DNA of 43,890 nt, from positions 1-43,890 of the forward strand of contig CADBRW010000066.1 of NCBI GenBank assembly GCA_902797155.1. Reading direction: 5' to 3'. Shown here one piece after another: positions 1 through 43,890 of the stretch. Below the pieces are notes generated by a model. The model had not been told where the DNA came from and did no database searches. It was given only the letters and a program-made list of their open reading frames with translations. The first letter of the stretch is position 1. Every line of letters begins with the position of its first letter. Source of the DNA: an uncultured Lachnospiraceae bacterium. GTDB taxonomy: Bacteria > Bacillota > Clostridia > Lachnospirales > Lachnospiraceae. A program made the position numbers and the translations under genes.

Positions 1-386
1 ATCTCTCCGTTGTAGCCCTGAGGTACGAAGAAGGTAACCTCAGCCTTCAGCTCATGCTTCTTACCTGTGATCACGGTGTAACCCATACCGTGACGGCACT
101 GATAGAAGTCCAGAGTGGTCTTTACCGGAGACCAGCCCGGATTCCAGATCTCTCCCTCATCATTGATGTAGAAGTAACGTCCGCCTACATCCACGGGAAC
201 GTTATTGTAACGATAACGTGTGATCCGGCGCATACGGGCATCCTTATAAAAATGATAGCCGCCCGCTGTGTTGGAGATCAGTGAGAAGAAGCTCTCGGTC
301 CCCAGATAATTGATCCACGGATATGGAGTCTTAGGGGATGTGATGACATATTCTTTTGCTGCATCATCGAAGTAACCAAATTTCAT
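1..386 (-). CDS. GH94 glycoside phosphorylase (cellobiose/cellodextrin phosphorylase-like), N-terminal part; runs off window start
   Basis: Manual minus-strand translation from ATG at 386: [29 protein letters not shown]...[19 protein letters not shown]...WNPGWSPVK...CRHGMGYT, the typical GH94 N-terminus. Purine-rich RBS (AAGGGAAGG) upstream. Absent from the ORF track because it is truncated. Confidence 0.9.
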
Positions 387-650
387 TGCGTTGACCTTCC
401 CTTCTTTTATTTTTCCGGTTGTATACTCGGTCATCCGCGGGTGGACGTAAGCCACCGCAGAGTTAAGAATAATTATAAAGGAAATGAAAGGAAATGACAA
501 GGATAATCGGGCGGAACGGGAAGTTTTTTTGCCGGAGGCCCGAATGGGGTTTGTCAGTGGACAGACGGCAGGACTTGTACGTTGAAAATGAAGGCTCTTT
601 ATGATAAATTTAAATGGGGAAAAAGCTATGTATTGAGTTGAGTTTTGCCT

Positions 651-2327
651 ATGAAGAAAATGATGTTATGGATAAATCTGATAGCCGGCGCGGCGCTTCT
701 TGTCTGCACCGTTCTGGCGCTCTTTCTGCCTTTCCGGTATGGGGGATCCGTATACCAGGATGCTCTGGATGCCCAGGAGGGGTGGTTTCTTGTGTCTTCG
801 GACGGGGAGTTTACATCGGAGAAGGTAAACATCCATGATCTGGAATTTGACAATGATCAGAATGCTGTGGTAGGTCGTGAATTGAAAGCGGAGGATCTGG
901 CAGGAGGAGACCTGTGCTTTATCAGTACGAATACCTGCTTCAGGGTCTATATGAATGATGAACTGATCTATGATTTCTATCCGGAACTGCCCTGGTATTC
1001 CGGAACCACCTACGGAAATGCGATCCATGAGGTAAATATCCCTTATTTCGAGGGGACCGCGGTCCTTCGGATGGAGGTCACATCTCAGGGGAATGGGATG
1101 TGGGCAGGCTTCAACCGGGCATATTTCAGGAATTCTGCTCAGTATATCAAGGATCTTCTGGGGGATCATTTCTGGAAGGCGGTCATGTCCTTTATCGTAT
1201 TTGCAATAGGACTGTTGCTTGTGATCCTTGCGCTTGTATTTGAATTTCGTTCGAACCAGCGGATCGAGGCGGTTTCCATCGGTGTGGTTGCCATGATCCT
1301 GGCAGTATGGTCCAATTCGGGAACCTATATGATGGAAATGTTCATATCCAATCTCGGAATGGTCCGGATGCTGAATTATATGACACTGGTCCTTCTTCCT
1401 TTCCCCGGCCTTACGCTGATCCTCTGTGTGGTGCGGAACCTGAAGAGTAAATCTGCCTGGATCGTGGGAAGTCTGGTGGGAGTGAATCTGATCACCCACG
1501 TTGTGGCTCTCGCTGCAGGGTGGGCGGATTATCACGATCTGCTCCTCATTACCCATGGGGTCTTTATCCTGACGGTGATCCTGGGTGTCGGAGAGGTGGT
1601 GCTTGCGATTCGGAAGAAAAGGATGGTATCCAAGGATCAGTTTATCGTTCTCTTCACATTTTCCATCGTTGTTGTTACAGGCATCATTGATCTGATCAGT
1701 TTCTATCTCAGCAAGATACGGCTTGATGTAGCCAAATTCACCAGAGTGGGACTGCTGTTCTTCATTATATTCCTGTCCATTCATGAGATCGGACAGCTGA
1801 TCGAGATCAGCAGGAAGAGCTCGGAGGCGGAGGTGATGAACCGTCTGGCCCATGAGGATGTGCTGACAGGGTTGGAAAATCGTATGGCATTTACGGAGTT
1901 CGAGAGAGGGATCGCCATGCGCCAGGACGGATACTGTCTCTTCATTCAGCTGGACATCAATTATCTGAAGCAGGTAAATGACGGGCTGGGCCATGCGGAA
2001 GGTGACCGGATGATCTGCGGGGCTGCAGAGGTGATCCGGGACAGCTTCGGAACCGGTGGCAGGATCTTCCGGACCGGAGGTGATGAATTCATTGCCGTGA
2101 TGGAGGGAGATGACCCGGAAGAGATGAATGCCCGTTATCATGAAAAGGCAAAGCATTTAAAGGAATGTATCCGGGCATTTAACGAGAAGGAGGAACCGAA
2201 GATCCCTCTTTCCATCGCGTATGGTATGGCAGAGTACGAGTGCGGAAGCGGAAATCCCGAGAAGGCGGAGAAGCTGGCGGATGCACGGATGTACGAGCAT
2301 AAGAAGAAAATGAAGGAAGCCAAATGA
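651..2327 (+). CDS. Membrane-bound diguanylate cyclase (extracytoplasmic domain + ~7 TM + GGDEF)
   Basis: [24 protein letters not shown] and RTGGDEF motifs; multiple hydrophobic helices; start taken at ATG 651. Confidence 0.88.
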
Positions 2328-2332
2328 GAAGA

Positions 2333-2398
2333 GGGGTCAGACCCCATTACAAAATTGTTACGTTAAAATGTAACAGTTTTGTAATGGGGTCTGACCCC
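2333..2398. repeat. 66-bp palindromic element, family A copy 1 (REP/REPIN-like; probably also a bidirectional terminator)
   Basis: GGGGTCAGACCCCATTACAAAATTGTTACG-TTAAAA-TGTAACAGTTTTGTAATGGGGTCTGACCCC, between convergent genes; exact reverse complement of 4848-4913. Confidence 0.9.
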
Positions 2399-2412
2399 TC
2401 TCAGGTCTGTTC

Positions 2413-3429
2413 TTATTTACCCTGACGGGCGTAGATACGCTCGGTTACAGTCTTGGATTCGCCCGGCGCCAGCTCCAGGTATCCGGATTCCTCTGAGGGA
2501 AGCGGAAGGTTCGGAGCATCGATCATCCAGGTCATGGGTTCGGGGCAGAAATACTCTTTCTCTCCCCATTCATTCCAGATCACCCAGAAGAGGAAGTCAT
2601 CACTGATCTCATAGACGATCTCTGCCTTGGTGCGAAGGTCGGTTACCACGGCACCGCGGAATTCTCTTCCGTCCAGGTCACCGATCTCGGTATTGAAGAC
2701 GTCGTTGTCGATGATCTGCTTTACCGGAATGATAGAACCGGTCATATACTGGCGGTCGTGGTTGCCATGGGGCAGCATGCCCAGGGTGGGGCAGAGGTTC
2801 CGACCCAGTTCCCATTTCTCTCCGATGGGGATATAAAGACGGGTATCCATTCCGTCAGAGCCCTCGATGAAGGGTGCCTTGATGGCAGTGTGATTGCACA
2901 TGCCGAAAGGAAGCTGACGGTCATCGGACAGATTCGTCATACTGAATTCGTAGCGCATACCGGAAGCATCCAGTGTGAAGGTAAAGTCTGCACGGAAGCT
3001 GACGGGGAAGGTCTCAAACATGGGATCCTTTGCGTCATAGGTGTAGCTGGTCTTTGCAACGGCTGCGGTAGCGGTGGCTTCTGCAGACACGATCTCATGC
3101 TCCCGAAGATGCAGGAAACCGTGGATCTCATTTCCAAAGTCCGGCTCGTTGATCGGGAACTGATAGGTATGATCGCTGCATTTCAGAACGCCGCCGGAGA
3201 GACGGTTCGGCAGATAGAGGGTGGGGAAGCCCCATGTCACCCGCTCGGTCTCGATCTCCTCGATGGTCCGCGTGTCATCATTTCGGAAGAAATCCGCACC
3301 GGTTGCAGAGTCCTGCATGCGAACGATATTGCTTCCGAGAAAAGGTGCGATGGTTGCTGTATAGGTACCTGCGGAAAGTTCGATCACGTCCTTTCCTTTC
3401 CATTTAGCTATCTGGGCACTTGCGTTCAT
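2413..3429 (-). CDS. Aldose 1-epimerase family protein
   Basis: PTLYLPNRL, EIHGFLH, NHTAI and FCPEPMTW motifs of the galactose mutarotase-like family; GGAGG RBS before ATG 3429. Confidence 0.85.
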   Translation of the reverse strand: MNASAQIAKWKGKDVIELSAGTYTATIAPFLGSNIVRMQDSATGADFFRNDDTRTIEEIETERVTWGFPTLYLPNRLSGGVLKCSDHTYQFPINEPDFGNEIHGFLHLREHEIVSAEATATAAVAKTSYTYDAKDPMFETFPVSFRADFTFTLDASGMRYEFSMTNLSDDRQLPFGMCNHTAIKAPFIEGSDGMDTRLYIPIGEKWELGRNLCPTLGMLPHGNHDRQYMTGSIIPVKQIIDNDVFNTEIGDLDGREFRGAVVTDLRTKAEIVYEISDDFLFWVIWNEWGEKEYFCPEPMTWMIDAPNLPLPSEESGYLELAPGESKTVTERIYARQGK

Positions 3430-3463
3430 AAGCACACCTCCTGATAATTCTGAGAGTGGGTAT

Positions 3464-3493
3464 ATTGTAGCACAAATCATCATGTGGTACAAT
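3464..3493. promoter_or_regulatory. Divergent extended -10 promoter boxes
   Basis: TGgTACAAT on + (3485-3493) and TGcTACAAT on - (3464-3472), between divergent genes. Confidence 0.4.
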
Positions 3494-3541
3494 CATTTTA
3501 CTGAGTGTTTTTCCATGAGTAACAAGGGGGTTGGACGTCTT

Positions 3542-3835
3542 ATGCAAATGTGGATGATCTGGATGATCTGGGGCGCTTTTCTGGCGGTTATATTCGGACT
3601 TATCGTGAATGCGGTTTCCGAATGCAAGGGCTATGCAAAGGGCTGGTTTTTCTATGGCCTTTTCTTCGGTCCCATTGCGCTCATTGTGCTTCTCACCCGG
3701 CCGGATCCGGAAGGGCAGGTCAGCTATATCAATCAGGATACAAGACCTCCAGAAACCTGGCATTGTCCGCTCTGCGGAACGGATAATCCTGCAGCCCACA
3801 CCTGGTGCGGGAACTGCGGAAAAAGCAGGGATTAG
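3542..3835 (+). CDS. Small two-TM membrane protein with C-terminal RanBP2-like zinc finger
   Basis: Hydrophobic segments with KG...WFFYGLFFGPIALIV; W-x-C-x2-C-x3-N-x6-C-x2-C (WHCPLCGTDNPAAHTWCGNC). Start uncertain. Confidence 0.7.
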   Translation: MQMWMIWMIWGAFLAVIFGLIVNAVSECKGYAKGWFFYGLFFGPIALIVLLTRPDPEGQVSYINQDTRPPETWHCPLCGTDNPAAHTWCGNCGKSRD

Positions 3836-3846
3836 GAGGTGCGGGC

Positions 3847-4839
3847 ATGTTTTGTATGAATTGCGGAAAGGAGCTTCCCGATCAGGCGAAGTTCTGTTTC
3901 TACTGCGGGAGCCAGGTCACCCTGGAATCCGATAAACAGGAACCGGTGATCCCGGGACCGGAGCTGCCCGGGCATATGATGGTGTCGCGTCCGGCGACGC
4001 CCATAACCGGACCGATGATCACAGAAAACCCGTCAAAGGGAGCGGCGCAGGGAGGAAATACGCCCGGAGGACCGCAGCAGGGTGAAAGACCGGTGCAGCC
4101 CAGGATCCCGCGGGTATTGGAGACGGGAAAGCCGGCGGCGTATGTTCCGCCTATCATGCCGACGCTTACGACCCAGAGTGACAGCAAGACCGTCTTTAGG
4201 GTAGGGCATGCAAGAAATGTGGAGAAGATCCTCCAGGTCGGAGTGGAGCTGGCAGGGCTTGGGATCCTGACGCTCCTGATCCGGGTGATCCTCCTGGCGC
4301 TGATCAACTGGCAGCAGGCGAAGTCGAATACCCAATTAAATCTGGTGGGAGACGATAAGTCGCTGATCTTTACTGAGCTGGTGGCCTTCATGTTCATCCT
4401 TGCCACCTGCATCCTGAGTATCAAATCCGACAGGCGGCTCTGGCTTGGGCTCCTTCCTCCGGTGCTGATCCTTTCGGACAGCCTGGTGGAAATGGTGAAG
4501 ACGAATCAAAGCTATTCGTCGGACTATTATGGTTACAGTGTGGGCTGGGACCAGTACAAGGGTCAGATCATTCTCCTGGGGATCTATCTGGTGATCTATC
4601 TCATCGTAGTCGTTCAGAGAAAAGCAGCCACCCGTTGGGGCGCAGGCGTTCTTCTCTTTTACGCCATGCTGGCATTGGCACTCGTGCTGTGGCGGGATGC
4701 GGATACCGCTTTTGTGGCGGTGGCGGCAGAAGAGACGAAGGTGGCATGGTATGAGCTGTTCTGCGGGATCGCACATATCTGCTTCCATGTGCCGTATATG
4801 ACTCTGGCGCTGAGACAGCTGCTGGCGAAGAAGGAGTAA
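3847..4839 (+). CDS. Zinc-ribbon domain membrane protein
   Basis: AGGAGG RBS; MFCMNCGKELPDQAKFCFYCG zinc ribbon, Pro-rich linker, about 6 TM helices. Confidence 0.8.
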   Translation: MFCMNCGKELPDQAKFCFYCGSQVTLESDKQEPVIPGPELPGHMMVSRPATPITGPMITENPSKGAAQGGNTPGGPQQGERPVQPRIPRVLETGKPAAYVPPIMPTLTTQSDSKTVFRVGHARNVEKILQVGVELAGLGILTLLIRVILLALINWQQAKSNTQLNLVGDDKSLIFTELVAFMFILATCILSIKSDRRLWLGLLPPVLILSDSLVEMVKTNQSYSSDYYGYSVGWDQYKGQIILLGIYLVIYLIVVVQRKAATRWGAGVLLFYAMLALALVLWRDADTAFVAVAAEETKVAWYELFCGIAHICFHVPYMTLALRQLLAKKE

Positions 4840-4847
4840 GACTAAAC

Positions 4848-4913
4848 GGGGTCAGACCCCATTACAAAACTGTTACATTTTAACGTAACAATTTTGTAAT
4901 GGGGTCTGACCCC
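4848..4913. repeat. 66-bp palindromic element, family A copy 2
   Basis: Exact reverse complement of 2333-2398; lies just after the stop at 4839 and is followed by a T-rich tract. Confidence 0.9.
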
Positions 4914-4929
4914 TTCTTTTTGCAAAATG

Positions 4930-4976
4930 TGACGAATGTCATATTTTGAGATGAAGTTCTGATGACATCATTCACT
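4930..4976 (+). promoter_or_regulatory. Putative response-regulator boxes upstream of the ABC exporter
   Basis: Inverted repeat TGACgaatGTCA (4930-4941) and a degenerate second copy ATGACATCATTCACT (4962-4976). Confidence 0.4.
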
Positions 4977-5053
4977 TACGCGGCCGGGGGAAGGGTGATA
5001 GTATGTGTATAGAACGAAACAACAGAGGCTTTTCAAGCGAAAGGATAAGAACT

Positions 5054-6001
5054 ATGAGTGAAACGGTAGTAAAGGTTACAAATCTTGTAAAGCGTTATAA
5101 GGAACTGATCGCACTGGATAACTTCAGCCTGGAGATTCAGAAGGGAGAGGTCTTCGGTCTGCTGGGTCCCAACGGTTCGGGTAAATCCACAACCATCAAC
5201 TGCCTTCTGTCACTGCTCACCTATGACAAGGGTGAGGTTCAGATCTTCGGCGAGAAGATGACGGCGAACCGGAGAGATCTGAAGAAGCGGATCGGACTGG
5301 TAAGCCAGAACGTGGCGGTTTTCGATGAGCTGACGGTTCAGGAAAATGTGGACTTCTTCTGCGGCCTCTACGTTCAGGATAAGGCCGAGAGACAGAAGCT
5401 GGTGGAGGAAGCCATTCAGTTCGTAGACATCGGTGATTTCCGCAAGTTCTATCCGAAGAAGCTTTCCGGCGGTCTGCTGCGCCGGCTGAACATCGCCTGC
5501 GGCATCGCTCATAAGCCGGAGCTGATCATTTTCGATGAGCCTACGGTTGCGGTGGATCCTCAGTCCAGAAACAAGATCCTGGAAGGGATCACGGAGCTGA
5601 ATCAGATGGGAGCGACCATCATTTACACCTCTCATTACATGGAAGAGGTGGAGCAGATCTGCTCACGGATCCTCATCATGGATAAGGGAAAGGAAGTGGC
5701 TTCCGGTACTGCTGAAGAGTTGAAGAGGAAGATCAAGAATACCGAAAGCGTGATCGTGGATATCAAGAAGGTTTCCAATGAGGAAATGGAAGGGATCCGG
5801 GCGATGAATCATGTGTACGAGGTCAGCTACATCAATCAGCGCATGACCATAAAATGCAGCGGCGGACGGCATAATATCTCTCACGTGGTTGAATATCTGG
5901 CGGATCACAATATGTCTTACGACCGGATATTCTCCGAGATGCCGACACTGAATGATGTCTTCCTTGAGATCACAGGAAAGGAACTGAGGGATAAGGAGTA
6001 G
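5054..6001 (+). CDS. ABC exporter ATP-binding protein (LnrL/YfiL-like)
   Basis: Walker A GPNGSGKS, signature LSGG, Walker B IIFDEP, H-loop SHYMEE, C-terminal PTLNDVFLEITG. Confidence 0.92.
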   Translation: MSETVVKVTNLVKRYKELIALDNFSLEIQKGEVFGLLGPNGSGKSTTINCLLSLLTYDKGEVQIFGEKMTANRRDLKKRIGLVSQNVAVFDELTVQENVDFFCGLYVQDKAERQKLVEEAIQFVDIGDFRKFYPKKLSGGLLRRLNIACGIAHKPELIIFDEPTVAVDPQSRNKILEGITELNQMGATIIYTSHYMEEVEQICSRILIMDKGKEVASGTAEELKRKIKNTESVIVDIKKVSNEEMEGIRAMNHVYEVSYINQRMTIKCSGGRHNISHVVEYLADHNMSYDRIFSEMPTLNDVFLEITGKELRDKE

Positions 6002-6006
6002 AGGGT

Positions 6007-7224
6007 ATGTTTAGAGTATATTCTTATTACATGAAGAAGATCTTTCGGTCGAAGATAACGATCTTCTGGGGACTGGCCTTTCCGATCATCCTGGGAACGC
6101 TGTTCTACTTTGCCTTCAGCAACATTTACAGCCAGAGCTCATCTAAGGCAATGAAGGTTGCGGTCGTAGGTGAGAACGCGAAGGAGCATCCCTTCGTAAA
6201 GGTACTGGAAGAGCTTGAATATGATGACGGAAGAAAGATGATCGATATCACCTATGCTGATGAGGCAGAGGCTATGCGGCTTCTGGAAGCCGATTCCGAT
6301 ATGGATCCGGTGGCGAAGGCAGTCTTCGGTCAGTCTCCCGATAAGGAAGAAGAGAAGGACGGTTCCAAGACAAAGCGGGTGATCGGCGTAATCAGACTGC
6401 AGAATGAGCAGGATGTGACACTGACCATCGGTGAAAATGATATGTATCAGAGCATTCTGTCCGGAATCGTCAGCGCTTACCGCTCCAAAGCGGACCTGAT
6501 CAAGGACAGCGCTTCGAGAGGCCAGGAGGCTGTGGCAAAAGCCGTTCAGTCGGTCTCGGAGGATGTGGAGTATGTTGCAAATCAGGGGATGGCAGGAGAA
6601 AACAAGGATCCCTATATCGCTTACTTCTATAACCTGATCGCCATGATGTGCATGCTGGGCTCCACAACGATCCTGGATCTGGTTGTCAGCCAGCAGCCGA
6701 ATTCGTCGGATACCGGTCTTCGCATCGGTGCATCCGGAGTCAGCAAGCTGAAATTTGAAGCAGGCGTGGTTCTGGCAGGCGTTTCCTATCAGCTGTTTTG
6801 TCTGGGTATCGCCCTGGTATTTCTGCTGGGTATCCTGGGACTGAACTTCGGCGTATCGGTTCCCATGATCCTGTTGACCTCCGTACTCGGAGTTCTTCTG
6901 GGAACGGCACTTGGGTTTTTCGTTGCACACATCGGTCGCTTTAAGTACAGCATAAAGAATACGATCCTTCTGCTGATCACCCTTGGCGGTGGCGCGCTGT
7001 CCGGCCTGTATGCAGTTCAGATCAAGGGAACTATTGAAGCCTCCGCGCCGATCATTAACCGGATCAATCCCATGTCGGTGATCACGGACGCGTTTTATTC
7101 CCTGAATATCTTCGGAACCGGAGATCGTTTCTATCGGGCTGTCTTCACGATGCTGGGTATGACTGCAGGACTGTTCCTGCTGGGAACCCTTCTTTCAAGG
7201 AGGAATCAATATGAGTCTTTATAA
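6007..7224 (+). CDS. ABC-2 type exporter permease
   Basis: N-terminal FWGLAFPIILG TM, large extracellular loop, 5 C-terminal TMs; follows the ATPase. Confidence 0.88.
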   Translation: MFRVYSYYMKKIFRSKITIFWGLAFPIILGTLFYFAFSNIYSQSSSKAMKVAVVGENAKEHPFVKVLEELEYDDGRKMIDITYADEAEAMRLLEADSDMDPVAKAVFGQSPDKEEEKDGSKTKRVIGVIRLQNEQDVTLTIGENDMYQSILSGIVSAYRSKADLIKDSASRGQEAVAKAVQSVSEDVEYVANQGMAGENKDPYIAYFYNLIAMMCMLGSTTILDLVVSQQPNSSDTGLRIGASGVSKLKFEAGVVLAGVSYQLFCLGIALVFLLGILGLNFGVSVPMILLTSVLGVLLGTALGFFVAHIGRFKYSIKNTILLLITLGGGALSGLYAVQIKGTIEASAPIINRINPMSVITDAFYSLNIFGTGDRFYRAVFTMLGMTAGLFLLGTLLSRRNQYESL

Positions 7225-8413
7225 GGCATTTTTCAAGATCATAAAGAAGAATCTGCTCGGCATCGTGATCTACTTCGGGATCACCCTTGGGGTCCTGATG
7301 CTGCTGAACGGAGTCTATGCGGATAACGAGAGTAAGAAGGCTACGCTGGACAAGTACAATATCTACGTGGAAAACCTGGATAATTCCGAATACGCGGATG
7401 CGGTAGTGGATTTTCTGAAGCGCATGCACAATGTGAAGGAAGAAAAGCTGACAGAGGAACAGGTGAAGGATCTCCTTTATTATCAGCAGGTGGTTGCATA
7501 TGTAAAGATCCCGGAAGGCTTTGGCGATACATTTGAGAAAACAGGCGAGAACCGGATCGTGAATATGTACGATGATTCCATTCCGGTGGGACTCTACATC
7601 ACACTGCAGCTGGACAATTACCTCAACTCTCTCCGGGGCTACACGGATCAGGGACTCAGCATCGCGGACGGATCCGGGAAAGCCATGGATTCGCTGGATA
7701 TCACAAACTATGTTTCCATCCATGCGAAGGAGAAGCAGAAGAACGGAACCCTGAAGGGAAACTTCAACTACCTTCCCTACGGTATCCTCTGTGTGATGAT
7801 CACAGGTGTGTTCCCGGCAGTTGTAGCATTTAACAAGGGTGAGAAGAAGAACCGGATCCAGGTGTCATCCATGGCACCGGGGAAGCGGAATATGTGGATC
7901 CTGGGAGGTGGCGCTACATTTGCAATGATCCTGATGGTGGTAATGGTCATCGTTGCCAGTCTGATGGGAAGCGGCGGGGCAGCTGTACCGGGCAATGCCG
8001 GAGACAGTGCGGCTTCGGCGGCCTCATCCGTCCTCTTTACGGAATCCTGGTGGCTGGCGGTTGCAAATACGGCGATATTCACACTGGTAGTGGCCATGAT
8101 GATCTCCATGTTTGCAAATGTACCGTTCTTCGCATCGGCAGGGGCGTCTGCACTTTCCAACATCGTCGGCCTTGGGTTCTGTTTCCTGGGCGGTACCTTC
8201 GTACCTCTCTCCATCCTTGGTGATGGTGTGAAGAAGGTCAGCCAGTTCCTTCCCAACTACTGGTATTCCACAGCGAACACCCGTATCTTCGACGGCGGAA
8301 CCTTCGCAGATGTCTGGGACTGCTTCGCCATCGAGCTGGCCTTCGGCCTTGTATGCCTCTTCGTCGGTCTTGCCGTATCGAAGATAACCGCCGAAAGACG
8401 TCAGGTAGCCTAA
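7211..8413 (+). CDS. ABC-2 type exporter permease (second subunit)
   Basis: Same topology; FLGGTFVP and FLPNYW motifs; overlaps the previous gene. Confidence 0.88.
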   Translation: MSLYKAFFKIIKKNLLGIVIYFGITLGVLMLLNGVYADNESKKATLDKYNIYVENLDNSEYADAVVDFLKRMHNVKEEKLTEEQVKDLLYYQQVVAYVKIPEGFGDTFEKTGENRIVNMYDDSIPVGLYITLQLDNYLNSLRGYTDQGLSIADGSGKAMDSLDITNYVSIHAKEKQKNGTLKGNFNYLPYGILCVMITGVFPAVVAFNKGEKKNRIQVSSMAPGKRNMWILGGGATFAMILMVVMVIVASLMGSGGAAVPGNAGDSAASAASSVLFTESWWLAVANTAIFTLVVAMMISMFANVPFFASAGASALSNIVGLGFCFLGGTFVPLSILGDGVKKVSQFLPNYWYSTANTRIFDGGTFADVWDCFAIELAFGLVCLFVGLAVSKITAERRQVA

Positions 8414-8431
8414 AGATACTATTCGTGTTAG

Positions 8432-8491
8432 CATAAAAGAGAGTCACACCGCGTGTCATGAAAATGACACGCGGTGTGACTCTCTTTTATG
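8432..8491. terminator. Bidirectional intrinsic terminator
   Basis: Perfect 28-bp stem CATAAAAGAGAGTCACACCGCGTGTCAT, GAAA loop, then its reverse complement; between convergent genes. Confidence 0.85.
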
Positions 8492-8516
8492 TGTATCCTG
8501 CCAGGCAGGAGCCGGT

Positions 8517-10328
8517 TTACTTGCCGTTTCCGATGTACTTCACGCACAGCATGGTCAGGTCATCGAACTGCGGGGCGTCGCCCACAAATCCATTGATGTC
8601 CTCCTTCAGTGCTTCGATCAGCTCCTTCGGATTCAGATCAGGATGCCGGTTCAGTGCTTCCAGCATACGGTCCGTGGTGTAAAGCTCATTTTTGGCATTT
8701 GTGGCTTCCGGCGCGCCGTCGGTGTAGACCAGAAGGACACTGCCGGGCTCCAGAGTCAGTTCATACTCCTTATATTTGGAGGTTTCCATTCCGCCGAGCA
8801 CAAAGCCATGGCGGTCCTTAAAGAGTTCAAAGTTACCGTTCGGTTTTTTGATGATGGGGTATTCATGTCCCGCACTGCATGCGGTCACTTTACCCGTGGT
8901 GCGGTCCAGGATGCCGAACCATGCCGTAACGAACATTTCCAGCTTGTTGTTCTCGCAGATGGCCTGATTGGATCTGGCCAGGACCTCGGCAGGTGAGCTG
9001 ACTGCGCGGGCATTCTGCCGGATCAGCAGCTGTGAGATCATCATATAGAGGGATGCGGGAACACCCTTTCCCGAAACATCACCGATGGCAAGCCCCACAT
9101 GGGTTTCGTCGATGGGGAAGAAGTCGTAGAAATCTCCTCCGACTTCTTTCGCCGGTGTCATGGAGGCATAGAGGTTGTAATCGGATTCCGAAGGGAATTC
9201 ATCGGGTAATGCGCCGTTCTGTATTCCGGCAGCCAGCGTAAGCTCGGTTTCCACCCGCTGACGCTCTCCGGCCAGCCGGGAGTTTTCTTCGGTGTAGCGG
9301 TCCATTTCCGCTGCAAGGGATGTCAGGTTCGATGCCAGATCTCCGAATTCGTTGTGTTGAAGGATGTGGTTCATATCCGTTTCAACCTGCCGGCTGTCCT
9401 TGTTCTCCATATAGTTCTTCATTCCACGCTGGATCTTCTTCAGCGGCCGGATGGCGGCTCTGTGGATGTAGAACAAAAGGATGGCGGCTGCGGCTGCGAT
9501 GATGAGTGCGCTGCCGATACCCATGACTGCCAGCTGAACCATCATCTGGGAATGGAAGTCACTCCACTGGTGAGCAATCCCGATGACATACCGGGGCTCA
9601 TTGTCCACATAGATGGGAATATAGCCATAATAGTAGTATTCACCGTCCTTCGGGTTATCATAACGTTCAAATATGGTCTGGCTTTGTTTGGAGTCGAATT
9701 TTCCGTTCTTCAGGGTCTGGATGGCCGGATGATCGTGCAGGTCGATCACGGCGCCACCGCTGAAAATGTAAAGAGCATCTTCAGACCCGTTCAACAGTTC
9801 ATCCGTCATGACTGCATATACGTAAACGAAACCGGGATGGGAGTCACCGATATTCATGCAGAACAGGTTCTCATTGTTTAGCTGCCATTGGGACAGGTTC
9901 ATATCCAGGGAGAAGTTGTAGTAAACCTGAGATGCGATGACACTCTGCAATTCCGGATCGAGAGCCTTCAGTTCTTCAAGGGTGAGCTGAACATTTCCGG
10001 AGCTGATCTCGATGTTAGAGTCTACATATTTCTGCATATCGGACTCCGCAGGCTCACGGCAGATGACTTCAGGATGCTCTGCCCAGTACTCCAAAAACCA
10101 CTCATAGTGCCGGATATTCATCAGCTTGTTCCTGTTACGGAGCAGTGTAGGGGTGAGCAGCTCTTTCTTTGCCTCCAGGTACGTGGAAAGATTTCCCTTT
10201 ACCACCAAAGCGGTGATAACGGAAATGATAATGACGAAGATGATCACGAAGATCGCTCCGACCTGGACCAGAAGCCGCTTGTTATTCGGTTGATCGGTTC
10301 TTATCTTTGCTTCTTTATTTCGACTCAT
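8517..10328 (-). CDS. Membrane sensor PP2C/SpoIIE (RsbU-like) Ser phosphatase with HAMP domain
   Basis: Two TMs flanking a sensor domain, HAMP (IRPLKKI...NEFGDLA), PP2C motifs GGDFYDF, GDVSGKG, YTDG, DDLT. Confidence 0.9.
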   Translation of the reverse strand: MSRNKEAKIRTDQPNNKRLLVQVGAIFVIIFVIIISVITALVVKGNLSTYLEAKKELLTPTLLRNRNKLMNIRHYEWFLEYWAEHPEVICREPAESDMQKYVDSNIEISSGNVQLTLEELKALDPELQSVIASQVYYNFSLDMNLSQWQLNNENLFCMNIGDSHPGFVYVYAVMTDELLNGSEDALYIFSGGAVIDLHDHPAIQTLKNGKFDSKQSQTIFERYDNPKDGEYYYYGYIPIYVDNEPRYVIGIAHQWSDFHSQMMVQLAVMGIGSALIIAAAAAILLFYIHRAAIRPLKKIQRGMKNYMENKDSRQVETDMNHILQHNEFGDLASNLTSLAAEMDRYTEENSRLAGERQRVETELTLAAGIQNGALPDEFPSESDYNLYASMTPAKEVGGDFYDFFPIDETHVGLAIGDVSGKGVPASLYMMISQLLIRQNARAVSSPAEVLARSNQAICENNKLEMFVTAWFGILDRTTGKVTACSAGHEYPIIKKPNGNFELFKDRHGFVLGGMETSKYKEYELTLEPGSVLLVYTDGAPEATNAKNELYTTDRMLEALNRHPDLNPKELIEALKEDINGFVGDAPQFDDLTMLCVKYIGNGK

Positions 10329-10356
10329 CTTAGCTTCCTTATTGATACAGATCATA

Positions 10357-10368
10357 GGGTCAGACCCC
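10357..10368. repeat. Solitary family A terminal motif (GGGTCAGACCCC)
   Basis: 12-nt match to the arm of the 66-bp element, intergenic. Confidence 0.5.
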
Positions 10369-10464
10369 GGGGTATCTTTCAAATAATTCCGAATCTATCA
10401 TGCTACAATCTTCGCCCTACGTCAAACGGTTTTTGTAATTAACAGATCCGAAAGCCGGTTTCCT

Positions 10465-10494
10465 GCCGTTCATCGAAGGAAAACGACCGCTCAT
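10465..10494 (+). promoter_or_regulatory. Putative LytTR direct-repeat binding site
   Basis: GCCGTTCAT-N12-ACCGCTCAT (21-bp period) upstream of an operon that encodes a LytTR protein. Confidence 0.55.
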
Positions 10495-10572
10495 GTCAAA
10501 ATCATATGCAAATGTTCCTCCCTTTGATATTCTCACCTCAGAACGAGTTGAGAAATAAAGGGAGGCTTTGTT

Positions 10573-11299
<727 letters not shown>

Positions 11300-11307
<8 letters not shown>

Positions 11308-12073
11308 CAAGACGATCAGCTTTGCAAAAAGAAATCTGCTGGAAATGTCCCGCGATCCCTTAAGCTATATCTTCTGCGTCGCATTTCCCCTGGTAATGCT
11401 GGTGATCATGACCCTGGTGAATCAGGGGATTCCGAAGGAAGCGGGACAGACCGTTTTCCGCATCGATAACCTGGCAGGGGGAGTTGTGATCTTCGGTCAG
11501 ACCTTCGTGATGCTCTTTACCGCACTTTCCGTGGCAACGGACAGATCCGGATCATTTCTGACCCGCCTGTTCGCATCTCCCATGAAGAGCAGGAACTTCA
11601 CCAACGGATATATCCTTCCCATGCTGTTGATCGCTGTGGTACAGTCGGTGCTGACTTATGTTGCGGCATTTGTGATCTCACTCATCGTTGGATACTCACT
11701 GAATCCGCTGGGACTTCTTCTGGGCGTAGTGACGACGATCCCTTCGGCTGTGATGTTTATCGCCGTGGGGCTGATCTTCGGAACCATCTGCAACGAGAAG
11801 GCCGCGCCGGGAATCTGTTCCGTCATCATTTCCCTGGGTTCCTTCATCGGAGGAATCTGGTTTGATGCGGAGAAGACAGGAGGTGTGCTCTACAATATCG
11901 CAAAATGCACGCCCTTCATTTACTGCACCAAGGTATCCAGGAGTACGATCAGTATGGAGTTTGGCTTAGAGCAGTTCGTAATACCGCTCATCGTTGTCAT
12001 CTGCTCCGCAGCGGCACTTATGATCCTGGGAGTGGTTCTCTTCAGAAGGAAGATGAAGGCGGACCTCTCTTAG
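11300..12073 (+). CDS. ABC-2 type permease
   Basis: About 6 TMs; RLFASPM motif; overlaps the ATPase stop. Confidence 0.88.
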
Positions 12074-12143
12074 TTGAAAAGCCCCTGAACATACAGTATA
12101 CTTGGAAGTGTCATTACGAGTATACAGTGAGGAGATGCATCCT

Positions 12144-12620
12144 ATGCAGATCAGGGCAAATATCAATGAACGGTTTAACGAGACGGAGCTGCATGTCTGT
12201 AAGAACACCATGGACGACGAAGTAAAGAAGATCCTGGATGAGCTTCATGCCATGTATGATCCGTCTCTTGTATGTACGGACGAGGTGGGGAATAAATGTA
12301 TGGTCCTGCCGGCGGAGATCATAACCTTTTATGCAGAGAAGCAGAAGGTCTACGCGCTGGATAACGCGAAGAAGTATACGCTGTCCCGGACGCTGTCCGA
12401 TCTGGAGAAGGAGCTGGTGACCTTCGGCTTTGTCAGGATCTCGAAGTCCGAGATCGTGAATATCCGAAAGATCCGAAGCCTGGACCTGGGTCTCACCGGA
12501 ACCATCCGGGTCATCATGAAGAACGGATATGAGACCTACAGCTCCAGAAGAAATGTGGCGAAGCTGAAGGAGCTTCTGCAGAACGTAAAATCCGGAAAGG
12601 AAGGAGGGATGAAGGCATGA
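12144..12620 (+). CDS. Stand-alone LytTR transcriptional regulator
   Basis: FVRISKSEIVNI and SSRRNV LytTR motifs, no receiver domain; GAGGAG RBS. Confidence 0.88.
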   Translation: MQIRANINERFNETELHVCKNTMDDEVKKILDELHAMYDPSLVCTDEVGNKCMVLPAEIITFYAEKQKVYALDNAKKYTLSRTLSDLEKELVTFGFVRISKSEIVNIRKIRSLDLGLTGTIRVIMKNGYETYSSRRNVAKLKELLQNVKSGKEGGMKA

Positions 12621-13093
12621 AAGAAACAGTGAAAATGATACTGAAACGCGGAGCCGTCAGCTTCGCCCTCTCGGCCATCATCGGACTCCTGGTAAATCTG
12701 ATCGTGGACCTGATCGTGAATTCGGCCGGCAATACCGGCTTCATCTCCATGCCTCCGGAGGCCAGAGCCCTGTTCCCGACACCGGCCATCGCTGCCTATG
12801 TAAATGTACTGCTGTATGGAGCCATCGGTGCCACATTTGCCATGATGACATTCCTCTTTGAGATCGACAGACTTGGATTCCTGATCCAGAGCATCCTGTA
12901 CTTCATCCTGACGGCCATGGTTCTGGCGGCGATCACCGTCTTCCTCTGGCAGCTGCACCGCCATCCTCAGGCCCTGATCCCGACCCTGGCGGGGTACGCC
13001 GTTACTTACTTCATCATGTTTATCACCCAGTACAGGGAGCTGAAGAAGAATATCCGTGAGATCAACCGGGATCTTATGTCTGCCGAGGGGTAG
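12617..13093 (+). CDS. DUF3021-like membrane protein (LytTR partner/inhibitor)
   Basis: Four TMs, C-terminal IREIN..L; ATGA-coupled to the LytTR gene, the usual LytTR-DUF3021 arrangement. Confidence 0.7.
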   Translation: MKETVKMILKRGAVSFALSAIIGLLVNLIVDLIVNSAGNTGFISMPPEARALFPTPAIAAYVNVLLYGAIGATFAMMTFLFEIDRLGFLIQSILYFILTAMVLAAITVFLWQLHRHPQALIPTLAGYAVTYFIMFITQYRELKKNIREINRDLMSAEG

Positions 13094-13099
13094 CAACGC

Positions 13100-13190
13100 C
13101 GACAGTCAAAACATCAGGTGCTTTAAGGCGCGAGCCTGGCCGAGAAAGGTATCTGTGATTGCGGCTAAGCACCTGATGTTTCTCCTGTCG
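13100..13190. other. Intergenic stem-loop (structured leader or repeat element)
   Basis: 15-bp perfect stem AAACATCAGGTGCTT (13109-13123) / AAGCACCTGATGTTT (13167-13181), plus outer CGACAG/CTGTCG pairing. Confidence 0.5.
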
Positions 13191-13210
13191 TCCCCAGTTT
13201 AGGAGAGCAT

Positions 13211-14194
13211 ATGAAAGAAGTGTATACAGCATGCCGCATCTGTCCGAGAAAATGCGGCGTTAACCGAAATGAAAGCACGGGGGCCTGCAGAGTGGGAAGT
13301 ACTCTGCAGGTTTCCCGTGCTGCTTTGCATATGTGGGAGGAACCCTGTATCTCCGGAACAAAAGGCTCCGGAACCGTTTTTTTCTCCGGCTGTAATCTGG
13401 GCTGCGTCTACTGCCAGAATCAGGCCATCAGCCGTGGGAAGGCCGGGAAGCTGATTTCAGCTGACCGCCTTCTGGAAATCTTCTATGAACTGGAAGAGAA
13501 GGGGGCGAACAACATCAATCTGGTAACCGGGGATCACTATCTTCCCACCATAGCCCCGGTTATTGAGCGCGCCAAGACGGAAGGCTTCCGGCTTCCCTTC
13601 CTGCTCAACACCTCCTCCTACATCGAGGTGGATACCCTAAAGCGCATGGAGGGTCTGATCGATATCTACCTTCCCGACTTCAAATACATCCGGGATGAGG
13701 ATGCGCTGCGTTACAGCCGGGCTCCCGGATATCCGGATGTGGCGAAGGCAGCCATCGCCGAAATGGTCCGGCAGCAGCCGGAATGCCGATTTATCTCTGA
13801 GTGTACAGGAACAGATCCTGTGACAGAGGAAAATGTGGCGGAGGAAAAGATGGGAACAGATGATACATCGGTAACGCAGGGAAAGCTCCTTTCCCGCGGT
13901 GTCGTCGTCCGGCATCTCCTCCTTCCGGGCATGCTGATCCAGGCCAAGCTGATCCTCCGCTATCTCTTCGAAACCTATGGGGATCAGATCTATATCAGCC
14001 TGATGAGCCAGTACACCCCGGACCACGAATTGCTGAAGGAACATTTTCCTGAGATCGACAGAAAGGTCACACCCCATGAATACCATAGTCTGATCGAATA
14101 CGCCGCGAAGCTCGGCGTCACAAGAGGATTCATGCAGGAAGGGGAATCCGCCGATGAAAGCTTTATCCCGCCCTTTGATAACGAAGGGGTTTAG
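13211..14194 (+). CDS. Radical SAM protein, PflX family
   Basis: CRICPRKCGVNR, HMWEEPCISG, CNLGCVYC (CxxxCxxC), DIYLPDFKY, VRHLLLPG. Confidence 0.88.
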   Translation: MKEVYTACRICPRKCGVNRNESTGACRVGSTLQVSRAALHMWEEPCISGTKGSGTVFFSGCNLGCVYCQNQAISRGKAGKLISADRLLEIFYELEEKGANNINLVTGDHYLPTIAPVIERAKTEGFRLPFLLNTSSYIEVDTLKRMEGLIDIYLPDFKYIRDEDALRYSRAPGYPDVAKAAIAEMVRQQPECRFISECTGTDPVTEENVAEEKMGTDDTSVTQGKLLSRGVVVRHLLLPGMLIQAKLILRYLFETYGDQIYISLMSQYTPDHELLKEHFPEIDRKVTPHEYHSLIEYAAKLGVTRGFMQEGESADESFIPPFDNEGV

Positions 14195-14217
14195 AGGGGA
14201 TAATATAATATCAATTA

Positions 14218-14247
14218 TTGAAAAAAAAGGCCGATTTTTGCTATAAT
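14218..14247 (+). promoter_or_regulatory. Sigma-A type promoter upstream of the two-component system
   Basis: TTGAAA-N18-TATAAT with extended TG. Confidence 0.5.
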
Positions 14248-14455
14248 CTACTGATAAGCTGGACATGTTATATAATCTTGGTGGTTCAAGCGGTGGGACC
14301 AGACCCAAGATATTGATAAGGGAAAGATATTCAGGATAAGGATCTGATTGAAGTTGGAAAAAACGCAGGGATAAAAGAAAAAAATGCGGAGAAATACTGG
14401 GAGAGATTTGCATTCATCCACGAGTTGATCCTGACCTGGAAAGGGGTATATTAGC

Positions 14456-15079
14456 ATGAAGATAGTGATCGTAGACGACGACAGCCTGGTGGCTGTCTCT
14501 CTGAAAACCATCATAGAAGCGGACGGTGAGACGAAGGTTCTTGCCACGGGAAAGAACGGAGAAGAGGCAGTTGAACTGTACAGGGAGCATAAGCCCGACG
14601 TTCTTCTGATGGACATCCGTATGGAGGGGATGACCGGACTGGAAGCAGGACGGCAGATCCTTCAGGAGGACCCTGCGGCAAGGATCCTCTTCCTGACTAC
14701 CTTCAATGATGATGAATACATCCGGAATGCCCTGGCCATCGGAGCCAAGGGATATATCATCAAGCAGGACTTCGACGGGATCCTTCCGGCTCTCCGGGCG
14801 GTATATGAGGGGCAGTCCGTCTTCGGGGACCAGGTGGTGGACCGGCTTCCGAACCTGCTTTCCGAGGAGAAGAAGGAGTTCTCCTTTGAGGAATACGGTC
14901 TCACTGTCCAGGAGGCGGAGATCGTGGAATGTGTGGCTGACGGGCTCTCCAACCGGGAGATCGCGGAGAAGCTCTTCCTCTCCGAAGGAACGGTGCGGAA
15001 TTATATCAGTACCATTCTCAGCAAGCTGGATCTGAGAGACCGGACCAACCTTGCGATCTTCTATTATAAGAACAAATAA
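14456..15079 (+). CDS. NarL/LuxR family response regulator
   Basis: Receiver VDDD...LMDIRM...K; LuxR HTH GLSNREIAEKLFLSEGTVRNYIS. Confidence 0.93.
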   Translation: MKIVIVDDDSLVAVSLKTIIEADGETKVLATGKNGEEAVELYREHKPDVLLMDIRMEGMTGLEAGRQILQEDPAARILFLTTFNDDEYIRNALAIGAKGYIIKQDFDGILPALRAVYEGQSVFGDQVVDRLPNLLSEEKKEFSFEEYGLTVQEAEIVECVADGLSNREIAEKLFLSEGTVRNYISTILSKLDLRDRTNLAIFYYKNK

Positions 15080-15108
15080 AAGGATCATCAGGGGAGCGGT
15101 AACAGGAA

Positions 15109-16263
15109 ATGGAACGGGCAATCGACAAGTGCATATTGTGCATCTGCACGGTGTATGTGCTCGGACAGAGTATGTTCGGGACGACCCGGATCGTGTCGGT
15201 CTATCTGACACTGGCGGCTGCGGCTGCCCTGATCTGGCTGCTTCCTGCAGACCCAGCGGGACAGAAGATGGGTCGTGGTGGCAATATCCGCCTGACCACT
15301 GCCTTCATCCTCATGGATGTGGCTGCAGCTTTGGTCCTGTTCAATGCGGATTTCTTCTGGCTGCTCCCGCTTCTGGTGTATGACATGCTGTACGGCAGGA
15401 ACTGGCCGGGCCTTATCATTTCGGGCCTGGCGTATGTGAATGCCATCATACTGTCTGTAAATAAGGGGAACCCGGAGGGATTGCTCCTGGGCATCACATC
15501 GGTGCTTATCTTCCTTGCGGTGTGGCTCGCTGCGAAAACCATCCGATTGGCCGAGGCCCAGCGTCAGGTGAAGAAAATGCGGGACGATGACGAAGAGCAG
15601 CGGCAGCAGCTGAATCGTCAGAATGAACAGCTACTGGAGGCAAGGGACAGTGAGGTGGTGACTGCCCAGCTGGCAGAGCGAAACAGGATCGCCAGGGAGA
15701 TCCATGACAATGTGGGACACACCCTGTCCCGTGCCCTTCTGCAGGTGGGTGCGCTGCTGGCCATCCATAAGGAGGAACCGGTGCATACGGAGCTTACCGG
15801 TGTCAGGGAGACTCTGGACAGTGCCATGACCAGCATCCGCTCCAGCGTTCATGATCTTCATGATTCTTCGGTGAATCTGGAGGGAACCGTCCGTCAGATC
15901 GCGGAACCCCTGCAGACAGCATTTCATGTGTCCATAGAGATCGATGCATCCGAGGATATGCCCCGGGAGAAGAAATACGGGATCATCGGGATCCTGAGAG
16001 AGGCGGTCTCCAATATCCTGAGACACAGCCTGAATGACAGCGTGCTGATCAGCATCCTGGAGCATCCGGGCTTCTATCAGCTGGTAGTCCATGATTACCT
16101 TTCTTCGGATGGGACACTGCGTAACGAACCTGTTACGGGACGGGAATCCTCCGGTTCCGGTATCGGTGTTACGAATATGGAAAGCCGTGCCCGCTCCCTG
16201 GGAGGGACGGTCCGGATCACGGAGGACAGCGGCTACCGCGTCTTCGTCAGCATACCCAAATGA
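15109..16263 (+). CDS. Membrane sensor histidine kinase (HisKA_3 type)
   Basis: ERNRIAREIHDNVGH H-box, EAVSNILRH N-box, GIG..NM..R G-box; N-terminal TMs. Confidence 0.92.
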   Translation: MERAIDKCILCICTVYVLGQSMFGTTRIVSVYLTLAAAAALIWLLPADPAGQKMGRGGNIRLTTAFILMDVAAALVLFNADFFWLLPLLVYDMLYGRNWPGLIISGLAYVNAIILSVNKGNPEGLLLGITSVLIFLAVWLAAKTIRLAEAQRQVKKMRDDDEEQRQQLNRQNEQLLEARDSEVVTAQLAERNRIAREIHDNVGHTLSRALLQVGALLAIHKEEPVHTELTGVRETLDSAMTSIRSSVHDLHDSSVNLEGTVRQIAEPLQTAFHVSIEIDASEDMPREKKYGIIGILREAVSNILRHSLNDSVLISILEHPGFYQLVVHDYLSSDGTLRNEPVTGRESSGSGIGVTNMESRARSLGGTVRITEDSGYRVFVSIPK

Positions 16264-16295
16264 TTCATCCGGTGGGTGTTTTTCTCGGAAATACG

Positions 16296-16304
16296 TGCTA
16301 TAAT
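16296..16304 (+). promoter_or_regulatory. Extended -10 promoter for the GGDEF-DHH-TIR operon
   Basis: TGcTATAAT about 40 nt upstream of the GTG start. Confidence 0.55.
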
Positions 16305-16342
16305 AGAAATGTTGCAGATTTCTTTTTTGGGGAGGAAACCTG

Positions 16343-17503
16343 GTGATCAGTTATTACACAACTATCATACTGCTATCCTTGATGTCCCTGGGGATTCTCT
16401 GCATTCTGGTCAAGGAGAACGGCCGTCTTTCCGAAAAGGAAAAGAAAATGTTCTACCTGACCTACGGCCTGATCGCGCTTTCCGCCTTCGCTGAGTGGAA
16501 CGGAATTCAGATGAACGGAAAGGCGGGTATTCCGAAATGGCCGATCCTGGTGATCAAATGCTGCGATTATATTCTGACGCCCATCGCCGGCGGGATCTTC
16601 GCAGGGCAGATGCGGATCCGAAATATCTGGACCCGGATCCTGGCCTTTCTTCTGGTTCTCAATACCGTATTTCAGATCATTTCCCTGTTTACAGGCTGGA
16701 TGGTGACGGTTGATGATAATCATTATTATCAGCATGGTCCCATGTATTCATGGTACGTGGGCGTGTATGTCCTCGTCATCATCATTATCATGATCCAGTT
16801 TATCCTCTACGGAAAAAAATTTCGAAGACAGAACAAATTCTCTCTGTATGCCATAGCCTTGCTGGTGGTTGTGGGGATTCTGATTCAGGAGCTTCTGGGA
16901 TCCGAATTCCGAACCGCCTACATCGCTCTGACTCTTGGAGCCATCCTGATGTTCATCCACACCTCGGAATTCTCCCAGCTTGCCTCTGACGATTTTATCC
17001 AGGAGCAGCAAGTGGCCATCACGACGGATGCCCTGACCGGGGTATTCAGCCGGTATGCCTATTCCAAGACCCTGGAGGAATTGGATGATCAGGGGGTTCC
17101 TGAGGATTTTGTGGCATATTCCATCGATATCAATGAGTTAAAGACCGTGAATGATACCCTGGGACATGAAGCGGGAGACGAGCTGATCCGCGGAGCGGCA
17201 GACTGCATCCGGCGTGTCTTCGGGGAGGAAGGAAAATGTTACCGTACAGGTGGAGATGAGTTCGTGGTGATCGGAACCATGAGCAAGGAGAAGGTGGACG
17301 AGGCCATGCTCCGAATGGAGCAGGAACTGAATGCCTGGACAGGAGAGAAGGTTAAGGAGCTGCGGTTGGCTGTGGGGTATGCCGTCGCCTCCGATTATGA
17401 AGGTCTTTCCGCGGAGAAGCTGGTGGCTGAAGCGGATATGGCCATGTACGAGGCAAAGACCGCATATTATCAGTCTGTGGGCAAGGACAGGAGAAGGCAA
17501 TAA
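16343..17503 (+). CDS. Membrane-bound diguanylate cyclase (~7 TM + GGDEF)
   Basis: GGAGG RBS with GTG start; DALTG, DINELKTVNDTLGH..GD, RTGGDEF, ADMAMYEAK. Confidence 0.9.
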   Translation: MISYYTTIILLSLMSLGILCILVKENGRLSEKEKKMFYLTYGLIALSAFAEWNGIQMNGKAGIPKWPILVIKCCDYILTPIAGGIFAGQMRIRNIWTRILAFLLVLNTVFQIISLFTGWMVTVDDNHYYQHGPMYSWYVGVYVLVIIIIMIQFILYGKKFRRQNKFSLYAIALLVVVGILIQELLGSEFRTAYIALTLGAILMFIHTSEFSQLASDDFIQEQQVAITTDALTGVFSRYAYSKTLEELDDQGVPEDFVAYSIDINELKTVNDTLGHEAGDELIRGAADCIRRVFGEEGKCYRTGGDEFVVIGTMSKEKVDEAMLRMEQELNAWTGEKVKELRLAVGYAVASDYEGLSAEKLVAEADMAMYEAKTAYYQSVGKDRRRQ

Positions 17504-17516
17504 AGGGGTTTAGTTT

Positions 17517-19028
17517 ATGAAACTACATGAATTACTTGCATATAACGATATCGTGATCCAGTGTCATGACAATCCGGACGCGGATGCGCTGGCCTCCGGC
17601 TATGCGCTGTGGTGGTATTTTAAACAGATGGGGAAGACCGCCCGTTTTATCTACCGCGGAAGAACTGCCGTGAACAAGAGTAACCTTCGGATCATGATGG
17701 AGCGTCTGGATATCCCGGTATCCTTTGAACCGGACTTCATGTCGGTACCGGAGCTTCTGGTCACGGTGGACTGTCAGTACGGCGAGAGAAATGTGACGCG
17801 GACCGACGCAGACGTGATCGCCGTCATCGATCATCATCAGGTGACCAGGGAGCTGCCCGAGCTGTCCGAGGTGCGGAGCGGTATCGGCAGCTGTGCTACG
17901 ATCATCTGGGATATGCTCCGGGAGGAGGGCTTCTCTCTGGACGAGGAGAAGAATCTCTCCACGGCCCTCTATTACGGCCTCTACACAGATACCAACCGTC
18001 TGTCCGAGGTTTCCCATCCTCTGGACAGGGATATGAGAGACAGCCTGCTGGTGAACCGAAGCGTGATCACTGAGATGAGCAATTCCAACATTTCCCTGGA
18101 TGAGCTGACCATTACGGGACATGCCATCACGGGGTATGAGTACCACCCGGAGGAGCGGTTCGTGATCCTCAGGACGGAGCCCTGCGATCCCAACATCCTG
18201 GGCGTGATCAGCGATTTCGTAATGGAGACGGATGGGATCGACGCAAGCCTTGCCTATTACGTAAGTCCCTTTGAGGTGAAGCTTTCCGTAAGGAGCTGTG
18301 TAAAGGAGATCCATGCGGATGAGCTGGCGGCCTTCCTGACAGATGGCATCGGAGGCGGAGGCGGCCACATCCTCAAGGCAGGAGGGACCATCCGGCCGGA
18401 GCTTCTGGACGAGCTGGCTTCGAAAAATGAAGATACCTATACCCTGGCGGATCGTATCCTGCTGGAACGAATGAAGGAATACTTCTCCCTGTACAAGGTG
18501 ATGTATGCCAGGGAGACCACCCTGGATCCGGAGGGACTTCGGCTTTATGAGAAGCAGCCACAGGAGCTGGGCTGCGTGAAGCTGACGGATCTGTTCCCGG
18601 CGGGAACCAGAGTGGAGATCCGTACACTGGAGGGAGATGTGGAGATCTTTGTGAAGGAAGAACTTTTCCTCATGGTGGGTCTGGAAGGAGAGGTTTATCC
18701 CATTACAAAGGAGAAGCTGGAGAAGAGCTATACGCGTACAGGGAAACCCTACAGCCGGGAGTTCGAGTACGATCCTACACTGAAGGATACCGTAACGGGG
18801 GAACGGAAGGGAGTTCTAAAGTACGCCATGGGAGTGATCAGCTCCGGCGGTTCACGGATCCTGGCCGGGAAGCTGGATCATTACGTGAAGCTGTTTACGG
18901 CATGGGATGAGGAGAAATACTATTCCGGAAATCCCGGTGACTATATCGCCTGTCGTGAGGATGATCCCCATGATATCTACATCATCCGCGGCAGACTGTT
19001 TCACCGACTCTACAAAGAGATACAGTAG
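17517..19028 (+). CDS. DHH/DHHA1 phosphoesterase with a C-terminal extension of two PGDYG-like repeats
   Basis: HDNPDADA, VTVD, IDHH, GLYTDT, GGGGH..KAGG; C-terminal IRTLEGD...GLEGEVYPI...EKSY and GNPGDYI...IYII...FHRLY. Confidence 0.85.
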   Translation: MKLHELLAYNDIVIQCHDNPDADALASGYALWWYFKQMGKTARFIYRGRTAVNKSNLRIMMERLDIPVSFEPDFMSVPELLVTVDCQYGERNVTRTDADVIAVIDHHQVTRELPELSEVRSGIGSCATIIWDMLREEGFSLDEEKNLSTALYYGLYTDTNRLSEVSHPLDRDMRDSLLVNRSVITEMSNSNISLDELTITGHAITGYEYHPEERFVILRTEPCDPNILGVISDFVMETDGIDASLAYYVSPFEVKLSVRSCVKEIHADELAAFLTDGIGGGGGHILKAGGTIRPELLDELASKNEDTYTLADRILLERMKEYFSLYKVMYARETTLDPEGLRLYEKQPQELGCVKLTDLFPAGTRVEIRTLEGDVEIFVKEELFLMVGLEGEVYPITKEKLEKSYTRTGKPYSREFEYDPTLKDTVTGERKGVLKYAMGVISSGGSRILAGKLDHYVKLFTAWDEEKYYSGNPGDYIACREDDPHDIYIIRGRLFHRLYKEIQ

Positions 19029-19037
19029 GAGGCCTTA

Positions 19038-22000
19038 ATGATAGAGCATTACAACGCATTTATTTCATACCGTCACGCGGAGAAGGATATCAAGGTCGCA
19101 AAGGCGATCCAGAATGATCTGGAACATTTCCATATCCCGGGAAAGATAAAGAAAAGCACCGGAATGAAATCCATCAACCGGATCTTTCTGGATAAGGACG
19201 AGCTGGGCACTGCAAGTGACCTCTCCACGGAGATCGCCTTTGCTCTGGAGCACGCAGACTATCTGATCGTTATCTGCTCCACGGCCACAAAGGAGTCACG
19301 CTGGGTTCCCCGGGAGATCGAGTATTTCCTCAGGAATCATACCAGAAAGCAGATCACCACGGTACTGGTGGACGGGGAGCCGGAGGACGTGATCCCGGAT
19401 ATCCTGAAGTACGAGGACCGTACCTATATGAACGAGAACGGACAGCCCTACACGGTCCGTGTCCCGCTGGAGCCCCTTTCCTGTGATTATCGTCTGTCCC
19501 ATAAGAAGGCGAAGAAGGAAGAACTGCCCCGGCTTGCATCCGCACTGCTGGGATGCTCCTACGATGAACTGATGAACCGCCGCAGACAGTACAAGGTTCG
19601 CCGGCTTACGGCGATCTTTGCGGGCGTCATGGCCGTTGCCGTGGCCTTTGCCGCCTATTTGCTGTACAGTAAGGGGCAGATCCGTGACAACTATGACAAG
19701 GCACTCCGTAATCAGTCCAAATATCTGGCGTATGAATCCATGTCGGCGGATGAAGATGAGCAGCGGATCCTGGCGATTCAGCTGGCTCTGGCCGCATTGC
19801 CAAAGGATAAAGAGGATTCACGCCCCGTCACGCCCCAGGCCATCCGTGCTCTGGTGGATTCCACCTTGTCCTATTCCCCGCGCCGCAACGATACCGTGGT
19901 TGCCACCTGGAATTATGACATGCCTAACAGTATCTCAGATTTCAAGATTGACAGCACAGGAAGAACTCTGGCGGCCATGGATGCCAATGGAAATGTGTCA
20001 GTCTGGAATGCAGGTGATCATTCTGTGATCCTGTCCCTGACGTCCCAGACGGATTCGGCGGATAATATTGCCTTTCTGAATGATTCGATCCTTTTGGTGC
20101 AGAGCCAAAGGACGCTGTTTGCCTACCGGATCCCGGAAGGATCCCAGCTCTGGAAATATGAGAGTGAGGATATGATCACATACTCGAATACCTTTGAACC
20201 GTGGACGGACGGACATGTTTCGGTCTATAACGGCGAGCATAAGGTAATGAAGCTCCGGGTCCAGGATGGTTCCGTAGCGGAGTCCTGTGAATTCACCACG
20301 TCCAATGACCTGATCTCGGATGTTCATGTTTCTCCGGACGGAACTAAAATTGCTTATATTAAGGGTAATTTCGAGGATTCCACCGCCATTTGCGTATTTA
20401 ATATCAAGGACAAGACCACGAAGGAGATGAAGGTCGATGCTCAAAGGGTCAGAAATCTCTACTGGGCGGATGATAAGCACCTGATGGCCGCCTATCCCAC
20501 GGGAGAGGATAGTGGCAGCATGGCAGTGCTGGGGATCTCCTATCTGAAGACGGACTACAGTAAGATCCTCTGTATTGATCCGGATGCCATGACAGCAGTG
20601 TGGAGTAAGGATTTTGACTGTACGGACGTCCTCATCAACAGTGATTTCATGGCACTTCCAAAGACGGAATCCATTGCGTACTACTCAGGAAATCATGCGG
20701 TCATGTACGGGATCAGTGACGGCTCTGTTGTAGCGGATCATCACGTGAATTCGCCTATTGTGAGCATCAGTGACTATGACGGAAACGGCTGGCCGCTGTA
20801 TGTATGCTACAACGGGTCCATTGCCATGCCGACGACAAAGGTGATCGCCAAGGTGCAGCCGTGTATGATCAACAAGGTTTCACAGGCAGCTGTAGGAAAC
20901 GGAGTCTTTGTACGGTCATCCAACTCTTCCCAGATCATTCATTATCAGACAAATGTATATGATAATGAGTGGATGGAGATCACAAAGGGAAAGGAACTCA
21001 GTTACTTCTATAACTGTATGCTTCTGGACGACGGGGTTCTGGCCATGGTAAGTGAGGAAGAGGCGGAGGAGTTTCCGAAGATCGCAAAGGGGATCTCCGG
21101 CAAGTTTGATATGCTCACTTTGATCAACCCCATGACCGGTGAACTGCGGTACCAGATGCCGCTTACGAAAGAAAACGGAGAGAGATATTCCATCGGAAAC
21201 TTCCAGCTGATCGGTTCGGCAGGTGATTTCTTCTATCTCGGACGTACTGACTATGACGAGGGCCAGTATGTACTGTTTTCGGTTAATCTCGGTACGGGAG
21301 AGCTGACAAGAAAGAATCTGTTCCAGACCACCGTACCTGCTGAGAACAGTGTACGGGTGCAGAACGGAAAGCTGATCTATACGGAAGAAAAGGATTACCG
21401 GCGGACAGTATATGTATATGACCTGGCAACAGGTACATCCCAATCGGTCCTGATCTCCGAGGATAAGTTGGTTGGCGGCTCCTATACAACGCCGTTTTAC
21501 TTCTCCGGTGCAGACAAGGTTTACTTTACGAACAGTGAAGGGGACTGGATCATAGATATGAATGAAAAGAAGAGTCTGGAGGTGATCCTTTCCGAGAGCT
21601 GGGAGAAAACAAAGCTGGTGGCGTATGATGCGGGAAATGACAGATTTGCCATTACAGACGGAATCAGTATCCGCTTTGTGGAGAGTGACGGAAGATGTGA
21701 GATCTCCTTCCGCTGTCCAGGTGCGGTGCCCATCGGAATGACATACTATACGCCGAAGAACAAGGAAGAAGGGACCATGCTGCTGGTGGCTTTCAGTAAT
21801 GGGGTCCTGAACAGGTATGATGCGGCAAGCGGAGACTTCATTGGAAAGACAACTCTTACCTGCATGAATTCGGATGCTCAGGAGGCGAAGTTTGATTTCT
21901 CTTCCTCAGATCAAAAGTTCTATGTAGAGGTTTCAGGCATCACGGATGTCTTCGATCTGGAATCCTGGACCGAGGAGACCAGTGTCCAGAATTCCATCGG

Positions 22001-22178
22001 ACATCACAGACTCACCGATCGCTTCTATACCTATGCGATCGTAGATGATAAGTATTCCGTCGGATATTTCAGACATTACACCGTAGACGAGCTCATCGGG
22101 AAGGCGAAGGATATTCTGAAGGGAGCGGAGATGTCCGAAGAGGTAAAGTCCCAGTACGGAATCGAGGATACGCCGTAG
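19038..22178 (+). CDS. TIR domain - single TM - beta-propeller (WD40/PQQ-like) protein
   Basis: YNAFISYRH, IFLD, LIVICS...SRWVPREI (putative catalytic Glu93); hydrophobic helix at about 19605-19667; about 800 aa of beta-rich repeats (GNVSVWN, VSPDGTKIAY, VYVYDLATG). Confidence 0.85.
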   Translation: MIEHYNAFISYRHAEKDIKVAKAIQNDLEHFHIPGKIKKSTGMKSINRIFLDKDELGTASDLSTEIAFALEHADYLIVICSTATKESRWVPREIEYFLRNHTRKQITTVLVDGEPEDVIPDILKYEDRTYMNENGQPYTVRVPLEPLSCDYRLSHKKAKKEELPRLASALLGCSYDELMNRRRQYKVRRLTAIFAGVMAVAVAFAAYLLYSKGQIRDNYDKALRNQSKYLAYESMSADEDEQRILAIQLALAALPKDKEDSRPVTPQAIRALVDSTLSYSPRRNDTVVATWNYDMPNSISDFKIDSTGRTLAAMDANGNVSVWNAGDHSVILSLTSQTDSADNIAFLNDSILLVQSQRTLFAYRIPEGSQLWKYESEDMITYSNTFEPWTDGHVSVYNGEHKVMKLRVQDGSVAESCEFTTSNDLISDVHVSPDGTKIAYIKGNFEDSTAICVFNIKDKTTKEMKVDAQRVRNLYWADDKHLMAAYPTGEDSGSMAVLGISYLKTDYSKILCIDPDAMTAVWSKDFDCTDVLINSDFMALPKTESIAYYSGNHAVMYGISDGSVVADHHVNSPIVSISDYDGNGWPLYVCYNGSIAMPTTKVIAKVQPCMINKVSQAAVGNGVFVRSSNSSQIIHYQTNVYDNEWMEITKGKELSYFYNCMLLDDGVLAMVSEEEAEEFPKIAKGISGKFDMLTLINPMTGELRYQMPLTKENGERYSIGNFQLIGSAGDFFYLGRTDYDEGQYVLFSVNLGTGELTRKNLFQTTVPAENSVRVQNGKLIYTEEKDYRRTVYVYDLATGTSQSVLISEDKLVGGSYTTPFYFSGADKVYFTNSEGDWIIDMNEKKSLEVILSESWEKTKLVAYDAGNDRFAITDGISIRFVESDGRCEISFRCPGAVPIGMTYYTPKNKEEGTMLLVAFSNGVLNRYDAASGDFIGKTTLTCMNSDAQEAKFDFSSSDQKFYVEVSGITDVFDLESWTEETSVQNSIGHHRLTDRFYTYAIVDDKYSVGYFRHYTVDELIGKAKDILKGAEMSEEVKSQYGIEDTP

Positions 22179-22277
22179 GAATTGAAAAAATGTTTGTATA
22201 AAGCTATGTTTTATGATAAACTGACTCCGTCTGCAAAGAAATAGAAGGGTTGGGAAAAAGGAAAAACAGCTTTGGAT

Positions 22278-23297
22278 ATGAAGAAAAAGGCCCTCTGGGC
22301 GGTAGTCTCCCTGCTTCTTGCGGTGTTTACCATATGGTTTATGGTATACCGGAGCGGAATGTCGGTCAGCGACTTCCTGCACTCTCTGGCACACGCAAAT
22401 GTATGGTGGCTTCTGATGGGCGGCCTCTGTATGTTCAGTTTCATATTTTTTGAAGGAGTATCCCTGCTTCAGATCGTCCGTACCTGCGGATATCCGCAGA
22501 AGGTGAGAAGAGGCTTCCTCTATTCTGCGGGAGATACCTACTTTTCGGCAATCACACCCTCCGGAACCGGCGGTCAGCCTGCCATCATTTTCTTTATGAT
22601 GCAGGACAAGATCCCGGGAGCAGTCATTACGGCCACACTGGTGATCAACTTTATTGCCTTTAATGTGGGTCTGCTCTTCTCCGGAATCATGGGTTTCATT
22701 CTTGCGCCGGGAGTGTTCTTCCGATACAGTACGGTGTGCAGGGTCTTCATCATTGCGGGTTTCCTTGTTTTCCTGGTGCTCCTTATCCTGGGAATACTGA
22801 TGATCCGAAAGAGAGAGTTTATCTTCCGGATCGCCATGAAGGTGATCGCTTTCTTCCACAAGATCCATATCGTCAAGAAGCCGGAACGCCTTTACAAAAA
22901 GCTTGAAAAGGTTATGGAAGAATACAAGACCTGTGTGGGCGTGGTGGCAGGCCATAAGGGAATGTGGTTCAGGGCCTGTCTTATGAATATCCTGCAGAGG
23001 TTTGCGCAGATCGCGGTTACGGTCTTTGCCTTCCGTGCTCTGGGAGGAGCGGGGCCGGTTCGGGAGCTTTTTGCAACCCAGTGCTTTGCAACCATCGGAG
23101 CAACCTGTATCCCCATTCCGGGAGCCATCGGAATCTCCGATTACCTGATGATCGAAGGGTATCTGAATCTGATGCCGCAGGAATTTGCATATCAGGTACA
23201 GATGCTGAGCAGAGGAATCTCATTTTACTGTTGTATCATAGTGAGCGGGATCACGATGATGATCGGGCTCATGGCGATAGGGAGACGTAAGAAATGA
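22278..23297 (+). CDS. Lysylphosphatidylglycerol synthase TM / flippase-like (UPF0104) membrane protein
   Basis: FSAITPSGTGGQP, IPIPGAIGISD, RGISFY motifs. Confidence 0.85.
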   Translation: MKKKALWAVVSLLLAVFTIWFMVYRSGMSVSDFLHSLAHANVWWLLMGGLCMFSFIFFEGVSLLQIVRTCGYPQKVRRGFLYSAGDTYFSAITPSGTGGQPAIIFFMMQDKIPGAVITATLVINFIAFNVGLLFSGIMGFILAPGVFFRYSTVCRVFIIAGFLVFLVLLILGILMIRKREFIFRIAMKVIAFFHKIHIVKKPERLYKKLEKVMEEYKTCVGVVAGHKGMWFRACLMNILQRFAQIAVTVFAFRALGGAGPVRELFATQCFATIGATCIPIPGAIGISDYLMIEGYLNLMPQEFAYQVQMLSRGISFYCCIIVSGITMMIGLMAIGRRKK

Positions 23298-23995
23298 TAG
23301 GTGTATTTGATTATACGGTCATACTGACCTACTTATCTGCAATATCCGCGGTGCTGGGAATCGTGATTTCCCTTTACGGAACGGGACACCCCTATATCGG
23401 GGCTTTCTTCCTTCTGTTCTGCGGACTGTGCGATGCCTTTGACGGAAAGGTGGCACGCAAGAAGAAGAACCGTACGGATTTTGAGAAGAGCTTCGGTATT
23501 CAGATCGATTCGCTGGCGGATCTTATCTCCTTCGGAGTGCTTCCGGCAGCCATCGGTATCGGGCTGGTACGTGCCAGCTCCAAATATCTGGAAATGCCGG
23601 TGCTTCATCCGGAGGACCGCGACAGAGCGATCCTGTATCCGATCCTCTTTCTCGTGATCATTTCCTTCTATGTGCTGACGGCACTGATACGTCTGGCCTA
23701 TTTCAATGTTACGGAAGAAGAGCGTTCCCGTACGGAGGGCGGGGTACGGAAGACCTATATCGGTCTGCCTGTTACCTCTTCGGCACTGATCTTCCCTACC
23801 GTTCTGCTGATCCGTTTTGTGACACGTGTGGATTTCACTCCCATCTACTTCTCTGTAATGCTGGTGACCGCGTTCCTGTTTATCTCCAGGATCCGGATCG
23901 CAAAGGCAGGCATGCGGGGGATTCTGATCATGATCGGAATCGGTTGTATTGAGTTTGGGATCATGTTGTATTTCCTCTTGACCAGAGGTATGTGA
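23294..23995 (+). CDS. pssA: CDP-diacylglycerol--serine O-phosphatidyltransferase
   Basis: DAFDGKVAR...G..IDSLADLISFG CDP-alcohol transferase motif; RLAYFN; GLPVT; adjacent to psd. Confidence 0.85.
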   Translation: MIGVFDYTVILTYLSAISAVLGIVISLYGTGHPYIGAFFLLFCGLCDAFDGKVARKKKNRTDFEKSFGIQIDSLADLISFGVLPAAIGIGLVRASSKYLEMPVLHPEDRDRAILYPILFLVIISFYVLTALIRLAYFNVTEEERSRTEGGVRKTYIGLPVTSSALIFPTVLLIRFVTRVDFTPIYFSVMLVTAFLFISRIRIAKAGMRGILIMIGIGCIEFGIMLYFLLTRGM

Positions 23996-24002
23996 GGATA
24001 CT

Positions 24003-24818
24003 ATGGATTTATTACATTTTCTGTATGATACAGCGCCCGGAAGGGCGCTGCTCGTGCCCCTTAGCAGCAGGACGTTGTCGAAGCTCTGTGGGGCATTTTT
24101 GGACTGCAGGCTGTCAAAGCCATTGATCAAAGGGTTTATCCGTAAGGCGGACATCGATCCGGAGGAATATGTGATGGACGGGTTCACCTGCTTCAATGAC
24201 TGCTTCTCGCGTCACGTGAAGGAGGGGCTCCGGCCTGTGGAGCAGGATCCGGAGATCATGGTGGCACCCAGTGACGGACTTCTTTCCGTATGGAGAATCG
24301 AAGAGGATACCGTGCTGCCCCTGAAGCAGAGCAGCTATACGGTACGCAGTCTGCTGAGGGACAGCAAGCTGGCAAAGCGGTATCAGGGCGGACTGTGCCT
24401 GGTCTACCGGCTTTGCGTGAATCATTATCATCGCTATGGATATGTGGAAAGCGGAAGAAAATCTGCCAACCGGTTTATCCCGGGAGCACTGCATACAGTT
24501 CGCCCGGTTGCGCTGGAGGCACGCCCGGTTTTCATTGAAAACTGCAGGGAGTATACCTGTATTAAGACAAAACGGTTCGGCGTTCTGACACAGATGGAGA
24601 TCGGTGCCATGCTGGTGGGAAAGATCGCAAATCACGAGACCGGATGTGCTGAGGTGGAAAGAGGCGCGGAGAAGGGCACTTTCCTCTATGGCGGATCTAC
24701 CATCGTAGTTTTGGTTGAGCCCGGAAAGGTCCTGGTGGATCCGGAGATCCTGATGGCTTCCGAACACGGAGAAGAGACGCCGGTACGTTACGGACAGAGG
24801 GTTGGCAAAGCCCGGTAA
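24003..24818 (+). CDS. psd: Phosphatidylserine decarboxylase
   Basis: FNDCFSR, APSDG, RLCVNHYHR, EIGAMLVGKI, GGST autocleavage motif. Confidence 0.9.
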   Translation: MDLLHFLYDTAPGRALLVPLSSRTLSKLCGAFLDCRLSKPLIKGFIRKADIDPEEYVMDGFTCFNDCFSRHVKEGLRPVEQDPEIMVAPSDGLLSVWRIEEDTVLPLKQSSYTVRSLLRDSKLAKRYQGGLCLVYRLCVNHYHRYGYVESGRKSANRFIPGALHTVRPVALEARPVFIENCREYTCIKTKRFGVLTQMEIGAMLVGKIANHETGCAEVERGAEKGTFLYGGSTIVVLVEPGKVLVDPEILMASEHGEETPVRYGQRVGKAR

Positions 24819-26507
24819 ATGAAGATGGAGAAGAAGGAAGAACAACTGAATACGGAAGAAACTCTGCAGGAGCAGGAGGAAGAGAAGGACGGCGCAGAGA
24901 AGAGGGCTGTGGACGGCGCAGAGAAGAAGACTGAGGAGAAATCGGAAAAGAACACTCGTGCCGCAAGAAAGAAAGAGCGGAAGAAGGCTGTGGAGGGCCA
25001 GCCGGTGAAGATCTGGAAGATCGTTGTCATCCTGGTGCTTTTATTCCTCGTTACATTTTTCACGGCCGCTGTTCTGTGGGCTCTCTATACCTGGAGTCTG
25101 CTGACCATGGATGAGTTGCTCTGGCATCTGAAGGTTTCCATGAAGGGAACGAACATGGACATGGTCTGGGAATTCCTGCTGGTTACGCTGGGAAGCTCCG
25201 TTCTCATTACGGGAATCGTGGGATTCTTCCTGATAAGAAGCAGGAGGAAGAAGCGTCCCGGGAAGAAGACCTGGAGATTCAGTCTGGGGATCACGGTGGG
25301 AATCTTCGTGATCGGAGTCGTTGCCGCATGGAACGGCTTCAGCATCGGATCCTTCCTGAAGAATTATATGACGGTGTCCTCGTTTATCGAGGATGAGTAT
25401 GTGGATCCCGGTTCGGTAAAGGTCACATTTCCGGAGAAGAAGAGAAATGTGATCGTGATCTATCTGGAATCCATGGAGCTGACTTACATGGATGAAGCCC
25501 ATGGCGGTGCATTTCCGGAGAATATCATTCCGGATCTTACGGTGCTGGGCACGGAATACGAGGATTTCTCCGGTTATTCCGGAACCAGAAACGGCGGTAT
25601 CGCACTGCCGGGAGCGGTATGGACCATGGGCGCCATGTTTGCCACCTCCTCGGGACTGCCGCTGAAGACACCTCTCGGTCAGAACGGTATGTCTGCCAAC
25701 GATGACTTCCTTCCGGGAATCGTTACCTTCGGGGATATCCTGGAGAAGGAGGGGTATAAGAACCGGCTGCTCATCGGGTCGGATGCCACCTTCGGCGGAC
25801 GGAGACTGTATTACGAGAGTCACGGCAATTATGAGATCCATGATTATGAGTATGCCAAGGAGGTGGGCAGGATCCCGAAGGACTACAAGGTCTGGTGGGG
25901 ATATGAGGATCAGAAGCTCTTCGATTATGCGAAGGAGGAACTGCAGGAGCTGTCAAAGGGGGATCAGCCCTTTAACCTCTCCATCCTGACGGTGGATACC
26001 CATTTCGAGGACGGTCATTACTGCCCGCATTGTACCAGAAAATTCGGAAGCAACAAGTACGCGAATATCATGGACTGCTCGTCCACCATGGTCTATAATT
26101 TTGTCCGGTGGATCCAGAAGCAGGACTTCTATGAGAATACCACCATTATCATTACGGGAGACCATCCCACCATGGACCGGGATTTCTGCGATGATGTTCC
26201 GGAGACCTATCTGAGAAAGACCTTTACCGCCATCATTAATCCGGCGGCACAAACGGCGGACCGGTCCAGAAGAAGAGAATTCTCAACATTTGATCTCTTC
26301 CCCACGACACTGGCGGCCATGGGTGTGACCATCGAGGGTGAGAAGCTGGGACTTGGGACGAACCTGTTCTCGGATCAGGATACACTGATCGAGCAGTACG
26401 GTCTTGCGAAGGTGGAAGAAGACATCAGTGCACGTTCGAAGCTGATGGAACGAATGTATAAGGGGACTTACATCAGTCCCGGTGAAGGTAAGAAAGAGGA
26501 AGAATAA
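24819..26507 (+). CDS. LTA synthase / phosphoglycerol transferase (sulfatase-fold) membrane protein
   Basis: RNVIVIYLESME, WTMGA, TVDTH, GDH motifs; N-terminal TMs. Confidence 0.85.
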   Translation: MKMEKKEEQLNTEETLQEQEEEKDGAEKRAVDGAEKKTEEKSEKNTRAARKKERKKAVEGQPVKIWKIVVILVLLFLVTFFTAAVLWALYTWSLLTMDELLWHLKVSMKGTNMDMVWEFLLVTLGSSVLITGIVGFFLIRSRRKKRPGKKTWRFSLGITVGIFVIGVVAAWNGFSIGSFLKNYMTVSSFIEDEYVDPGSVKVTFPEKKRNVIVIYLESMELTYMDEAHGGAFPENIIPDLTVLGTEYEDFSGYSGTRNGGIALPGAVWTMGAMFATSSGLPLKTPLGQNGMSANDDFLPGIVTFGDILEKEGYKNRLLIGSDATFGGRRLYYESHGNYEIHDYEYAKEVGRIPKDYKVWWGYEDQKLFDYAKEELQELSKGDQPFNLSILTVDTHFEDGHYCPHCTRKFGSNKYANIMDCSSTMVYNFVRWIQKQDFYENTTIIITGDHPTMDRDFCDDVPETYLRKTFTAIINPAAQTADRSRRREFSTFDLFPTTLAAMGVTIEGEKLGLGTNLFSDQDTLIEQYGLAKVEEDISARSKLMERMYKGTYISPGEGKKEEE

Positions 26508-26519
26508 GGAGGAAGCAAA

Positions 26520-27245
26520 GTGGAGACGAAGAAGCTTGCAGCAGAACTTGGAGCAACGACCTATCCGGGCCGCGGCATCGTGATCGGCCGTACGCCGGAC
26601 GGGAAGAAGGCGGTATGTGCATATTTTATCATGGGACGGTCCGAGAACAGTCGGAACCGTGTCTTTGTAACCGAGGGTGAGGGCATCCGCACCGAGGCCT
26701 TTGATCCGGCCAAGCTGGAGGATCCGAGCCTTATCATCTATGCTCCGGTACGGGTACTGAAGGGAAATATCATTGTGACCAACGGTGATCAGACGGATAC
26801 CATTTTCGACGGACTGTCTGCAGGGAAGACCTTTGAGGAGTCTCTGAGAAGCCGTGAGTTTGAGCCGGATGGCCCCAATTATACACCGCGGATCTCCGGA
26901 TGGATGAAGTTCGGAGAGGATGCACCGAAGGGGTACTGCTACGATATGTCCATCCTGAAGTCCAACAACGGGGATCCTTCCCAGTGCAACCGTTATACCT
27001 TCAGCTATGACAATCCGAAGGCAGGAGAGGGACATTTTATCCACACCTATATGGGAGACGGAAATCCGCTGCCGAGCTATGAGGGTGAGCCCACACCGGT
27101 GGAGATTCCGGATGCGGACATCGATACCTTCACGGATCTGGTATGGAATGCCATCGATGCGGACAATAAGGTGTCGCTCTTTACCCGCTTTGTGGATATC
27201 GAGAGTGGTGCGGTAGAGACCCGGATCGTGAATAAGAATCAATAA
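26520..27245 (+). CDS. Stand-alone IMP cyclohydrolase (PurO-like)
   Basis: YPGRGI, YFIMGRSENSRNR, TNGDQTD, EPD.PNYTPRISG; directly upstream of the AICAR transformylase. Confidence 0.85.
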   Translation: METKKLAAELGATTYPGRGIVIGRTPDGKKAVCAYFIMGRSENSRNRVFVTEGEGIRTEAFDPAKLEDPSLIIYAPVRVLKGNIIVTNGDQTDTIFDGLSAGKTFEESLRSREFEPDGPNYTPRISGWMKFGEDAPKGYCYDMSILKSNNGDPSQCNRYTFSYDNPKAGEGHFIHTYMGDGNPLPSYEGEPTPVEIPDADIDTFTDLVWNAIDADNKVSLFTRFVDIESGAVETRIVNKNQ

Positions 27246-27286
27246 CGCATGTGAAAGTCGATACAATGGAAAGGTAGGAATCAAGG

Positions 27287-28465
27287 ATGAACGAATTCGA
27301 ATTGAAATATGGCTGTAACCCGAATCAGAAGCCGTCGAAGGTATATATGAAGGACGGAAGTGACCTGCCCATCACGGTAGTGAACGGCCGGCCGGGCTAT
27401 ATCAACCTGTTGGATGCACTGAACGGCTGGCAGCTGGTAAAGGAGCTGAAGAAGGCCACAAACCTTCCGGCAGCAACCAGCTTCAAGCATGTATCTCCGG
27501 CCGGTGCGGCTGTGGGACTTCCCCTTACCGACATTGAGAAGAAGATCTACTGGGTAGAGGATCTGGGAGAGCTGTCTCCGCTGGCATCCGCCTATGCACG
27601 GGCCCGTGGCGCAGACCGTATGTCCTCCTTCGGTGACTTCATCGCCCTTTCGGATGTGTGCGACAAGGATACGGCGCGCCTCATCAAGCGTGAGGTCAGC
27701 GATGGTGTGGTAGCACCCGGATATACGGACGAGGCTCTCGAGCTGCTCCGTCAGAAGAAGAACGGTAATTACTGTGTGATCCGGATCGACCCGGAGTATG
27801 TACCGGCACCCATTGAGACCAAGGATGTCTATGGCGTTACATTTGAACAGGGAAGAAATGAGCTGAAGATCGACGATGAGCTGTTCAGCAACATTGTTAC
27901 AGATACGAAGGAGCTTCCGGAGTCTGCTAAGATCGATCTTGCCATCGCCATGATCACTCTGAAGTATACCCAGTCCAATTCGGTATGCTATGTAAAGGGC
28001 GGTGCAGCCATCGGTATCGGTGCAGGACAGCAGTCCAGAATTCACTGTACCAGACTGGCAGGCGACAAGGCGGACAAGTGGTTCCTCCGTCAGTCACCCC
28101 AGGTTCTGAACCTGCCCTTCAAGGCAGATATCCGCAGAGCGGACCGTGACAATACCATCGATGTTTACATCAGCGATGATTATGAGGATGTGATCGGTGA
28201 CGGTGAGTGGCAGAAGTTCTTTACAGAGCAGCCGGCAGTGTTCACCAGAGAAGAGCGCAAGGCATGGCTTGCGAAGAATACGGATGTGGCGCTTGGCTCC
28301 GATGCATTCTTCCCCTTCGGGGACAATGTGGAGCGTGCGAACCGCAGCGGCGTGCGTTATATCGCCCAGCCCGGCGGATCCATCCGCGATGACAATGTGA
28401 TCGAGACCTGCAATAAATACGGCATCGTGATGTGCTTCACAGGCATCCGTCTGTTCCATCACTAA
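27287..28465 (+). CDS. purH: AICAR transformylase (PurH formyltransferase domain only)
   Basis: [45 protein letters not shown]; lacks the N-terminal IMPCH/MGS domain. Confidence 0.9.
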
Positions 28466-28481
28466 GCCACGTTGCTACTAC

Positions 28482-28547
28482 GGGGTCAGACCCCATTACA
28501 AAACTGTTACATGGATACGTAACAATTTTGTAATGGGGTCTGACCCC
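28482..28547. repeat. 66-bp palindromic element, family A copy 3
   Basis: Identical to copy 2 except 4 of the 6 loop bases (TGGATA vs TTTTAA); between convergent genes. Confidence 0.9.
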
Positions 28548-28551
28548 GTTT

Positions 28552-28932
28552 TTACACTTCGGGATGCAGGGCTTCGTGCTCGGCCTTGATGTGCAGGTAG
28601 GCGTAGGCGGCAGCCCAGTTCCGGCTGGTTTCCGTCATGACGGCCTTCAGAGGGAAGCTGCATTTCTCGTAGGATTTCAGAGCGTCGATGATGAGACCCA
28701 GCTTGGCATCGGGGATGCCGGCAAAGATCATGAGGGGCGTGTCGAATTCCGGTCCGTCATAGGGGAGGGGAAGCTCCTTCATGGGATGCAGACCGGCAAG
28801 GGATGCCAGGGTGCGGTTGTACTTGGGCTTTTCCACATAGATGATCTGGACCTTCATGGGGGTCAGAAGATTGCGGATGTCGTTCCGGATGCTCTTGTCC
28901 GGGAGGGCGAAGAGGAGGAGGGTTTCTTTCAT
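28552..28932 (-). CDS. DUF3783-like hypothetical protein
   Basis: KAVMTET..NW...L..EH C-terminal pattern; AAAGGA RBS. Confidence 0.7.
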   Translation of the reverse strand: MKETLLLFALPDKSIRNDIRNLLTPMKVQIIYVEKPKYNRTLASLAGLHPMKELPLPYDGPEFDTPLMIFAGIPDAKLGLIIDALKSYEKCSFPLKAVMTETSRNWAAAYAYLHIKAEHEALHPEV

Positions 28933-29004
28933 GGACAGTATTCCTTTCAAAAGTGCGGTGCTTATGGTTGCGATGATCGCGGCGAGCCCTGCTTCGCAGG
29001 TTCA

Positions 29005-29059
29005 CCCCATAGAAAAACTGCCGGACTCATGCAAGCATGATCCGGCAGTTTTTATGGGG
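29005..29059 (-). terminator. Intrinsic terminator after the Bax inhibitor gene
   Basis: CCCCAT..AAAAACTGCCGGA.TCATGC/GCATGATCCGGCAGTTTTT.ATGGGG hairpin with T tracts. Confidence 0.7.
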
Positions 29060-29085
29060 CGACTGCAAATAGTGCCCTGGTTTCG

Positions 29086-29943
29086 TCAGTTCTTCGCCTT
29101 GCCCATCAGTCTCAGCAGGTACAGGAACAGGTTGATGAAATCCAGGTAAAGTTCCATGGCTCCGTAGAGACCGATTACCATCGGATCGTAGCCGGCATTG
29201 GTTGCGGCCAGTTTCTTAATCTTCTGAACGTCATATGCTGTCAGTCCGACGAATACAAGAACACCGATGATGCTGATGATGTAGTCCATCTTCTCAGAGT
29301 GCATGAAGATGTTGACAATAGATGCAATGATGATTCCGAACAGTCCGACGATGCAGATCATTCCGAGGTTGGACAGGTCCTTCTTTGTTGTTGCGCCGAT
29401 CAGTGCCATAACACCGAAGATTCCGGCTGCGATGAAGAATACCTGTGTGATCGATCCGAGCTCATAAGCCAGGAAGATGATCGAAAGTGTCACACCGTTG
29501 AGGATCGAGTATGCACCGAAGAGAACAGCGGACAGAACCAGGTTGTTCTTCTTCATTGCGTAGGTCGCTCCGATCACGCATGCGATCTCAAGTACTGCAA
29601 ATACGATCAGTACGGCGGGATTTGTCCTTACGCTGTACCAGAAAGTGGTATTTGCAACTGCAAGTGCGGTGATACCGGTTACCAGAAGTGCCAGGAACAT
29701 GAAGAGGAATGACTTGGTAAGTACATCGTTCACATCTGTAGCAACTGCTGCGCCGTATCCCTGCTGGCCTGCTGCGTACTGCGGCTGATTTGCACCAAAT
29801 GCAGTTCTGCTGAGCTGCTGCTGATACATCTGCTGCTGATACGCCTGCTGCGGATCATTTCCCTGAGGATTCGACTGATACTGCGGATACTGCGGATACT
29901 GCGAATTCTGGGATCCGTTGTTGGGATCAAAGTAGTCTGCCAT
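29086..29943 (-). CDS. Bax inhibitor-1/YccA family membrane protein with Q/Y/P-rich N-tail
   Basis: GLTAYDVQKIK and GAMELYLDFINLFLYLL; 7 TMs. Confidence 0.92.
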   Translation of the reverse strand: MADYFDPNNGSQNSQYPQYPQYQSNPQGNDPQQAYQQQMYQQQLSRTAFGANQPQYAAGQQGYGAAVATDVNDVLTKSFLFMFLALLVTGITALAVANTTFWYSVRTNPAVLIVFAVLEIACVIGATYAMKKNNLVLSAVLFGAYSILNGVTLSIIFLAYELGSITQVFFIAAGIFGVMALIGATTKKDLSNLGMICIVGLFGIIIASIVNIFMHSEKMDYIISIIGVLVFVGLTAYDVQKIKKLAATNAGYDPMVIGLYGAMELYLDFINLFLYLLRLMGKAKN

Positions 29944-30123
29944 ATTATATCCATCCTTTCCTTTTTTAAGATGCATTTTATCACAGATAAGTTAACACAA
30001 AAAGTGGAAAAATACAATGCTTTTACAAAAAGTTCATTTCATTCGTTTACATTTTCAACGTTTTACAGTAAACTATCAAATGGGTAAGTGTGCCCAAAAC
30101 CTATCTGGAACGGAGGAATCCCT

Positions 30124-30789
30124 GTGCTTCGGGAAGGAACCTTGGAGAAGATCTCCGATGGGAGACTCTATGAATTAAATGACATGGTGCGTGCGGACTG
30201 CGCCGGATGCGCGGGCTGCAGTAAATGCTGCAGGAGTGATATGGGTACCTCCATCACCCTGGACCCCTACGACGTATGGATGCTTTGTAAGGGCACCGGG
30301 CGGAGCTTCTCCGATATGGTGGAGAAAGAGATTCGTATCAGTATGCTGGACGGACTGACCCTGCCCCATATGAATATGGAGAATGGCTGTGGCTTTCTGA
30401 ATGAAGAGGGCCGTTGCAGCATCCATCCCTACCGCCCTTCCATCTGTAGGCTGTTCCCTCTGGGACGCTATTATGAAAATGGGGATTTTAAGTATTTTCT
30501 GCAGGTGAATGAGTGCACGAAACAGAATCGGAGCAAGGTTAAAGTTCAAAAATGGATCGATATAGAGCCCATAGAGGAGCATACGGCCTTTGTCCGAAAA
30601 TGGCATAATTTCCTGGGCCTTGCCAGGCGCAAGGTGCAGGAGGCAAAGGATCCGCAGCAGATCCGAAATTTCATGCTCTTTCTGCTGGAGCTGTTCTATG
30701 TGGCGGAGTATGAGCCGGAGGATTTCTTTACGCAGTTTCACCGGAGGATGAAGACTGCAGTGCGGGAAATGAAGCATATTCTTAGGTAG
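30124..30789 (+). CDS. YkgJ family (CxxCxxCC) cysteine cluster protein
   Basis: CAGCSKCC, CGFL...CSIHPYRPSICRLFP; GGAGG RBS with GTG start. Confidence 0.85.
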   Translation: MLREGTLEKISDGRLYELNDMVRADCAGCAGCSKCCRSDMGTSITLDPYDVWMLCKGTGRSFSDMVEKEIRISMLDGLTLPHMNMENGCGFLNEEGRCSIHPYRPSICRLFPLGRYYENGDFKYFLQVNECTKQNRSKVKVQKWIDIEPIEEHTAFVRKWHNFLGLARRKVQEAKDPQQIRNFMLFLLELFYVAEYEPEDFFTQFHRRMKTAVREMKHILR

Positions 30790-30807
30790 AAGAAAGGGGG
30801 ATACCAA

Positions 30808-31419
30808 ATGAATAAGGAAGCAATGTATAAGCTGGGGTACGGACTCTATGTTCTGACAGCGAAGAGTGCGGACGGTACCAAGGATAACGGCTGTATCATC
30901 AATACGGCGATTCAGGTAACCACGACGCCGAACCGGATATCCATCTGTGTGAACAAGGCGAATCTCACCCATGACATCGTGCATGAGACGGGGGAGTTCA
31001 ACATTTCCATACTTTCCGAAAAGGCGGAGTTTGAGGTGTTCCGGCATTTTGGATTCCAGACCGGACGGGAGGTGGACAAGTTCGCGGATTATAAGGATGC
31101 GGTGCGTTCCAATAACGGACTCTATGTGATCACCAAGGGCGTAAATGCATTTATCTCCGGCAAGGTTGTGCAGGAGGTGGATCTGGGCACACATACCATG
31201 TTCATCGCGGATGTGACGGACGGCGGTGTCCTGAATCAGGATCCCTCGGCGACCTACAGCTATTATCAGTCAAATATCAAGCCCAAGCCGGAGAAGACCC
31301 AGGTAAAGGGCTGGCGCTGCAAGATCTGCGGATACATTTACGAGGGTGAGGAGCTTCCGGAAGACTTCATCTGCCCCACCTGTAAGCACGGAGCCATTGA
31401 CTTCGAGAAGATTGAATGA
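30808..31419 (+). CDS. Flavin reductase - rubredoxin fusion (high-molecular-weight rubredoxin-like)
   Basis: YGLYVL...NGCIINT, GTHTMF; C-terminal WRCKICGYIY...CPTC. Confidence 0.88.
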   Translation: MNKEAMYKLGYGLYVLTAKSADGTKDNGCIINTAIQVTTTPNRISICVNKANLTHDIVHETGEFNISILSEKAEFEVFRHFGFQTGREVDKFADYKDAVRSNNGLYVITKGVNAFISGKVVQEVDLGTHTMFIADVTDGGVLNQDPSATYSYYQSNIKPKPEKTQVKGWRCKICGYIYEGEELPEDFICPTCKHGAIDFEKIE

Positions 31420-31432
31420 GAGGAATGACACT

Positions 31433-32212
31433 ATGAAACGAATTGGTTTTATCGGAATTGGAAATATGGGTTCGGCTCTTTTCTCCGGCTTTGTTGCCGC
31501 AGGAAAGCTGACCCCCGAGATGGCATATGCATATACGCCGATCCCGGCTGAGCTGGCTGCAAAGCGTGAGGAGCTGGGCATCGGAACCTGCAGCACACTG
31601 GAGGAAATGCTGGAGAAGGTGGATATGGTCCTGATCGCCTGCAAACCCGCGCAGGTGCTGGAAAATGCGAAGATCATTGAAGAGAAGGCTCCGGAAATGC
31701 CTGTGATCTGTATTGCAGCTGGATTCTCACTGGAGAAGTTCAGGGAGGCCGGCGTGAATATCAAGGTTCAGTGCATTATGCCCAATACGCCTGCCCGTAT
31801 TCAGGACGGCGTAACTCTCTTTGAGGAATGCCATACCATGACGGAGGAAGACAATGCCTATGCGAAGGATCTGCTGACGGCTGTTGGTACGGTTGAAGTG
31901 CTGCCGCCTCATCTGATGAAGATCGGTATGTGCATCACCAGCTGTGCTCCCGCATTTGTGGATCTCTTCATCGAGGCCTATGCCGATGCGGCGGTTAAGT
32001 ACGGGATCCCCAGAGCAACGGCGTATCGTCTGGTGAGCGGAATGGTTCACGGATCTGCGGGTCTGCAGATCGCCACCGGCCTGCATCCGGGCGTACTGAA
32101 GGATCAGGTTTGCTCCCCCGGCGGAACCACCATCCGCGGTGTGGCCGCACTGGAAGCCTGTGGTTTCCGGAGCGCCTGCATCGAGTCGGTGGATGAGATC
32201 ATTAATATGTAG
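31433..32212 (+). CDS. proC: Pyrroline-5-carboxylate reductase
   Basis: GFIGIGNMG, MPNTP, VCSPGGTTI. Confidence 0.93.
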   Translation: MKRIGFIGIGNMGSALFSGFVAAGKLTPEMAYAYTPIPAELAAKREELGIGTCSTLEEMLEKVDMVLIACKPAQVLENAKIIEEKAPEMPVICIAAGFSLEKFREAGVNIKVQCIMPNTPARIQDGVTLFEECHTMTEEDNAYAKDLLTAVGTVEVLPPHLMKIGMCITSCAPAFVDLFIEAYADAAVKYGIPRATAYRLVSGMVHGSAGLQIATGLHPGVLKDQVCSPGGTTIRGVAALEACGFRSACIESVDEIINM

Positions 32213-32233
32213 CTGGTAAGAAGGAACCTATTC

Positions 32234-33934
32234 ATGGAACAGAAACCTAAGAAAAAGATGAAACGCTATAAGAATCTTCTGTTCGGCCGGGCTATCCCGG
32301 CCGGGCTTTTGATTGGATTGCAGCTATTCTGGATATTTGCTGCGGTTTCCCAGCTGATCACTTTTTTTCCGGTGCTGAACGAGATCATGCGTGTGCTTTC
32401 CGTGATCTTTGTGATCATTCTTCTGAATGACCAGAACGAACAGTCGGAATATAAGCTGATCTGGATCATCGTGGTTCTTTTGTTCCCCATCTTCGGGGCA
32501 CCCTTCTATTACCTCTTCGGAAACCGGAAACCCGGCAGGAACTTCAAACGCCGGCTGGATGCGGCGGATGTGAAATACCATCTGTCCTATTTCCAGGACC
32601 GGAAGACTCAGGATGCATTTTTGCAGAAGGATGTGAGAGGAGCAAGTACCTCCGATTATATCTTTAACGCCCAGTATTTCCCGGTTCATCAGAATACGGA
32701 GCTGACTTACTATAACACCGGTGAGACCCTGCTGGAAGGGATGATGGATGCGATCCGGTCTGCGGAACATTTTATCTTCCTTGAGTATTTTACCATTGAG
32801 GTTGGAGATGTGTGGGAACCCATGCTGAACCTGTTGATCGAGAAAGCGGAGCAGGGCGTGGAGGTCTGCCTTCTCTATGATGATTTCGGATGCTCTCAGT
32901 ATCTGCCGAGAAATTATCATAAGGAAATGAATAAGATCAGCCCGAATTTCAAATGTCTCAAGTATAACCGCATGGTGCCCTTCTTCTCGGTGTTCATGAA
33001 TAACCGGGATCACAGGAAGATGCTGATCGTGGACGGATACATCGGCTTCACCGGAGGCATGAATCTGTCCGACCGTTATGTGAATATCAACTGCCCCTAC
33101 GGAAAATGGAAGGATGCAGGACTCCGTATGGTGGGAGATGCGGTCTGGAATCTTACGCTGATGTTCCTGGAAATGTGGGAGGCTGTGGACATTGAGGCCT
33201 TCCGCCGGAATCAGAAGAGAGCCCGTCTGCTGCGTCGCCTGGACAAGAAGCTGGAGCATAACCGTCATACCTCACGGACAGAGGAGAAGCTGACGGAAAT
33301 GGACGAGGAAGAGAAGGATGTATTCATGGGCATGATCAACGAGCTGAAGGATTACATGCCCCACCGTTATCATGAGATCGTGAAGTCGGATGCCTTCGTT
33401 CAGCCCTATGGTGATGAACCCTTTGACGATGTATTTCTTTCCGAAAATGTATATATCGAGCTGATCAATCAGGCAAAGCGGAGGCTCTATATCTTCACTC
33501 CCTACCTGATCATGAGCGATGAGCTGACCAGAGCCATCTGTATCGCATCGAAGCGGGGCGTGGATGTGCGGATCGTGGTTCCGGGGATCCCGGACAAGAA
33601 GATGGTCTATCGTCTGACCAAGGCCACCTTCCCACACCTGAAGGCAGAGGGTGTCCGGATCTATACCTATACACCGGGCTTCCTTCACTCGAAATGTATG
33701 CTCTGTGATAACGAGAAGGCGGTAGTCGGTACGGTGAACCTGGATTACCGCAGCCTGTTCCTGCATTTCGAGGATGCGGTTTTTTTCTCGGATGCCAAGA
33801 CAGCCAGCAGGCTTTATCTGGATTTCCGTGAAACCTTCAAGGTTTCCCATGAAGTGACGGAAGAGGATATGAAGCGGTCTTTCTTCGGGCAGATCCTGGA
33901 TTCCGTCCTACGCGTCATCGCACCCATGCTGTAG
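32234..33934 (+). CDS. cls: Cardiolipin synthase
   Basis: Two HKD motifs (HRKMLIVD, HSKCMLCD), N-terminal TMs/PLDc_N, NLDYRS. Confidence 0.92.
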   Translation: MEQKPKKKMKRYKNLLFGRAIPAGLLIGLQLFWIFAAVSQLITFFPVLNEIMRVLSVIFVIILLNDQNEQSEYKLIWIIVVLLFPIFGAPFYYLFGNRKPGRNFKRRLDAADVKYHLSYFQDRKTQDAFLQKDVRGASTSDYIFNAQYFPVHQNTELTYYNTGETLLEGMMDAIRSAEHFIFLEYFTIEVGDVWEPMLNLLIEKAEQGVEVCLLYDDFGCSQYLPRNYHKEMNKISPNFKCLKYNRMVPFFSVFMNNRDHRKMLIVDGYIGFTGGMNLSDRYVNINCPYGKWKDAGLRMVGDAVWNLTLMFLEMWEAVDIEAFRRNQKRARLLRRLDKKLEHNRHTSRTEEKLTEMDEEEKDVFMGMINELKDYMPHRYHEIVKSDAFVQPYGDEPFDDVFLSENVYIELINQAKRRLYIFTPYLIMSDELTRAICIASKRGVDVRIVVPGIPDKKMVYRLTKATFPHLKAEGVRIYTYTPGFLHSKCMLCDNEKAVVGTVNLDYRSLFLHFEDAVFFSDAKTASRLYLDFRETFKVSHEVTEEDMKRSFFGQILDSVLRVIAPML

Positions 33935-33959
33935 GAGCGACAGACCGGGCGGTAAATGT

Positions 33960-33992
33960 GGGGACGGTTCCGGACTGTCCAGAACCGTCCCC
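33960..33992. repeat. 33-bp palindrome, family B copy 1
   Basis: GGGGACGGTTCCGGACTGTCCAGAACCGTCCCC; one mismatch to the reverse complement of 39089-39121. Confidence 0.8.
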
Positions 33993-34036
33993 GATTTTGC
34001 GCTTTTTTAAGAATAATTGATAATCCGTCACATCTC

Positions 34037-34065
34037 TTGCAAAGCAACGGGGTGAGTGATAAGAT
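34037..34065 (+). promoter_or_regulatory. Sigma-A promoter of ftsH
   Basis: TTGCAA-N17-TAAGAT with extended TG, immediately before CIRCE. Confidence 0.6.
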
Positions 34066-34070
34066 TGCGG

Positions 34071-34097
34071 TTAGCACTTAGGGGGGAAGAGTGCTAA
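34071..34097 (+). promoter_or_regulatory. CIRCE element (HrcA operator)
   Basis: TTAGCACTt-N9-GAGTGCTAA, 17/18 match to TTAGCACTC-N9-GAGTGCTAA. Confidence 0.9.
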
Positions 34098-34122
34098 TCC
34101 TGGAAACTCGGAGGTAAGTGTT

Positions 34123-35979
34123 ATGCCACAACAACCGGATCGTAAGAAGACGGCCACATTCTGGATCATGTTCCTAGTCATCTTCGGAATCATGAATGTG
34201 CTGATCTACAATCGTTTTGTAAAGCAGCAGGTGGCGGAAGTGGGCTATGACGTCTTCATGAAAAAGATCGAAGACAAGACCCTTGAGGAGGCGGCTCTTT
34301 CCTCCACACAGATCGTATTCAAGGATAAGAGCGGAAATGTATACAAGACCGGTCTCATGGAGGATGCACAGCTATATGAGCGCCTCTATAAATCCGGTGC
34401 CAAATTCGGCGCGGAGATCGAAGAACCCATGAATCCGCTTCTTTATTATGCCATCACCTTTGGTGTGCAGATCCTGCTTCTGGTGATCCTGTGGAAGTTC
34501 ATGATGAGCAGGCTGAAGAAGCGCTCCGGAGATGATCCCGACATGCTTTCCTTCTCATTGGGAGGAGGTCGTGGCCGCGGTACCGGACGGATCTATGTAA
34601 AGTCCAAGAACGATGTGCGGTTTAAGGATGTTGCGGGAGAAGAGGAGGCGAAGGACCTCCTGACTGAGATCGTAGGTTACCTGCATGATCCTGAGAAATA
34701 TACGGAGATCGGTGCGACCCTGCCGAAGGGCGCGCTGCTGGTGGGCCCTCCGGGAACCGGTAAGACCATGCTGGCGAAGGCCGTTGCGGGAGAAGCGGAT
34801 GTACCCTTCTTCTCCATCTCCGGTTCCGAATTTGTACAGATGTTTGTGGGTATGGGTGCGGCGAAGGTCCGTGACCTCTTTAAACAGGCCAAGGAGAAGG
34901 CACCCTGTATCATTTTCATTGATGAGATCGATGCTATCGGTAAGAAGCGTGACGCCAGTCTGTCCACCAACGACGAGCGTGAGCAGACTCTGAACCAGCT
35001 GCTTTCCGAGATGGACGGTTTTGAAGGAAATACCGGCGTCGTGATCCTGGCGGCCACCAACCGTCCGGAATCGCTGGATCCGGCCCTGCTTCGTCCGGGG
35101 CGTTTCGACCGTCGTATCCCGGTGGAGCTTCCGGATCTGAAGGGACGTATCGACATCCTTCGGGTGCATGCGAAGAAGATCCGTATCTCCGAAAATGTGG
35201 ATTTCGATACCATCGCCAAGACTGCCTCCGGTGCTTCCGGTGCCCAACTGGCCAATATCGTAAATGAGGCTGCTCTTCGTGCGGTCCGTGAGGGACGTAA
35301 GGTGGTGCAGCAGGATGACCTGATGGAGTCCGTAGAGGTGGTTATCGCGGGCTATCAGAAGAAGAATAAGATCCTGACCAACAAGGAGAAGCTGGTTGTC
35401 AGCTATCATGAGGTGGGACATGCACTGGTGGCTGCGATGCAGACCCATTCCGCTCCGGTTACCAAGATCACCATCATTCCGCGTACCAGCGGAGCCCTCG
35501 GCTATACCATGCAGGTGGACGAGGATGAGCACAACCTGATGAACCGGACGGAGATCCTGAACAAGGTGGCTACTCTGGCCGGCGGTCGTGCCGCAGAGGA
35601 GCTGATCTTCGACGAGATCACCACAGGAGCCTCCAATGATATTGAGCAGGCTACGAAGCTGGCAAGGGCCATGGTAACCCGTTTCGGTATGAGTGATGAG
35701 TTCGATATGGTGGCCATGGAGGTGGTGACCAACCAGTATTTGGGCGGAGACACCTCGCTTGCATGCTCGCCCGAGACGCAGACGAAGATCGACCATATGG
35801 TGGTACAGATCGTAAAGGAACAGCATCAGAAGGCAAGGGAGATCCTGCAGCAGAACGTACAGAAGCTGCATGAGATCGCCAAGCATCTCTATGAAAATGA
35901 GACCATTACCGGTGAGGAATTCATGGAGATCCTGAACTCCAGCGAGAATACGCTGCTCAGCGGAATGACGCAGGAATGA
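34123..35979 (+). CDS. ftsH: ATP-dependent zinc metalloprotease FtsH
   Basis: Two TMs, [28 protein letters not shown] zinc motif, TTGASND. Confidence 0.96.
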
Positions 35980-36041
35980 CGGAAGGTGTAGCAGATGACA
36001 GGGGGAATACTCCCAAAGTGGTATTTTAAGGGGGGAACAGT

Positions 36042-37403
36042 ATGGATGTGAAGGAATATGCAAAACTATATGAACCAATCTGCTACAAGGCGGATGAGGT
36101 GGATGAGAATCTTTATGAAGCCTACGGCGTGAAGAGGGGACTTCGCGACAAGAACGGGAAGGGTGTCCTGACCGGCGTGACCAACATTTCCAAGATCGTT
36201 TCCTCACGGATCGAAGATGGGAAGGAAGTGCACTGTGACGGGCAGCTCTGGTACCGTGGATACAATGTCATCGACATGGTGAAGGATTTCGGATTCAAGC
36301 GTTTCGGGTTTGAGGAGGTGGCGTATCTCCTGCTCTTCGGTGAGCTCCCGACGGACGATGAGCTCATCGATTTCAAGGCGACCCTGGGTTCGCTTCGGAC
36401 TCTTCCTACTAACTTTACAAGGGATGTCATCATGAAGGCACCCAGCAGGGATGTCATGAATTCCATGACGAAGTCGGTGCTTACGCTGTCGGCCTATGAT
36501 GACAATGTATCGGATCTCTCCATTCCCAACGTGCTGGAGCAGTGCCTCCGACTGATCAGCGAATTCCCGATGCTGGCGGTTTACGGCTATAATGCCTACA
36601 GTCACTACGAGAAGGATGAGAGTATGTTCATCCATTTCCCGGATCCCAACATTTCCACGGCGGAGAATATCCTCAGGCTTCTCAGGCCGAACAAGGAATA
36701 TACGCTTCTGGAGGCTCAGGTTCTGGATGCGGCCCTGGTTCTGCATGCGGAGCACGGCGGCGGTAATAACTCCACATTTACCACCCGTGTGGTTTCCTCG
36801 GCGGGATCGGACACCTACTCCGTTATGGCGGCGGCGCTGTCCTCGCTGAAGGGGCCGAAGCACGGAGGCGCGAACATCAAGGTAATGCAGATGATGGATG
36901 ATATACGCGCCCATGTTCCGGATTATAAGGATAAGGACCGGCTTCGTGATTATCTGGCGAAGATCGTGGACCGACAGGCCTTCGACCGCGCTGGTCTGAT
37001 TTATGGTATGGGACATGCCATTTACTCTGTGTCGGATCCGAGAGCAAGAGTGTTCCGTAAGTTCGTGGAGAAGCTGGCTGCCGAGAAGAAGCTGGATGAT
37101 GAATTCGAGCTCTATGCGTCTATCGAGAAAATGGCACCGGAGATCATCGCCGAGAAGCGGAAGATCTACAAGGGTGTCAGTGCAAATGTGGACTTTTTCA
37201 GTGGTTTCGTGTATAGTATGCTTGGAATCCCGCTTGAGCTCTACACGCCGATCTTTGCGATCGCGCGCATTGTGGGCTGGTCGGCGCACAGAATCGAGGA
37301 ATTGATAAATGTGGACAAAATTATACGACCTGCTTATCGGTCCGTCATGGTCGAGAGAGAATACGCCCCCTACGCGACACGCAGCCCCCATACCGCCGAC
37401 TGA
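36042..37403 (+). CDS. gltA: Citrate synthase
   Basis: [39 protein letters not shown]. Confidence 0.92.
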
Positions 37404-37419
37404 TTTCGGCCCGGGGTAC

Positions 37420-39024
37420 ATGATCAGCTGCTGTTTTTCGTATGCCGATGAGATCGGACGTAAGAAGAACGGAACCTACCCGGAGGATGCGGCCATCACG
37501 CTCCGTGAGCTGCTGAAGTACGACCTCCTGGTGTATTTGGGGTATCTTTATGATCCTGACAGCTCGGAACCCGTGCGTCAGGTGGCTTTTGCAAATGAAC
37601 TGCTGCAGATCAAGCTGACCACGGAGCAGTTCTTCAGCTTCCGAAATGAAAACAGTCTGAATCCGGAGCTTCTGTCCAAGGTTCCGGATTCCTTGAAATA
37701 TTTCGTAAAGGATGACCTTCTGCCATCCTCCCGGCGGTCTTCCACCGGGGTTTCGATCTCCCGTTTTATCGTGAACAGTTACCGGGATCTGGGCCTGGCA
37801 TTTATTGCATTTGCCGGGATCAGTGAGTCTGAATCCAAGAAGATCACGGTTTACATCGATCTGCTGAATGATTATCTGAAGGCCTATGGCCTGTATGATT
37901 CGTTGGATCCTCTTCGCATGGGCGAGAAAGGCCGGGCGGATTACGGAATGCCGCAGCGCTTTACACCTCCGAAACCGAGACCGGATGCAAATGTGGATAT
38001 GACCGTGGCGGCATCGTATTTTACGGATGATCCCGTACCGCCGGCAGGGAGAGGCGGTGCATCGCAGCAGGCGGATACCCGCGGTGTGGCAGGAAGAGCG
38101 GAAGTGCGTGGCAGCGAGCGCCATGGAATTACAGAAACGGATAAGACGAGAGAAGGGAAGAAGGGAAATGTGGCGAAGGCCGCTGCGGCACCGGAGCCGG
38201 TACAGTCCACCATTGAGGAACTGCTGGAGGATCTGGATCAGCTGATCGGTCTCGATCATGTAAAGAAGAGTCTGAACAATCTGATCAATGTGATCCGGGT
38301 TCGTAAGATGCGGGACAAGATGGGCTTAAAGCAGCCGGATATGTCGCTTCATCTGGTATTCTCCGGGAATCCGGGAACCGGTAAGACCACAGTGGCCAGG
38401 CTCCTGGCGAAGATCTACAAGGCGCTGGGAGTAGTCAGCAAGGGCCAGCTGGTGGAGGTGGACCGTGCGGGCCTGGTGGAGGGCTATGTGGGCCAAACGG
38501 CGCAGAAGACCAATGAGGTTGTGGACAGCGCCCTGGGCGGTGTGCTCTTCATCGACGAGGCATATACTCTGACCAACAAGAAGGAGTCCGGAGACTTCGG
38601 ACAGGAAGCGGTGGATACGCTGTTGAAGCGTATGGAGGATGACCGGAAGGACTTTATCGTCATTGTTGCCGGCTACACCGCACCCATGGAGGAATTCCTT
38701 CAGTCGAATCCGGGATTGCGCTCCCGATTCAACAAGTTTATCGATTTCGAGGATTACTCCGCAGAGGAGCTCTATGATATCTTCATCTCCATGTGTCACA
38801 GTCAGGATTTCCGCCTGATGGAGGATGCGGACGCCTATGTGAAGGAGTATTTCGGCATACTGGTGGACAATAAAGCGGATCATTTCGCCAATGCCCGTGA
38901 GGTGCGGAACTTCTTCGAACGATGCGTGGAACGGCAGGCAAACCGCCTGGTGAAGACGGAGAACTTCGATAAGGACGAGATCACTACCTTCCGTAAGGAA
39001 GACCTGATCGAAAGCATCATCTGA
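37420..39024 (+). CDS. SpoVK/CbxX-type AAA+ ATPase with uncharacterised N-terminal domain
   Basis: [48 protein letters not shown]. Start uncertain; the frame is open back to 37309. Confidence 0.85.
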
Positions 39025-39033
39025 TGGAAAATT

Positions 39034-39046
39034 GGGGTCAGACCCC
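39034..39046. repeat. Solitary family A terminal motif GGGGTCAGACCCC
   Basis: Exact 13-nt arm motif 10 nt after the AAA+ stop codon. Confidence 0.6.
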
Positions 39047-39082
39047 GTGAAAAAACTGTGAAATGCATTGGCATGGCCCTGT

Positions 39083-39127
39083 AAAAGCGGGGACGGTTCC
39101 GGACAGTCCGGAACCGTCCCCGCTTTT
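39083..39127. repeat. Family B palindrome copy 2; likely also a terminator
   Basis: AAAAGC-GGGGACGGTTCCGGAC-A-GTCCGGAACCGTCCCC-GCTTTT, a perfect inverted repeat followed by T tract. Confidence 0.82.
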
Positions 39128-39152
39128 TTCAGGACAATTTCAAAATTTATAC

Positions 39153-39206
39153 TTGACATAGTAGTAAAAGTATACTATCATACAGATAGTAGCAGAAAGC
39201 TACTAA
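39153..39206 (+). promoter_or_regulatory. Sigma-A promoter overlapped by two 21-bp palindromic operators (putative NrtR sites)
   Basis: TTGACA(39153)-N17-TATCAT(39176); ATAGTAGTAAAAGTATACTAT (39158-39178) and ATAGTAGCAGAAAGCTACTAA (39186-39206). Confidence 0.75.
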
Positions 39207-39242
39207 GTGGAAAGGGCGAAAAAAGAGAAAGGAGGAACCGCC

Positions 39243-40292
39243 ATGAGAATTCTTTACAGAAAGTTTCAACCGGTAGACTATGTGATCGTTATGAAGAACG
39301 GAAAGAGGGTAAAAGAAGGGATAGGCCTTACGGTACTTGGAAACAGCATGCGGATCGGCCTTATCGTGGCACCGGCTACAGCTTATGACGGCACATTTGC
39401 CTTTGATGATCTTGTGACTGCGGATTATCAGAGCATCTGCGTTCAGGGCGCGGTGACCTACATGATCAGTGATTACGGACAGGCAGCCAGGATGGCGGAT
39501 TTCTCCTACACCAATAATTATAAGGAGAAGCAGGCTGAGGCCATGAAGCTGATCGGCCAGCGGATCAACAATATCATCAAGGCCATCGTGATCCGGGAGG
39601 CCGGAAGCCGTGTTGTGAGGGAGATCGTGAAGCAGGCAGACTGCATGGCCGGTCTGATCATGACAGGTTTGCAGGAGGATCAGGCTGTGGGGAAGCTGGG
39701 GGTGAGGATCCTGGCAGTCAACGTTCTGGGCGTGATCCCGAAACCTGAGACAAGGAAGGCCCTGGAGGCTGCGGCAAGAGAGGAGATCCTGAAGGAGCAG
39801 GATGACGCCATCTACAAGCGGCGGAATTCCGCCATCGAGCAGGAACGGCTGATCCGTGAAAATGAGCTTCAGACCGAGATCAGGGTGGCGGAAAAGGAGA
39901 AGGAGAAGAAGGAGAAGGAACAGGAGATCAAACGCAGGCTGATGCAGACGGAACTGGATATGGAGCAGGAGAAACAGGAGCGGCAGATGCAGATGAAGCA
40001 GACGGAGCTTCAGGAGCGGATCCGTATGGAGGAGAAGAACCGCGAATATGTGGATCTTGAAGTGGAGAACGAGAAGAAGAAGGCGGATGAAAAGGCCTAC
40101 GAGATGGCCGAGATGATGAAGGCGTATGAGAATGTAAATGTGGCACTGATCGAAGCTCTCGCACTGGCAAAGGTGGATCCGAAGACCCTGATGGCCAAGG
40201 CCTTCATGGAGATGGGAGAAAATGCAGGAAAGATCGGAACCCTGAATATGACCCCGGATCTGCTGGAGAGCATTGTAAGCGGAAAGAGATGA
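39243..40292 (+). CDS. SPFH/band-7 (flotillin-like) protein, NrtX-like
   Basis: AGGAGG RBS; N-terminal beta-rich SPFH region (TADYQSICVQG.VTY.I.D), then ALEA..RE.I...D.AIY.RRN.A.EQER.I.ENEL coiled coil; C-terminal IG.LN.TPDLL. Confidence 0.82.
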   Translation: MRILYRKFQPVDYVIVMKNGKRVKEGIGLTVLGNSMRIGLIVAPATAYDGTFAFDDLVTADYQSICVQGAVTYMISDYGQAARMADFSYTNNYKEKQAEAMKLIGQRINNIIKAIVIREAGSRVVREIVKQADCMAGLIMTGLQEDQAVGKLGVRILAVNVLGVIPKPETRKALEAAAREEILKEQDDAIYKRRNSAIEQERLIRENELQTEIRVAEKEKEKKEKEQEIKRRLMQTELDMEQEKQERQMQMKQTELQERIRMEEKNREYVDLEVENEKKKADEKAYEMAEMMKAYENVNVALIEALALAKVDPKTLMAKAFMEMGENAGKIGTLNMTPDLLESIVSGKR

Positions 40293-40341
40293 AGCGGCCG
40301 GATGTTGTCGGCCGGCGTCGGAGAACGGAAAGGAGGCCCGT

Positions 40342-41268
40342 ATGGAACGTGGTATGAATAAGGTCGTGATCGTGAAGAGGAAAACGCGGCTGGAAGACTT
40401 GAAAAGAAGATACAATACCGTGGAGCAGGCCAGGTTTTATGTGGAGCATCTGGGGGCGGATTTCCGTGATTATGAGAAGGAGCATGCGAATTATTATGCC
40501 GCATTGGAGTGTGTGCGGCAGATCGCCGGAAAATATGCGGTGATCCAGGAGATCGACCGGGACTATGTGCCGAATATGATCTTCGGTGCGGAGGATATCG
40601 TTGTTGCTGTGGGCCAGGACGGGCTGGTGGCAAATGTGATGAAGTATCTGGACGGCCAGCCCCTTCTGGGGGTGAATCCGGACGCGGCACGCTGGGACGG
40701 TTTCCTCCTGCCCTTTGAACCGGGGGATCTGGAACGGGTACTGCCACAGGTGACGGCGGGACATTTTCGTGAGAAAAGGATCACCATGGGAAAGGCCGAG
40801 ACCCGGGACGGGCAGGTGCTGTATGCGGTGAACGACTTCTTCGTCGGGATCAAAAATCATACCTCCGCAAGGTATCATATATGCTATAATGACACTGTGG
40901 AAAATCAGTCCTCCTCCGGTGTGATCATTTCCACCGGGCTGGGAATGTCCGGCTGGCACAGATCCATCATGGCGGAGTTTCGCGGGATGGCGAAGGCCTT
41001 TCACATGGGGGACGTGCCGGAACCGGAGTACCGCTGGGATACGGAGAAACTGGTGTTTCAGGTGCGGGAGCCCTATCCGGGACGCTTCACCCAGGCGGGA
41101 CTGGTATACGGACAGGTGACGGCACATGACCGGCTCAGCTTCGTGTCGGATATGGCGGAGGACGGTGTGATCTTCTCGGATGGAATTCTGGAGGACACCA
41201 TTGAGTTCAATGCCGGGACCAGGCTTGACATCACCATCGCCGAACGGGCAGGAAGACTCGTTCAGTAA
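40342..41268 (+). CDS. NAD kinase-like (PpnK fold) protein, NrtY-like
   Basis: VGQDG (GGDG variant), AVND, SSGVIISTGLGMSGW (STPTGSTAY variant), FSDG. Confidence 0.8.
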   Translation: MERGMNKVVIVKRKTRLEDLKRRYNTVEQARFYVEHLGADFRDYEKEHANYYAALECVRQIAGKYAVIQEIDRDYVPNMIFGAEDIVVAVGQDGLVANVMKYLDGQPLLGVNPDAARWDGFLLPFEPGDLERVLPQVTAGHFREKRITMGKAETRDGQVLYAVNDFFVGIKNHTSARYHICYNDTVENQSSSGVIISTGLGMSGWHRSIMAEFRGMAKAFHMGDVPEPEYRWDTEKLVFQVREPYPGRFTQAGLVYGQVTAHDRLSFVSDMAEDGVIFSDGILEDTIEFNAGTRLDITIAERAGRLVQ

Positions 41269-41306
41269 ATGGACATCAGCGCATATATGTAGTATGGGAG
41301 AAAATT

Positions 41307-41996
41307 ATGGAAGGATATGATCCCTCTAAGTATGAGAAACTGTCGGTTGCGGTGGACCTTCTGGTCTTTACCGTCGAAGACAACCGATTGAAGCTGCTTA
41401 TGATCGAGCGGGATGAGGACCCCTTCGCGGGGATCCTTGCCCTGCCCGGTGTTTTTGTGCGTGTAAATGAAACGCTGGATGACGCGGCGGCCCGCGGGAT
41501 CCGGGAGGAGACAGGGCTGGAGGGAATCTACTTCGAGCAGCTGTATACCTTCGGCGGGGTGGAAAGAGACCCTCGGATGCGTATCATTTCCGTGGCCTAT
41601 ATGGCATTGGTGCCACTGGAACAGCTGGTCTTTCACGCAGGAGCACGAACCTCCGGAGCCTGGCTGGTGGATGCGGAGGAGCTGCTGGAGTCTGAGGATC
41701 CCGTGGCCTTTGACCATAAGGAGATCATCCGTTATGCCCGCTGGCGGCTGGCCAACAAGGTGGAGTATACCGGCATCGCCTTTCATCTGGTGGAACGGGA
41801 GTTCACCCTGCCGGAGCTGCAGCGGGTATACGAGATCCTGCTGGGGAAATCCCTATATAAGGCAAATTTCCGGAAGAAGGTGGCCGGACTCATCGAGGAG
41901 ACGGAGCACATGACCTCCGGTGATGCCCATAGACCCAGCCGCTTATACAGAGCAAAGGAAGAGGTGGTGAGGCGGAGAAAAACTGAAGATGGATGA
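41307..41996 (+). CDS. nrtR: NrtR-family Nudix-wHTH transcriptional regulator
   Basis: ALPGVFV...ETLDDAAAR.IREETG Nudix box, EQLYTF...RDPR, AFDH, FTLPELQ.VYE.LLG...NFRKK...RPSRLY wHTH. Confidence 0.88.
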   Translation: MEGYDPSKYEKLSVAVDLLVFTVEDNRLKLLMIERDEDPFAGILALPGVFVRVNETLDDAAARGIREETGLEGIYFEQLYTFGGVERDPRMRIISVAYMALVPLEQLVFHAGARTSGAWLVDAEELLESEDPVAFDHKEIIRYARWRLANKVEYTGIAFHLVEREFTLPELQRVYEILLGKSLYKANFRKKVAGLIEETEHMTSGDAHRPSRLYRAKEEVVRRRKTEDG

Positions 41997-42000
41997 TTTC

Positions 42001-42066
42001 TATTTGACGCGCGTCAAATAATACGGTATCATAATATGTGATATAGTATTTGACGTGCGTCAAATG
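42001..42066. promoter_or_regulatory. Twin 20-bp palindromic operators overlapping a promoter
   Basis: TATTTGACGCGCGTCAAATA (42001-42020, perfect) and TATTTGACGTGCGTCAAATG (42047-42066); TTGACG(42004)-N17-TATCAT(42027). Confidence 0.8.
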
Positions 42067-42123
42067 TTATTGGGTTATAATACATTTCGGAAGAAGGCGG
42101 CGTTATTGGAGGAGGTGAGGTAT

Positions 42124-42936
42124 ATGGAGGATCATAAGGTGATTACAAAGCTTCAGGATCTAACTTATCTGAAATGGTCTCATATCCGCAGCTCCAGCGG
42201 GACTGCAGGGACATTTCTGAAATCGGAATCGGTGATAGACGGTGGAAAGAGATATTATAAACTTTCGAATTTTGATCCGGTGAACGGAGTGGTTGGGCAT
42301 GAATGTGTAAATGAGATCATAGTTGACCGTCTGCTTACGTTGCTGGAAGTGGAACATGTGCCTTATTCACTGATCCATGCCAGGATACAGCTTGAAGGGA
42401 ATACTATCGAAACCTGGCTGTGTGAATCATCTGATTTTAAACAGCGTGGTGAGAGTAAGCTCGCTTTGGATAACTATTATGCTGCGAATCGGAATTCGGG
42501 GGAGTCCCGGCTTGATTTTTGTATCCGGAACGGCTGGCAGGAGTATGTTGAAACCATGCTTGCGGTGGATTATCTGATACTGAACCGTGACCGGCATGGC
42601 GCGAATATAGAGGTGCTGCGAAATGCGCGCGCACACAGTCTCCGCCTTGCGCCACTGTTTGATCATGGATTATCACTCCTGTGTTCCTGTCTTTCCGAAA
42701 TGGAGGCGGAGCGTTTTGATGTGATGGAGGATAAACGTTGCCAGAACTTCATCGGGGGTTACTCATGCTTTGAGAATCTTCAGATGATCCGTGACAGGAA
42801 AAATGTATTTCAGGGAACTTTAAAGCCGGAGGACCGAAAGCGGATCTTCGATGGGCTGGAGGATGCGCTGCCCGACATTTTCAGGAAGAAGATCTGGGAT
42901 ATGATCTGGGAGAGGTATAAGGTGTTGATGGGATGA
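42124..42936 (+). CDS. HipA/HipT-like Ser/Thr kinase (kinase core only)
   Basis: GGAGGTG RBS; SSGTAGTFLK Gly-rich loop, YYK, NE, DYLILNRDRHGAN catalytic loop, LAPLFDHG metal motif. Confidence 0.82.
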   Translation: MEDHKVITKLQDLTYLKWSHIRSSSGTAGTFLKSESVIDGGKRYYKLSNFDPVNGVVGHECVNEIIVDRLLTLLEVEHVPYSLIHARIQLEGNTIETWLCESSDFKQRGESKLALDNYYAANRNSGESRLDFCIRNGWQEYVETMLAVDYLILNRDRHGANIEVLRNARAHSLRLAPLFDHGLSLLCSCLSEMEAERFDVMEDKRCQNFIGGYSCFENLQMIRDRKNVFQGTLKPEDRKRIFDGLEDALPDIFRKKIWDMIWERYKVLMG

Positions 42937-43751
42937 ATCATTATCGGATCTTTGATAAGGACAATCAGATAGAGGTTGGAACCTTGCTGTATTATGAGGG
43001 GGACAGAGCCTTCGTGATCGAGCTCAGAGAAGAACTGGATGCGTGGACGGCACCCCTGATGTTTGCAGGAATGGTGGAGCAGGGGATCTATACTGTCCCA
43101 AGGGAGTTGGGCATTTTGTGGGTGCGGGAGCGGATCATTCCTCCGGACAGACAGAATATTGCGGCGATTCTCGCAAATCATCATCTGAAGGAATATGATG
43201 AGATGAAGTTTCTGGAGTTGTCCGGCGGACGATGTGCACAGGATGGTATGATGATCGAGCGCCAGGAAGAGCTTCCAGATTATGTGCTGCATAGGCAGAA
43301 GAGGAATCTGGTGGACGTGGTTCCCTGTGATGAAAATGAACTGCTCTGTTTCTTTGTGGATGAAACTGTTCGGAAGGTGGCTCTCGGTTCACTGAAGGAT
43401 GGTAAGACGGATGAAGCCTTGAGGGAGGGGATTCAGCCTGTGTTGCAGAACCGGGCGCTGTACGAATCCTGTCGGGTGGGCTCCGGTGGTTATTATGCTA
43501 CATTTAACGATTCCATCGATCTTCCAGCGTCGCTTCTGTATCGGAGCGGAAAGCGGGTTCCACTTTCCTTGAAGGATTTTTATGCATTTGTGAGAAAGAA
43601 CCTGCCGGATACAACGGAAAGCAGCCTGCTGCTGGGCTGCACCCGGCAGAATCTGGCGTACATGGTGAAACAGGGGCGGATCACTCCGGTTCGAGAGGAA
43701 GTGAAGGGGAATCTGTACCTGAAGGGGGATCTGCTGAGGAGCAGAGAGTAG
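42933..43751 (+). CDS. Putative antitoxin/regulator: HipA-N (HipS-like) + DUF2442-like + excisionase-type HTH
   Basis: WVRERIIPPDRQNI..IL....LKEYD...L..SGGRC.QD; DVVP....LLCFF.D...R; C-terminal DTTES..LLGCTRQNL..MVKQGRI.P; ATGA overlap with the kinase stop. Confidence 0.65.
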   Translation: MNHYRIFDKDNQIEVGTLLYYEGDRAFVIELREELDAWTAPLMFAGMVEQGIYTVPRELGILWVRERIIPPDRQNIAAILANHHLKEYDEMKFLELSGGRCAQDGMMIERQEELPDYVLHRQKRNLVDVVPCDENELLCFFVDETVRKVALGSLKDGKTDEALREGIQPVLQNRALYESCRVGSGGYYATFNDSIDLPASLLYRSGKRVPLSLKDFYAFVRKNLPDTTESSLLLGCTRQNLAYMVKQGRITPVREEVKGNLYLKGDLLRSRE

Positions 43752-43890
43752 AAGAAGAGGAGGGTTTTAGGTGATAATACATTTGTCCATTTTAAACGAA
43801 AAAGGATGACACCTGGTGAGTAACGTCGCTCCGGCATCGTGCGCTTCGCGCACATGCGGTCCGTCTGTCGCCGAACCGCTTACGAAACAG

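What the first reader, a model, noticed from the sequence alone, without database searches (positions are those of the whole stretch)
16296..22178. Candidate new nucleotide-signalling system: GGDEF cyclase + DHH-(PGDYG-like)x2 phosphoesterase + TIR-TM-beta-propeller
Seen: three co-oriented genes behind their own extended -10 promoter, separated by only 13 and 9 nt, all with intact catalytic motifs (GGDEF; DxD/DHH/GGGH; TIR Glu93). The cyclase has no RxxD inhibitory site. Established: GGDEF makes c-di-GMP; DHH/DHHA1 enzymes hydrolyse cyclic or linear dinucleotides; bacterial TIR domains are NAD+-cleaving effectors or signal producers in Thoeris, CBASS and Pycsar, and TIR-STING is activated by c-di-GMP. 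Inference: this writer/eraser/effector layout matches no system I recognise. It may be a membrane-sensing second-messenger circuit for defence or envelope signalling. Chance adjacency is possible because GGDEF genes are numerous in such genomes.
Basis: partly seen in the sequence, partly recalled or inferred. Interest (0 to 1): 0.8.

Follow-up and report, generated by a model that had tools for sequence, protein, structure and literature searches.

The report
Membrane TIR receptor with PGDYG phosphoesterase
A membrane-spanning TIR (immune-type) receptor gene and a nucleotide-cutting enzyme carrying an uncharacterised PGDYG domain stay side by side across many gut and rumen bacteria and likely form an undescribed signalling pair, while the neighbouring c-di-GMP cyclase is likely only a local passenger.

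Summary
The three genes, 13/9-nt gaps, extended -10 and catalytic motifs are real, but the three-gene writer/eraser/effector system is not supported. The orthologous cyclase sits beside the DHH gene in 1 of 24 genus relatives, and no other locus examined repeats the co-oriented trio.

The conserved unit has two genes: TIR-TM-beta-propeller plus DHH-DHHA1-PGDYG. A TIR gene is adjacent in 23 of 24 genus loci (20 tail-to-tail), within 5 kb in 16 of 28 family loci, and adjacent in 10 of 19 loci from other families. It is near 0 of 38 sister DHH genes lacking PGDYG. The link follows PGDYG: this domain stays near TIR when DHH catalysis is lost (5 of 5 cyclase loci), occurs in a TIR-DHH-PGDYG fusion, is fused to SLATT, and its single unit is fused to Acb4 and Acb2/Tad1 sponges.

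Best model (0.5): the receptor's TIR likely makes an NAD-derived signal that PGDYG binds to control the phosphoesterase. Ligand, substrate and role (defence or physiology) are untested. No description was found in print; this scan noted the same pair before on other DNA.

The parts
16266..16288 (+). Weak terminator-like hairpin after the upstream histidine-kinase gene
   Evidence: 5-bp stem plus T run; 12 such sites found against 6.9 in shuffles, so weak
16296..16304 (+). Extended -10 promoter-like element (TGnTATAAT)
   Evidence: A similar element precedes the cyclase in G202 and directly precedes the DHH gene in G211, which lacks the cyclase there. Function untested.
16343..17503 (+). Membrane diguanylate cyclase (at least 5 TM plus GGDEF, no RxxD); likely a passenger, not part of the conserved module
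   Evidence: linkage tests
17517..18473 (+). DHH + DHHA1 phosphoesterase (aa 1-319) of the NrnA/GdpP/TmPDE fold; D21, D23, D85, D105-H106-H107 and D158 invariant
   Evidence: dN/dS 0.07
18474..19028 (+). PGDYG-family domain (two half-repeats, SH3-like barrels); predicted signal-binding module
   Evidence: fusions
19038..19592 (+). Cytoplasmic TIR domain with invariant F8-I9-S10-Y11, D52, W89 and catalytic-position E93 (codon 19314-19316)
   Evidence: dN/dS 0.05
19605..19661 (+). Single TM helix (aa 190-208) after a basic patch; N-in/C-out topology inferred
   Evidence: sequence
19905..22178 (+). Fast-evolving beta-propeller region, predicted extracytoplasmic sensor
   Evidence: 46-49% identity where TIR is 91%; dN/dS about 0.17-0.27

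Best explanation
The TIR-TM-propeller gene and the DHH-PGDYG gene form a conserved two-gene module in which the membrane receptor likely senses an outside ligand, its TIR domain likely converts NAD+ into an ADP-ribose-derived signal, and the PGDYG domain is predicted to bind that signal and control the attached DHH phosphoesterase. Shown: the architectures, intact catalytic residues, purifying selection, the TIR-PGDYG linkage and the lack of cyclase linkage. From family knowledge (recalled; passages in PMC7159879 and PMC7824862): TIR domains with this Glu cleave NAD+, and DHH-DHHA1 enzymes cut small phosphodiesters such as pAp, pApA, pGpG and cyclic nucleotides. Inferred: topology, receptor activation, signal binding by PGDYG, and the direction of control. 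The cyclase is likely an intact passenger that shares the promoter in this strain. Whether the output serves phage defence or ordinary envelope sensing is open; I lean about 55:45 to non-abortive signalling.
For: Linkage: TIR adjacent in 23 of 24 genus loci, the 24th at a contig end. TIR within 5 kb in 16 of 28 family loci against 0.2 expected, and in 0 of 38 PGDYG-less sister DHH loci, 19 of which are in genomes that have a TIR. Adjacent in 62 of 77 scored top GTDB loci in four arrangements and in 10 of 19 loci from other clostridial families. Partner TIRs differ in architecture (propeller, NPCBM, DUF6273, YvyF-like), and propeller-type TIRs form a separate supported branch. PGDYG keeps a TIR within 5 kb in 5 of 5 adenylate/guanylate-cyclase loci where the DHH catalytic domain is gone. 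Fusions: TIR-DHH-PGDYG (P0149; 7 members of 684-699 aa in a 14-member cluster), PGDYG with class III cyclase, GGDEF, HAD and SLATT3-SLATT1. The single unit is fused to Acb4 (2 proteins) and Acb2/Tad1 (1) among 55 longer homologues. Fusion to Acb4/Tad2 is how the Sequestin sponges were found (10.1101/2025.07.12.664507, passages).
Against: No ligand, pocket or activity was shown, and PGDYG has no solved relative. 12 of 28 family loci and 9 of 19 loci in other families have no TIR nearby, and 7 of the 27 family genomes had no TIR_2 hit at all, so the enzyme can stand without the receptor. TIR-propeller genes also occur without the DHH gene (the G000 paralogue on C14 and other loci). Sponge fusions are few (3 of 55); most phage fusions seen were to DUF1642 (29 of 30 scanned), and small phage modules fuse promiscuously. 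Most loci are related by descent and several were counted in more than one sample, so the counts are not independent.
Confidence: 0.5

Rival explanations
1. The DHH-PGDYG protein is the off-switch: PGDYG captures the TIR-made signal and DHH hydrolyses it, while the real effector is encoded elsewhere.
For: DHH enzymes erase second messengers (PMC7824862 passages; NrN-type erasers recalled). The pair has no toxic effector, and independent transcription of convergent genes suits a constitutive eraser.
Against: PGDYG stays beside TIR after DHH catalysis is lost and is joined to outputs (cyclase, GGDEF, HAD, SLATT), which suits a reader better than an eraser. No third conserved gene was seen in the loci examined.
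Confidence: 0.2
2. Coupling is physical: the activated TIR binds the DHHA1-PGDYG part and recruits the enzyme to the membrane, with no diffusible signal.
For: A natural TIR-DHH-PGDYG fusion exists, and TIR domains also act as scaffolds (recalled).
Against: Partner TIRs come from divergent branches. E93 is invariant in 78 of 78 paired TIRs. Sponge fusions point to a small-molecule ligand.
Confidence: 0.12
3. One reading: the cyclase writes c-di-GMP, the DHH enzyme erases it or pGpG, and the TIR is the effector, as one three-gene system.
For: Tight co-oriented spacing here; cyclase-DHH adjacency is kept in one relative. Elsewhere in the family a catalytically degenerate DHH-PGDYG is fused to GGDEF (P0049), and a GAF-GGDEF gene precedes the TIR/cyclase/PGDYG operon in 4 of 5 loci. 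GGDEF/EAL genes lie within 3 genes of 7 of 28 family loci, against about 11% by chance.
Against: The orthologous cyclase is adjacent in 1 of 24 genus loci and 0 of 77 GTDB loci. The genome has 36 GGDEF/EAL genes among 1841 ORFs. Several of the 7 family cases share one guaB/purH/glnS synteny block. No c-di-GMP receptor domain was detected.
Confidence: 0.08
4. The TIR-DHH pairing is inherited synteny with no functional link.
For: The loci are related, and tail-to-tail pairs can persist passively.
Against: Four gene arrangements, many different flanks, several TIR architectures, a fusion, and 0 of 38 in the control.
Confidence: 0.07

Closest known systems
Thoeris (ThsB TIR + ThsA with SLOG or Macro signal-binding domain)
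   Same: A TIR with the catalytic Glu (Pfam ThsB_TIR E 5e-9) beside a protein with an enzyme plus a putative signal-binding domain.
   Different: The TIR is a 1046-aa single-pass receptor with a propeller. The partner is a DHH phosphoesterase with PGDYG, not SIR2-SLOG or TM-Macro. The pair is often convergent, present in 24 of 24 genus genomes, and sits among housekeeping genes.
Stand-alone DHH-DHHA1 phosphodiesterases (NrnA, Rv2837c, TmPDE TM1595, GdpP catalytic domain)
   Same: Same fold (Foldseek E 1e-19 to 1e-18 for 5xsi, 5o25, 5cet) and intact metal-binding motifs.
   Different: About 20% identity, below the NCBIfam NrnA cut-off, with an added PGDYG domain and TIR linkage. Substrate unknown.
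Pfam PF14083 PGDYG and the small phage proteins of phrog_419-type families
   Same: Profile match to PGDYG 97%; a phage single unit matches both halves (95% and 90%).
   Different: A divergent, longer version attached to an enzyme. No function in print was found for either.
Phage sponges Acb4, Acb2/Tad1, Tad2, Sequestin, Lockin
   Same: The single PGDYG-like unit is fused to Acb4 and Acb2/Tad1 domains.
   Different: No sequence or fold match to any solved sponge was listed; binding is untested.
TIR-STING CBASS (c-di-GMP activated)
   Same: A TIR with a c-di-GMP synthase next door at this one locus.
   Different: No STING domain and no CD-NTase; the GGDEF neighbour is not conserved.

Membership tests
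Thoeris | ThsB-like TIR with catalytic glutamate | tested here: met
   Pfam ThsB_TIR 36.9 bits (cut-off 21.2); E93 invariant and aligned to the Roq1 WCLEE motif
Thoeris | Adjacent ThsA-type effector (SIR2-SLOG, TM-Macro or other named Ths/Thc effector) | tested here: not met
   PADLOC and NCBIfam gave no such hit for the cyclase, DHH or flanking proteins, nor did Pfam over 37 window ORFs
Thoeris | Phage-induced cADPR-type signal and protection | not testable with these tools
   needs an experiment
CBASS TIR-STING / Pycsar | CD-NTase or PycC cyclase plus a STING, SAVED or CNBD sensor fused to the effector | tested here: not met
   The cyclase is GGDEF. The TIR protein has only TIR, TM and propeller matches; the PADLOC SAVED_TIR hit covers only the TIR part, E 0.004
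DHH-DHHA1 phosphoesterase superfamily | DxD, D, DHH and D motifs plus DHHA1 GGGH, and the fold | tested here: met
NrnA/GdpP orthologue | Score above the curated equivalog cut-off; PAS and degenerate GGDEF for GdpP | tested here: not met
   NrnA model 21.5 bits against a cut-off of 350; no PAS or GGDEF domain in the protein
NrnA/GdpP orthologue | Hydrolysis of pAp, pApA, pGpG or c-di-NMP | not testable with these tools
   needs an assay
PGDYG (PF14083) | Profile similarity to the PGDYG domain | tested here: met
   hhalign 97%, E 1e-10 over 127 columns. Below the Pfam cut-off as a single sequence, so a divergent member.
Known phage sponge folds | Fold or sequence match to a solved sponge | tested here: inconclusive
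   No Foldseek match at E<=0.001, best VIA Z 4.5 (SH3-like), no PDB sequence hit
Conserved three-gene c-di-GMP system | Cyclase co-conserved with the DHH and TIR genes | tested here: not met

The most novel reading that the evidence does not exclude
PGDYG is an unrecognised receptor fold for a TIR-made nucleotide signal. Bacteria use it to wire Toll-like membrane TIR receptors to phosphoesterase, cyclase and SLATT outputs, and phages carry the single unit as a large undiscovered sponge family. This would be a bacterial transmembrane TIR signalling pathway with non-lethal outputs.
Probability: 0.35. Interest if true: 0.88.

Novelty: new variant of a known kind. Interest (0 to 1): 0.68.

Why it matters
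The bacterial TIR systems I know of from the literature (recalled) are mostly cytoplasmic phage sensors that trigger cell death. A single-pass TIR receptor with a fast-evolving outside domain, kept as a near-core gene in rumen Lachnospiraceae and tied to a non-toxic enzyme, would extend TIR signalling to receptor-type transmembrane sensing in bacteria. It also gives a directly testable function for an orphan domain (PGDYG) and for a family of small phage proteins. Both are small, soluble and can be screened against known TIR products.

Tried and rejected
1. Three-gene system: rejected.
2. Complex prediction of the TIR domain with full DHH-PGDYG: no answer, score 0.09 against a mark of 0.32; not used as evidence.
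3. Fold and sequence searches of the PGDYG domain against the PDB: no clear match, best Z 4.5 to SH3-like barrels. This does not show a new fold.
4. Search for fusions of 882 aa or more: none among 371 candidates (weak evidence).
5. The ESM Atlas returned no result.
6. RNA runs: no RNA holder listed; co-transcription untested.
7. Rfam over 13000-30000: no match.
8. Viral-contig scan with P0113: nothing.
9. PF14083 itself was found in 2 of 301 phylum genomes.
10. Positive selection on the propeller was not shown: average dN/dS 0.17-0.27 with dS near saturation.
11. Rows dropped before counts: 3 of 80 GTDB loci where my ORF caller missed the DHH gene; L103, missed but scored by coordinates in the 23 of 24; two contig-edge fragments (G163, G178) and the weak E>1e-13 NrnA/GdpP-like hits; of the 27 class matches, 20 were fetched (all 19 outside the family plus one inside).
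12. Literature: 'PGDYG' gave 9 unrelated plant papers; 'PF14083' 0; 'phrog_419' 0. TIR+DHH combinations gave only general papers or other systems, and one search gave only eukaryotic TLR papers.
Full report
OBSERVATION. The three ORFs, gaps of 13 and 9 nt, the extended -10 at 16296 and all quoted motifs are present. The window is contig C66 of a 75.6% complete genome. Its closest named relatives are rumen Lachnospiraceae/Eubacterium MAGs. GC content of the three genes (0.50-0.54) matches the genome (0.52). The flanks are a two-component pair upstream and phospholipid and purine genes downstream. PADLOC matched only the TIR part of the three proteins, weakly.

THE CYCLASE IS NOT PART OF THE CONSERVED UNIT. 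All 24 genus genomes sampled carry the DHH fusion. Orthologues of the cyclase's membrane domain were found in 5 of these 24. Only G202 has one beside the DHH gene; the other four lie on other contigs, with no DHH or TIR gene in the 7-12 kb fetched. In G202 the TIR gene is inverted and a long hairpin separates the two stops. The closest relative, G211 (85% identical DHH), has kinase-DHH-TIR with no cyclase, and an extended -10 directly before the DHH gene. Any GGDEF/EAL gene is adjacent in 2 of 23 genus, 3 of 28 family, 2 of 77 GTDB and 0 of 19 other-family loci. This genome has 36 such genes among 1841 ORFs, so chance adjacency is about 4%. Within three genes the family figure is 7 of 28, above the 11% expected, but several of these share one guaB/purH/glnS block. 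No locus examined repeats the co-oriented trio. The cyclase is under purifying selection against its G202 orthologue, so it is likely a working enzyme that shares a promoter here.

THE TIR-DHH LINK IS REAL AND FOLLOWS THE PGDYG DOMAIN. In the genus a TIR-propeller gene is adjacent in 23 of 24 loci: 20 convergent, 3 co-oriented, 1 unscorable at a contig end. In 200 family genomes, one per genus, 28 fusion loci were found. Sixteen have a TIR within 5 kb, against 0.2 expected; 13 are propeller type and 3 have other architectures. The control is the sister DHH subfamily without the C-terminal domain: 0 of 38 have a TIR within 5 kb, although 19 lie in TIR-bearing genomes. Among the top 80 GTDB loci, 62 of 77 scored have an adjacent TIR: 38 convergent, 14 TIR-then-DHH, 9 DHH-then-TIR, 1 divergent. 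This set overlaps the genus set and is biased to close kin. In other clostridial families the figure is 10 of 19. Against this, 12 of 28 family loci have no TIR nearby, and TIR-propeller genes also occur alone, including a paralogue in this genome. A second system strengthens the link: in 5 of 5 loci, a degenerate DHHA1 plus PGDYG, with no DHH catalytic domain, follows a TIR-YvyF-like gene and a receiver-class III cyclase gene, and is fused to the cyclase in one. A tree puts the 14 propeller TIRs on one supported branch (98/92), apart from the other partner TIRs, whose own relationships are weakly resolved.

WHAT THE C-TERMINAL DOMAIN IS. AlphaFold models are confident (pLDDT 91 full length, 95 for the domain). 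The N-terminal part matches GdpP, TmPDE and Rv2837c. The C-terminal part has no clear solved relative and gives only SH3-like partial matches, but it matches uncharacterised viral proteins and PHROG families 419, 4502, 1810 and 36774. It is a divergent PGDYG domain of two half-repeats. A profile search found 577 representative proteins at E<=0.001, and I scanned 38 of the top 150 with Pfam. They include DHH-PGDYG with a second, canonical PGDYG (one is named Desulfovibrio), nine class III cyclase fusions, a HAD fusion, a degenerate DHH-PGDYG-GGDEF, and one TIR-DHH-PGDYG fusion whose cluster has 7 members of 684-699 aa. Following a lead from an earlier scan note, I tested the phage link. A roughly 80-aa phage unit matches both halves (hhalign 95% and 90%). 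In Lactobacillus-type phages it is stand-alone or fused to DUF1642. Among 55 longer homologues, 2 are fused to Acb4 (PF13876), 1 to Acb2/Tad1, 1 to MazG, and one PGDYG domain is fused to SLATT3-SLATT1. This supports a signal-binding role but is modest: 'often fused to sponges' was not reproduced, only 3 of 55.

RECEPTOR. The TIR keeps E93 in 78 of 78 paired sequences. One TM follows a basic patch and no N-terminal hydrophobic segment was found, so the propeller likely faces outside (inference). Against the two closest relatives the TIR is 91% identical, DHH 85-86%, PGDYG 81-83% and the propeller only 46-49%. dN/dS is 0.05-0.11 for the first three and about 0.17-0.27 for the propeller, with dS near saturation. 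This fits a conserved signalling core with a variable sensor; it does not show positive selection.

MECHANISM. Most likely (0.5): ligand binding outside clusters the receptor, the TIR makes an NAD-derived signal, PGDYG binds it, and the DHH enzyme's activity on small phosphodiesters changes. Every step after the architecture is inferred. Rivals: eraser (0.2), direct protein coupling (0.12), three-gene c-di-GMP circuit (0.08), passive synteny (0.07). For defence: TIR chemistry, a variable sensor, and sponge and SLATT fusions. For physiology: presence in 24 of 24 genus genomes, housekeeping neighbours, no toxic effector, and cyclase-type outputs.

COMPARISON AND NOVELTY. It likely works like Thoeris (TIR signal, binding domain, enzyme) but fails membership, and it is not CBASS, Pycsar or an NrnA/GdpP orthologue. 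Searches for PGDYG, PF14083, phrog_419 and TIR+DHH combinations found no description; the library lacks most subscription journals. Papers seen: 10.1101/2025.07.12.664507 (passages; Acb4 is PF13876, and fusion led to Sequestin), PMC7824862, PMC7159879 and 10.64898/2026.10.19.760177 (passages; none of the passages describes this pair), 10.1101/2024.12.30.630793 and PMC10118264 (search listing and start of abstract only). No supplements were read. The closed bioRxiv tables of candidate sponges, and domain lists in the comparative-genomics papers, could already include this domain. Five earlier notes of this scan report the same TIR plus DHH-PGDYG pair on other DNA. I had reached the two-gene reading before seeing them, and they are not independent support.

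VERDICT. Observation confirmed; three-gene interpretation not supported; an undescribed two-gene TIR receptor/DHH-PGDYG module is well supported by genomic context, with an untested mechanism. Interest 0.68.

Noticed in passing
L066-L070 (G100, G018, G169, G099, G159): Conserved operon: GAF-GGDEF (sometimes with a TIM-barrel domain), TIR-YvyF-like, receiver-class III cyclase, degenerate DHHA1-PGDYG (fused to the cyclase in L067). The cyclase has Glu at the position where, from recall, adenylyl cyclases have Lys, so it may make cGMP or a pyrimidine nucleotide; its C-terminal part looks PilZ-like by eye (no Pfam hit). Worth its own study.
   Followed up: partly
P0192: SLATT_3-SLATT_1-PGDYG fusion: a membrane effector joined to PGDYG, single-member cluster.
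   Followed up: partly
P0202, P0204, P0206; L268-L334: Small phage unit related to each PGDYG half; stand-alone, or fused to DUF1642, Acb4, Acb2/Tad1 or MazG. Candidate sponge family.
   Followed up: partly
P0049, P0137: Degenerate DHH-PGDYG fused to GGDEF (a cluster member is named Ruminococcus sp.), and DHH-PGDYG fused to a HAD phosphatase (314-member cluster).
   Followed up: partly
L060:9833-13072 (G000 contig C14): Second TIR-TM-propeller gene in this genome, without a DHH neighbour; next to an NMT1-like binding protein.
   Followed up: partly
window 39207-41996: Band-7/SPFH, NAD-kinase-like and NrtR-like Nudix regulator genes in a row: an NAD/ADP-ribose-linked cluster 17 kb from the TIR gene.
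   Followed up: no
window 42055-43751: Two overlapping ORFs with no Pfam or NCBIfam hit; the first has a HipA-kinase-like motif by eye, so possibly a HipA-type pair.
   Followed up: no
G104, G156, G123, G181, G151: Several family genomes carry 4-7 TIR genes, some clustered (three within about 11 kb on G181 C9; four on G075 C61).
   Followed up: no
L102:7620-7750: Long near-perfect inverted repeat between the convergent DHH and TIR stops, a likely bidirectional terminator.
   Followed up: partly
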